DNA of 61,542 bases, filler included, from Asterionella formosa (GCA_002256025.1; 10 parts of 10 records of this genome joined end to end with filler, not necessarily neighbours in it); one strand, 5' to 3'. Shown: positions 1-61,542, counted from the first letter of the whole stretch. Notes: generated by a model not told the origin, from the sequence alone. Translations and numbers: made by a program.

Positions 1-545
1 TTAACACACTGTTTCCTCGGTTGATAATCTAAAACTCAAATTAAATTATAAGCTAAACTAAATGTTTCCTTTCCATGCATCTTTGCTTCCTGCAAAGTCG
101 TTCTAAGACTCTCTTCGAGTTTCCACTTAACATTTTCATAGAAATCTTCAATCTTTGATCTTGTTAGACAGCTGATTGACATGGCAATGCAATATTCGAC
201 TCGTTCGATTACAATCGAGTCCACAATCCTTGTGACTCGGGCTAATATTCTTGACAGACTACCAGTACCAGTTGCCATACGGACCGTTGACCGAACGCTG
301 GCTGATATTTTTCAAGTCAGTATTTAAAATATATTTTTGATTGTTCGCGTTTTAATTTTGCGACAGTAACGGTATCTTATGTCGGGAGTATCATTGTACC
401 AGTACCACTCCGTTTTCTTGATCACAAAACTACCTAAATTTCCATTAAAAAAATCGAGTTGTGCAGCCATCAACATAATAACATACCAGTAGTGCTTTGA
501 GCAAACCTGCACGATTTGGATAAAATCAATTGGCAAGCTTGAGTA

Positions 546-2201
546 ATGATGGTATACACGCTTTTGTTCGTTGTCGCCCTATGTGCTAGCGTCTCCGGTG
601 CACACGATGTGTATCATCGGGACAGCCCATCGGCAATCAACTCTGGCTCTGGAAAATCACTATCTTGCGAAGATTCGCGCAAGACAACCCTTGCTACTCG
701 AATGCTTCAAGGCTATGCTGCCCTCCAGCGAGCTGTAGATTATGACTCCTTACTACGAGATGCACTGGCTGTCCTCGGTGATGGCTGCTTCTCCTATGAA
801 GAACTTGAAACGATGGTTGTTACTGTCACGACATCGCATAAGCAGAATCGAAAGGATCAACAATCGGCGATTCGGAGCCGCAAAAACAATGATGCTTTTC
901 AGATCCAAGATATAGCGCCACAAAATAACACTTACGCCGATCGGCATATCCGAGCCATGGAGAAAGCTAAGAAAGATATCGATTGCATGGAAGGCGAATT
1001 CGATGTATCTTCCGATACATACAACCATGAGGAAGCAATTAGAGTGTTGGAAAAATGCCGTCTAGTTGTATTAAGAAATGTGTATGACAAGGATTTCACT
1101 CAGTCCTATCGTGCCACCCTGGGCGATTATGTCGGGGGTCTACATACGGGACGCGTAAGCCGCAACGGCCGTACAACACACGGCCAAGGAGGCTTCTACT
1201 TGAAAAGGTCACCGAAACGATGGGAGATTCTCTTGCCCCGCAACCTCGCGTCCGAAAAAATAATTGCCCACACTGCGACTATGGATATTCTGAGAGATGT
1301 TCGCATTCTTTCAACACAATTGATGGTGCATTCAACTGGAGCTGTCATTGCGGAAAGTGGGGCAGTTGCAGGTCACTGGCATGCGGATGACGAATATCTC
1401 TTCAGAGATTACGAGTCGCTGGGTGTCAGTGGTATTGCTGGACATGATATGCCCTTGTACGCTGTCTCTATGATGACGCCAATGTTGGATTTGAATTACG
1501 ACCATGGCCCCACAGAATTCTGCGTTGGAACGTCGCACCTCAAGGGTTTGTCAAGAAAACCGAGAGTTGTCGATGAGTCGTTGCTAAAGGACAATTCTCC
1601 GTTTGCAACCATGTGGGAAAATCTTGACAATGGTGCATGTCCACCTGATGCATGGAGAGTTCCAGTTTTGGGTATTGGAGATGTGGTCCTTTTTGACTAT
1701 CAAATTATCCACCGTGGGGGAGCCAACAAAAGTCCTGATCTTCGGGCAATGCTGTACACAACATACTCGAGAGCATGGTACCGTGATTCTAATTTCGACG
1801 CTTCCATGTTTCAACAAAACGGTGATGACGGGACATTCAATGAATTGATCGCCTCTACTAGGTTCGCCATTCCGGACCAATCCGAACCATGCCAGGGTGA
1901 TGAGTGCTTACCACTGGAGCGAATCTCACATTTCATGAATGAACAGGAAAATAACGATTGGATTGAAACAGATGTGACTTCCTTTCCCATCTCTAATCGG
2001 GATTTGGCTGTGGATGCTCTTGCTATCTATATTGATGATTTTATTATTGACGCCTTGCCCATTGGAAAAACTCGTTTTCTCGTGGATGTAGGAGTTGGTT
2101 CCAAATTGGACATCCGCGACTTCGCGAATGGACACATTTATAACGAATGGACAATATCCCATAAGCAGGGGCAGATTATTGTTAGCACCTCCTTCTCTTG
2201 A
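546..2201 (+). CDS. Secreted phytanoyl-CoA dioxygenase (PhyH)-like Fe(II)/2-oxoglutarate oxygenase
   Basis: 551-aa intronless ORF. N-terminal signal peptide (MMVYTLLFVVALCASVSGA). HxD in GHWHADDEY, PhyH-type GPTEFCVGTSH and GDVVLFDYQIIHRGGAN (distal His), and a following Arg (DLRAMLYTTY) as probable 2OG ligand. Confidence 0.8.
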   Translation: MMVYTLLFVVALCASVSGAHDVYHRDSPSAINSGSGKSLSCEDSRKTTLATRMLQGYAALQRAVDYDSLLRDALAVLGDGCFSYEELETMVVTVTTSHKQNRKDQQSAIRSRKNNDAFQIQDIAPQNNTYADRHIRAMEKAKKDIDCMEGEFDVSSDTYNHEEAIRVLEKCRLVVLRNVYDKDFTQSYRATLGDYVGGLHTGRVSRNGRTTHGQGGFYLKRSPKRWEILLPRNLASEKIIAHTATMDILRDVRILSTQLMVHSTGAVIAESGAVAGHWHADDEYLFRDYESLGVSGIAGHDMPLYAVSMMTPMLDLNYDHGPTEFCVGTSHLKGLSRKPRVVDESLLKDNSPFATMWENLDNGACPPDAWRVPVLGIGDVVLFDYQIIHRGGANKSPDLRAMLYTTYSRAWYRDSNFDASMFQQNGDDGTFNELIASTRFAIPDQSEPCQGDECLPLERISHFMNEQENNDWIETDVTSFPISNRDLAVDALAIYIDDFIIDALPIGKTRFLVDVGVGSKLDIRDFANGHIYNEWTISHKQGQIIVSTSFS

Positions 2202-2662
2202 ACGACGAAAAAGGCCGTGATAACATGGGGAACTTTGGGACAAGGTTGAAAAGTGCTTACTTACAATTATTTAATGGCAAGGGCATAAATGCTAAAACGC
2301 CGGATCCTACCCGGATATCCCAACCCCTATTCTTGTCACGTGTTTTGTAGGACGATATTTTGCGACAAAATCGATGATCAAGCTCGGTATACAAATTGTT
2401 CAAACAGTCCAACATGTATTGAAAGGCATGACTCAGAATTATATCCACAAATAAATCATTTTGGCGACCAGAGGGCTAATTGCACTATTTGTAGTCATCT
2501 CGTACTTTTGGTCACATAGGAAATGGCGACAGCCTTCGCGCCCCATTGCACTTTGCATCTATCTACCGAAGGAGAAGAATATTCACAATTAAAGTAAACA
2601 GGAAAATATTAATTATCAATATGGCGCGCAGCTGAACATTTAAAGATTCAATGAAGTTGGTA

Positions 2663-5660
2663 CTATATTCGGACTTGAGCACTAGTCAAATCCTGCATGA
2701 CGTCGTTGCCTCCTTGAGGCGGAGATACATCATCTCCGTCTTGACTTTTCTCAAAGTAGACATCACCGCGTCGCAGCTTGGAATTCAAGGTTGGTTCTGT
2801 GTAGGAAATGGGCTGCTTAACAGATCTCCGGAGCTTGCCGGCAGTGGCAAATCTCGAGGTCGCAGCATCCGCATTTGGTGGGGGTGACATTGCCATTGAT
2901 TGCGACACACTGTTAGCAATAGCATCGAGGTTATGGCTTTCTTTGATCATCGAATCGGGGGATAGATTTGAGGACGAATCTGCACCAACGGTTGAACCAT
3001 ATAGCCGGCTACCCCTTGCTGAAAAATTTGGTGAAAGGACCTGGGTTGTCCCACTATCAACTTTGTTGTCTCTGTTCGAAAATCCACCGCTGTAATAAGG
3101 GAAGGATGAATCGTGTTGCCCAATAATCTCATCGCGGCCACCAGGAGCTCGCAACGAGTTATAATTCATGCTCGAAGTAGGTCGTGCTGATCGCATTATT
3201 CCGTCTGGTTCATCAAAAGGAATGATAGAGTTGGGATCACTATTTCCCGTGGAAAGTCGCAACGCCACTAAACGCCTCCTGTTTTCGACCCTAGAGCTTG
3301 AATTAGACATGCCAGATATAATGCTCAACTGCTCTGAATTCGTGGACAAACCAGAAGTGTCACTCACTGATGACCCAACAGATTCAGCGTCGCCAGCATT
3401 TGCTATGCGTTCATCATTGGCCATGCGTTCCTTGATTCGCCGCTGTTGCAGTCGCTTCAACACCAAGCTTGGACTACGAATGCCACTTGTCTTCGTTGGC
3501 GATGAATCCGTTTCTGACGGTGGCGACTTTTTAAATTCTGTTTCCATGGCGGATTGTTCTGGGAGATCGTCGTCTTCGCTGTCTGAATTCAGAAATCGAC
3601 TCTTTCCAGCCAAACGACCCACGTTTCGAGTCGCCAAAGGCCCGGTGGTGGGTCGAGGCTGAAGGGCTTTTTCATAGCGTGCTCGTGCAGTCGCCGAAGC
3701 GCTCTTTTCTGGTCGACATGGCTGTTCTGGGTCAGGTGAAGCGTCTTGTGAGTTAATTCCCACAGGCGTTGAAAATCTCGTAGGCCTTGAAGGCGACGAG
3801 AAAGGCTCAACGGAACCATTTGGCTTAAACGACGAATCGCCCGCTTCCTTTGGATCGCCTGCTTGAGGAGGGGACGATAGCGGAAACAATCGCGACCCAA
3901 AAGATGGTGATTGCGACCTGTGGGTTGGCCTGGGGATGTCATTTTTCGAAGTTGTATCCCGAGATCCACCTGATCTTGGCAAGGATGGTAGGGATGCTGG
4001 CGAACTGGATCGGACAGAGTGTTTTGCTTTGACAAAATTTTCTTCCCGCTCTTCTGCTGGTTTAGGTGACGCCGGAACTGTAGCCAATGTGGCTTTGGTG
4101 TAAGGAGCTGGTGTTGGTGGTTTGGGAGCAGTGCCTTGCGCATCGACCTTTCGTCGCATGGGTGATCGATCTCGAACACCAACTTTGGTAATGTCGGATT
4201 CTTCTCCAACTCTTGCAGCTTTGGGTGGACTAGGAACGAATGGATTGTAAATCACGGTCTGCGACGAGGTGCTAAGAGCAACAAGGCCTTCGTCTGATCG
4301 ATTTGAAAAACTGGATGGAAAGGTCGTATCAAAGGATGCGTCAAAAGCCTTAATGTTATTGAATGATCCTCGCTTTGTTTCTGATTGCGTTGAAAGGGCA
4401 CTTTGATCTTCAGACATAGAGGACGAGTAGGATCGATCATCCGTGTCAGTTTCCATCAATGTCGGCGACTGGTGAAAGTGTGCATTGAGCTTTCTTGTCG
4501 GCGGCAAGTCAGAGGGAAAGCTTTCATTGTACAAATCTTCCACGATTTTGGGCGATGGTGAATGCGGGAACATCGCTCTAGAGAGGGTGGAAACCATAAC
4601 TTCATCTCCAGGTGGTTCATCATCTTCGTCCTCAAATAAGTTCTCTCCGCTGGTTGCCTCAAAGTCAAATGTGTCATCGATTCCATTATTGATGGCACTT
4701 ACAATTGGAGCCTTTGCCTTTGCAGTGACCATTGGCATCGGTGGGGGTGGTAATGGCTGTGGTACGTGGGCTGCTATTATACGATCTATCCTGTCCATTT
4801 CTACAGCCACATCTGCGCCTGTTGCCGATGTATCTTTAACTGACAACGGCCTTCGTTGCATAGATTGCCGTTGCGCCGCCAATGCTTCTGCTGCTCTCCG
4901 TTGATGCATAGCCAGTTCCTTCTTTAACATGGCGACGTGACTAATGGCTTCTCGACATCGCGACGCCAAATTCATCTGCGAACGCCGTTTATGTCAGAAT
5001 ACAAAGCAGCAAGCTGATTCGAGTTGCAACATCGTGGCAATGTAACTTACATTCTCCATTGTTAATCTGGTAACATTCTTTGTCTCTTCTCGGTGTCGGA
5101 CACGAAGTTCACTCTGCAAAATGAGAGCAAGGAGAACATGGGTTAGAACAACGTATCATTCCCAACGGGTACGCCAAAGTCTGGCGCAATCAGAGCGCTG
5201 CAGGCTTTCAGAGGCAACGAGCTCGACAGATTCCGCACACTCTCAGGTGCTGTGCTTCAGAGCTGTGTGATTCCAAGATCATCCGGCGGATCCTTCAGGT
5301 TGACAACGCTCCATCGATGTAACAAAGCATGAGTTGCCACAGCAAATTTCATGCCGTTCCTCAGTGTGGAAGAGCTGCTCTGCTGGCTCGAACGCTATTT
5401 TCATGGGACTGGACTAACTTCTTCCAATACATTAATTACACGAGTTTCCGTAGTCGTACCAATTCCTTTGCTAGTCGATAATTTTTCGCGGTAAGGGCTT
5501 GCTGGTCGTTGCCTGGCTTTGGCGGCTTCTGCTCATTGGATGGAGAATTCGATGGGGCCACTGCTTCTTCCTGTTTCACGCCATTCTGCTGTTCCTGCGC
5601 TTGTTTCCGACGAGACGTCGCCTTTCGGCCCAAGCCAGCGGCAGCTTTCCTCATGGTCAA
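2663..5660 (-). CDS. Shugoshin-like protein; 3 exons (5660-5460, 5113-5051, 4975-2663)
   Basis: C-terminal SGO-type basic motif LRRSVKQPISYTEPTLNSKLRRGD. Two phase-0 GT-AG introns (5459-5114, 5050-4976) join an N-terminal coiled coil, ALTAKNYRLAKEL-SELRVRHREETKNVTRLTMEN-MNLASRCREAISHVAMLKKEL. The middle is long, S/P-rich and likely disordered. Confidence 0.75.
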
Positions 5661-6070
5661 GAAATGTTGCCTATGTCCTGCGGGTACCGGTAGACTGCTA
5701 ACATATGCTATATAAATATTATCGTTTTATACTTATTACCGGAACCTTTTTTCTATTTTATGTAGACTGTCGGTACGAGCCTGCTAAAATGTATGCTACA
5801 TTACCGGTATGAAGGGCGGTATGTCATGGATACAGCAGAATACCTGTGTGCATATCATGTACGTGCTGGGAGGAGGATTAATTTCCGGATATAACAAGTA
5901 CCGGTATGCATGTACCTGTGCCGGTACCGGTACCAGTCATTCTAAAACATGACAGGTTTTTCCTTTTATGTCGCTATGGCTGTACCGGTAGGAGTAGAAG
6001 TGCGTATCATGATCTGTCGCAAGTCGGCAAAGCCAATGAGTTGAGGGTGAACACCAGCCAACATGACTAC

Positions 6071-6170
6071 NNNNNNNNNNNNNNNNNNNNNNNNNNNNNN
6101 NNNNNNNNNNNNNNTTAATTAATTAANNNNNNNNNNNNNNNNNNNNNNNNNNNNNNNNNNNNNNNNNNNN
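6071..6170. other. Artificial contig spacer (N44-TTAATTAATTAA-N44); also at 12239, 18407, 24575, 30742, 36907, 43068, 49227, 55386
   Basis: Identical spacers with stops in all six frames. Flanking contig lengths never increase (about 6070, 6068, 6068, 6068, 6067, 6065, 6061, 6059, 6059, 6057). Confidence 0.97.
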
Positions 6171-6509
6171 TACCGGTAGTCCAAAAATGTATTTCTATGT
6201 ACAAGCATACGTAAATGTCACGATGACCAGAGCTTGTTTTATGTCCGAGTCGCCCTATGTACGTGGTCACTTCCTCCATTTATGGCATTAGGTTGGCAAT
6301 TTAGAAGAATATGCATATACCGGTTGACTGTGTACCTATGGACCATTCATAATTGTTATTGGATATAGTACTAAGGTAATTACCTCCCAGCTTAGTACCG
6401 GTAAGTCAGTTCACTCAAACCATACATTTGGAAACCATGATGCGAACTAATCATCATTCCATTTCTCAGCGGGGAAATCACAAGTGGCATGGGGTGTATT
6501 CCTATATTA

Positions 6510-8559
6510 GGCCATTGCTAACGGTGGACCAAAACGCAAACCAAACAGTGTTTTGGTTCCGTTAACCCTAAAATTCGATGCTATCGGGAGAGAAAAACCC
6601 AATGCAAATGCATTACGTTTAGGGGATTCTGTGCCTATTTCCCAATAAGTTACCCAAACGTGGCATTACATTTAGGTTTTTTTTCCAAAGTTACCTAAAC
6701 GTAGAATTCCATTTTGGCTACTTTGAATGTAGTCACTAGAAACCCAATTACTATCATCGTAGAATCAGTACATATAGGACGCATCATTTACCAGTATATC
6801 ATACATACATAGATACAACAATAGCTATACAGTACTCTGGTACCAGGTAGCAGCAGGGGACCACACTGTCAAGAACAACTAGAACAACAAAAACAACAAA
6901 TCATGTTGGATTTCACCACAATCAACATGTCATCAAACCCACATTTCACCAACATGGCACACATGGATTCATGTGACCATCGCCCACATAACATTGTACA
7001 ATGTCTAGATGCCAATGGTGAGGTAGAACCAGAGAAATGGTTACAGTATCTTCAGTTTTTGTCTGATTTCGGAAAAACTCTACTCATGCCCACTCCAGAA
7101 ATACAAGGTCTTAACAATGTGCCTCTACCCCCAAGAGTTAGAGCGAGAGAAAAGAACAAGGTCTGTGAATACATCAATGACGAAGGGCTAATTCAAATGA
7201 TAACTCCTGTGATGTCGAACTTGTATATACTATACATTTCCAGACCAGCATTTGAATCATTGTCATTTCAAAAGAAATTCCGCCGCAAATTTCGACTACC
7301 ACACAACCAGTTCCTCCAATTTGTTGTTGATGCTAGAGATTCAAATTGGTTTCCTCGCTGGACTCGACCTGATGCAACAGGAAGGGCTTCATCACCCCTT
7401 GAACTTATGGTTATAGGAGCATTCAATTACCTTGGGAGAGGATGGACTTTTGATGACATTGAGGAGAATACTGGTATCAGTCACGAGACCCACAGGCAAT
7501 TCTTCCATGACTATATTGAAGTTGGAAGTACCATCCTTTACAAAAAATATGCATGTTAGAACTCCAACAAACCCATTGGAAGCAGAGCACCACATGTTTG
7601 AAATGACACAGGCAGGTTTCCCTGGATGTCTTGGGTCCACAGATGCTACACATGTGTCAATAGAGCGATGCTTCAATCGGCTTTGGAACCAGCATATATC
7701 ATCAAAACTTCCTTGTACTGCCAGGACTTATAATGCTACTGTGAATCATCGCTGGAGGATCCTGTCTAGTACCACGGGGCATCCTTGTCAATGGAATGAT
7801 AAAACATTAATCAACTTTGATACTTTTGCTCGAGGCATCCAGAATGGTCAAGATGCCTTAAAAGATGTGGAGTTTGAGGTTAAATAAAAAGATCGGAATG
7901 GAGCAGCTGTATCCATAAAGTATAGTGGGTGCTTTTTGATAGTTGACAATGGATATCTAAAATGGTCTACAACAGTGCCTCCAACCTTAAACCCAGAAAC
8001 TGAGCAAGAACTTAGATGGTCTGAATGGCTGAAGTCACTTAGATAAGATGTGGAATGTACCTTTGGAATACTCAAGGGACGCTGGCGGATTTTAAAGTCA
8101 GGCATTCGAATACATGGAGAAACAGAACCTGACAAGAAGGTCTGGCTAACATGTTGCACATTTCATAACATGTTGCTTGATATTGATGGCTTAGACCTGC
8201 AATGGCAAAATGGTGTTTTATGTGACTGGGAAGGACCATTAGGCCAATTAAATGGAGCTGAAGCACCTTTTGCTATTCAAAGGCTAAATGCAGTTGCAAG
8301 ACCGGCAGTACTTGGATTAGCCAGTTTGCGAACAATTGATACCTCTGGAATGGATCCTGGTAATGATGGTGATGGACAAATTCCTGATTCAATTCGCAAT
8401 TTAGTGCCGGATCCAAATAACAACTTCAATATTGAAGTGCTAACAAAGAATGTTGATACAGTTCGAGTGGTCCGGCATTTAAGTTTACAGTTCTTCAAGA
8501 GTAAACTCATTGAACATTTTGATATTTTATGGAAACAAAATAAGATTGTTTGGCCATAA
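6510..8559 (+). mobile_element. PIF/Harbinger DNA transposon: left end plus disrupted DDE transposase (6903-8559)
   Basis: End sequence GGCCATTGCTAACGGTGGACC preceded by TTA. Transposase motifs FRRKFRL, YLGRGWTFDD, GSTDATH, IVDNGY, DVECTFGILKGRWRIL, CCTFHNMLL. Frameshift near 7550; in-frame stops at about 7885 and 8044. Confidence 0.85.
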
Positions 8560-8674
8560 CGTCGTAATGTAAATGATCATCCCTAAACCATACAATTATC
8601 TATTTAGAAACTAAAAGAAAATTAGTATGAGCATGAACTAAATTAGATTACTGGGCACCACCATCTGTGAATAT

Positions 8675-8930
8675 AATTTCCGCATTCCCGTCATCCCCTT
8701 GTGTCAATACCCGGTCGGAACATGATGTGGCTACTGTGAAACTATACCTATTACTACGTTAGTACTGTGAGACTGTAGGTTTGCCCTACCAGCATTCCCT
8801 TCTTCCCCTTGTTTCAAGAATACCCGGTCGGAGCATGACGTGGCTACTGTGAAATTCCGCATTCCCGTCATCCCCGTGTGTCAATACCCGGTCGGAACAT
8901 GATGTGACTACTGTGAAATTATACCTATTG
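8675..8930 (+). repeat. Imperfect tandem repeats with core AATACCCGGTCGGA(A/G)CATGA..TG.CTACTGTGAAA; related copies at about 10079-10260 and 55520-55780
   Basis: Core seen at about 8706, 8819, 8883 and 10174. The submotif ACTGTAGGTTTGCCCTACCAG(C/T)ATT recurs at about 8772 and 55596, with a variant at 10129. Confidence 0.75.
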
Positions 8931-11900
8931 GAACTTCAAGGAAATTTCGGAATCATATAGGACCAGCGATACATCAGAAAGACAACAATATGCCACCAAA
9001 AGCAGCAGAAATAGACGATTTCCTATGTTTCATCACTGATTCATTACGGTTAATCAAAATAGTTCTGAGAACCGATAACTTCCTTTATGTTATCGACGGA
9101 ATTGAACAAGAGTTTGTGTTTTTCCTTAATTTATCGTTCCTCCCAGATTAGTTTTTTAGATCGGAAGAAAAAGATGATCCATTTTTACATGTGGCGAAAT
9201 CTTTTTGTACTTCCGAGAAAATCCATAACCCTCCTATTCGTTTCTTGAAACAAACATTCAAAACGACTGCAAAATACAAAGAACTTTCAAATACCATGGT
9301 AGGAAAAGCCATGTGAGTGTTTCCTTTCAAGAATTATACTGACAGCTTAAAATATTCAAAGCTGGATCTTCCAAATGTAAAACTAATTTGGCATATGATA
9401 AAGTCCTTGTTACTACCAGGTTCTGATGATGTCTCCAGCAATAGCGACAGAGTCGACATAACAAGCATCAAATGAGAGTATAGTAACTTACCTATGCTCT
9501 CACCACTGTTGATTGATGGGTGACAGGTCATGTTGTTAATCCTCACATTTGCATATATGGAAGGGAAAAATATTATTTATGTCGAAATCCAAATTAATGG
9601 ACACAGACACTACAAAGCCTTTGCAGCATTGTGCACAAACATATTAAGTGCGGTTTCTAACCTCGTAATTAGGTTGATTTTTGTCGTTTGTCCTGAGGAA
9701 GTGTAGAAATTTTGAGTGGTAGCAGTGCACATGAACAGCGATACAATTTTATAGTTTGCTTCCGGTCTCACACGGTACTGATCATAAGCCCCTTGGTAGC
9801 CACAGTTGAAAAGCAAAACAATCATATAACTTACCTCTTCTCACCGGTTGTTTTGATACCGGTAGAAGGCTTCTCATCACCATTCCCTCATCAGTTTGTT
9901 ATGTGGAATAGAATGCACTACCGGCATGAATCTTTTTAACAATATCTCAACATTTCCTCTTCTTCAAAAAGTGTGTATAACCTACATCTCTGTATGTCTA
10001 GAAACTTTTTCGAAGGAACATTTAATACCCTACCAGTATGTATCATTAGATAAAATATACATGACTTAACAGGAATTCGAATACCCGGTACTGTAAAACT
10101 GTACCTATTACTACGCTGGTACTATGAAACTGTAGGTTTTCCCTTACCAGCATTCCCTTCTTCCCCTTGTCTCAATACCCGGTCGGAACATGACATGGAT
10201 ACTGTGAAACTGTACCTATTACTACGCTGGTACTATGAAAATGTAGCTTTGCGCTACTAATCTAATGTCTATTACTGAGTATGTCGGTTTGACATCGCTT
10301 CCGATCCAGCACTTGCCCACTGTCTAATCCTATAGTTGACAGACCATTATCCCTTTCTGCTTCCTTGTTCTGTTACAGTCACGTTTTTCTTGACAACTTG
10401 ACATTTGCATGCTATTGATAGTGCCATATATCATTTGTTATCTGGAATGGCAAATGTTCCGATTGCTACAAGGAATGGAACAATCTTGGTTGTGAAGGGG
10501 ATACCGATCACAGATTTTTAAATCAGGAAAAACCTGTTTCTATGGCATATTTCATGTCTGTTCAAGAGACAACGGAAGAGTAAGGAACAACTCTTACCGG
10601 TTAGATACTTTGATCATGATGACAAGCAAAGGCAAGGAGAAGACACTAGATGACAGTGTCCTGGATTTTGTTCTCAACAAATTCTATGTGATCATAGAGT
10701 CTTGCTTTTTTAACAAAACATCATTTGAAACTTCAAGGAAATTTCGGAATCATATAGGACCAGCAATGATTTTATGGAAAACTCAGCACTTTCCTCAAGA
10801 TTTTAGACTACATCAGAAAGACAACAATATGCCACCAAATGCACCCATGAACTACATCCAGACTGGCGACCATGTCCTGTTTGAATATTTCCAACTCCTT
10901 ACTGGATAAATGGGACAAATCACTTTCCTCCCCGACCTGTTCCTTATTTACTTTCCCAATCACTCCTATAATTTCGGGAACTCTTTGGTAACAAGTCATG
11001 GACTGCTTCTTCCGGATTGGCAACCATGTCTGGAGTTGCCTTTATTTTACATTTTGCTTTTGCTTTGGAAGGGGGAGATTTTTATCAAGTCTATCAGATT
11101 CGATAGACTCAATTAGACGCTCTGAGGAAGTAGAAACAATATTTATCACAGGCATACAAGCAACACAATCTTTACTTCTGGTAATGGTATTTGGAGAAGA
11201 TGAACTGGCATCAACTATTTCGTTTTCATTCGCCTGTGTTAATGCATAAGCGGAGAATACATGACGTCAGCAATCTTTATTTGGAATGATAGGTATGACG
11301 AATTCCATCAGCTCGTCAGGAAAAAAAGTTCCCAACTTTGGCAATGCTTCTCAAATGTGGCCGTAATGGTGCACAGAAGCTTGTTCCTCTTTTCTTCTGT
11401 ATCAATACCAGCACCAACAATATTAGTAAAAGTACAGGGATCATTTGAAACGCCCCAAAAACGGAGAATTTTATCAACATCATTGGACTCATTTCGACAA
11501 CCATTGTTGCTGCACAACATTGGAATCAGCTATTGATTGAATAATGGTTCTGGTACCCTCAGTGGGTCAATGCAGTATATGAAAGTTTTATCATACCTGA
11601 AATTAATTTTATATTAGTTGGTGAACACGGATTATCTTGTTTGGTTAGAAGCGAAAACACATGAAATGCATGATACTCCATACATACCGGTACATTAAAC
11701 CAGCAGTATTGATACCATACCAGTTCCCTGGTACCTGGTACCTGGTACCAGGTACCATTCCTGAAACTATTGATGTATCAATTTTTTTGTGTACATGGGT
11801 TTGTACCACATATAATGGTCTACCTGCATAGATACCATTATTACACGGCCACACCGGGTTTCATCAATTTTTATTTCAAGAATTATTATTGACAAGGTTA

Positions 11901-13439
11901 TGGATAAGACATAAAATGCGAGAAATTTATATTTATCATTAAACACAATATAAGATGAGAACTCCAATCTTGGGATAATCTGTGCTTTTTACTTCTTTCT
12001 CGATTGCCACTTTTGACCTAAATTAATCCAATCGGTTGAGAACTAACAGTATGACCCCAGAGATTATAGTAGCTAATTGCTACTATTGCATGACACCACA
12101 GCAACAGCTTTTGTTCAAACAGCTGAGGGCATTCATGGAGCAGTACTGGTATGATTCCAAGAAAAATCTGATTGATTCAATGTAGGTTTGCATCCTGGTG
12201 GGTTACATTTGCAATTGTGTGCAAACAAAGATTTTGGANNNNNNNNNNNNNNNNNNNNNNNNNNNNNNNNNNNNNNNNNNNNTTAATTAATTAANNNNNN
12301 NNNNNNNNNNNNNNNNNNNNNNNNNNNNNNNNNNNNNNTTGTATCGTTGGTTGGAAGGAGATGAGATGAAAGGAACAAGTCAATATCAGTTGCTTTGCAC
12401 TTTTATATCTTATCATCGGTTCATTCCTCTGGAGCAGAAATGAAAAAGAAAGCAGGGAGGAAGAAGAACATTTTGATTCGAACTACCGGTACCACCGGTA
12501 CCATACCACAGGTACCGGTAGTCTACTCGTATTAACCAATCCATCAAGACACTGACGCCGGCCGGCTGTCGATGTTCCACTGGTGTGTGTCAGTATGACT
12601 TGCAACATTGGTGGTTCGGCGTGGGAGTACGAGCGGCATACAGACAAAGAAACGTACGAGGGTGTTCTCATGGCTGAGGTTCCAGACAGTGTTGCCAGTG
12701 TCAGTCAGCTTCACCCATTTTCACTGGTGGTGCTCTGCTCATGTTTATGTTGCATTTATATTTGAGTACCAGTAGTTTTTATGCTTGTAAGGCTGGTTGC
12801 ATCAAAATAATAATTATAGTAGCCCACGTAGCACTGGTACAAACTATTATCCTTATCCCTACCGTAGGAAGGAATATCGCACCAATTTGTTTGCTTCAAT
12901 TGGCTCACCATGTTGCTCAATATAACCACCGTTTCCTGTGCAAAAGTGATTCCCCAAAAGCCTATATATTTGTTTGTATAGTCATGAGTGAAATGCTTTT
13001 GGGGAATCACTTTTCACATGATATTCAAAAAAATATAGCAATATCCATTATGGCTGCCATCAGTGACCCTGCCATTCATGGTGTTTGGTTGCCGGTCGAT
13101 CTATTCAGGGAATATCTTCACAAAAAGATCTCTTTTGGCGATAATATACAATTTAATACTAATAGATTGATAAGGTATCTCAATAAGGTTTTTCCAAATC
13201 AATCTTTGGAGTCAAATGAAATTACTCTACTACATAATGCCTTTGATTCAAATAGTAAAATTAATATTACTGGTCTAGCAGGAGATGAATTAAATTCAAG
13301 GAAAAGGAGAAGACACAAGTGAACAACAAGAAGGAGAAGAAGAAGGCAAAGAAGCAACTAGTAGACTATTATTGCTAGCAGGGGGGAGTGATGAATCATC
13401 AGAACTAGCTATGAGAGATCCTACATAAATTTCACATTT

Positions 13440-16400
13440 GTGACAACTCAAACCAATATTGGCATGTCTATGATGAGGCCATCACGGATGAAACCTGCTA
13501 CTTTTGAATTGGACAGTTATCCAATACTCATTGACAATTGCTCAACAGCATGTGTTACAAACATTGTACATGACTTCATTGGAGATACCAAAGATATTCA
13601 GGCAAGGGTAACTGGAATTGGAGGACAAATATGCATCACAAAGATTGGTGCAGTCAAATGGAACATTGAAGATGATCAAGGAAGGATTCATCAAGTCAAA
13701 ATTAAGGATACTTTCTATGCACATGATGCACCAATTAGATTGTTGTCACCACAACATTGGGCAAAATCCGCAAATGATAATTCTGAACATATCAAGGGAA
13801 CATGGCAAGTGACCTATGATGACCAAATTGAATAACATTGGAGCAACAACAAGTTTCAAAAGACAATAATCCTTGATTCAATCACAAATGTGGGAAGATT
13901 TCAATCAGCACCGGGTTTCCAGCGATTTATGGTATATAACATGTTGATTCAACCAGAGACCAGTCATGTGTGTTGTTTCGATGCAAATTTGGTGTCTGAT
14001 GACAAACAATCAATGACATTGGATACCACAGTTAAAGATTGTGAAACAACCATTGCAAATGAGATTCCAACACAGCTCATACCCACACTTGACCAAAATC
14101 TATCAAAAAGAACTGGCCCCCATGTGATCAACTTCCATGATGAAGATCAGTTGGATTATAAAGAAACTAACAGTGTTTTGGAACATCAACTTATTCCAAT
14201 GGCATTATTACTCCGATTGCATTATCAAATGTCTCATTTGCCCTTCAGCTCACTAAGATTAATGGCAGAAAATGGTCATCTCTCAAGAAAGATAATGGAA
14301 TGTCCAATACCAAAGTGTACCGCTTGCATGTTTGGAAAAGCAACCAGACAACCATGGAGAACTAAGTCAACTATAAATGCAGAAATCAAGATAACAACGC
14401 AACCAGGACAATGTGTTTCAGTTGATCAATTGGAGTCCCCCAAACCTGGTTTGGCTGCCCAACTCAGAGGCATACTGACAACATTGAGATACAAGGCAGC
14501 AACAATATTTGTCGATCATTTCAGTTTCATGAGTTATGTTCATTTACAACCAATTAAGGCAAAGAAAGCTTTTGAAAAGTTTGCTCGAAGTCATGGAGTG
14601 ATTATCAAGCACTATCATGCTGATAATGGTCGATTTGCGGATAATGCATTCATTGCTGATACTCATGAACAGTAACAGACAATCACATATTGTGGTGTGA
14701 ATGCACATTTCCAAAATGGAATAGCTGAAAAGCGGATTCGAGACTTACAAGACCTCACCAGAACATCACTCCTACATGCCTCAAATAGATGGCCCAAGGC
14801 AATGTCAACATGCCTATGGCATAATGCATTAAGAACCGCAAATGATTTTATTAATTCGTCACCCAAACGAAGTGATGGAAAATCTGCATTAGAAGTCTTC
14901 TCAAATACAAATGTTGTCTCAAAGCTTGATATTTTTCACCCCTTTGGCTGTCCAGTTTACATTTTGGACAACAAGCTCCAAGCTGGCCAGAAGATAGACA
15001 AGTGGTATAAGAGAACTCGAGTCGGAATTTATCTTGGGCTATCGACAAACCATTCAAGGTATGTGTCACTAGTGCTAAATATCTTAACGGGTATGGTCTC
15101 ACCGAAATTTCACTATAAGGCGGATGACATGTTTGAGACAGTAAATGTCCCTGAAGACAGCAACTACATTCGATGGCAGATTGTTACCAGGTTTGTTGGA
15201 GGAAAGTTCAGTGCAGAAACAAAACTTCATGTTCCAAGAGTAAAGATGGGTAGAATAACGGTATTGGGAACCACAGCTCCCAAACCAATTGACAATGAGT
15301 AAGCAGTGCCCATTCAACAAACAGATATTGAATCAGATACATCTCCAGTCCATCATGATGATTCCTCTGAGAAACCAACAGTCCCAGAAATATCTGAAGG
15401 AGTTGTTCGTGGACCCCTCGAGGGCACCGGTCGGTGGTCTGAGAGGCACAAACCCTCAAAGAAGCTTCAAGAAAGCATTGAACAAGGTTTCCTGTCCCTT
15501 CCAACGATTTTACATGATGAATATGGAGATGAGGAGTACAGATTACAAGAGAGCATGCGTGATCCCATTGCATTTGCAGCAAGTAATGACAAGGACACAA
15601 TGTATGTTGATCAGGCAATGAGGGCACCAGATCGCAAACAATGCCTCAAAGCCATGGTAGATGAGGTTGAAGCCCACACTAACAATGGTCACTGGAAAAT
15701 AATTCTGAAAACAGAAGTGCCTCTTGGGATCAAAATACTCCCATCAGTATGGGCCATGAAGCGCAAGAGAAGAATTCTCACTCAAGAAGTGTATAAATGG
15801 AAAGCAAGGCTCAATATTCATGAAGGAGAACTAAGTGATTACTTGGGAATCAAGATCACCAAACTCCAGGACAGAAGAATTACCTTGACTCAGCCACAAT
15901 TGATCAATTCAATCATAACTTCTTTGAATTTTGCACCCAATACAAAACCAAAAGATATACCCGCTAACTCTTCCGTAATTCTACAAAGAGATGTGGAAGG
16001 TGATGATTTTGACGAACACTGGGCCTACAGGTCAGTAATTGGAAAGCTAAACTTCCTAGAGAAATCAACAAGACCCGACATATCTTATGCAGTGCATCAG
16101 TGTGCAAGATTTGCATCCCATCCAAAGAAGAGCCATGGAGATGCGGTCAGAAATATTGTCTGATACCTCTATGGTACAAGGGATAGAGGAATTATCATGA
16201 ACCCTCATGGACATGATTTTACAGTGGCTGTTGACAGCGATTTTGCAGGAAATTGGAATAAAGATACAGCAATGAATGATGTCATGACAGCCAAGTCAAG
16301 GTCAGGTCACATCATAATGTATTCAGGATGCCCCATTTTGTGGTCATCCAAGCTCCAGACATAAATAGCGTTATCAACCACTGAAGCAGAATATGTTGCA

Positions 16401-17193
16401 TGCTCAAATTCCCTTCGAGAAACGATTCCAATCATGAATCTTATGGATGAAATGCGAAGACGATATGACAATGGCATTATTGCAATTCCTATAGTGAAGT
16501 GCGAACTGTTTGAAGACAATTCGGGTGCATTGGAGATTGCTACAGTTCACAAAATGAGACCAAGAACCAAGCACATTAATATAAAATATCACCACTTCTG
16601 GAAATATGTCAGATTGAAGAAGATAACAATTCAATCAAATCTGAGGACAACTACTCTGATGGATTTACAAGACCTCTACCAGTGGAGTCATTTCGAGCTC
16701 ATCACAACACTATTCAAGGATGGTAGTGAAGGCGATTATGATGAAAACAAAAGTAAATCAAGTCATATGAAGGAGTGTGGATTTATGCGCAAATTGATAG
16801 CATGATTTGAACATGATTTCCTTTCTATGATGCAAGCACATCATATGCGGAATACTTCAATATATATTCCAGCTCGAAGATATACATACGTATTTGCATA
16901 CCAGGTACCAACGTGTGAAAATTGGTTGGTTTGCACAGCATGATACCTACATGTATGTTATCCATCACATGTTGCATTATATTGCATTCTCAATAACATT
17001 CACAACAATTGATTGCGTCGCCATCACAGCAATTGATTGTACTGCTTATTTACAAATTGAGAACCTCTCTGTGAATCCTCTGTGAATCCATCCTCTGTGA
17101 ATCCATCATCTTGTGAAAGTCACAGATTAAGTTCTCGAAAATTCGCAGTCAGTTTATACTGGTCATAATTTCTAGAACTGATAATTTACAACA
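13440..17193 (+). mobile_element. Degenerate Ty1/Copia (CoDi-like) LTR retrotransposon: PR-IN-RT-RH, PPT and 3' LTR
   Basis: Protease LIDNCSTAC. Zinc finger LHYQMSH...CTAC. Integrase VSVDQLES, YHADNGRF, QNGIAEKRIRD. RT KWKARL, DYLGIKI, YRSVIGKLNFL, TRPDISYAVHQCARF. RNase H DSDFAG, STTEAEY, FEDNSGA, RTKHINIK. Several stops and frameshifts. No 5' LTR recognised. Confidence 0.93.
16776..17193 (+). repeat. Putative 3' LTR of the Copia element
   Basis: Starts TGTGG right after the purine tract GAAGGAG (16769-16775) and ends CAACA. Contains three CTCTGTGAATC repeats. No second copy is available to confirm the boundaries. Confidence 0.6.
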
Positions 17194-17329
17194 CTAGCTA
17201 GTTTAATTCATCTACACTAGCAATTCGCAATCCTTGCGGGCTTACTACAATCCAACGACTGTACTAGCCTCTCAGCAACCGGATTAGCTCACACAAAAAG
17301 GATAAGACATTTTTCAAGACAAGCAAGAC

Positions 17330-17610
17330 AATATATATATATGCATACTTAAAGATTTGGAAAGATCTGGATGTAGCTACAACAACATGACAGGATGGAC
17401 GCCGAAGTTGACACAACAACACATGAAGCAGACCCCATCAATGTTGAGAAGCTTGTCAAACAATTCAAAACAAACTGCTGTGCTCTCGATTTTGACACAA
17501 CTTTCCGAAAGGCAACCTATGTCAACAATCTAACTTAAGTGAACAACAGAGCAACAAAGCAAACGAGACGCAAGCAGCAAAATCAACAAACATGAATGAC
17601 GACAACAGAT
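17330..17610 (+). pseudogene. 3' fragment of a DDE transposase; homologous to about 36715-36905
   Basis: Shares GAAGCAGACCCCATCA..TTGAGAAGCTTG...CACAACTTT and downstream sequence with the contig-6 copy. Encodes EKLVKQFKTNCCALDFDTTF. Confidence 0.5.
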
Positions 17611-20600
17611 TGATGTTACATAGTACCTTTTGAGTGGAAATGAGTGGAGGGCAATATATATAGCTATATCAAAGAATTTAATAGCCTTCTCAGGTCACCA
17701 GTTGATAAATTGCAAATTACCAAATTGACTAGGTTTACCAAAACCTGTTGGGGATCATTCATATTCATAGACTCTTTACAGTTACTCTATTCACAACTAC
17801 ACATATATGTTACCTGCTATTCTCATTCCTCTACTCTTGAATCAAACAAAGCATCTGGAATGCAACCTCATCTTCTCCTTTTTGGTAATGGTCACTACCA
17901 GTACTATTCTTCCCAACATCATTCTGTGCAAGTATTTGACGCAGAGTGTCATGCATCCCAATGCCTCCTTCTACTTCGGTTCTCCACCGAGTTGCAAGAA
18001 ATCTCATTAATTTGGCTAAATTCAAAAAATATAGCTCAAGACTTATCCAGCAGCCAGGGGTATTCAAGTTCAAGTCTAGCAGGATACTATTGTCATTGTC
18101 ATAACCATCCTGTTTCTTGTATGCATCATACATGGCAGCTGCAATGGTTCCAAAGCGTTCACTGCGTAGTCCTTTTTTGTCATCAATAATTTTTGTAGGA
18201 GGAATGGCTTCCATTTTGAAGATATTGCTAGCAAACGCATGTTGCTGAACATGATCTTTTACTTCATCACTGGAGACCTGCAAATCATGATGATGACGCA
18301 AAAGCAGGTATCTGCAAAGACTTCGGCCAGCAGAACTGACGTATCGACGACCATAGATCGCAATGGCTTCTCGATAACATGTCACTGCAGTTGAGTACTC
18401 CCTGTTNNNNNNNNNNNNNNNNNNNNNNNNNNNNNNNNNNNNNNNNNNNNTTAATTAATTAANNNNNNNNNNNNNNNNNNNNNNNNNNNNNNNNNNNNNN
18501 NNNNNNTGGAACTGGCAGTGATTTTATCTGATAGGTTAGCAGCAAGGAAGGTGCAATTGAAGGGGCCCTCACATTCCTGGATGATCAGTTTTAATAGTAG
18601 TGTCTCCTGATAATGGGGTTTTCGTCTCTGGCACCACTATGGCTGCATTAGATTGACAGATGTTCCTCCTTTTTATTTTTTAAATATTTATAAATACAGT
18701 GCTACATCTATTTGTAATTTAACACTTCAACTTACTAATTGCAAGTTTATTTTATCTACACAGTAGTAGAATTGCTATTATCTAAGTGATCATCTATTTC
18801 GATGACCTCCTCCTCCTTAACATCATCTTCAATCTTGACGATTTCATCAAGAAACGTGAATAGCGCAACTCCATTACCTCGCATATTCATTCTTCCTTTT
18901 GATTGCTTCTTAGAGTCTGTTAGCATTTCAATAACTAGTAGTACAGCAGAACAATTAACATAATTTGCTGCCTCGACTTTGTCATGTGCAATTCTCCTTG
19001 CAAGATACCCAACTCTGCACCTTTGACCTTCTGCATGGAGGTCACAGTCCATGGTCACCTGGATAATGTCCTCAAGTTCTTGTAGGATCTCATCCAACAC
19101 TGTGCACAATGAGAAGAAAACCACAGAGCAATCCTTAACAGTTGATCCGCAACAGTGATAATTTGCGCAACTGCGACCCTTGTTGCTGTCAATTAAGCCA
19201 AGGATATATGACCATCAGGAATGGGCACAACATCGATGTCAACATCCATTTTGACAAAAATGATGATGATGATGATGATGAGCGATGCAAAATCAACGCA
19301 TTAGCATTGCTTGATATGTACACCATGTACCCAATGTATAAATATACGTTAAATTGGTTTCGATTAATTTATTTAGATGCTACATATTTAATTACAAAAA
19401 CAAAGTATATGGTCACATCTATGTAACTCATAAAAACGCATTGTTTCGAGTAAGCCGACCCTCACGTAGAAAGATGGTGTGTTTGCTACACAATCCTTCA
19501 TATGCGAACAGTAAAGACACTAGCGGTGCCGGTAAATCGATGCAATTAATATTGGACAGAGGGAGTACTATAGTATAATATAACGTGGATATGATGGTGA
19601 TTGCTTCATTTTTTATTCGACGGAAAATACTATGTAGATGATACCCGTAGTGACAGCTAGTGCACTATACCGGTACCGGTAGTACTAATCAACGAGCACC
19701 GTGTACAAAGCAAGTGAGGCTTAGAGCATGTCATATGCCATATATGTATATAGCTGCATGATGTAAATATTCTGTGCATCATCTGATTTATGTGGAGTTT
19801 CAAGTCATCTTTGCTATAACAAAAGCACATCATGTAGACTATAACATTGCTCTTCAACAAACTACTATTACTAGTGCAACAGCCATCATATATAATATCA
19901 TGAATGTAAGTGTAATATCATGCATCATTGTGAATATAGTAAATTATCAAAGCATCATGTAGTAGTGGATTCCCACCATATCACTGATCATTCATCAGGC
20001 CTAAGTTCGCTATTAGCCAGAACTTCTTTCAGTTTTATGGATTGGTCTGATTGAAATGAAGGTCAACGGGCTCTTTCCTTCATTTCAATCCCTTGAGTAT
20101 TCATGAATTTTTACCTCACTTGATTTTATGGGGCTTTGAATTTTCTTTGCTTCTAGTTACAATGCTCCTTCCATTCTCCTCTCTCATTTTTCCAACCTTA
20201 TTCTTTCATCAAAATCAGACTTCAGCCTGCCTTCAACTGACTGTTCATTCGTCCCAGTTGACTTCAATTCCTACATTGTTGATTTTTATTCACATTTCCT
20301 TGATGCATTGGTACAATGCAAGAGGATTCTGGGGAATTTTTTACCCAATGGGTCCATTCTAAATATCTAACTCAGGGTCAATTATTATAAGAATCTAAAT
20401 TTTTTCACCTATATTATTCTACCTGATGGAGTTTCAGACAAATGCAAACATCCGGGTTTCATAAATATACATTTATTATTCCTAGTAACAAGTTTTCAGC
20501 CCCTCCTACTACACACTGCTTCTGATTCTCCCATTCTTTCAACGTGATCAAATCAGAATCCACTGCTTCCGTTCTCCACTCATCTCTCCCACCACTTCCA

Positions 20601-23156
20601 CTCACCTGACTCCACCAGCTTGCTCTCGCCGATATGGCGCAAGTTGATTCACCCAAAACGCCACTCTCCAAGCTACAGAGAAAGTCAAAATCTGTGCATC
20701 TTTCTGTTGCCGCTTATTTCGAGTAGCACTTGCTCATCCCAGCACCACTAGCAACTGCATCCCTCCCCTTGCCAAACCCTCCGCACAACACCTGCAACCA
20801 TCAAATGGCAAGTTCAGGGCTCCCACAACAACACGATGAAGTGATCCTCCCATACAGAAAGTCCAGGTTTCCACCACTATCCTTCTGCGAAGAAAAGCAT
20901 CTCCACTCAACTGCCAGAAACCAGATGAAACCCCAACCCATCAAATTAAACTCCCTGAACCGAAATTCCCTGCCCCTTCTCCAGCCAGGTCGTTATTCTC
21001 TGACTGGCTCTTCTTTTGTCTCCCTACTATGAAACAACATAGATTTACAGCCTCCAATGAAATGTCAGACAAAGGCCAACAATCAATGCACTCATATATT
21101 AGCTCATATTAGCTCACAGACACAAAAACCAATCCAGAGAGTCAACCAGAGTGGGGCCAAAAGGAAATCTTTCACCTAATCAACACTCAGCATCCAATTC
21201 TACAGTTAAAATAAGAAGTGCAGTTGTAGAGAACTAATCCAGAAACAAAGTTACCACAATATTTGTACCGATACTAATTCCAAATGAGGAGGTGATGACC
21301 ATCCAAAAAAATTCCACTGCCCCACCTTTGATAGGCCATGGAGCGCAATGACACACTGCAACTTTACAAATCACGAGCTGGTATTAAGAATGCGCTATAA
21401 CCATGTGAAAATTGATAATGAATTCATTTTTATAGTGCCTTTAGGATACTCTAGGTTAGTAGGGGAGTTAGCATTTCGCTTCTTGTCATATTAAGCCTGG
21501 TTTGAAACAAAAAGAAAATTTCACCCACCTGATATCAAGCCAACAGATGTGGTGACTCTAGGTGCTTGCATGTGGAGCGATGAATGTGGATACACTCTTG
21601 ACGAGAAGTTGGGGAAGTGCTTGAATGTACTTGTTGTGCTGTATTTGTCGATCCTCTATTTTTTCAAGCGGTGAAGAAAGTTGTGAGCTTAGTTTGTGAG
21701 CGCGAACGAGTTTGCGGTCACACAGTTTTTCTGGTTGATTTCCTTTTAACTGTCTTGGAATTATGCTGTAAAACTCCATTGGGTAAATCTGTTGAAACGT
21801 TTTCTTCGACCATAATTATATCTTTATTTCCCTGATTTCCTTCCTTTAGAAATGATGTGCAGTCATTGTCTCGATTTAGTTTTTGCGCTGCTAGAATGTT
21901 GCGTATGAGCGATCTACTGGAGTACAAATCAAAAAGATATGCTAGTGTGCACTGCACATCACTATACTATTTTGCATTTTGTCATGTTGATATTTTTTCC
22001 ATCAACTCAACTCTGATTGGTATCAAAAACATTAAACATTATACAGTCGAATAATTGCTTATATACTTATTTTGCATCATCTGTTTGTATGATTTCATCG
22101 ATGCAGACATGGCTGAGCAGCAGTGTGAATTGTGGTCACTATCTCCTGTATTGATATTACTAATTGTTACATCCTTTTCCATTAATTCAAATCAATCGAG
22201 ATTAAACTGCATGTTTTTACTTCAACACCACTGGGGCGGAAATGAATGTTTCTATATCATGTCAGTATGAGCACTTTTACTTGCATTTCCACATCACCAT
22301 TTGTTTCTTGTATACTCTTTCCCCAACAACATCACCAATGAAATACTTCCAGCGCCATATCGTAGCTATAAATAAGAAATCAACAGTATGATCCTACGAA
22401 GGATGAGAATAGGAGCGACATGATTAAATCTGATTTTGCGAATTATGAACATTCTTTCGCCAGTCGTAATTGCAGTATTTGCCAGATTTTTCAAATTCAG
22501 GTAGCTTTGGATACTTCTGCCCTTATGGAAATAGAATACCAGTAGTAAGAACACACAGCATACATCAAAAATTTCTACTTGATTTCTCATGATGAGTCTC
22601 TGCTCTTCCATTTGCCTTCCTTTCCTAGTTGTTGACAAAAGGTTTTGCAATACATTGATATTGACCTTGTTGTCATTCTGTGTTCCCTTCGAGTTCTTGT
22701 ACTTTCTTCAACACACATTCCTGAATAGACTTGGTATAACTTCCACTAATTGATTGTGGTTGAATTTTCATGGTTGCCTTATCATTGGTTTCCACAACCT
22801 TACACATCATGGTACTTCCTGTGGTTGGGCGAATATATTCTCGATCTAGAGTTTTGACAGTCAATTTATAGTCTTGTGCTCTATATATTTTTCAGTCCAG
22901 AAATTACTTGACTGGCACTACATGTTTCAAGCAGGCGACATGCTACGAGAAAAATTATCCTATGTATCTGTCCATGGATGTATTCCTTTTCAGAATTTCA
23001 CTTTCAAAATTCCAGGTTCTTGTTTGCTCTGTTGACTGCTGATAACTCAGCGTCGTTAATATAAAACGGTTCATCTGTTGCTCTGGTAAAACCGCTTTGA
23101 TGTGAGGACTATCAACAATAATACAAGCTACCTTAATCTCCTGGGCACTTAATGAA

Positions 23157-24230
23157 TCAGATGGGTACAAATAATACCTGAGTCTGGTTCCCGAATGTCT
23201 CTCCTTCTAAAGTGTCGCGTAAACTCATTGCCGCCTCCACATCGGATTCATCATGCGGAATAACGTCTTTGCCATCTACTCGCTGAGCTGGTACAAAGAA
23301 GTTTCGACACATCGGGCATCGCTTCTTTCCCTTGCTGAGCCAGACCAAGATGCATTCAGCATGAAAAGCATGAGGACACATCCGTCGTGTCGACCACACG
23401 ACTTTGTCTCCTGATTCATAATCCATTAGGCAAATCGTGCATTCAGCATTAACTGTACGAGAATGCCCATTTTCGTCTGTGACTGGTAGACATAACTTTC
23501 TCTCTTGCAATGGGCATCGATCCGTTGGTCCTCCAAGTTCCAAGTCGACTTGGTATTCACCCTCATCCGAGCTCGAAGTTGTATCCATAGTATGGGTAGC
23601 AGAAATGGAGGGATATTTCACTGTCACTTCCTCAAAAACATCATTTGATTCCACATGGTACTCCGCTTCGTGATGCTTCTCATCATCTTCACAAGCATAC
23701 GACATTGTCGGTTCCGAGTCAACGATGTTCACAAGTTCTATCGTGTCCTGCCTGCTTTCCACATAATCAGATTGGTCGTCAGCGGTCGCTGTTTGCCTCA
23801 CTTCCTCGCCATATCGGTCGCTAACTATTTTTTCTTCTTTCGCGGATCCAAATTCGAAACTGACACTTTGAAACTGTGCATTTCTGCCATGCCCGTCATT
23901 CTCACGACTAAAATCGGCGTCAGCGACAACCATGGTGTAGGGTTTCAAAAAGACTCGATATTTCCTTGCCCTTTCTTCCCGTTGCTTTAATAATAGACTA
24001 TTGAAATCTCGCTCCAATTCCTCCTGAATTTGTCTGGCCAGTTCTTCATCGTCCAGTATTTGCTGTTGAAGCGTGGCAGGGTCCATGACTCGAGGTTCGA
24101 CTTGACCCACTGCTGCATTTCCTTTAAACATGCGATTGATATGATCCTGGAAATAGCAACAACCAGCAACAATGATTAGAAAAACACCAAGAATGATGGA
24201 AAGGACGTAAGGACCTTCCAAGCTTGACAT
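23157..24230 (-). CDS. Transmembrane RING-H2 E3 ubiquitin ligase (ATL-like architecture)
   Basis: First ATG at 24230. TM segment YVLSIILGVFLIIVAGCCYF. RING-H2 CTICLMDYESGDKVVWSTRRMCPHAFHAECILVWLSKGKKRCPMCR. Confidence 0.88.
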   Translation of the reverse strand: MSSLEGPYVLSIILGVFLIIVAGCCYFQDHINRMFKGNAAVGQVEPRVMDPATLQQQILDDEELARQIQEELERDFNSLLLKQREERARKYRVFLKPYTMVVADADFSRENDGHGRNAQFQSVSFEFGSAKEEKIVSDRYGEEVRQTATADDQSDYVESRQDTIELVNIVDSEPTMSYACEDDEKHHEAEYHVESNDVFEEVTVKYPSISATHTMDTTSSSDEGEYQVDLELGGPTDRCPLQERKLCLPVTDENGHSRTVNAECTICLMDYESGDKVVWSTRRMCPHAFHAECILVWLSKGKKRCPMCRNFFVPAQRVDGKDVIPHDESDVEAAMSLRDTLEGETFGNQTQVLFVPI

Positions 24231-25480
24231 GGCGTAATTATCGATAAGTTCAGAATGAAATTTGTGTCCAAACTTTGTTTTCAGAAAACAACGCACCTGG
24301 AAGAAAAGGAGAGCGAACTACCGGTATGTACCAGTAAGTGTATTCATGTACGACCTAGGCACTTGTACGGTACCAGGTAGACTGTTGTTTGCCAGGTGCT
24401 ACGGATCCGGGTTTTCGTCATATCACCCGAAGGAAAGAGCGATGCGAACAGTAAATTAGCCAGTATATCCGGTAGCTAACTTATGGTACATTTAGGAACA
24501 AGTCGGAACCAAAGTCAAACAATGATGCTCAGGCACTTCCCAGCGGTATGTACTCTAATGGAGCATACTATACCNNNNNNNNNNNNNNNNNNNNNNNNNN
24601 NNNNNNNNNNNNNNNNNNTTAATTAATTAANNNNNNNNNNNNNNNNNNNNNNNNNNNNNNNNNNNNNNNNNNNNGGGACTGCCTCTCTCTGATGGTTGAA
24701 AACAGTCGCAGCGATTCTTGATTTCGACTCCTTCGATTTTCTCCGGCTCAGTTGCCCTACATATTGTACGCCTCCTGCCTTGCCGAAAGGCAAGACACAC
24801 CCAAGATGGTAAGAAAACATACGAGGGTACCCTGGTGTCAGAGTGTGTCTGATAGGCTGTTGATGTCGACAGGTGTCCGAAAGCTATTGAGGAATGTCTA
24901 AAAATGGAAATAGGCAGGATTTATAAAGCAAAATAATATGCAGACGAGTCGGTTTGACAAAGATCTTGACCGGTCATTCCAGGGCAGCACTGGAATTCGC
25001 AAGAAGAGGCACCATATATTTCAACAACCTGGTACCTGCAAGTTGTGGTCATTTTGCCGAAAATGAAATTAGGTGCCGGCAGGCTCTCAAGCTCGATTCC
25101 AACAGTAATAATATTACCTCGACATTTAGAAAATTTCTAATGGTTTTGCACTGGCCCATTCATTTCAATTATATCAAAATCAAATTTTGAAGAATGATTT
25201 TCTGAAAAACCAGGTTTCCGCATTGGAGAAAATTAGAGAGTAGGAAACCCCCATCTCGCTCGAGGAGGCAGTTTTCGGAAAGCAAGCAAGAAGAGTACTT
25301 ATTTGTCGATGAGAACCGTTTCTCTATGCCTCCGAAATTGGCGTTGCTCTTAGCCTACTGGTGTTGCTGATGATTAGTAGTGGCTGCCAACATTTTTCGG
25401 AAAATCTGTTTTTTTAGTAGCTAATGAAGCAACAATCAAATATGTCAGGACCTACAAAGAATATTGGTGGCTCCCATCTT

Positions 25481-25970
25481 CTATTTCCTTGTCCTGGTGG
25501 CCAACCAATATGCAGTAACCCAGTTGCTGTGTACTTCTTGGTGTATATGTTTCCGAAATACCTCAAGAGGAAATCCTTGATACTCCTCTCTGGTCTCACG
25601 GAGCTTTTGAGGCACCATGATGTCCTGCTTCCCATCTCTGATGTCAAGCTTGAGAAGATTTTGAGCTTCCAAGAACCCATCCCAATGAGAACATGAGAAT
25701 CCTGATTGATTTGTGATGATGGGAAGACGAGGGTGCACTAGCCTATCATGGGCAACTGCAGCACTGTCCACAATAGCTTTATCATGATAATGTTTCTTGA
25801 AAGCTTTCCGGAGGCTATACAGGTTTTTTCTGAATTTTTTGTACTCCACCTCCCTGTATTCATCGCGCATTTCATAGAAATCCTTTGGTCCTATGTTATG
25901 CTGGAGCTTTCCTGCCTGAATAGCTATCCTTTGTCAGGAGCTGCTTTGCAATCTCCCATGGTGTGGTAGA
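25481..25970 (-). pseudogene. Probable accessory ORF of the adjacent DDE transposon (frameshifted)
   Basis: Basic small ORF with an internal repeat (MRDEYREVEYKKFRKNLYSL / TREEYQGFPLEVFRKHIHQE), each half following a W..S/L.A..LL..D-like segment. Same strand, directly downstream of the transposase. Confidence 0.5.
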
Positions 25971-26208
25971 CATTTTATTTCGTCTTGCTTATATACTGGT
26001 ACCGGGGTACTATTATTGACTATGATTGTGGTGCATTGTTTTCAAGCAAAGAAGCCATGGTCGTATTTGAAAAGTTGCTTCCGTCGTGTATATATAGTAA
26101 AACTAACAGGGTACTAGAATTACATAATTTCTATTGTGCAAAATGTAATTCATGAATGATACCAATTTACTCTAGTTGTTTAATCTGATAGAATTCGTTT
26201 TGCATCTC

Positions 26209-27194
26209 TTAAACATCAGAAATTGGATGACCATCCTCCATTTCATACTGGACAATGACAAAGACAGCCTTGAAGACAACTTTGTGTTTTTCTACACCAT
26301 GCCGGAATCGTTCTGCTAGGATTTTAAAACTTTTGATCTGCCCTTTGAAAGTTTTGTGCCGCGCACGAGCGCTTTCCTTAAAATCATTTACTATCGCACT
26401 ATCCAAGGGATTGCGGGTGCTGATCTGTTGCTCTCCCCTATACCCTTCATCGCCAACAGCTCTCTTTCTAGCAGCGATTTTGGTATTGAGACCACCTTCG
26501 TTGCGAAAGATAGTGATGTCATGATGCCCTGCCGGAAATGGACCATTCATCAAGACCAATTGATTATTGAATATTGAAATACCAAGCTCATAGGCCAACC
26601 CAGCCTGGTTGAACTTTTTGGAGTACCAGGAGGCACTTGGTTGGGTCCGAGGCTCATTGATGCGACAGTGTGTTCTATCCACTGTAGCTAATAATGAAGA
26701 TCTCATCAGTTTGTTGGTTGTCGTCAAAGTGCCAAATAATCTATAATAATGGGAGTATCAAAATACCAAGGAAAAGAAATGAGAAATGGCGCACCAATAG
26801 TTCGCAATTTTGTTTTGTTATGATCAACAGCACTGACCTCTTGTCCCTCCTTAAGACCTTGAATTGCATGCACGTACACCCAAATCCATTTTCGTGCTGT
26901 CTTCTCAACCATTTCTAATGATCCAGCAAATTCCTCTTCAATCTTGTAGGTTCTCCACCAATGTAGAGCCATCATGAGGTGGACTGTGAAGGGATTGATG
27001 ATACGAGCCATGTCAATCTCCGTTGTCTGCAAATCCATGAAGATTTTTGTGAAACTCTCCGGACTAGTTCCAAAATGTGCGCAGAAGCGCCTGAGGTTAG
27101 TGGCTGCGCAAGTTCTCTGAGTAGACCTCTCATCAAATCCAACAAAATCAAGGCCCACAAAGATGAATTCGAAAGCAGAAAGATAGAGCACCAT
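26209..27194 (-). mobile_element. Harbinger/ISL2EU-like (DDE_Tnp_4) transposase pseudogene with one intron (26837-26741)
   Basis: N-terminal RRFCAHFGTSP, LMMALHWW, KTARKWIW. Catalytic region TVDRTHCRINEP (G>R), WYSKKFNQAGLAYELGISI, NGPFPAG, AVGDEGYRG, ARARHKTF (E>K). GTCAGT donor and TATAG acceptor; frameshift near 26690. Confidence 0.8.
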
Positions 27195-30100
27195 GGTGTT
27201 ATCAGAGCAAGAATTTGGCTCCCTTGAGCGATGTTTTGAATTATTCAGCTGAGTTGTGAAATTTTTGATGTTCGCTTGATGATTTTTACTGTCTGTATCT
27301 ATGATATGCATGCAAACATATGTTCTAAAGTGTGATTTTTTTCAGGTACCACATGTTAAGTCATTGCATATTGGCGGTTGAACAACAACAAATTCTATGA
27401 TCATTGCTCTGTCTGTGCCTCTGACCCCGACGGAATCTAGCCCTTGGTAAAAACCCCAAATTTTTTGGGATTGGGGGTTTTTGGAGGGGGGGGGGTTGAG
27501 ATTGGGTGAATTGGGCAAATGAGTTTCACCCAAACCCAAAAATAGTTCCAGCCAATTCGAATTCCAGCAGAAAAGTGTTCAAAATAATCATACGACGAAT
27601 GAAAGATAACCGTTGTAAGAGCTGGCAAGCATATCTATTTGAGTATTAGATCCTCATGCATGAATATCTGCAATGTCTAATTCTTCATTCTTTAGGTGGA
27701 TTTACCGCAACTTGCTGGTACCAGGTAGTATGTGGTATGTTGCTGCCAAAAAAGGGTACATGTTGAGGCAATTTCCGCTCAACCGATTGTCTTGCCGCTC
27801 AGGTACGTTTAAGTAATATTTAAGCTCTCTGTAAATTGTTAACAGTAATACACATAAAAAAGGTAAAACAAGCATCAAACACATGAGAATGATTGTAGCA
27901 TTCTATATCAATGAAAATTGAACATGATGTTTGGAGCAACCAAAGTATGTTATGCAATGAAATAAGTAGCATCAAATGAGAAATAGAAAATTTTGTTTTC
28001 GGTTTAAAAAAAATTAAAAATATGAGTTTCAGTGGAGACATGTGCATTGTAGTATATGCATTGTAGTACTTACACAGGCGAAATTCCATCACACAATTGA
28101 AGAGCAAAATAAAACAGACATGACGAAAAAGCTGTACCCAATTGAGATCTGCATCGTGATGTAGCATAGATGATCTGGTTGCTGCAACCATGAACATCAC
28201 TGTAGTAGCCTGACTCAAGGAGTTGCAGTCCTTCCGCCCACCGTCATTGCTTCCTCCAACCAAACACCCTTGATCATCATTCCATCCAATCCATTCTGAT
28301 TGAGTATGATCGCCAGGCTGCTCCAACACTATTGACTCCCTCTAGCTGAATATACGGAGCTTGTAATATGAACTCCTAGCTAGTAGAAATGTAGCAAAGC
28401 GCGTTAGTACAAGAAAAGCATTGCTTGGCGGCATTATTTGACATCATTGTCAACAACTATTCAAATCAACAATGGCACAATGCATCTTCAAAGAGTTAGT
28501 CATTGATAAATACATTGGTTCTTATGTAGATAGATACAATCAAATCAAAATGACAGTGCGGAACGACAAACAACGATGGAAGCGATCAAAACAGACCATG
28601 GAAGCAATCAAATATGAAATTTCGATAAATAGGATCTACAATTCACACTCAGTGATTCACTGTTGCACTCACCGATCCGCTTCAACTAGCATAACAAGCA
28701 GCAGGCGATGGGATCAAAGAAAGACAAACATTGCTGTTGCAAGCCCGAATACAGCAATGGCCGCAGGCAGGAGGATAGAGTGAGAATTATAATTGTGAGG
28801 ACGAAATTGGGCATACGGTACGTAAATTAATCAATATATGTGAAAAATATAATTTAATATTCTGGTCTCGTAAAAATAATACCAAGTCTACAGCAACAAC
28901 ATTACAACGTGTTAAAAGCAAGCATGAAAGTTTAGCTTAAACCATGCATGGTTGTTTCAAGTACCACGTAGTTAGTACATATGTAGGCTAGATGACTACT
29001 ACATACTGGTGGTAGAATATCCGTTAAGGATCATCACATGCATGACCAGAGGAAAAACTTGCGACCAACATCAGATATATACCGATATCACTGTTTGTCC
29101 AAAGAATTATGGACAATGCGGCTATGTGAATCCCACGAGAAGACAAGCAATCCAACAACCAACCGCATCCGTTTGACAACAAATGGCTTCTAGCTGGCGT
29201 CATCACTGAACTGATTTCGCTTCAGACTGGGTATGATGGACAATGATCAGCATAGTGAAAGGTGAATTTCTCAAGTTAGTTTTCAGGCAAAGAACAAAAA
29301 CGAGGTAAATACTAGGTTTATTTGAATCAAATCTGCAGAGTGTATAGAATGGTTTCCGTAAGTACTAGACCCCTTGCCAATTCCGGCAATCCCAGGACTG
29401 GAAAACCGAGGGGCAATTGGCGCAAATTGTCTTGCCGAAATGCAAACATAAGAAATATACAAAAGAAATTTTAATTATGGGAAATATCTGACCTTTGGCA
29501 AGATTTTATGTGTCGATTGGAAATATACGAAATTTTATTTTTATGATGGGCTATAGAAAGCTAAAAACGTCATTTATGCTTTAGTTTTGGGCAGTAGGTA
29601 AGCGAATGGCATGATGATAGCTAGTTTCTGAATTGCCTCAACAATTCCTTTCTCGGTGGCTACTTGGCTTCTTGTTTACATGTGTACTCGACTGGGATGG
29701 CACTCCAAGGGTGACCGGCACAGGAGCCTCAACACATGTATGCTCACAGGCACTCTAATCACTAATTTAACATACCCCCTTCCAAACTACTATTAAGCTT
29801 CTCAGGTTTGTTAATTGACTCAAACTTCTCTCCTCCTCCTTCTTTGTCCTCACTGGCTGCTGTTCACTACCATTCCCTCTTTCCCACCAGGTTATGAGCT
29901 AAAGATTTTTCCTTGAAAGAAACAAAACTGTTGATTGTTAATTCGATTAAGCTCTTGGTGAGGAATTTAGGCATCAATTTCTCATGTCATTAGTCATGCA
30001 TTTTTCGACTGACAAGTCTTTCAAATTGATCATACTATTGGACTTATTAAGGCTTGTTTCACATTGGATTTTTAACTACAAAAGGAGGCAATTATTTTTT

Positions 30101-30841
30101 TCACCCAGGGAGGTTTCCAAAGAATGTTTTGGTTGCCATATAAACTAGAATATAATTCCACTTCTGGTTGTAGTATCCTGACATAAATTGTTGTATGATT
30201 CAATTCCCAACCCCTTTTGATATGACACCTGTTTTATAGACATGAATATAATATTGTCGGGAGTGACTGCATCATAAGATATTTTGTCAACCTATTCTTT
30301 TATTTTATAGCACAGCATTTCTGAAAGTCATAGTCATTTGCCGAAAGGCATATATCAGCCATTTGCTGGGGGTCTTTCGTTGTTGCTTGTTGGCGGACAT
30401 CATAATTGTCGCAAACATAGTAGTTTGGACTAACGGACAGAAGATGTCGAACAAGGAATGCAGTGAACACGTTCTCGAATATATGTATCGGTAGTCTGTG
30501 GTGACAGGTTGATAATGGTCGCTTGCTTCAGCGAAATGACCGGAACATGTAAATTCCCGTGTGGTGTATGATCGCTAGACTATGGCGAATGTGAGAATGA
30601 ACCATATTTCACTACGGGTTCTCCGAGTACCCTAGTACCTGGGTGTTCAAGTTGCCGATGACTGAGTGACTGATGGCGACTATCATCCAGTGACTGAACA
30701 GAACAAACCTTGAATTTATGATGCTTTTTCGTGTAATGGTCNNNNNNNNNNNNNNNNNNNNNNNNNNNNNNNNNNNNNNNNNNNNTTAATTAATTAANNN
30801 NNNNNNNNNNNNNNNNNNNNNNNNNNNNNNNNNNNNNNNNN

Positions 30842-33800
30842 GTGGCGAATGACAACGACAAGTTGACAGTCACAAAGGAGGGGTATGTCAGTGGAAAATT
30901 TGAAACACATCAAGCAACTATCACGGAGATACCAGATCGATCCTTTCATTCAAATAGCATTACACCTGGGACACCATTTTTCGCGACGTGTCAGGAGCAT
31001 TTGGAACACTTTATCAAATACAAAATATCGACAGATCCGAGATGGCAATCTCTTACTATCATTTTTAGTGGAAGTCATGTTCCTGGTGAAGGAGAGCACA
31101 AAATTATGGATTTTATGAGACGAGAGCGAGCTAGACCAGATTATGATGCAAACATACGACATTGCATTGTGGGCCAAGATGGAGATTTGATCATGTTGGG
31201 ACTGGCCACCCATGAACCGAATCTGGTATTGTTAAGAGAACGAGTTGTATTTGACATGATGAAAAAAGCCAACGAAAGGGGCATTGAGTCTTATGTCTTT
31301 AATCCGCATTTTGAGTTTTTACACATTAACGTGTTGAGAGACTACTTGGCCTTTGAATTTGAAACTGCTCCGCTAACAGCCAATAGCACATGGGATCATG
31401 AGAGAACAATTGATGACTTTGTCTTTTTGACATTTTTTTGTGGGAATGACTTTTTGCCTCATTTGCCCGCCGTCGACATTGGGGACGAAGCCTTTGAATT
31501 GCTGTTTTACACCTACAAGCGCTGTCGAAGAGAGTGGGAGCAGAAATCTCGGAAGAATCCTTATTTGACCAATCGAGGGAATATTTGTTCTGGGGCCAGG
31601 TTAGAACATTTCTTGCAGGTCTTGGGATCACATGAATCTCCTTATTATGATAATAAAAAGGAGCATACGACACGAAGCAATAATAAGATTCGTAATAGCG
31701 ATTCTAATGCAGGGCGAGAGTCCTTGATTCCACCGGAGGAGGTCTTGCAATCCAAAGAAGAAGAGGATCGAGCTTCCTATCGAGAAATGTTGGCCAATTC
31801 GAACCTAACAAGTGAAATGAGTGGCTTTACCCCAGTCCTATCGGAACAGGATTTTCCATCCTTTCAAGCATCGGGAGTAGACGAAGAAATGGAAGAAGGT
31901 TTCTTTGCCAAACTCGGAAAAATGGTGCAATCATCGTTGACGCCGAGTGTTGAGACTAACGGCATTCCCGGTATCAACATGGCATATGAATCCCTCGACG
32001 ATCAAGACTTGAAGGGTCGGTACTACTATGATAAGTTCAGATTTACCCCCTTTGATGCCGAAAAGCATATTGCGCTCAGAAAGGCTTACTTGGAAGGGTT
32101 GGTGTGGAATTTGAAGTACTACTATGAAGGGTGCGTTTCATGGGAGTGGTATTATCCGTATCATTATGGTCCAATGTTGTCCGACATTGTCAATATTGAT
32201 CAGATGTTGTCCGATATTTCTTTCAATGGCAAGTTGGGAGAACCCCTCAAACCATTTGAACAGCTCTTGGGATGCATGCCACCGTCTTCGGCCTATATGT
32301 TGCCCGAACCGTATCGTTGGCTCATGACGGAAGAGAACTCGCCCATTCATGAATTCTATCCTCTCACTTTTACGGTTGATATGAACGGAAAGAGATGGCC
32401 ATGGGAAGCCGTTGTCTTGTTACCCTTTATAGACTCAAAAAAGTTATGTAATGCGGCCAGAAATTTTGTCAAGGATAGTCAGTTGACTCCCGATGAACTG
32501 AAACGAAACACATTGGGCCACGCAGTCGTTTTTTCACACGATGCTTCTGTCAAGGAACAAGTTCCTCAGTTGCGAGCAGGGATGAATTGTTTTGAAGTAA
32601 TTAACGAATGTTCTTGCAAGAGTGTTCCTCTTGAAGGAACAATATGGGATTACCGCCCACCAACAGCAACTGTCTTTGAGCCTACTCTTAAGGATGGAGT
32701 TGTTTGTCCACAAGCAGGATTTTCCACTTTGAAAGTTGTACCTATCACTAATCTTTGGAAACGTCGTGTTGGATTAAATGTTTTTGGCATGCGATCACGG
32801 TATCGAACAGCTGTCCTTCAGCTGAGAGAAGATTTCGCACCCCCATCGCCGCCCATTGAGAATCTTGCCGCGAAATTGATTGGAGTCGATGTCCATATTA
32901 ATTACCCCCACTTTTTGGAAGGGTACGTCACATCTGTGTCGAATGAAGAAATGTCGATTCGAGGGAACGAGGCTCCTCAGGTCTGGTCAGAACGAGAGCG
33001 CAATGATTGGATTCAGCGGTGTAATTTGTTGACGAGCCGATTGGAATATGGTGAAGGATACAGTGGTACTGGTGGATGGAACGTGCCTTCAAGCAAAATT
33101 ATATTTTCAGTGAGGCCCTTGAAGGAGATCCTCACACTTGAAGACGGAATGAAAGTTAAGTCATACGCCAAGTTTGAAGTCGAAGTCCCCTTGGTTGCTG
33201 TTTCATGGTCACCTGCACAACTAGATCCTCGACTTGCCAATTTTCCTAGACGACTTGAAAAGGATCTGTTCTTTGTAAACAAGACAAAGCGAAAGGCAGC
33301 ACTAGACCTATTTAGTCCTGCATCGTCCGACAATTTGGATGTGTTGCCGTCTGATCTCTTGCCCGATTCGGATAAGGCCTTTGATGGGCCCATCATTACG
33401 AGTTTGTCCGATTTCTTTGTATCTGGTGAACACACACATGAATCTTTGCTGCCGCCTATGGAAATTTCCGGTGCCCTCTCTTCTAGCCTTGACAGTGGCA
33501 GGCGTTCACTTCTTCCACCCTTAGACATGAAGGCCTCGCTTGGCGGGAGTGGATCTTCACGAACGTTTTCCACTAGAAACACGCCTCAGCCATTCTTCAC
33601 CAAAGGAAACAGGCGTTCCTTTTCCACAATGAAAAGCATCCGGTCATCTAGTGGCACACCACGTGGCCGAATGTTGACCATGGTAGGAGCTGTTGCCATG
33701 TTTGCTTCTAGCATGGCAGTTGCCAATGCCACAGGATTGAGCCTGCACGGCAGTCTACTCCAACAAACCTCCTTGCTTTCCATTCATGGTGGTGACTTAG

Positions 33801-34489
33801 CCTCCCCGTTCCACTCTCCAACACCTCCTCCCCTTGAGTTTGCTCACGGTACCACAACACTCTCGTTCGTCTTTCAAGGAGGAATTATCGCTGCCGTCGA
33901 TTCTCGTGCATCACTTGGCAATTTCGTCGGTTCCAAGACTGTGCAAAAGGTTCTGAGCATCAATACGCACATGTTGGGGACTATGGCGGGCGGGGCCGCG
34001 GATTGCTCGTTTTGGATTCGAAAGATTAAAGCCCAATCTTCACTTTTGGAGCTAGTCTCAAACAAGCGCATGAGTGTAGCGCGAGCATCTCGCATCTTGT
34101 CGAATGCGTTATACGAAAATCGTGGTTTGGATTTGTCCGTGGGTACTATGATTATGGGTCAAGATGAAAACGGTCAGTTTTCTATTTACTATGTCGATAA
34201 TTCCGGTGTCCGCATCAAGGGCGAATTGTTTTCATGTGGATCTGGTTCAACCTTTGCTTTGGCAATTTTGGATCAAGAACGAAAATTTGACATGACGGAA
34301 GAGGAGGCGATCGCCTTGGGTATCAAGGCAATTCGACACGCGACCTTTCGGGATGCCTATTCTGGTGGCTTTATTGGAGTGTACTTGATAACCAAGGATG
34401 GATGGCGCAAGGTTTTTAGTGAGGATCTGGCTTTGTCTGGTGGGGATTCGAAACACAAGGAGGAGACGGTTGCCATTGTCGAGAGTTGA
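30842..34489 (+). CDS. 5'-truncated XRN1-type 5'-3' exoribonuclease fused in frame to proteasome subunit beta5 (PSMB5/Pre2-like)
   Basis: XRN motifs SNSITPGT, VPGEGEHKIMDF, GQDGDLIMLGLATHEP, DDFVFLTFFCGNDFLPHLP, WNLKYYYEGCVSWEWYYPYHYGP, PFEQLL, DMNGKRWPWEAVVLLPFID. Beta5 domain from 33851: HG|TTTLSF...AVDSRAS...VQKV...GTMAGGAADC...CGSG...RDAYSGG. No stop or gap between them. The N-terminus is lost at the contig edge. Confidence 0.9.
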   Translation: MANDNDKLTVTKEGYVSGKFETHQATITEIPDRSFHSNSITPGTPFFATCQEHLEHFIKYKISTDPRWQSLTIIFSGSHVPGEGEHKIMDFMRRERARPDYDANIRHCIVGQDGDLIMLGLATHEPNLVLLRERVVFDMMKKANERGIESYVFNPHFEFLHINVLRDYLAFEFETAPLTANSTWDHERTIDDFVFLTFFCGNDFLPHLPAVDIGDEAFELLFYTYKRCRREWEQKSRKNPYLTNRGNICSGARLEHFLQVLGSHESPYYDNKKEHTTRSNNKIRNSDSNAGRESLIPPEEVLQSKEEEDRASYREMLANSNLTSEMSGFTPVLSEQDFPSFQASGVDEEMEEGFFAKLGKMVQSSLTPSVETNGIPGINMAYESLDDQDLKGRYYYDKFRFTPFDAEKHIALRKAYLEGLVWNLKYYYEGCVSWEWYYPYHYGPMLSDIVNIDQMLSDISFNGKLGEPLKPFEQLLGCMPPSSAYMLPEPYRWLMTEENSPIHEFYPLTFTVDMNGKRWPWEAVVLLPFIDSKKLCNAARNFVKDSQLTPDELKRNTLGHAVVFSHDASVKEQVPQLRAGMNCFEVINECSCKSVPLEGTIWDYRPPTATVFEPTLKDGVVCPQAGFSTLKVVPITNLWKRRVGLNVFGMRSRYRTAVLQLREDFAPPSPPIENLAAKLIGVDVHINYPHFLEGYVTSVSNEEMSIRGNEAPQVWSERERNDWIQRCNLLTSRLEYGEGYSGTGGWNVPSSKIIFSVRPLKEILTLEDGMKVKSYAKFEVEVPLVAVSWSPAQLDPRLANFPRRLEKDLFFVNKTKRKAALDLFSPASSDNLDVLPSDLLPDSDKAFDGPIITSLSDFFVSGEHTHESLLPPMEISGALSSSLDSGRRSLLPPLDMKASLGGSGSSRTFSTRNTPQPFFTKGNRRSFSTMKSIRSSSGTPRGRMLTMVGAVAMFASSMAVANATGLSLHGSLLQQTSLLSIHGGDLASPFHSPTPPPLEFAHGTTTLSFVFQGGIIAAVDSRASLGNFVGSKTVQKVLSINTHMLGTMAGGAADCSFWIRKIKAQSSLLELVSNKRMSVARASRILSNALYENRGLDLSVGTMIMGQDENGQFSIYYVDNSGVRIKGELFSCGSGSTFALAILDQERKFDMTEEEAIALGIKAIRHATFRDAYSGGFIGVYLITKDGWRKVFSEDLALSGGDSKHKEETVAIVES

Positions 34490-34642
34490 TCGAGGAAACA
34501 CATGCAACGTGACCGATGGTACTATCATTCAAGAATAAAACTACTTAGGACGAGCCGCTTGAAGGAAGCTATTGATTCTATATACAATTCAATCAAGGTA
34601 CAACGAGCATTTCCCCACTCTCCCACAATATTATAGTAGATA

Positions 34643-35296
34643 CTAAATGTTCAACAACAAATTTGGCTGTTTTGGCTGAATCAATTCTTTGGGTACCAAC
34701 TCAAATACATCGTTGCGATGATCCGCCAAAAAATCTCTTATAAGTTCCATAATGGACCGCAAGGATCGATCTCCCTCTGCCATTTTTGCTCTAAAGTTTG
34801 TTTCGTTGAGTTTTACTCCAGGCAGCGCCTTAAGTCCAAGTATCAAGGCTTCCAATTCGTTGGAAGTCATGGCGAAATCTCCATTGTGATCTGACGTGAC
34901 CACAACCCTCATGATGGTTTGAAGCAGATTTTGCTGAATGATCTTTGTCATTTTGTTTGTCAGAACAGATTGTTCTCTAACCATGTTCCGTAGAGCTCGC
35001 AGTTGCGTTGGCCCAGTATTGCAGTACTGTCCCAATTCTTGCTCGACGCGATGCAATTGATCGACTTTGGAATCCATTCGATTTAATGTCCGATGCAACC
35101 GCTCTTGCTCGACATGGCAATAATTCAATTCGTGTCTCAATTCATTTGCAATTTGTCTCAAGTTTTGGCTATTAATTTTTCTTGATTGTACTGCCAAAAA
35201 GAGACCAAAGAAAATAGTAAACATGGATGCAATTCGAACAAGAAGCGAATCATAATACAAGTACATGGATAGGAGAGAGGATGCTATAGCAGTCAT
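34643..35296 (-). CDS. Hypothetical membrane protein with coiled coil and an EF-hand-like loop; true start may lie upstream
   Basis: 217-aa ORF with two hydrophobic N-terminal segments, a heptad-rich middle and a DHNGDFAMTSNE loop. Convergent with the XRN-beta5 gene. Confidence 0.6.
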   Translation of the reverse strand: MTAIASSLLSMYLYYDSLLVRIASMFTIFFGLFLAVQSRKINSQNLRQIANELRHELNYCHVEQERLHRTLNRMDSKVDQLHRVEQELGQYCNTGPTQLRALRNMVREQSVLTNKMTKIIQQNLLQTIMRVVVTSDHNGDFAMTSNELEALILGLKALPGVKLNETNFRAKMAEGDRSLRSIMELIRDFLADHRNDVFELVPKELIQPKQPNLLLNI

Positions 35297-36099
35297 GGCA
35301 AGTACATCGTGCGACGTACATCGTCGTCGTGCATTCTTGTCCTTTGACTTGTTAGTCCTGTTCCTAGCCGAATCATTGCTATCGATGGAATGCGATGCAG
35401 CTGCCTTGGCAACTCGTGCTCGCCAGCGAAGGGATGTCGTGTCCCTGGAGAATAGTGGGAGGAGTGTGTGTGCGAGTGTGTTTAGTAAGGCATGTGAATG
35501 TGAGAAAGGGGGAGGGAGGCAGGGAGGGACTTACATGATTCCATGAAATCCATTGAGAAAGGACGAACAATTGTATTCCTCAGCACGACATCAATAAAAT
35601 ACGGGTAAGTTCCAAGGGTACCGTACCTGGTACCAGGTAACATACGATAGCACTCCGGGGCTCGGTTAGTAATTGCTGGCCGTATGAATAGCACTACCGG
35701 TAGTGCAGTAAGCATTAGCATTCTTTATTGCTGCATGTCGTGCGTCTGTACCGCCATCAATTGATTATGGTAGCTAACCAAGCAAACCTACCGGTAGACT
35801 TCATACTTACCATACATGCACACTTCGTCTCAAGTGGTATTGCGAATTCCAAAAAACCGCAAGTTCCAACTGAGAGTAAATTCCTGAGATCTGCCAAACC
35901 TTACTGCACACCAACCCTGATATCTGCTTGAATTTTCAATGATATACTAAACAAAGCTTGGATATCCTTTCCATCAGGATGCTACTGTAATGTATATCCA
36001 TAATTTAGCACTAACATTTTTGGATGACTCAGCTAAGCTGAACAAGATCAACAGCCCAACAACATTTTACTGGAAAGGCAAACAATCACAAGACAAGAA

Positions 36100-36906
36100 C
36101 AACACACAAAGGCCAAGCTCTAAAGCAAAGGGGAATATCAGCAGATGGTAAGAAGCAAGAAATACTGTTAAAGCCCCAAAGAAACAATTTACAAATTAAA
36201 GCGACTAAATCAAAAGTTATTAAACAATGAGGAAATAGTTGAAATGGTATGTTACAGGGGGTACTTTGGGACAGTCGATTTATTAACGAAATGAGATTGG
36301 AGAGCTACACATTGAACGGAAAGCATGATGCATTTGGGTTTCTGCAAAAAGAATTTTCTTTGAAGTCATGTCTTGTTGATTTTGAGTAAGAGGAGACACT
36401 GTTGCAGTCAATGAGAACAGAAATGGAAGTCCATACTGCTTGCTTGTTGACTGGACAATGAAACATTATTGTGAACTGGATGGGGAGGAAAACAATTATT
36501 CTTGCTGGGGTTGCGCGAAGAATTTATCCCATCAGGTTGCTCTAATGAGAAAAAGGGGAAAGAGAGCTTCAGGTCTGTGGTGCCAGAGTGCATCATGTCA
36601 ATCGAACATGAGCTAACAGCAAAAAGTAAAAGACAGGTTTTAAGGCAAGCAAGACAATACATATGTGCATACTCCAAGATTTGGCTTCCAATGTTGGCAC
36701 CGCATATACTATTATGAAGCAGACCCCATCAGCATTGAGAAGCTTGCCACCAAATCAAAGCACACCTCGCTGCTGTGTCCTCAATTTCGACACAACTTTT
36801 TCAAGTCAACATATGTCTATGATCTCCTCCTAACAAAGCAGACAATACAACGAAGCTAACAAGCAACAAAGTGAACAAACATGAACGAGAGCAACAGATC
36901 GATGCT
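36100..36906 (+). pseudogene. Heavily decayed IS630/Tc1-like DDE transposase remnant
   Basis: KHYCELDGEENNYSCWG resembles the PKxHxELxxIEyxWG motif. It is followed by KKGKESFRSVV and RQARQYICAY. Many frameshifts. Confidence 0.5.
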
Positions 36907-37450
36907 NNNNNNNNNNNNNNNNNNNNNNNNNNNNNNNNNNNNNNNNNNNNTTAATTAATTAANNNNNNNNNNNNNNNNNNNNNNNNNNNNNNNNNNNNNN
37001 NNNNNNAGTGAATACAAGAACAACATACCAATGAAAACAAGTCGACAGTGTGTGTACGCACACGCCAAGCAGGTTTGAGGCAACCGACAATTCCAACAAG
37101 CAAATGACGATACAGATATCAAATTCTTCCTACGAGCAAACAACAATGAAAAGAGCCACTTGCTTTCGCTCTCTTGCTTGTTGGTATCAAAGATGCGGAC
37201 AAGTTCAATAGTTAATTCAAGTACAGTATACCAAATGCAGAAACGAGCGAGCGATATGAAAATGAATTGCGTTCTAATCAGAATCATTCTATAACTATAG
37301 CTATGTGGACAGTATTCTGTTACACACATTTTCGTATCTCCTTCTATGCTGAATCGAAATAGTAGATGTAGTATCATGTGAGAATTGAAAATTTCAACGA
37401 GAACAAGTACCGGTAGAATGTGTCTGTTTACGGGTTGATTGGCGAGATTG

Positions 37451-37891
37451 TCATGCTGAAGTGGACAAAACGGATATACTTTGCACGCAAAATCGGAAGT
37501 TGGTAGGGTTTATAATGTTGTTTATTTCTCCGTTCTGAATGATTGGAACATTAATAGCAGCAGCATCATGATCTACTAAACTATCAAGGAATAAACCATC
37601 ATCATAGTCATCGGCATCAAAACAAACTGTTTGAACCAAATCAATGGCTGCTGGCGATTGTTTCAGGAATTTTGCAAGGGGGTCTTGAGAGTGGTGTCGT
37701 CCATCTCTTGGAGAAGTTGCTACCATTGATGTTTTCTGCGATGCTTGAATCTGAGATTGAATCATATATTGTTGCCCACACGAGGGGCTGTGTCTGTGAT
37801 GACCAAGAATTGATTTAAAAGGACCTTTACCACAGAATTTACATTTGTCCTCGTCGTTATTGTCACACAGATCCATGATATTTACTGTCAT
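37451..37891 (-). CDS. Zinc-finger (C2HC) ORF, possibly the N-terminal exon of a transposon gene
   Basis: CKFCGKGPFKSILGHHRHSPSC followed by an acidic low-complexity region. Confidence 0.35.
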   Translation of the reverse strand: MTVNIMDLCDNNDEDKCKFCGKGPFKSILGHHRHSPSCGQQYMIQSQIQASQKTSMVATSPRDGRHHSQDPLAKFLKQSPAAIDLVQTVCFDADDYDDGLFLDSLVDHDAAAINVPIIQNGEINNIINPTNFRFCVQSISVLSTSA

Positions 37892-39299
37892 TGCAGTGCT
37901 GTGTTGGCCAGCCAGAAAAATAAGAATAACCGGTAGCTAAAATAATGGACCTTGTTCGGCACATATTTGGCAAACAATACTACCTGGTACCATCCTGCAC
38001 ATGACCATTAATCGAAGATATAAAGATCACTTGACCAACAAATTGAAGACGTTCTCGCAAACATTCATTCCGCTTGTCATTGCTAGTATTTCGTTGTTGT
38101 TGCAGAACGGGTGTTTGAAATATTCAAACATAGACGTAAATAAATACATATATGGTTGGCTTAATTATACTGGGACTCGTGTGTACATGAATATGTCAGA
38201 ATATTCAATTGTTGGGTTGACAGTAACTCAATGCGTGCATTCTCTTCAAGTGTTTATTTGCTTACCTGTATATGCATACTTTCGGAGACAAATTAAATGT
38301 GAATAAATGACGGTTGCGGTAAGTGCTGTCGTTGGATCAATGCTCACAAGAATTACCCGTTAGAACATAAGTAACACATCCTTTTATATCTATAAGGGTA
38401 ATTGTATACAAAGATTATAGGGAAGTTCTGAACATCAATGTCATCATGATTTATTGACGAATATGGAAAGAACTGAACATGGATTCATATCATTGTTGCG
38501 GTAAATGACCATATCATCATGATTGGAACTGCCTGTTGTATTAAAAGCTAGACAAGACAAGACTAACACACAATTCCTTCCCATTAGTTAATACAGTGAA
38601 CAATCGAAATAGATCGTTGGACACATTGTGATGGGAAAACCTGTGTGACGGAATACATCTATTCATGGTAAGTGAAAATAGAATGGAACTGCATGTTGTT
38701 GCATAAAAATAATATGACTAACATGTATTTGCTTCGCAGTTGTTACAACATTAACATGAATACTAATAATGAAGGAAAACTCTGATACGGAGAAGAAGGG
38801 AATGAGGAGAGGCAACCCGCCGCTATCAGCGACATCAGTTCATCCTTCGGAATCAGACAAGTACAAGGGAAAGGAAGAAGTGGGCAGTTACAGTTGTGTC
38901 AGAAACGGGGTAGCAGGGAAGTAGCCGCAGACAAGAGAATGAACAGGAGTGAGACGGTGTGAGATAACTGTTTCTATAGATAGATTGAAACAATTCTAAA
39001 TCTAGTAGTTAAATTACAATCCGTTTCCACATATTTTGGACAAATACTTCATAGTGATACGATGGTAATAATATGGCTAAAAGATAAACAAATACACAAT
39101 AGAGGATGTAGCTAAGGTAAATCGATGATGGTCTTGTAAGTACAATTAGTAATTCATGGTCATGAGAAGAGCAATTGAAATTCAAAGGGAAGTAGTGATT
39201 TCGACTTGAGTTGTTGTTACTCATTTACTGTATTTGTATGATTACTTTGTGGTTACCACTATGTGTCACTATGGATCAATATTAGAACAATATGATCAA

Positions 39300-40760
39300 A
39301 TATTATAAGTATAAACATGCTAGCTAACACAAATAACAAACGCGTATCATGCACAGAAAAATTCTGTGCCAGTCATCGTACGATACCCCTGATCTTATAT
39401 GTACAATACTTTTTATTTGCAGACGTATCTATCAATGACACTTTATTCATACCGCAGTATACATCAACATGTATTGATATTTTAGAGGAAAGGGTGAAGA
39501 GATTTATGTCAGTTACTAAGATAATGATTGGTCCCCAACGGGAAATGATATCTCAAATTGGCTTGTTATGAATGGCAAAATTTCATGGAATGAAACCTTA
39601 CACTCATCTGATTAGGAAGTTCGGATCTCCTCTTAATTTCTTTGGTGGATAGCAATTTGGAGTCTTTTTTGAAAAGACAAATTGAAACGAGCGACTCAGT
39701 AAGCGTGTCAATGGACAATTACATCGATTAAAGCATGACATTTTAACAAGGTCATATGAAACAAGGCAGTTTGCCTTGGCACGAAAAATTGTTTTTGTAA
39801 GTGATTCATTACATACAGAAAACAAACAAAAGAAGATGAGTAGAGAAAATAGCATCAATGTAACTGAGGGTATTTCAACAGAAATTGATTTCGAAGGAAT
39901 GATTCCGGATACAATGATGTTGCCTAGCTAGTACGTCGCCTGATAATTTGGGAAAGTTGCCTACTACCAAGATCCATTCACCAGCCAGATCTTCCTGTTA
40001 AAGTTCAATTTTCTGCTTCATCATCAAATGGTCTATAGACTATAGCAGGTGTCCCTAATAAGATTGGGCATGCTGTATCACGGAGTAAGTATGCACCCTT
40101 GTCTCAATTGGTTCATCCTGATTTACCGAAGGGGGCCGACTACGTAAAGAGCATTGCGAATTCAGCAACAGAAATAGCAAGAATCAAAAGTCTTGAAGAT
40201 GGGGTTGGGCCTGTTTCCATTGTAAGGATTGACTTTTATTATCATGTTAAAATTGAAAGTAACGTTCCCGGCCAAACTACTATTTTCAGATGCCATCCGA
40301 AATGGAATATTGATTCAAAGGCAGGAATCTCTGGTCGTGAATGGTTTGACTGGGTCGAAGTGAACTGGGAGAAGGGAGATGGATCAAGTTTCAACACAGT
40401 TCTGGCAAAACTACCCACTTCTTTGGGGAAATGTTATTTTCTCCAACTCAACAACAACCATTCTCTTAGCGTGTATTCGTTCCTTGAAAAGTTCAACTGA
40501 AATGAAATGAAAATTCATAAACGTATGTTTTTTGCAAGAGGAGACACCTTATGCAATGATACAACTGAATTGAGCGTTTTTGAATTTCATAATATACTTT
40601 CGGCAGCATTTGTTGTTCCTGCTTTGAAACCACAGGAATCAAGGAAATCTCTGAAACCGCAAGAAGCAAGTTTTGGAACAGATACGGAAAGATAATTTTT
40701 ATGTTGCCATGACTCCACGTAATTTATGGAAATCAATCGGGTGGGACCAAAAACTAACAA
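39300..40760 (+). mobile_element. Decayed CACTA/Plavaka-like transposase C-terminal region
   Basis: KFHGMKPYTHLIRKFGSPLNFFGG and FRCHPKW...WFDWVEVNW motifs, broken by stops. A reverse-complement homolog lies at about 59990-60850. Confidence 0.5.
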
Positions 40761-40865
40761 GCGAACGTTGATAAATATATATAAGAATAATATAAATGAT
40801 AATGATAACAATATAGTTTTACATACTAAATTGGTTATTATGAGGTTTTCACAAACTACAATTTC

Positions 40866-41252
40866 CTAAGAAAGTGAGTCGTAAATGCACGTAAACAACT
40901 GCGCACTGTTCTGTGCGTCACGCGTCTGGGAATGAACATGTGTGGCTGCGTGAGCAACCACATTTGCCATGGTGACCCTTCCATATTCGGTGATTAGGTT
41001 TCGCCCAACGTTGTGGTCATCAGGGACCGTGAGGATGGAGGACCATCCAAATGCGTCGGCTCGTTGCTGCAAGGCTTGAAGGAAAAGGCGGAGGCCTCCA
41101 GTTTCACCATCGAAGGGATGATTGAGTTTTTCGGTTGCAGACTTGTACAATTTCATCCCTTCATTTGAGTTGTAATCAATGGGATCAGGATTTGCGAGAG
41201 CTGGGGTTAGAGCAAAGACGAAAGCCGCATGGGCGTTGGGAGCTTGAGCCAT
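40866..41252 (-). pseudogene. Truncated gag-like N-terminus of a diatom-type retrotransposon
   Basis: FALTPA...IDY...GMKLYKSATEKL...FDG...FLQALQQRA...GW...NLITEYG...QTRDAQ...CIYDSLS, ending abruptly in AT-rich sequence. Confidence 0.55.
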
Positions 41253-41747
41253 GTTAGGTTCTAGACCATGAAGTCGAGAGGATCGACGAAGAATGATAGA
41301 CGATAGTCTACAATACGACGGTTGTCGTGTTGCGCAGGGGAAGCGTGAGGGAAACCAGCAAATATTCAAACGAATAAATGCAGTTCGACAATAACCAAAG
41401 TAAGACGCAAATCAATAACAGATTAGTCTAGTTTCAATTATATGTCTCATAATCATTGGGCATTGTCTGCAAAAGCGCGCTAGCCTGTCTAACATGCACC
41501 AAACAGCCTAACCCTAACCGTCAAACATTTGAATACCCAATGACACTGCACCCCTGGCACCAGGGAGCAAGGGCACATGAGAAATGCATAATTCTCACAC
41601 AATCCTCTCCATCCCTGCCGGTGTGTTTCGTAAGAACTACTTCGCATTCTGGTTTCTGTTGGCAATTGCTTGGGGATTTGGTGCTGCTATTTTCATTACT
41701 GTTCTCTCATTGACTGAGAGTCTAGAGGATATTTTCCGTGTGACTAA

Positions 41748-43067
41748 GGGTCGTTCTTATCATTTTCGATTTGGTATCATTTTTTTTGAAAAAGTATCAT
41801 GTAACGGCTACTCGACTTAAACCGAAAAGATCCATTCTCCACAAAAATAAAAATGAAATTGTATCACCAAAAAGTATCACGAAAATTCAACGGTTACGGG
41901 CTGGCTACAATCATGTGCATATCCCTCCAGGCTTCCCTCCAGACTATTTCGATAATTTTCCAATACTAAAACCATGTAGGAAAACTACGCGTATTATGTA
42001 GCAGTATGGAATATATAGCTGACATACCTGCTTAATTCTTGATTTGCCATGAGTCAACACAGACATGCAAGATCGTCTATACACTTCTTCTTACACTTCC
42101 GCTTGCCATCATCCCCTTTCAGGTTTACAAGCAATCAGCACCATGTCATCATTGTCAGTGCACAATGACGAACAAGTGGATCAACATTGGACTGAAGAAG
42201 GTGCCGTGAATATCAACGATGGAAATGATGATGATGGCAATGATGTCATCAGTAATCAATTTTTTGATAATGACAACAACCATCAATTCTTTGATTACGA
42301 TGACCATGATCAATTCTTTATCCTTTGTCATCTGGCTCTGGAGGCTGAAACGAAAGTTAAAAAGAGGAAGGCGAAATGGGAGCATGAGAGAATGTCATGG
42401 CATTCTCATGTCAAGAAGCTGTGTCATGAGGACGCATTTGAAAAGACTTATAGAATGTCCCTTCGAGCCTTTAAGAAGTTGGTTTACTTGCTGGAGAGTG
42501 ATGTCATTGGGAATTTCTCCAAGTGCGGTACAGCTACTCCCATTTACCCAGAAATTGAGCTGGCCATTGGCATTCGATGGTTGGCTGGAGGCAGCTACAT
42601 AGACATTCGTCATGCCTATGGATGTAGCATAGCTTCAATCTATAGATGCCGAGATTTATTTCTTGAAGCCGTGCTTAACTTTGATTATCTGAAAATTATA
42701 TTTCCTAAAATCAGGAGTGATTTGGTGAAATTGGCTATAGCCTTTGAACAAAAGAGCACAGAAGGGTTGATCAGAGGGTGTGTTGGTGCTATTGATGGTT
42801 TGTTAGCCAGAATTAGTCGCCCCACGCTACGTGACTGTGGAAACAATCCAGGAGCTTTTTATTCTGGACATTACATGACTTATGGTATCAATGTTCAGGC
42901 TATCTGTGATGTTGAGAATAGATTTATATTTTTTGGGGTGATTGCTCCTGGACGATGCAGTGATCAAGTTGCATTTGAGAGAACTGCTCTACCCAACAAA
43001 ACTGCATTATTTGATTCTGGTTTTTATCTTGTTGGTGATGCAGCATATACATTGTCAGATGTCACGT
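41748..43067 (+). mobile_element. PIF/Harbinger transposon: left TIR and DDE_Tnp_4 (HARBI1-like) transposase, cut by the contig end
   Basis: TAA target followed by TIR GGGTCGTTCTTATCATT. Intact ORF with FEKTYRMS, IRWLAGGSYIDI, GCVGAIDG, YGINVQAICD, YLVGDAAY. Confidence 0.9.
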
Positions 43068-43989
43068 NNNNNNNNNNNNNNNNNNNNNNNNNNNNNNNNN
43101 NNNNNNNNNNNTTAATTAATTAANNNNNNNNNNNNNNNNNNNNNNNNNNNNNNNNNNNNNNNNNNNNAAGGATCAAAAGAAGGATGGAATTATTGCAAGT
43201 GGCAGGGTGGGGGGTGGGAATTATGATAGGGTCAGGATGCAATATAATGTAGGGTTAGGTTTAGGGGTGAGGGCTACAATGACTAGGGTTAGGGTTAGGG
43301 AAAAGGGAAGACGCCTCTAGGCGTCATCCCTATAGAGCATCCAGCCCTTCTAGGGCTGGACATGTAACTGTAGCACGCAGTATGACTAATCCTACAGATG
43401 GAAACTGGTATGAGAATGAATGTGTAAGTACCGGTTGTTTGTTTTTTGATATGAATATGTAGAAGGGCACTGTTTTGTACTTACCAGAGTGATGGTCATG
43501 TAAAAATGTTACAAATTATTATAATGTTATGCATGTAATATATATATATATTATTCGCATTCGCGGGTGCGTCCTGAATGACATGGTGGAGTGGAAATAT
43601 TCGCTATTTCTTTTTGGTTTGGTTTTGCAATTCCGTGGGCACATTGTTTTTGATGTCAATGATAATGGTTGTACGACAATGTTAACATTTTACTGTACAG
43701 TATAATGTACTTGTATCTTGTACCTTTGTATTTTTGTACTGGTTGACTAGTACTGATTTGAAATGATGATCGGTATTTTATAATGATTATTTTTATGCAG
43801 CTGCACATACGAAAAAGTCAAGATTGTACGAAAGATATCAATGTGTGTCAATGCGAAGTGAGAAATTGTACTGGAAAGTCCAAAGTCGGCCATCGGTCGT
43901 TGTGGTTATGAAAGGCAATTTTTATAGCTTATTGATTTCATGTGTCGATATGTAATTTTTGGCATTAGAAAGAGTGGTTGATATCTACA

Positions 43990-45402
43990 GTCAACATTGA
44001 AGGGTCGATTCTACGTTGGTGTTTTTCCATTTGTTCACGTCAGGATCTAGATTACTATAGGCCTCTTCCATAAGGGTCTGGTGGTCCATTGCTGCTGGAA
44101 AATAGCTTCCCGTACCCTCCGGGTGCGTTACTCCCGGTTGGTGCATGGATCTGTGCAGGTTTATTATGCTCCTGCAGCATCGCATTCGCCGTACGACTCC
44201 TGCTACCCACATCACAACGTACGTATAGATGCAGTCCCTCCATATGGCTATGTAACCTAAACCTGGAGGTAGTCCTAGTCTATCACACAAAGGGGGATTA
44301 CTCCCCACGAGGTTTTGTGTGACCCCGTCCTTGATCAGGCAGTGAGTATATTACAGTAGTTGGAATCACTACTTCCATCGCTTGCCCGTAGGAGCTACAT
44401 GTCAATGTACTATGTGTACCTGACCACCCCTCAAGCTATGGACGTAGTGCCTCTAAAGTAATGATGAATCTACTACATTGCCTCGTTATCAGATATGTCA
44501 CGCTGCAAAATGGCATCTTCTATGATCAAGGTAGATAGACTTCTCGATAGCTTTGGTAAAGCCATCGCTAAGATTCAACTTAGTGTCTACCTTCACGAGT
44601 TGGATGATTCCAGATGCACAACACTCTCGCACACAGTGGTAATTAACCATACTATGTTTCTTATGACATTCAGACCCAGGATTCGAGGTACTTTGGAGCG
44701 AGCCTAGGTTGTCTCCCAATAATAGCGTTCGTGTCGTCCCGGGCACCCCTAAAGATCTCAGCATGTATCTAATGCTGATGGCTTCCTCAGCAGCCGTTCT
44801 ACCCGCACATAGCTTTGCAGTGTAAGTGCTAGTTGCTATGGCCCCTTGACGCTTCGATGCCCATGTTACTGGGGTAGATCCTATAAAGGCAATCATCCCA
44901 GTAATAGAGCGTCTCGTTTTCTGATCATGGGCGTGGTCTGAATCAAAGTATATGGTTGTGCTAAGTTCCTTCCCTAGTGGGATAGGGAATTTCTCATCCA
45001 TTTCTTCGATTGCTCCCGGGTACTGCTCAGTCCAATCTGCGCTCTCGTACATGATGTCATGCTTTGGTAAGACATAGTTTTCCGGATTTATCTTAATCGC
45101 CAGTGCTCTATTCTTGTTAATATACTTGAATACTCGCTCCAGTGCATTTAGATGTTTTATCCGCGGTGCAGAGCTGAATCGACTTAAAGACGAAATGGCA
45201 TAGCAAAGATCAAGCCTACCACATGTTATCAACCACTGGGCTATTCCAACTAGTTGTTGGTACAACCTGTGTTGGTCGACGTCTAGTAGTTGTGAATTGT
45301 CTAGCTCTGGATGGAATGTTGGTGAGATAGGTGTGTCATCCTTGCCAAGGTCCTTCCGGCCTAGCATGGTTTTCACTCTCTCCAGAGTTTCCTTGACGTA
45401 GG
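43990..45402 (-). mobile_element. 5'-truncated Copia fragment (RT C-terminus and RNase H, 45376-44498) with PPT and probable LTR (about 44426-43990)
   Basis: YQQLVGIAQW, GRLDLCYAISSLSRF, YFDSDHAHDQKTRRSITG, WASKRQGAIATST, LLGDN, NLSDGFTK. Purine tract GAGGGG at 44432-44427 (minus strand). Confidence 0.88.
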
Positions 45403-45431
45403 TTTGGGTTAGGGTTAGGGTTAGGGTTAGG
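45403..45431 (+). repeat. Interstitial telomere-type repeat TTTGGG(TTAGGG)3TTAGG
   Basis: Read directly from the sequence; lies between two truncated Copia fragments. Confidence 0.85.
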
Positions 45432-48400
45432 CCCAGATAGCAGCAGACCTCGGTTACCCTGTGCTAGCCTATTGCGACTGCCCTGGGTTTTTTGACAACA
45501 GAGGCCCTGAGATCAACATTGCAAATGCAGTCAACATCAAGCTTGCTTTGCAAGAAGCCAAGTGCATGAAGGTGCTAATTCTGATCAGCTTCAAAAGCCT
45601 TGAAGCCGACCGTGGCCGCGGTCTTGCAGACATGCTGACCCTTGACTAGATCAAATAATCTCTTTTATTTCAATCAGATTTCCTTTCAGCCCACCACACA
45701 CCGCTTATCTCCTATTCTCAGCTCAGAGTTGTGTCATCAACGACTTGGTCATCCTGGCATGCATCAACTTCGCCATCTTCCACATTGCAGCACAGGCCTG
45801 CCTTCCTTTGGATCTCCATCACCTTATACACCCTCTCCATCATTGTCCCATCTGCAGTCAAGCACATGCCCGCCGTAACACCATGGGCCACACCACTTCT
45901 GTTGCTGATCTCCTTCCTGGCTCCCGCTTTCATTTGGATTTTGGTTTCATGCGTGCCAGTTCTCAATCTTTCCAGAAACAAGTCAGTGCTCCCCGTATTG
46001 TGCATTCATATGATGGCTATAATTCCTATCTCTTAATCACTCATGCTAAAACCCGTTTTACATGGGTATTCTTAACTGCTACCAAATCTCCTCCAGTTGA
46101 TATTGTTCACAAATTCCTAACTACTTTTGGTCTTCGTGATGGCTACCGTGCTCTCCGTGTCGATCAAGGCGGTGAACTATGGCGATCTGATGCCTTGCGC
46201 ACCGTTACTTCCACAGCTGGTTATATTATGGAACCCACTGGCAGTGACAGTCCACATCAAAATGGGAAAGTTGAACGCCTCAATGGCACATTTGGTGTCA
46301 TGGTCCGCTCTCTTCTCTATTCTGCTGGCCTTCCCCCAGCATACTGGAGTGCTGCACTTGTTCATGCTGTCTACCTTAAGAATCGCCTCTGGCACTCTTC
46401 GCTTCAGTGTACTCCTTTTGAATCCTGGAATGGTTCCCCACCTGATCTATCCCACTTACGTGTTTTTGGCTCCCTTATCACAGCACGTATTCCTGGTGCT
46501 CGCCCTGCTAAGCTGGATCGGCATACCTATGATGGCATTTTTCTTGGGTACTCTGGTTCTGATAAAAATGTTCTATATATTGACATTCATTCCGGTCGTA
46601 TCAAGATTGGTAGCAGCTTCACTTTTGATGAAGCCCACTTTACCTCTTCCAAACGCCCTCCTGGGCCTCAATTTCTCTTTGACCTTGGTCTCCACCAATC
46701 TACTATCCTGGAGCCCCATACTGAGCAATTGTCCACAACCATTCCTGCTGCTGCCCCTGAACCACCCTTTCCTATGTGTGCACCTATGATTCCTCCACTC
46801 CATGCATGTGCTTTTCCCCTAACCTTTGGTGAAAACTTCACACCTCCTCCTTCCAATGCCTTCCTTCTCCTGGTGATCATCCTACAATTGCTGCCGCTGC
46901 TGCCCTTTCTGCTCCAGAAGTAATGTCGATTGAATTGTCTGGGAATCCTTTTGGCCCTAGCTTTGTTGAATCTATTCCGATCACAGGTACACATATCACA
47001 GCTGGCCTGGAAGTTCAATTTGATCCCATTCGTGGATGCCTTTACTTGATATCCTGCACCCCTGGTACACCCGCTGCCCGCATCAGTCACTGGCGCTCTC
47101 GTCTTCGCTTTGCTTATATCTTATCTGTAAATGATGTTCCTGTTTCCACCATTACTGATCTGGTCTCTGCCATTGCTCATGCGCGTACTACTTCTCCCCA
47201 GCCATGCCTCAACCTGCAACATCTCTTTTACCTTTGATGACATCCACAACACTCTTTCAGCTCAGGGTCTCCCTCAATTATATTTTGACCAACTTCGAGA
47301 TATACGTAAAATTCAACACAGCTTGCACAAGGATTTTTCTGTCCCTAAAGCCAGTCGCTTAACTCGAAAGGGCCTTCAAACCCAACCTGACTGGTTGGAA
47401 TGGCTTGCTGCTGAGTTCCACCAATTAGATCAATATGCCCAGCAGGATATGTTTGGTGATCCTTGCCCTCCTCCTCTTGATGCTTCCATCTTTCATTGGG
47501 TATGGATATACAAAATCAAGGAAGAAGAACAAAACCGAAAAAAGGCTAGGGCTGTTTGTGATGGCTCTACTCGTGGGGGACAAGCTCAAGTTCATGGTCC
47601 CACATATGCACCCACCCCTGACATGACGGATATGCGTCTCTTCTTTGCACTTGCTGCTCTTGAGAACAAATTGGTCTTTGGTGCTGACGTTTCCAATGCC
47701 TTTGCTGAAGCCACTGCCCCTGAACAGGTGTATTACATGCGTGTTGATCCCCAATACCGTGAGTGGTGGGCTAGTAAAGGTCATCCACCCATTCCAGTCG
47801 GTTATGTCATTCCAATAAGAAAGAACTTACAAGGTCATCCTGAAGCTCCTCGCCAATGGTCCCGCCACATTGATACCATCTTGCAGGAATACAATTTTGT
47901 CCACACAGTTCATGCTCCTTGCCTCTACCGTGCTACAATATACAATGAAAATGTACTATTCCTTCGACAAACTGATGACTTTGCCATTGCAACCAATGAC
48001 TTGCTACTTTATACCCACATCTGTGATGCCATTGATAGCAAACTCCTTGTTCCCATGAAACGACAGGGTTTACTAACTCATTACAACGGTGTTGATATCA
48101 ATCAAACTAGCAATTTCATCACTATCCACTGTGGTACATACATCCGCAAACTCCTCCAGAATCATGCTTGGATGGACATGAAACCATCTAAACTTCCCAT
48201 GCCTGCTGACAATAACCATATCAAAGCCCTTGACACCATCTTGTGCCCTACCACAGAGGCTGAACATCTGGCACTGGAAACAAGCTATTTTCGATATCGG
48301 GGAGCCATTGGTGAACTCATATGGGCCATGATTACCTGTCGTCCTGAACTCAGTTTTCCTGTTGTTAAATTGAGTCAATTCTCCACCCACCCTGCTGCCC

Positions 48401-49226
48401 TTCACTATCAGGCAGTCAAACGTGTCTTCAAATATCTTGCTGGCACTCTGGACCATGGTCTCACATACTGGCGCCCTTCATCTCATCCTGAACTCCCTAG
48501 CATCTTTCCCCCTTCTCGGCTTGCCAAACCAGCTGATCAACACCTCCATCATGATGTCTCTGATGCCAGTGAACGCTATTCCCCTTTTTCTGTTTTTGGC
48601 TATGTTGACTCTGATTGGGCTACTGACATACGGCACCGGCGATCAATCTCTGGCATTGTTTTTAAACTTGCTGGTGCTGCCATTTCCTGGAAATGCCGTG
48701 TGCAACCCACTATTTCGTTGAGTTCCACAGAAGCCGAATTTTTGGCTGCTAGTGATGCTGGAAAAATGGCCCTTTACCTCCGATCAATCCTTGATGAACT
48801 CCATGTTCCCCAGACATTTGCTACCCTCCTCTATGAAGATAATCGTGGTGCCTTGCTTATGGCCCATGCTGGTCAACCCACTAAGCAATCTCGTCATATT
48901 GATATATGACATTATGCTCTCACTGACTGGGTTGAGCGCGATCTGGTTGCTCTTGAAGATGTTGCATCTGGTCTCAATGCCGCAGATGCCATCACGAAAC
49001 AAACTGGTGGAATTCTTTTTGCCTGGCATCTTGACAATATCACTGGGCGTCTCACCCCACTGTATGTCTCATCTGTCACACTTGCTTCTTCCCTCAAACC
49101 TGCCCTTTGAGCGAGGGGGGGTGTCAGTGTGGTTTACAGCTGAACCGTCTGTCCTACCTACCTACAGTAGAATAATATATCACGTAGTCATAATTTTGCA
49201 TTTCATCTTTTGATATTGCATTCACA
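45432..49226 (+). mobile_element. 5'-truncated Ty1/Copia element (IN, PDZ-like insert, RT, RH), PPT at 49109-49121, 3' LTR from 49122
   Basis: LCHQRLGHPG...CPIC. Integrase FHLDFGF, RVDQGGEL, QNGKVERLN. RT RKKARAV, ADVSNAF, LQGHPEAPRQW, RQTDD, CRPEL. RNase H YVDSDWA, SSTEAEF, YEDNRGA, RHIDI. GAGCGAGGGGGGG then TGTCAG. Frameshifts near 45800, 46850 and 47220; stop at 48907. Confidence 0.93.
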
Positions 49227-49326
49227 NNNNNNNNNNNNNNNNNNNNNNNNNNNNNNNNNNNNNNNNNNNNTTAATTAATTAANNNNNNNNNNNNNNNNNN
49301 NNNNNNNNNNNNNNNNNNNNNNNNNN

Positions 49327-49513
49327 GCGTGAAAACGTCAGTATCACTGATACCGTTTTTGGAGGGGGCAAAAAAAGGTATCAATTTTGTATCAATGATA
49401 CAAAATTGATACCATCAAGTTACCGTTGCTGATACCGTGTTTTGATACCAACCGTCACTTTTTGCCCGCAACCCGGAAATGATACAGCAAATTCGGAATG
49501 ATAAGAACGACCC
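49327..49513 (-). mobile_element. Terminal region of the Harbinger family seen at 41748 (TIR ending 49513, then TAA)
   Basis: AATGATAAGAACGACCC is the exact reverse complement of the 41748 TIR. It carries similar subterminal GTATCA/TGATAC motifs. Confidence 0.8.
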
Positions 49514-49821
49514 TAAACCATACAAAATATAGCTGGTACAGACCAGTATGCACAGCCAATCATCCTCGACATAACAGCCAGTAACGAAAAATCTGGAACC
49601 AGAAGCAGGGCATGTCTACCGGTACGATAATGATACCGGTATATCGTTTACTTAGTATTATGTACTCCGAAGTACATTTTAGACGAAGGAAGCAAGGCAC
49701 CAAACTTGCTCAAACACCGGTACGTCGTCAAGGCAAGGGACAGCCGTTGAATGGCATATAGACGCTGCAACTGAAAGACTGGCTGCTCAACTGACTTAAT
49801 TCAATCATCCGATGCGATAGT

Positions 49822-50367
49822 ATGGAAACCTTGGGCAAGGGAGGTATGCCTGAATTGGTAGCCAATATCGAAGTTATGCAAATTTTATCAGAACGAATAC
49901 AAGAACGTAAATCAAAACGAAAACCAACTTCCAACCCGAAGCTTCGACATCGGGATTGGATTGAAGAGCAGGTGCATGGCTATCTAAAGAGGACGCCATG
50001 CATGCAAGATTACGAACGTGCGCCGGAACTTGTGGCCAAGCTAAGAGCTGACCCGTCGAGAAAAAAGGCTGGAGGGCCCAATGGATTTGGTCTGACGGAT
50101 GCTGAGGGCTTGCAAATATTAAATTTTATGCCACAGGAGTCGGTAGAGCTTCACTTGATGATTGAAGATTTGCAATCGAGAATGTCTGATGAACGGCAAG
50201 ATATGTTGCTATCGATTATTGGTTCGTACAGTAACACAATGTCTACAGATGTACTTTCGACTAAAATGGAAACGAAACGGACCGGCGATGCTGATCACCT
50301 CGAATACGGCGATGAACCGTCCAATATGAACGGTGATGTCAAAATGAAGACAGAGCCGTTATTATAG
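49822..50367 (+). CDS. RPC17: RNA polymerase III subunit RPC17/C17 (RPC9, CRCP; Rpb4-family HRDC-like)
   Basis: LVANIEVMQIL, VHGYLKRTPC, GLTDAEGLQILNFMPQESVELHLMIEDLQSRMSDE match the Rpb4/C17 pattern (LsNxEV...YL...LTxxExLQilNxxPxxxVElxxxIEd). Confidence 0.8.
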   Translation: METLGKGGMPELVANIEVMQILSERIQERKSKRKPTSNPKLRHRDWIEEQVHGYLKRTPCMQDYERAPELVAKLRADPSRKKAGGPNGFGLTDAEGLQILNFMPQESVELHLMIEDLQSRMSDERQDMLLSIIGSYSNTMSTDVLSTKMETKRTGDADHLEYGDEPSNMNGDVKMKTEPLL

Positions 50368-50492
50368 TCCATGTTTCCGGTGTTGTGTGTATTGTGGAAC
50401 TAAACATTACCACTTGTCAATAAATGACAATGTTATATAGTCCATGTTTCCGGTGTAATGTGTATTGTGGAAGTTAACAGTACGACTTGTCA
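50358..50492 (+). repeat. About 74-bp tandem duplication covering the RPC17 stop codon and the start of its 3' UTR
   Basis: GTTATATAGTCCATGTTTCCGGTGT...TGTGTATTGTGGAA...ACTTGTCA occurs twice. Confidence 0.8.
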
Positions 50493-50988
50493 GTGCGGTG
50501 CAAGAAAAATGACAATGCTATGATTGTACAAGATGGACCATGCGATATTCTAGTGCGAAGTATAATTACAACCTCCTTCTGGTCGAAAATGAGCAACTAA
50601 AATAGAGCGTCTATTCTGCTTTCTTGCGTTCACTTTGGTGTACAGCATGCAGAAAATGGGTCTGCAAGTTTAAGCTACAGGCTTCCCATATCAATGCAAG
50701 ACTTTTTGGTCGTCGGGTAGTTGTGCTGCCTTTGCGAACAATATGCACACTTCAAGCAATGCTAGGACCGGGAGAAAGAATGAATCTGCAGTAAATATTA
50801 GCGCATTTTTCTGCTGGTCGTTGCGGTGCTTGGCCGTACTGTCTCCATGAAACTCTCACGGAGGACTGAGTACAACAATTGATACCCTGTCCATAACTAT
50901 CGATACATTCGTGGACAATCTGTAATGAAAGTGCAGACTATTAACTATTGTTTCGTAGCAAATAAATAGCAATAACGCATATGCACCA

Positions 50989-53841
50989 TTAATTTTCAAA
51001 GCTGTCAACTGATGCCTTTGGCCAGCGAGTCCATAGAATACGGGCAATCGTGGGAGCAAGATTCACTTCGACAATGTTTTGTTGGTGGCAAGTCAGTTTG
51101 TGAAACGGGGTCCATTTGACAGCATGCTTTTCGTTGCTTCCTTCTATTGTGGCAGGTGCCTCCACGTCGTACCGCCACCTTTTGAAGGATCTGGGGTAAT
51201 ATTTTTGATCGTCAGGATGCGCCTTTACCTGAAGCATTTCCTGTTCAGTGATTGCGCTGGTCTCGGATGCTTCTTCGTGCTCGTCCGAACTGACTACGTT
51301 ATTGGATGGCTTGTTTGTGCGTCGCTCCATAATGGAATCCAGCACAGATCTATTCGAACTTAGTTTTGGTTTCATGACAACGATCGGAGGAGACCATGCT
51401 TGTCGAGCGGTAATGACTCGTAGTCCTGATCTCCTTTTTGGAGCTCCAAACCATGCATTCCAGTGGACTAAATAGAATGAATTTCCTGCTTTGTCGACTT
51501 GAGATACGCTGCTATCGTCGCTTTTCGATCTGTCTAGCCAGATGACATTATAGCAGCTGTCTTCGCAAACAATCCAGACAGGTTGCTCTGGCCTGGCAAG
51601 TGAAGTACCGACCCTATCACTTGCATTGGACAAAATACCGAAACCAAGAGCACCAGTGGACCAACCATTCAATGTAGAATGAACAGTTCCAGTGAGCAGG
51701 AGGCTCAGCAATTCGATACTCATGCACCTAAAATTGATTGGACTGGAATCCAATTCAGGACTGTCATCTGCGGGAGCACTGGTATGTGCAGTGAAGCCGC
51801 GATGTTGATTGCAGTTACAAGTCACGAGTTTAATACCTTCCGTTGTGGGTAAGCCAGCGGAGCGCCGTGATTTCTTAATCATTCTAGAAATGGACCCAGA
51901 TCCGTGGATGGTGACAATCGTCTCAAGTAACAGAGCACATCCACCTCTGCCGGTGAAAGATCTCATGTTGCTGAGGACATAAGCTCGTAGGTCATCGACG
52001 CTTGTGTACGAGGTCCTCAGAAGGACACGGTGACCAGCATTCTTGCCACCTGGTACTGTGGGTTCGCCGGTACCATCCTCTTTCCAATGACATGTTGGAC
52101 AAAGTCGAAGTTTCCGACGAATCATTTGTTTCTTTCTACGATCGCCGTCGTCACTGCCGTTCTTAGGTAGGATTTCCTTCTCCAATATTCGTTTCTTCCT
52201 GTCTGTGGAACTCTTCAGAGCAATATGAAGAAGGGCAGTAAGTGCATCCACAAGCCTTGACTCGAACTCTTTAATTCTCTCGTTCTCCGACAGGAAAACG
52301 AAAGGCGTTCGAGAGGAGGTGCAATCTACAACGTTCCCTTGAACCGATGTCCCGGTGTACATCATTGCAGTCACGATGGATGGCAAAGCTGTTATCCCAC
52401 GACAATGAAAGGTCGGAATATTTTCATTTCCGGTCCCGGTTCTCTGGCTATTCCGCTGTTGTTCCAGGGAGAAATCGTCATCGGGGGGCTCTTTAGTTTT
52501 TAGGCCGGTACCACATTTTGCCATGTAAAAGCCTGTGTTCAGCCACGTCATGTGGATACCCACCTTTGCACGCCCTTGATGTCCGTTTTCGTCCTCATCT
52601 TCTTCCTCTGGGTTTATAAAATGATCTGCAGCACTTTCAGAAACTACTCCCGCATTATCGGAAATTCCCCAAAGAATCTCTGTTGGTGGCCTCATATTCT
52701 GCGAGGATACTAACTCATCATTTAGCAACCAATCACCATCACTTAAACCATCTTCGTCGTCGCCTTCTTCCCCATTCACGCTGCTAATGTCTGACTTGAA
52801 TTGTTGTCTACCAGTTGTATCAGTATCATTGCCAGCCATCTCCATAATCGGAACAGTATCCCCAGTGATTGTTCGTACCGCTTGCTGATGGAAGTTTCGA
52901 CGCCCGGCCATTCTCCAGATTCCTGCTGCACCTGCTTCGTCATCAGACACAGATACACTACCAGCGACATTATGAGCAGCTTCAGGCTCGTCACCGGGAA
53001 TTGCTCGCTCTCGAACTCCCACCTCATCAATATCAGGCACTGCATCGTGGCCATCATGATTGTTCAGTTCATCGGCATCTATCATTGGTCCACCTATCTC
53101 GTCAGCCTGGCGCAATGGGTCGTCTGGCTCGAACACGTCGTCAAATCTCACTCTACGATCTGCATCATTCCCGTCGGTTTCAAGATCGCCTCCCGGAAGT
53201 TGCTGGTTGTTTGCTTTCTGATTAGCGGTACTGTCATTTCCTTCTTCGTCGCTGTCACCTTGTTGCGAACTTCGCCTCTTCGAAGCTCTGCGTTCATCTT
53301 GTCCCATGCTGCTGGCGTTTGAAGTATTGGCGAAATATTCATCCCAGTAGAAGCCAGCTGCAAGATCCAAATCCCCGGAGCTAGCTTCCAACAGACGACG
53401 AGCGTGCACTATCGATAAAGTGGCATGCGAAGGATCCGTGTCGTCAAAGTAGTGCCTCACACGTCGGATAAGCAACTCTTCGACTGCGCTAGTATCTTCG
53501 TCGTCCTCGTTAGTCTCGTTTTCGTTCGGTGCGGAAGCAGCAGGTGCGGGTGACACAGTATCGTTGCTGTCCGAGCGGTGCCTATCAAGGAGACGCACCG
53601 CCTGACTTCTGACACTTTCCCCAGACGAGCCAGGTGAACTCCACTTTAAAGTTCTTGCCTTCTTGTTTCCTTTCATGCTCCATGACGGTTCCAGGTTGTC
53701 TTCCTGTTCGTCCTTGTTGCCATCAGTTAGACGGTTCGACTCGATTCCAAATGCTTCCATGGCACAATGAAATGCGGCCGTTGCTTCTCTTTCCAATTCG
53801 CCAGTTTCCTTTGGCTTTCCTTTTCCTTTCTTTTTGCTCAT
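50989..53841 (-). CDS. UBA-like plus MINDY3/4-family (DUF4205) deubiquitinase-like protein, probably inactive
   Basis: UBA-like ARRLLEASSGDLDLAAGFYW. MINDY-like blocks FHCRGI, GGCALLLETIV, CMSIELLSLLLTG, VGTSLARPEQPVWIVCEDSCYNVIW, and C-terminal ILWTRWPKASV. Confidence 0.65.
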   Translation of the reverse strand: MSKKKGKGKPKETGELEREATAAFHCAMEAFGIESNRLTDGNKDEQEDNLEPSWSMKGNKKARTLKWSSPGSSGESVRSQAVRLLDRHRSDSNDTVSPAPAASAPNENETNEDDEDTSAVEELLIRRVRHYFDDTDPSHATLSIVHARRLLEASSGDLDLAAGFYWDEYFANTSNASSMGQDERRASKRRSSQQGDSDEEGNDSTANQKANNQQLPGGDLETDGNDADRRVRFDDVFEPDDPLRQADEIGGPMIDADELNNHDGHDAVPDIDEVGVRERAIPGDEPEAAHNVAGSVSVSDDEAGAAGIWRMAGRRNFHQQAVRTITGDTVPIMEMAGNDTDTTGRQQFKSDISSVNGEEGDDEDGLSDGDWLLNDELVSSQNMRPPTEILWGISDNAGVVSESAADHFINPEEEDEDENGHQGRAKVGIHMTWLNTGFYMAKCGTGLKTKEPPDDDFSLEQQRNSQRTGTGNENIPTFHCRGITALPSIVTAMMYTGTSVQGNVVDCTSSRTPFVFLSENERIKEFESRLVDALTALLHIALKSSTDRKKRILEKEILPKNGSDDGDRRKKQMIRRKLRLCPTCHWKEDGTGEPTVPGGKNAGHRVLLRTSYTSVDDLRAYVLSNMRSFTGRGGCALLLETIVTIHGSGSISRMIKKSRRSAGLPTTEGIKLVTCNCNQHRGFTAHTSAPADDSPELDSSPINFRCMSIELLSLLLTGTVHSTLNGWSTGALGFGILSNASDRVGTSLARPEQPVWIVCEDSCYNVIWLDRSKSDDSSVSQVDKAGNSFYLVHWNAWFGAPKRRSGLRVITARQAWSPPIVVMKPKLSSNRSVLDSIMERRTNKPSNNVVSSDEHEEASETSAITEQEMLQVKAHPDDQKYYPRSFKRWRYDVEAPATIEGSNEKHAVKWTPFHKLTCHQQNIVEVNLAPTIARILWTRWPKASVDSFEN

Positions 53842-54796
53842 GGTCGATGCGCTGCTAAAGACTACCAGGTACCGGAATCGTACTGATTAGATGTAAGTCC
53901 ACCGGATAATAATAAAAGCTTTCATTCCTGCGATTTCTCATGTTATGCATCTCCCAACTGTTACATGTATACGGACAGCATGCATGGTATGTGGGATGCT
54001 GACGGGTACCTGGTAGAACCTACCTCTACCTGGTAATTTTGGATGATGATTCCGGTCAGCTATTCCCGCTCCAGCCTATATTGTCTTGCCATTCAGGTAA
54101 TAATTCTAAGTAATTTTTAGGCTATAAGTAATTTGTATTTAGGGGCAATATCGGGCACATCGGATTATTCGGCAATATGGCTGGGTGCACGAAGACTTAA
54201 GTTTGGGTAGCCATAGTCCAGCTGGTATGTTATTTTTTAGCTTTCTTCTGTTGGATGCAGACTCTATCAAGTCATTATACTTGCTTCGTTCCCACCAACA
54301 ATGGTGGTGAATGTCTCTCTCCAGATCTACTACAAACATATGCATCTTTTTGATAAGTGTTTAATAAAGCAAACCGGCCAGCTTGTAGTTCCAATTTATA
54401 TTTAGCTTTAATCTGGTTTAATCTAAAATATTGAGACCACTCAGCTTTGCTTATTCTGCCATTTGCATCCATTGGTTTTGGTTAACGTTGGAACATTTTG
54501 CCTATAGTAGGAGCATTCTTGCTTAAGGTTGCGGCCCTCGGCTTAACCCTAGTTTGGATAAAACATCGCTAGGGTTGTAAAAAGGCATGGAACAGGGAGT
54601 TTGCTGCTATGAGTTCCCATGATTCGAGTGTCCATTTGAATATTTGAATTAAATAGGACTCGGCACCAGATAGACAGAGTTCCATTTTAAACAAACAAAA
54701 ATGATATTTAAACGTTTATACTATACCTACGTTGCTGAATGTAGACATAATTTTGTTGAACGCCATAACACATATATAAATCAGGAGTATGCCTAA

Positions 54797-55190
54797 GGCC
54801 GTTGCTAATGGTGGACCAAAACGCAAACCAAACAGTGTTTTGGTTTCAGTAACCCTAAAAAACGATGCCATCAGGAGTGAAAAACCCAACGCAAACGCAT
54901 TACGTTTAGGGGATTCCGTGCCCATATCCCAATAAAATACCCAAACGCATTACGTTTAGGTTTTTTTTTCCCAAAGTTACCTAAACGTAGGATTCCATGT
55001 TGACTACTTTGAATGTAGTCACTAGAAACCCAATTATTATCGTCGTAGAATCACTACATATAGGACGGAGCATACCGGTATATATCATATCTATATATAC
55101 AACAATAGCTATACGGTAGTACCGGTACTCTGGTACCAGGTACCAGGGTACCATACCACACTGGCGAGAACAACAACAACAACAACAACA
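54797..55190 (+). mobile_element. Second copy of the left end of the 6510 Harbinger family
   Basis: About 390 nt colinear with 6510-6900. Similarity starts exactly at GGCC after a TAA target trinucleotide. Confidence 0.88.
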
Positions 55191-56585
55191 AATCGAAGTC
55201 GATTCATTATGCGGAACACATAAATCAATCTTCTGTCACCACAACTTCATCCTCGTCGTCCTCTTCAACTGAGGCTGCTGGTGGCAGTATCGCTCCGGCA
55301 ACTGGGACTGGTGCATCGCCACATCCCATTGTATCAATATATCTGGTAAGTAAGCAGTAGATGATCGCATCGCCAATTCGTTTGTNNNNNNNNNNNNNNN
55401 NNNNNNNNNNNNNNNNNNNNNNNNNNNNNTTAATTAATTAANNNNNNNNNNNNNNNNNNNNNNNNNNNNNNNNNNNNNNNNNNNNACCTTGGGTCTTTTG
55501 ACGTTGCACTCAGACATACTAACAAATAGCTATACTGTATGGTACCACCAGGTACTCCTGGCTGGTAGGTACCAGGTCATCGTTACAAGTGTGAGACTGT
55601 AGGTTTGCCCTACCAGTATTTCCGTCTTTCCCTTCCTGTTACAATAGGAATTATTTCGTTTGTACTGAGAAACTGTACTCATTTCTACGTGCATACTGTG
55701 GAACTGTAAGTTTGCACTACCAGCATTGCTTCCCATATTCCCCTTATTACAATAGAATATGGCGTTCGTACTGTGAATATATTAAGAGTAAACACTGGCT
55801 GTGTCCTCTCCTTCTTGTCACACCGATATTTGTTCCCCTAAGCGTTTTGACGCTTCTCATTTTTCCAAGAGCTACCAGTAGTGCCCTACGACATAAATTT
55901 CATAGAATGACATCCGTTTGTGCACAGCTGCTCAAATCATGAGAAAATGAAAGACCAAAATATGCTTTCAGGAATCAGGATTAATTTATCTTAAAAATTT
56001 GCTCAAATGATCCTATACACATGAGGATATTCAGTTTTTTGCTGCACTATTGTTATACCACTGACTTGCAGGTACAAGAATTGACACAAAACAAATTGAA
56101 AAAATTCAACAGTTCGTGGAAAACTATGAACTCATCATGCATTGTATATATTTGAATTGTGTATAATCAAAATTGATGTTAGTATACACAGGATACACAG
56201 GATGTGCCACATAATGATCGTGTTTAAAACTATGCAAATGTTCAACTGTATATACATTTAAACTTACAAATCTTTCTATTTATGTATTCATGGCTGAATT
56301 ATTTGAAATCATGTTTTCATGTTCCTTGTCGCGCGTACACTCTGCTCCTGAAATGAAGGATCATCACACATCATGACGCGGAAAACGAAAGTGATAATAC
56401 AACACAATGATGAGTGACTACTGAGAAGAGCGGCGTCAATTGATGGTAATTCAAGAGCAAATGCCTTTCATATTCTTGTCATGCATAGTAAACTTCCTGA
56501 AATGAAGGATCTCAAGCAACAAATCCTGCGAAAAACTGAAGTGACAATACAACAAAATGATACACCGCCCATGCGGCTAAGAAGG

Positions 56586-57219
56586 AGTGAATATGATGGA
56601 GAAGGGCGGAATCAACAAGCTGTGCGTAGTATCACAGCCTGTCAAGAGCAAATGCCAGGATGATCAATTGTTGGGATTACAAATACGGAATGACTTGTCC
56701 CCGTTCAGTGATTCAAATGAGCTCCTTTTCGATTTGGTGGCTGGCCAACAATCACTGTGAAAAAAAGAAATCGGTAAGTGCTAATTGTTCTGTTGTGACT
56801 GAATATTTTATGAACTGAATCATCGCTGTCTTCATGAAATGGGGATGATTATTGCCACTTGATTCAAGGATAGGACACATAATCTCTTCTTGTTGTCTAT
56901 AAAGAGTGAATATGATGGAGAAGGGCGGAATCAACAAGCTGTGCGTAGTATCACACAGCCTGTCAAGAGCAAATGCCAGGATGATCAATTGTTGGGATTA
57001 CAAATACGGAATGACTTGTCCCCGTTCAGTGATTCAATAGCTCCTTTTCGATTTGGTGGCTGGCCATCAATCACTGTGAAAAAAAGAAATCGATAAGTGC
57101 TAATTGTTCTGTTGTGACTGAATATTTTATGAACTGAATCGTCGCTGTCTTCATGAAATGGGGATGATTATTGCCACTTGTGATTCAAGGATAGGACACA
57201 TAATCTCTTCTTGTTGTCT
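56586..57219 (+). repeat. About 318-bp near-identical tandem duplication
   Basis: GAGTGAATATGATGGAGAAGGGCGG...CTCTTCTTGTTGTCTA at 56586-56899 and 56904-57219, differing by a few small indels and substitutions. Confidence 0.92.
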
Positions 57220-57999
57220 ACTCTCCCTAAATGCTGCAGCAATTACACTGAGATTAACGTCTTTCCTTGAATGATTCGATGCACTACTGCAATACATAGT
57301 TTCATTATGTATTCCAGGAACTCGATGTTCTTGCATGCAATGTCGACAGTGACCATATGCATAAAAGACACGGTTGCTACAATTTCGATTGTGAGACTCA
57401 GATGGGGATTTGTTCTTCCGACATTTGTAGTAACACAGATAACACCATTGCAATGCCCGCAAAGACATTGCAAATTTCAAATGATGACAAAGTCAAAAAT
57501 ATGAAAATGATAGAATGAAAATGAATTAAATTAATATATAAAAATGATGACCAAGTTTGGCATCACTCCGAACATGCTGTACTGGACACTACAGAGTTGT
57601 GAAATTATTGATCCACCATAGTAGTAAAAATTGAGGTATACCGCTACATATTGTACAGGCGGCACTACTAGTATAGAGCAGCATCAATGTTTTCCTAACA
57701 TCTATGATATGTTTTGTGCATTGTAGAAGTCTCACACTAACTATATTTATTATGTAACTACTAAGCATGAATTGGATTCTATAAGATCCATTTAAAATCA
57801 ACGTCGTCATCAATGTCCCGTTGATTAATGCGGTCATTGTAATCAATATTCTTCTCAGGAACATTTGGTTGAAGTGCTTCAACATATTGATGCATATCCT
57901 GTTCACTTACGTTGAGAAATGAGAAGTTTGAGTGTGGGTAGATGATATTTGTTGTGGAAGTAGCAATTCCACTAGGATTCCTTCCATATACAGATCAAT

Positions 58000-60850
58000 T
58001 ATTTTGTGAAAGTCCAGTGTAGATTTCCTTATAATAACCGAGTAAATCATTCATCAGTCCATTGATCAGTGAGACCATTTGAAACTGAGCTTTCTACCCT
58101 TACACTTTTTTGATAAGTGGGTGGTTTTCCACCAATGTCGAAAATCAGTAGAATGACAAATATCGTTGCTTCTCTGAAATTTCCTGCGTATCTGGATTGA
58201 AACCCAAATATTTTTGTTGCAATCGGTATTTTCCTTTCAGCAGCAAGAAGCAAAATGCTTCTGTACTGGCATTGATCAGCGAACCAACAAAACGTGATTG
58301 CAATTCACACTGTGCCCAAAGACTGAGTTGAAATTTGGTCACACCAGATTTGTCTCCTGTTAAAAATGGATCTCCACGGTTTGTCCTGCCAATAAAATAC
58401 ATTGGAGCAAGAACATCACGCAAGACTTGGTATCCTTGGCCTGGCTTCCCCTGTTAATGTCCTTTGACTGCGCAAAACGATGAAGCGTGAACGCCCATCT
58501 AATAAAGTAATCAATATCCATAGTCTGGATGATATTCTGTTACACCACCATCATGAATTATGTTAGCATTTTCTTATTGAAATAAATTTGATAAGAATAT
58601 AATCCCCGACTCAAAACATCATGCTTTCGAAGCATCTCCCTGCAACTTACCTAAGATTTTCTTTTAATTGATTGTTCAGTACATTCTGACATTAATTGAT
58701 TGTTCAATACATTCTGACATTCTATCTCTCAACTTTTTTATGCACATGCCACCAAATGTTGATTTGATGTTTTCTAAACATGCCATGTTGATACGTTCAA
58801 TGGTCGGATCCATTGGTAGTAACGCATCAGAACCATTCCATATGAAATCGGCAAGGTCTGGGTCACTCTCCACTTCTTTGCCTAACTCAGGTTTCACAGG
58901 TAGTCGTCTCTTATTTCCCTAATAATCTGTTGTAAGGTCATGACGTAGAAACGATTGTCGAAGAAAACCTGATTGATGATTGAACAAATCATTTTGGTTA
59001 TGTCAGGACAGACCGACCTTCCATGTAGAATAAACGGTGTAACCTGAGATACATTTTTTAGTAATTAAAGTTTACAACTTTATTTCCCCAGATTTGCCTT
59101 CGATGTGAAACACGAACAATAAGGAGGAATTATGAAATCTGATTAGAATAATTGAATTTTTTTTGTTAGGGTCGATTTTTTTGGTGCATCCAGTACTTAG
59201 ATACGGGCAAGGTGAAATACTTGATCATGACGAGTTTTCACAAAAGTAGCTACCTTCTCGATTGTTCTCGATGATTTAACAAAGAAATTCATGATTTTTT
59301 ACAAAGAAATCCTAATCTTTTTCTTCCATATATAATTTGGAAAAAGATTCAATTTTGTGCTTCAAACTTCGTACCCGACTCAGTGCAAGGTATGATGGTA
59401 ACCGAGTGTACCAATAGTAATTGTTGAACAGAGCACAGTGTTATATGGATGATCTGCCAGCGTAGTGTTTACACAATACATATCCCGGCATCAATACAGC
59501 TATCACAAGGAAAAACGACACAACGACGAACGTGATGGCCTTCTTTATAATCATAAGTGTAAAAGTAGCAACCGGTATGTTAATTGTCCATCGCAACGGC
59601 ACTTGTAAGAGCATTTATATACGATCTCTCATTTCCCTTTTTTAGCGACACTTCATCATATGCTTCTTGTCATTTCTCACCACACCTGTTATACAATCAT
59701 GCCTCCAAAACCTGTGACTACTACAAAACCAGTGCGAGATACGGCAGTTGCAAGGAGAGTGCCGGATTTGGCTCAAACAAAGCGATTGATAGCTGATTTT
59801 GGAACCTTTCCTACCAGTTATTTTAATAAAAGGTAAAAGCAGTATGTTAATTACAATCAAGGTTTGTTGGTTCGGTTATTAATGCTTCGACAGAAGCATT
59901 TTGTTTCCTTGTATTAAAAGGGAAATTCCGATTACAAACTGGATGGATTAATTATAATCCTTCCTCTTATTTACCTCAAGACCCCCAATTGAGACCACAG
60001 AAGGGGTGCATCCTTACTGTTTGATACATGCCCAATCTTAGTAGGGACACCTGCTATCGTCCATAGACCATTTGATGATGAAGCAGAGAATTGAACTTTA
60101 ACAGGAAGGGATGGTGAATGGATCTTGGTAGGCGATATTCCCAAATTATCAGGTGACGTACAAGGCAACATCCTTGTATCCGGAATCATTCCTTCGAAGT
60201 CAATTTCTGTTGAAATCATATGTACTACTTTACTCATCTTCTTTTGTTTGTTTTCTTGCAAAGGTAAAACTGCCTTGTTTCATATGACCTTGTTAAAATG
60301 TCATGCTTTAATCGATGTAATTGTCCATTGACACGCTTACTGGGTCGCTCGTTTCAATTTGTCTTTCAAAAAAGACTCCAAATAGGCTATCTCAGAACGA
60401 ACTTCCTAATCAGATAAGGGTAATCTTTCATTCCATGAAATGGGAGTTCCGGGAAAGTCCGAATATTGCGAATATTTGTCCGAAGATTGAGACCGGGTAC
60501 GGTATATACCGGTAATCAAACAATATACTGGTAACTGAACATAGTGTACATGGTATAAATACAGTAGATAGGAGTATACCCGAAGTTAATTTTGTTTTAT
60601 GATATTGTGTACATGTATTATGCCTTGTATCGGTACCTGGTACCAGGTACGAGGGAGGTACGGGAAACTCCGTACTTCCTCGCTACGTGGAAAATTCCTT
60701 ATGATCGTTGATACATGCCTGTTTGAGCCAGTAAATTGGCGACCCGCTGATTTCACGCGTCTGCAAATAAAATATATATCGTACTTATAAGATCAGGGGT
60801 ATCATATGATAACTGGCACAGAATTTTTCTGTGCATGATACATATTTTGT
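58000..60850 (-). mobile_element. Fragmented CACTA/Plavaka-like transposon remnants, partly homologous to 39300-40100
   Basis: 59990-60440 and 60760-60850 are reverse-complement matches to about 39580-40100 and 39340-39425. 59850-59940 (+) is an inverted homolog of 58215-58310. Confidence 0.5.
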
Positions 60851-61542
60851 TAAATGTATGATAAATGCATACTATGAAAGTGAACAGGCTAAGGCTTACT
60901 CATAATTATCAAACCACCATATAATTATCAAAACATTATCCTTTGATGTACTATATTCTTTATACCTATCCTGCCTTATATGATGGTAACTCTAATCGAA
61001 ATAGCTGTTAAAATAGGTTGAAATGGATTGTAATTTTACTGTTATATCACGAAATCATTTTTATGTTTCTACATTTTGTGCGGTTAAACAGCCAATGTTC
61101 GTCCCCTATTCTATTGTCTCAATGCTCTGCTTGAGGATGCCTGCCTCTCCCCCGCTTCCCTTCAATGCTCATGAGGATGCATGCCTCCTGCCTTCAAATC
61201 TCTTGATGCATGCCTCCCGCCTCCCTTCCACTCAGATTCTGAAACTCATCTGACTGCATGCTGCAAATCCCATGTCCTTCTGATCCGATTCTATTTTATC
61301 TATTTTGATTTCCTAATCATAACAACAATGAGAAGGAATTACTTGCTTGTTAGCCATGTTTTGTTTATATCTCAACACTGCAGTCCCATTTTAGCATGCT
61401 CCACATACCAGAAATCAATGAACTCTTCGCATAATTCAGTAAAATAATGTGTCAGTCAACAATGATCACATAAGAACAAATCAATAAACTGTTCCACCAA
61501 TGTCATCTATAACTTACAACAAAAATCTTTGATTAAAATTAT

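Follow-up and report, generated by a model that had tools for sequence, protein, structure and literature searches.

Ordinary precursors of the proteasome beta5 subunit are 260-290 aa long and carry a nonhydrophobic propeptide of 55-75 aa, and the ordinary cytoplasmic 5'-3' exoribonuclease Xrn1 (Pacman) has a long disordered tail followed by a stop codon. In the diatom Asterionella formosa, by contrast, an Xrn1-type reading frame continues into beta5. The Xrn1 portion of this fusion has the XRN_N, XRN_M, and D1 domains and the acidic catalytic motifs in common with Xrn1/Pacman. Likewise, the remainder shares with canonical beta5 (PSMB5, yeast Pre2, plant PBE) the fold, Thr1, Asp17, Lys33, Gly-1, and the S1-pocket residues A20, M45, and A49, and its pro-region ends in the pattern xPPxEFAHG, as does that of beta5 from many other eukaryotes. 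The diatom protein differs from ordinary beta5 in having a signal-like hydrophobic segment in the pro-region and a whole Xrn1 ahead of it.

Another relevant system is the proteasome of the diatom periplastidal compartment, which is described in the consulted portion of one report as a 20S particle without a 19S cap (PMC5756292). For Phaeodactylum, the sections of Moog et al. (2011; PMC3101018) drawn on here name alpha2, two alpha7 subunits, beta2, beta3, beta6, and beta7 as periplastid-targeted 20S subunits, and beta5 is not among them. According to the same sections, the screen depended on N-terminal signals, and for proteins that are otherwise cytosolic, possession of a signal peptide was one criterion of a periplastid location. 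Further criteria were a transit-peptide-like stretch that does not open with Leu or an aromatic residue, and a second, host-cytosolic copy of any essential protein.

A conserved Xrn1-beta5 fusion gene

The window, meaning the whole 61,542-nucleotide stretch of A. formosa DNA that was analyzed (GCA_002256025.1), consists of ten unrelated contigs of about 6.06 kb each, joined by N44-TTAATTAATTAA-N44 spacers. Its longest open frame is a single stop-free plus-strand frame of 1215 codons plus stop (30842..34489; the runner-up is 965 aa), within which four Pfam domains are found (Table 1). A preliminary description of this DNA had reported one stop-free XRN1-beta5 frame inside a single contig, and translation and Pfam searches agree; the domain check proposed there recovers XRN_N, XRN_M, and Proteasome, and adds XRN1_D1. 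The frame lies wholly within the contig at 30842..36906 and opens at its first base, the leading GTG being no start codon. About 140 N-terminal XRN residues, including the first two catalytic Asp motifs, are off the contig edge. Most of this missing part is covered by P0002, a near-identical protein of 1357 aa from other assemblies, and the same protein is present at >99% identity in JGI, ENA, and Logan assemblies.

Table 1. Positions of the parts of the fused frame in the window
Feature	Coordinates	Strand	Basis
XRN_N, C-terminal half only, cut by contig start; acidic motifs PGEGEHK and GQDGDLIML	30842..31240	+	Pfam PF03159, residues 28-133, profile 135-240/241, E 1.5e-42
XRN_M (Xrn1 helical domain), with GNDFLP and WEWYYPYHYGP	31391..32557	+	Pfam PF17846, residues 184-572, E 3.1e-90; PDB alignment
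XRN1_D1, Xrn1-specific	32711..33175	+	Pfam PF18332, residues 624-778, E 6.8e-15; aligns to yeast Xrn1 residues 510-809
Xrn1 distal segment, then variable Ser/Pro/Leu-rich linker	33176..33640	+	Translation; AlphaFold from 33530: pLDDT <50, without secondary structure; varies among relatives
Basic n-region RSSSGTPRGR, residues 934-943	33641..33670	+	Net charge +3
Hydrophobic run MLTMVGAVAMFASSMAVA (residues 944-961) and c-region N-A	33671..33730	+	Uncharged run of 18; best 17-residue Kyte-Doolittle mean 1.84
Ser/Thr/Leu-rich, then acidic stretch; candidate transit-peptide-like part and remaining beta5 pro-region	33731..33826	+	Family composition S 13.9%, median net charge 0
PPLEFAHG, conserved pro-region end with Gly-1	33827..33850	+	G-1 121/121, H-2 121/121, F-4 112/121, P-8 114/121
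Mature proteasome beta5 domain, 212 aa from Thr1	33851..34486	+	Pfam PF00227, residues 1002-1182, E 3.8e-42
Stop codon of fused frame	34487..34489	+	Translation

When the XRN part is aligned to yeast Xrn1 (6q8y) by way of P0002, the XRN acidic motifs match. P0002 adds LYIDMNG and MAIDGVAPRAK to the three acidic motifs of the window, and among the 61 fused proteins that bear GEGEHK, the remaining acidic motifs are present in 43 to 59. The active-site set is taken here to be the seven Asp/Glu residues of Xrn1 structures. Judged by these motifs, the XRN part looks enzymatically active. In comparison with solved structures it scores best against Xrn1 from yeast and Kluyveromyces (E 1e-122 to 1e-123), but Rat1/Xrn2 comes close behind (E 2e-116), and thus orthology to Xrn1 depends mainly on the D1 domain.

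The beta5 domain begins at the Thr named in the preliminary description, which is residue 1004 of the frame and aligns with the first residue of mature beta5 from yeast and human. All of the residues listed there (Thr1, Asp17, Lys33, Ala20, Val31, Met45, and Ala49) were found, along with R19 and G47, as were GSG (within GSGS from mature position 130) and RDAYSGG (from 167). T1, D17, R19, A20, K33, G47, and A49 are each kept in 121 of 121 fused proteins. Among solved structures, the best matches reach E ~1e-64, the top 47 of the 60 listed are all beta5, and beta5i (beta type-8) chains enter only from E ~3e-58. AlphaFold models the domain as a confident beta-sandwich (pLDDT 90-98), and its identity to named non-diatom beta5 is 49-60%. 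From its conserved residues, this part looks proteolytically active.

The same architecture, which the preliminary description proposed to look for in other species, is conserved across diatoms at both the DNA and the RNA level. Of 183 long proteins matching the beta5 part, all of the 120 that are listed contain XRN_M and XRN1_D1, and every named one among them is from a diatom, ranging from raphid pennates to Corethron. Fused reading frames are found in culture transcriptomes of Ditylum, Detonula, Skeletonema, Corethron, and Pseudo-nitzschia, and in chromosome-scale diatom assemblies with contigs up to 2.58 Mb. In metagenomes, upstream DNA is available for 14 diatom-type loci, and 13 of these, on independent contigs, have XRN immediately before beta5, mostly as one open frame (up to 1772 aa) rather than as orthologues separated by stops; XRN is absent at all 64 other metagenome loci. 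The HGTTT motif occurs in 37 of 50 library representatives with at least 45% identity, the remaining 13 being fragments except for one of 1195 aa, and in none of 16 library representatives below 45% identity; the same 16 carry no beta5. Automatic database annotation already displays the XRN-beta5 architecture. A literature search for a description of an XRN1-beta5 fusion found none.

RNA contigs from two studies, X8 (32595-35360) and X19 (32529-34201), bridge the linker unspliced, and no splice joint was seen in any of four RNA runs, such that neither a linker crossed by no transcript nor a spliced XRN mRNA, both raised earlier as grounds for doubt, is encountered. Past 35510, RNA depth falls from ~1060 to 0-7, a drop not expected of carried-over DNA. 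However, X8 runs on into the convergent downstream gene, and therefore a bridging contig is no proof of one transcript. Synonymous changes make up 27 of the 34 listed strain variants that fall in the frame. Overall, these data establish a real gene, conserved across diatoms, whose single frame encodes both a 5'-3' exoribonuclease of the Xrn1 type and a proteasome beta5 with its catalytic residues intact.

The joint between Xrn1 and beta5

Approximately 225 aa separate the D1 domain from Thr1. This region had been characterized as a low-complexity linker, which holds for its variable part, but it is more than that: the joint also contains a conserved basic and hydrophobic element (residues 934-961) and PPLEFAHG. 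The new point is that the 'linker' is not featureless, and that a signal-peptide-like segment within it may split the two enzymes. In all 121 fused proteins, the 10 residues preceding the hydrophobic run carry a charge of +2 to +5, and the uncharged run itself spans 15-28 residues (median 18) and is located 51-108 residues ahead of Thr1. Over the best 17 residues, median hydrophobicity is 1.85 in the fused family and 0.56 in 54 ordinary beta5 propeptides. AlphaFold models the run, with low confidence, as an isolated helix. The stretch that follows includes an [RK]GG motif in 72 of 121 fused proteins.

The reading of this segment as a signal is based on simple hydrophobicity and charge counts. 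By the same kind of heuristic, A-N-A|T between 33730 and 33731 is a putative signal-peptidase site, which would place Thr at +1 in the window; the corresponding guesses for stand-alone forms are VQA|S, VEA|S, and SSA|D. Every one of the 121 fused proteins has the segment at an internal position, as does the frame in the window; only in stand-alone relatives is it N-terminal. Because it lies ~1085 residues from the N-terminus of P0002, it falls outside the N-terminal criterion that defines such signals. Furthermore, the stretch beyond it is Ser-rich with a median net charge of 0, and is thus only weakly transit-peptide-like.

Stand-alone members of the clade (from Thalassionema, Leptocylindrus, and others) start with Met, a basic residue, the hydrophobic run, and a V-x-A|S-type site, and at one Leptocylindrus-type locus (L015) there is no XRN within 6 kb on either side. 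In the tree, the stem leading to the fused-type beta5 clade is 0.88 changes per site long and has 100/100 support; other deep branches measure 0.05-0.14.

Possible routes from one reading frame to two enzymes

There is roughly an even chance that an internal bipartite targeting signal separates a cytosolic Xrn1 from a periplastid beta5. The combination of the signal-like segment, the stand-alone relatives that start with it, the long stem, and the periplastid 20S subunits reported in the sections of PMC3101018 used here suggests that the beta5 of the fusion would be a targeted paralogue and not the housekeeping subunit. In such a signal, the basic n-region would lead into ~18 hydrophobic core residues and a c-region of small residues; a Ser/Thr-rich stretch and then PPLEFAHG would come between these and Thr1. 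The Xrn1 part would be made and folded in the cytosol, and emergence of the hydrophobic segment would then bring the ribosome to the endoplasmic reticulum around the plastid. Next, the C-terminal part would be translocated and severed by signal peptidase. The resulting pro-beta5 would enter the periplastidal compartment, join the capless 20S proteasome there, and mature by the usual Gly-1/Thr1 autolysis. Xrn1 would not cross the membrane: the hydrophobic segment would hold it there, facing the cytosol, or it would be set free later. We propose that the fusion is tolerated or useful because the segment parts both products. For the complete scheme, a polyprotein split by an internal signal peptide into Xrn1 anchored on the plastid-surrounding endoplasmic reticulum and the missing catalytic periplastid beta5, imported and autolysed, we would put the chances somewhat below even.

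Since the published periplastid set, as given in those sections of PMC3101018, is without beta5, the fused gene would fill a gap. The incompleteness of that set makes a working periplastid 20S particle itself uncertain. The targeting model also requires a second, canonical diatom beta5, and a search aimed at one landed in Rhizaria. In addition, the beta5 domain resembles its animal, plant, and yeast counterparts no less than an ordinary orthologue would, which speaks against a targeted paralogue.

The foremost alternative is that the fused beta5 is the housekeeping subunit and that Xrn1 plus linker is its giant propeptide, freed by Gly-1/Thr1 autolysis or by trimming as the cytosolic 20S particle assembles, for a fixed 1:1 output of RNA decay and proteolysis. 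The hydrophobic segment would then have another role, such as assembly at the endoplasmic reticulum. This is unlikely in our judgment, but it has evidence in its favor: none of the 121 proteins deviates at G-1, T1, or any catalytic residue, the strength of the match to solved beta5 chains is normal for an orthologue, and the distance from segment to Thr1 approximates the length of ordinary propeptides (yeast, 75 aa; human, 59 aa; precursor versus mature chain lengths). No canonical diatom beta5 is present among the matches listed, but this is uninformative, given that those matches end at 248 bits, approximately the score expected of such a protein. From what is established about signal recognition, a conserved basic, hydrophobic, small-residue segment would be expected to direct a nascent chain to the endoplasmic reticulum. 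Its position at the very N-terminus of stand-alone relatives is also hard to square with a cytosolic subunit. Given how 20S particles are known to assemble, a folded 1100-aa domain on the propeptide should keep two half-proteasomes apart unless it is cut off first, and the long stem better suits a diverged paralogue than an essential single-copy subunit. Thus, the preliminary description was right about a real, conserved, catalytically intact in-frame fusion, but its view that a whole exoribonuclease simply occupies the propeptide position of housekeeping beta5, with release at Gly-1/Thr1, is not supported as worded, having missed the signal-like segment, the relatives that begin with it, and the long, fully supported stem.

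Separate expression is improbable. Here, an internal promoter or start in the linker would yield a short beta5 mRNA and a protein starting near the hydrophobic segment, and the long frame would be tolerated read-through of the XRN1 mRNA. Of the 121 fused proteins, 31, the one in the window among them (33671, 33631), have a Met no more than 5 residues from the hydrophobic run, short 'complete' transcripts starting near the segment occur in transcriptome sets (P0128, P0172, and P0189), and transcript starts are not visible from contigs. However, the nearest upstream Met is >40 residues off in 50 of 121, and so an N-terminal signal made through an internal start is not conserved. The shared frame is maintained in well over 100 clusters differing by >10%, and some short forms share 90%-identity clusters with long fused members, as P0177 does with a 1288-aa Pseudo-nitzschia protein. 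Also, XRN1 is without its own stop codon, and hence every translation of it must continue into beta5.

An artefact (misassembly, a chimeric contig, or neighboring genes sharing a frame by chance) might be suspected from the short contigs of this fragmented assembly, from two contigs of RNA run X6 that abut at 33524, and from run X17, which has no contig over 33586-33703, but it is refuted, as far as sequence data can do so, by the near-identical protein in three sets of assemblies, the architecture of the 120 listed relatives, the chromosome-scale assemblies, the 13 metagenome loci, the RNA contigs that bridge the linker, and the conserved linker motifs.

Implications and comparison with known systems

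The main nuclease of cytoplasmic mRNA decay and a catalytic subunit of the proteasome are coupled in one clade-wide, expressed gene. Should the signal reading be right, this gene supplies the catalytic beta5 missing from the reported capless periplastid 20S proteasome and is a rare cellular example of two enzymes separated by an internal signal sequence; Xrn1 is then predicted to be anchored at the endoplasmic reticulum that surrounds the plastid. If the polyprotein reading is true, mRNA decay at the plastid surface would be linked to protein turnover in the relic endosymbiont cytoplasm, and screens for N-terminal signals overlook targeted proteins hidden behind fusions. If instead the fused gene is the only beta5, diatom proteasome assembly must handle a folded propeptide of 1100 residues, which would be equally unexpected.

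In flavivirus polyproteins, an internal hydrophobic signal enters the endoplasmic reticulum membrane and signal peptidase parts the cytosolic from the lumenal portion. The same logic is proposed for the diatom fusion, but those polyproteins are viral and cleavage in the diatom protein is inferred only. No conserved cellular gene is known to us in which an internal signal peptide joins two unrelated enzymes of the housekeeping type. The periplastid cases in the consulted sections of PMC3101018 have N-terminal signals and were localized by fluorescent fusions, whereas the fused beta5 has its putative signal segment behind ~1085 residues. According to those sections, periplastid 20S subunits consist of a signal peptide and a transit-peptide-like stretch ahead of the subunit, and this is the layout that the stand-alone beta5 relatives of the diatom fusion appear to share.

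Anatomy and transcription of the fused frame

The preliminary description had placed a stop-free frame of 1215 codons within a single contig, joining XRN in frame to a beta5 subunit that starts at nt 33851, and all of this is borne out; the contig spans 30842-36906. Translation of the window gives 1215 residues without a stop, and a Pfam check recovers both kinds of domain in the one frame (see table). The C-terminal 279 residues match the mammal, plant, and yeast beta5 chains of solved structures (E ~1e-64), and in these alignments residue 1004, a Thr, corresponds to position 1 of mature yeast and human beta5 (Thr1). Numbered from Thr1, T1, D17, R19, A20, V31, K33, M45, G47, and A49 are all there, followed by GSGS from position 130 and RDAYSGG from position 167, in agreement with the earlier description. 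On family sequence tests the two halves classify as an Xrn1-type XRN and a beta5 subunit.

The frame is open from base 1 of the contig, so the first ~140 XRN residues are missing and the initial GTG is no start codon. Most of this missing N-terminus is supplied by P0002, a near-identical fused protein of 1357 aa with JGI, ENA, and Logan members from other assemblies, in which the LYIDMNG and MAIDGVAPRAK motifs align to yeast Xrn1.

Four RNA runs from as many studies gave contigs that cover the frame, with no splice joint within it. Transcript sequence extends over the linker: single contigs bridge it in runs X8 (32595-35360) and X19 (32529-34201), but such bridging does not prove that one transcript carries both parts, and in X8 the contig continues into the convergent downstream gene. 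In run X6 two contigs meet at 33524, and run X17 has no contig over 33586-33703. The X8 depth falls from ~1060 to between 0 and 7 past 35510, where there is little RNA cover, a drop that indicates RNA signal rather than DNA carry-over. Stretches poor in RNA cover (the X17 gap, the X6 junction, and the region past 35510) carry no evidential weight.

The convergent ORF downstream, also covered by RNA contigs, has its 3' end 153 bases from the fused gene's stop codon. Its product has a hydrophobic N-terminal segment and is otherwise coiled-coil-like, and no Pfam family reached its cut-off (CENP-F_leu_zip, E 0.007).

The window consists of ten unrelated contigs of ~6.06 kb, separated by spacers of the form N44-TTAATTAATTAA-N44 (6071-6170, 12239-12338, and onward every ~6.16 kb). 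These spacers have stops in all six frames, and features spanning them are not real. Different contigs also have short repeats in common (6509-6902 with 54796-55194, 39344-39787 with 60251-60841), which are 85-94% identical and probably dispersed.

Features of the window, with protein positions given as residues of the fused frame
Feature	Position	Strand	Details
PhyH-type dioxygenase ORF	543-2198	+	
Long ORF with Shugoshin C-terminal motif	2666-4993	-	
RING-finger protein ORF	23160-24317	-	
Fused XRN1-beta5 frame	30842-34489	+	
XRN_N	residues 28-133	+	Pfam, E 1.5e-42; last 106 profile positions only
XRN_M	residues 184-572	+	Pfam, E 3.1e-90
XRN1_D1	residues 624-778	+	Pfam, E 6.8e-15
Signal-like segment	33641-33730	+	RSSSGTPRGR-MLTMVGAVAMFASSMAVA-NA/TG, putative cleavage at slash
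Proteasome	residues 1002-1182	+	Pfam, E 3.8e-42
Thr1 of beta5	33851	+	
Convergent ORF	34643-35296	-	217 aa (295 aa stop to stop)
DDE_Tnp_4 transposase ORF	42053-43067	+	another contig; cut by contig end
Ty1/copia-type retroelement	45646-48909	+	SH3_retrovirus E 2e-14, RVT_2 E 1e-20; one contig

Conservation of the fusion among diatoms

The beta5 part was searched against a collection of 5.8 billion proteins, with lengths limited to 668-2127 aa, and 183 matches were obtained. Proteasome, XRN_M, and XRN1_D1 occur together in every one of the 120 matches listed, conservation of the kind that the preliminary description had said would support the fusion. N-terminal XRN motifs are present in 61 of the 121 fused proteins (the window's own counted), the remainder being cut at their 5' ends. 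Among the matches listed, those with names are diatoms without exception (Cylindrotheca, Conticribra, Thalassiosira, Detonula, Skeletonema, Fistulifera, Nitzschia, Mayamaea, Seminavis, and Corethron), and a cluster look-up adds Ditylum and Pseudo-nitzschia. Several of these relatives come from poly(A) culture transcriptomes, and others from assemblies with contigs of up to 2.58 Mb.

A scan of metagenome contigs yielded 80 loci, none of them DNA from a close relative. Upstream DNA is available for 14 diatom-type loci, and in 13 of these XRN lies directly upstream of beta5; none of the other 64 loci has XRN. Stops parting the two halves in orthologs, which the preliminary description had named as a sign against a fusion, are not the rule: the XRN-beta5 loci are mostly one open frame (L004, 1551 aa; L007, 1772 aa; L012, 1605 aa; L006, at least 1308 aa), but L001 and L005 show a frame shift between XRN and beta5, and L002 has one in-frame stop within XRN. 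These three cases could stem from introns or from sequencing errors.

When representatives from a 50%-identity library were split at 45% identity, the HGTTT start of beta5 was present in 37 of the 50 at or above this value and in none of the 16 below it. Of the 13 lacking it, one measures 1195 aa and the rest are fragments of 359-821 aa. Furthermore, 27 of the 34 strain variants listed within the fused frame are synonymous; this classification covers those 34 and leaves out another 70. Overall, we are almost certain that the fusion is real and conserved.

Two further observations concern gene structure. Eight fused ORFs from other diatoms (P0401, P0406, P0418, P0425, P0428, P0432, P0441, and P0442) share an end point inside beta5, just after ...QKVLPIN, which suggests that those lineages conserve an intron at this site; the gene in the window runs through it uninterrupted. 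Also, some fused proteins carry an N-terminal SAP domain (PF02037 in P0029, P0038, P0047, and P0050; PF13297 on two), either because another domain has been fused on or because the ORF caller joined a gene lying upstream.

The combination of XRN1 and beta5 is already annotated automatically in public databases, for example as "5'-3' exonuclease/20S proteasome alpha/beta subunit". A full-text literature search of main texts in non-subscription journals returned no paper describing the fusion, and the excerpts available of PMC3143110, PMC5862402, PMC7445176, and PMC12412216 do not mention it.

Structure of the linker

All 121 fused proteins have a signal-like segment 51-108 residues ahead of Thr1. 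It starts with a net charge of +2 to +5 over ten residues, often including RGR or PRQR, and continues with 15-28 uncharged residues in a row (median 18), after which small residues follow. Small-residue cleavage sites were not counted as evidence, since Ala/Ser/Gly-rich sequence often yields them by chance. In the fused pro-regions the best 17-residue hydrophobicity is 1.85 at the median (range 1.08-2.42), compared with 0.56 (range -0.68 to 1.53) in 54 ordinary beta5 propeptides and 1.08 in the tails of 16 unfused Xrn1 proteins.

Downstream of the segment come a Ser-rich stretch with a net charge near 0, often (L/V/I)RGG(D/E), an acidic stretch, and then PPLEFAHG. The [RK]GG motif occurs in 72 of the 121 proteins; PPLEFAHG is almost invariant, with G-1 and H-2 present in all of them. 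An AlphaFold model of the last 319 residues predicts the beta5 fold with high confidence and the segment as an isolated helix (pLDDT ~54) within a disordered linker; this predicted helix speaks neither for nor against a membrane role. The linker had been described as low in complexity, but the segment and PPLEFAHG are conserved across the family. Two XRN fragments, P0421 and P0447, end at or just past the hydrophobic segment (...AAALFAP and ...LSQSAP), an ending that could reflect an intron, the end of a contig, or gene fission that left Xrn1 with a hydrophobic tail.

Stand-alone relatives and a proposed targeting of beta5

Shorter proteins at 60-78% identity are of the diatom type, and their complete pro-regions hold the same hydrophobic segment; beta5 proteins of other eukaryotes (at most 60% identity) have ordinary propeptides of 55-70 aa that begin at Met. 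A stand-alone form from two Thalassionema species (transcriptome and metagenome ORFs) begins MKALANNLIYISLLLACDCSLVQA/SSS, and one from Leptocylindrus begins M...MILSLVLYASILLTSSA/DSS. At L015, a Leptocylindrus-type locus on a 24.6-kb contig, no XRN was found within 6 kb on either side of beta5, and the upstream neighbor, a protein with a weak VTT-domain match, lies on the opposite strand. Downstream of this beta5, an ORF at 7548-8456 (+) encodes Sel1 repeats and an F-box-like motif. Some other short forms are mere truncations, as with P0177, which falls into one 90% cluster with a Pseudo-nitzschia protein of 1288 aa.

In a maximum-likelihood tree of 78 mature beta5 domains, fused and stand-alone diatom-type proteins form one clade (support 100/100), with stand-alone forms nested at several places inside it. 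Its stem measures 0.88 changes per site, compared with 0.05-0.14 for other deep branches. The red-algal sequence is not sister to this clade in the tree, and matches of canonical beta5 carry mixed eukaryote names with no sign of a red-algal nearest outgroup. A sister position of P0202, seen in a quick tree, was dropped in the finished one. P0220, a canonical beta5 from a clade guessed to be stramenopile, retrieved as named relatives Paulinella, Lapot, and Ploeotia and no diatoms, which is uninformative on presence or absence of a canonical beta5 in diatoms; its clade is thus probably rhizarian. A protein atlas yielded nothing beyond generic beta5 clusters of animals and plants.

Diatom bipartite targeting signals consist of a basic, hydrophobic, small-residue segment and then a Ser/Thr-rich stretch. 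The fused linker resembles this layout, and periplastid 20S proteasomes have been published; we therefore propose the diatom-type beta5 clade as a periplastid paralogue. The parts available of one study describe periplastid-targeted alpha2, two alpha7, beta2, beta3, beta6, and beta7 in Phaeodactylum, with no 19S cap and with beta5 not listed, and read periplastid targeting from the presence of a signal peptide where a protein's function is purely cytosolic (Moog et al. 2011, PMC3101018). Similarly, diatom periplastid 20S proteasomes are stated to have lost the cap in the text available of a later account (Cavalier-Smith 2017, PMC5756292). The screen began with N-terminal signal-peptide predictions, according to the same portions of PMC3101018. 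In the fused genes the segment is internal; this position and the near-zero net charge of the Ser-rich stretch weaken the targeting reading.

We propose that in most diatoms the targeting signal of beta5 became internal through fusion behind XRN1. The segment might well act as an internal signal parting cytosolic Xrn1 from periplastid beta5, a reading on which our judgment is evenly poised. From the anatomy and conservation observed we infer a route in which every processing step is conditional. Xrn1 would fold in the cytosol, the internal signal would engage the endoplasmic reticulum translocon, and signal peptidase would separate the two parts. Pro-beta5 might then be imported and mature at Gly-1/Thr1, with Xrn1 staying on the cytosolic face, perhaps anchored.

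The preliminary description instead saw an entire exoribonuclease in the propeptide position, and the main rival reading built on it makes Xrn1 a giant propeptide on the housekeeping beta5. This is unlikely given that the stand-alone forms have the signal-like segment at their very N-terminus and that the diatom-type clade has so long a stem; a folded domain of 1100 aa would, by the established assembly pathway, also be expected to clash sterically with half-proteasome joining. Separate expression of two products from the locus seems quite improbable: an independent internal start cannot be the general rule, because in 50 of the 121 proteins over 40 residues separate the hydrophobic run from the nearest upstream Met, and because XRN1 lacks a separate stop codon. 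An artefactual fusion is scarcely credible, misassembly and chance having been set aside.

If an internal signal truly divides the protein into cytosolic Xrn1 and periplastid beta5, the mechanism would be unusual. The gene would combine two known kinds, namely a fusion of genes and a proteasome subunit with periplastid targeting.
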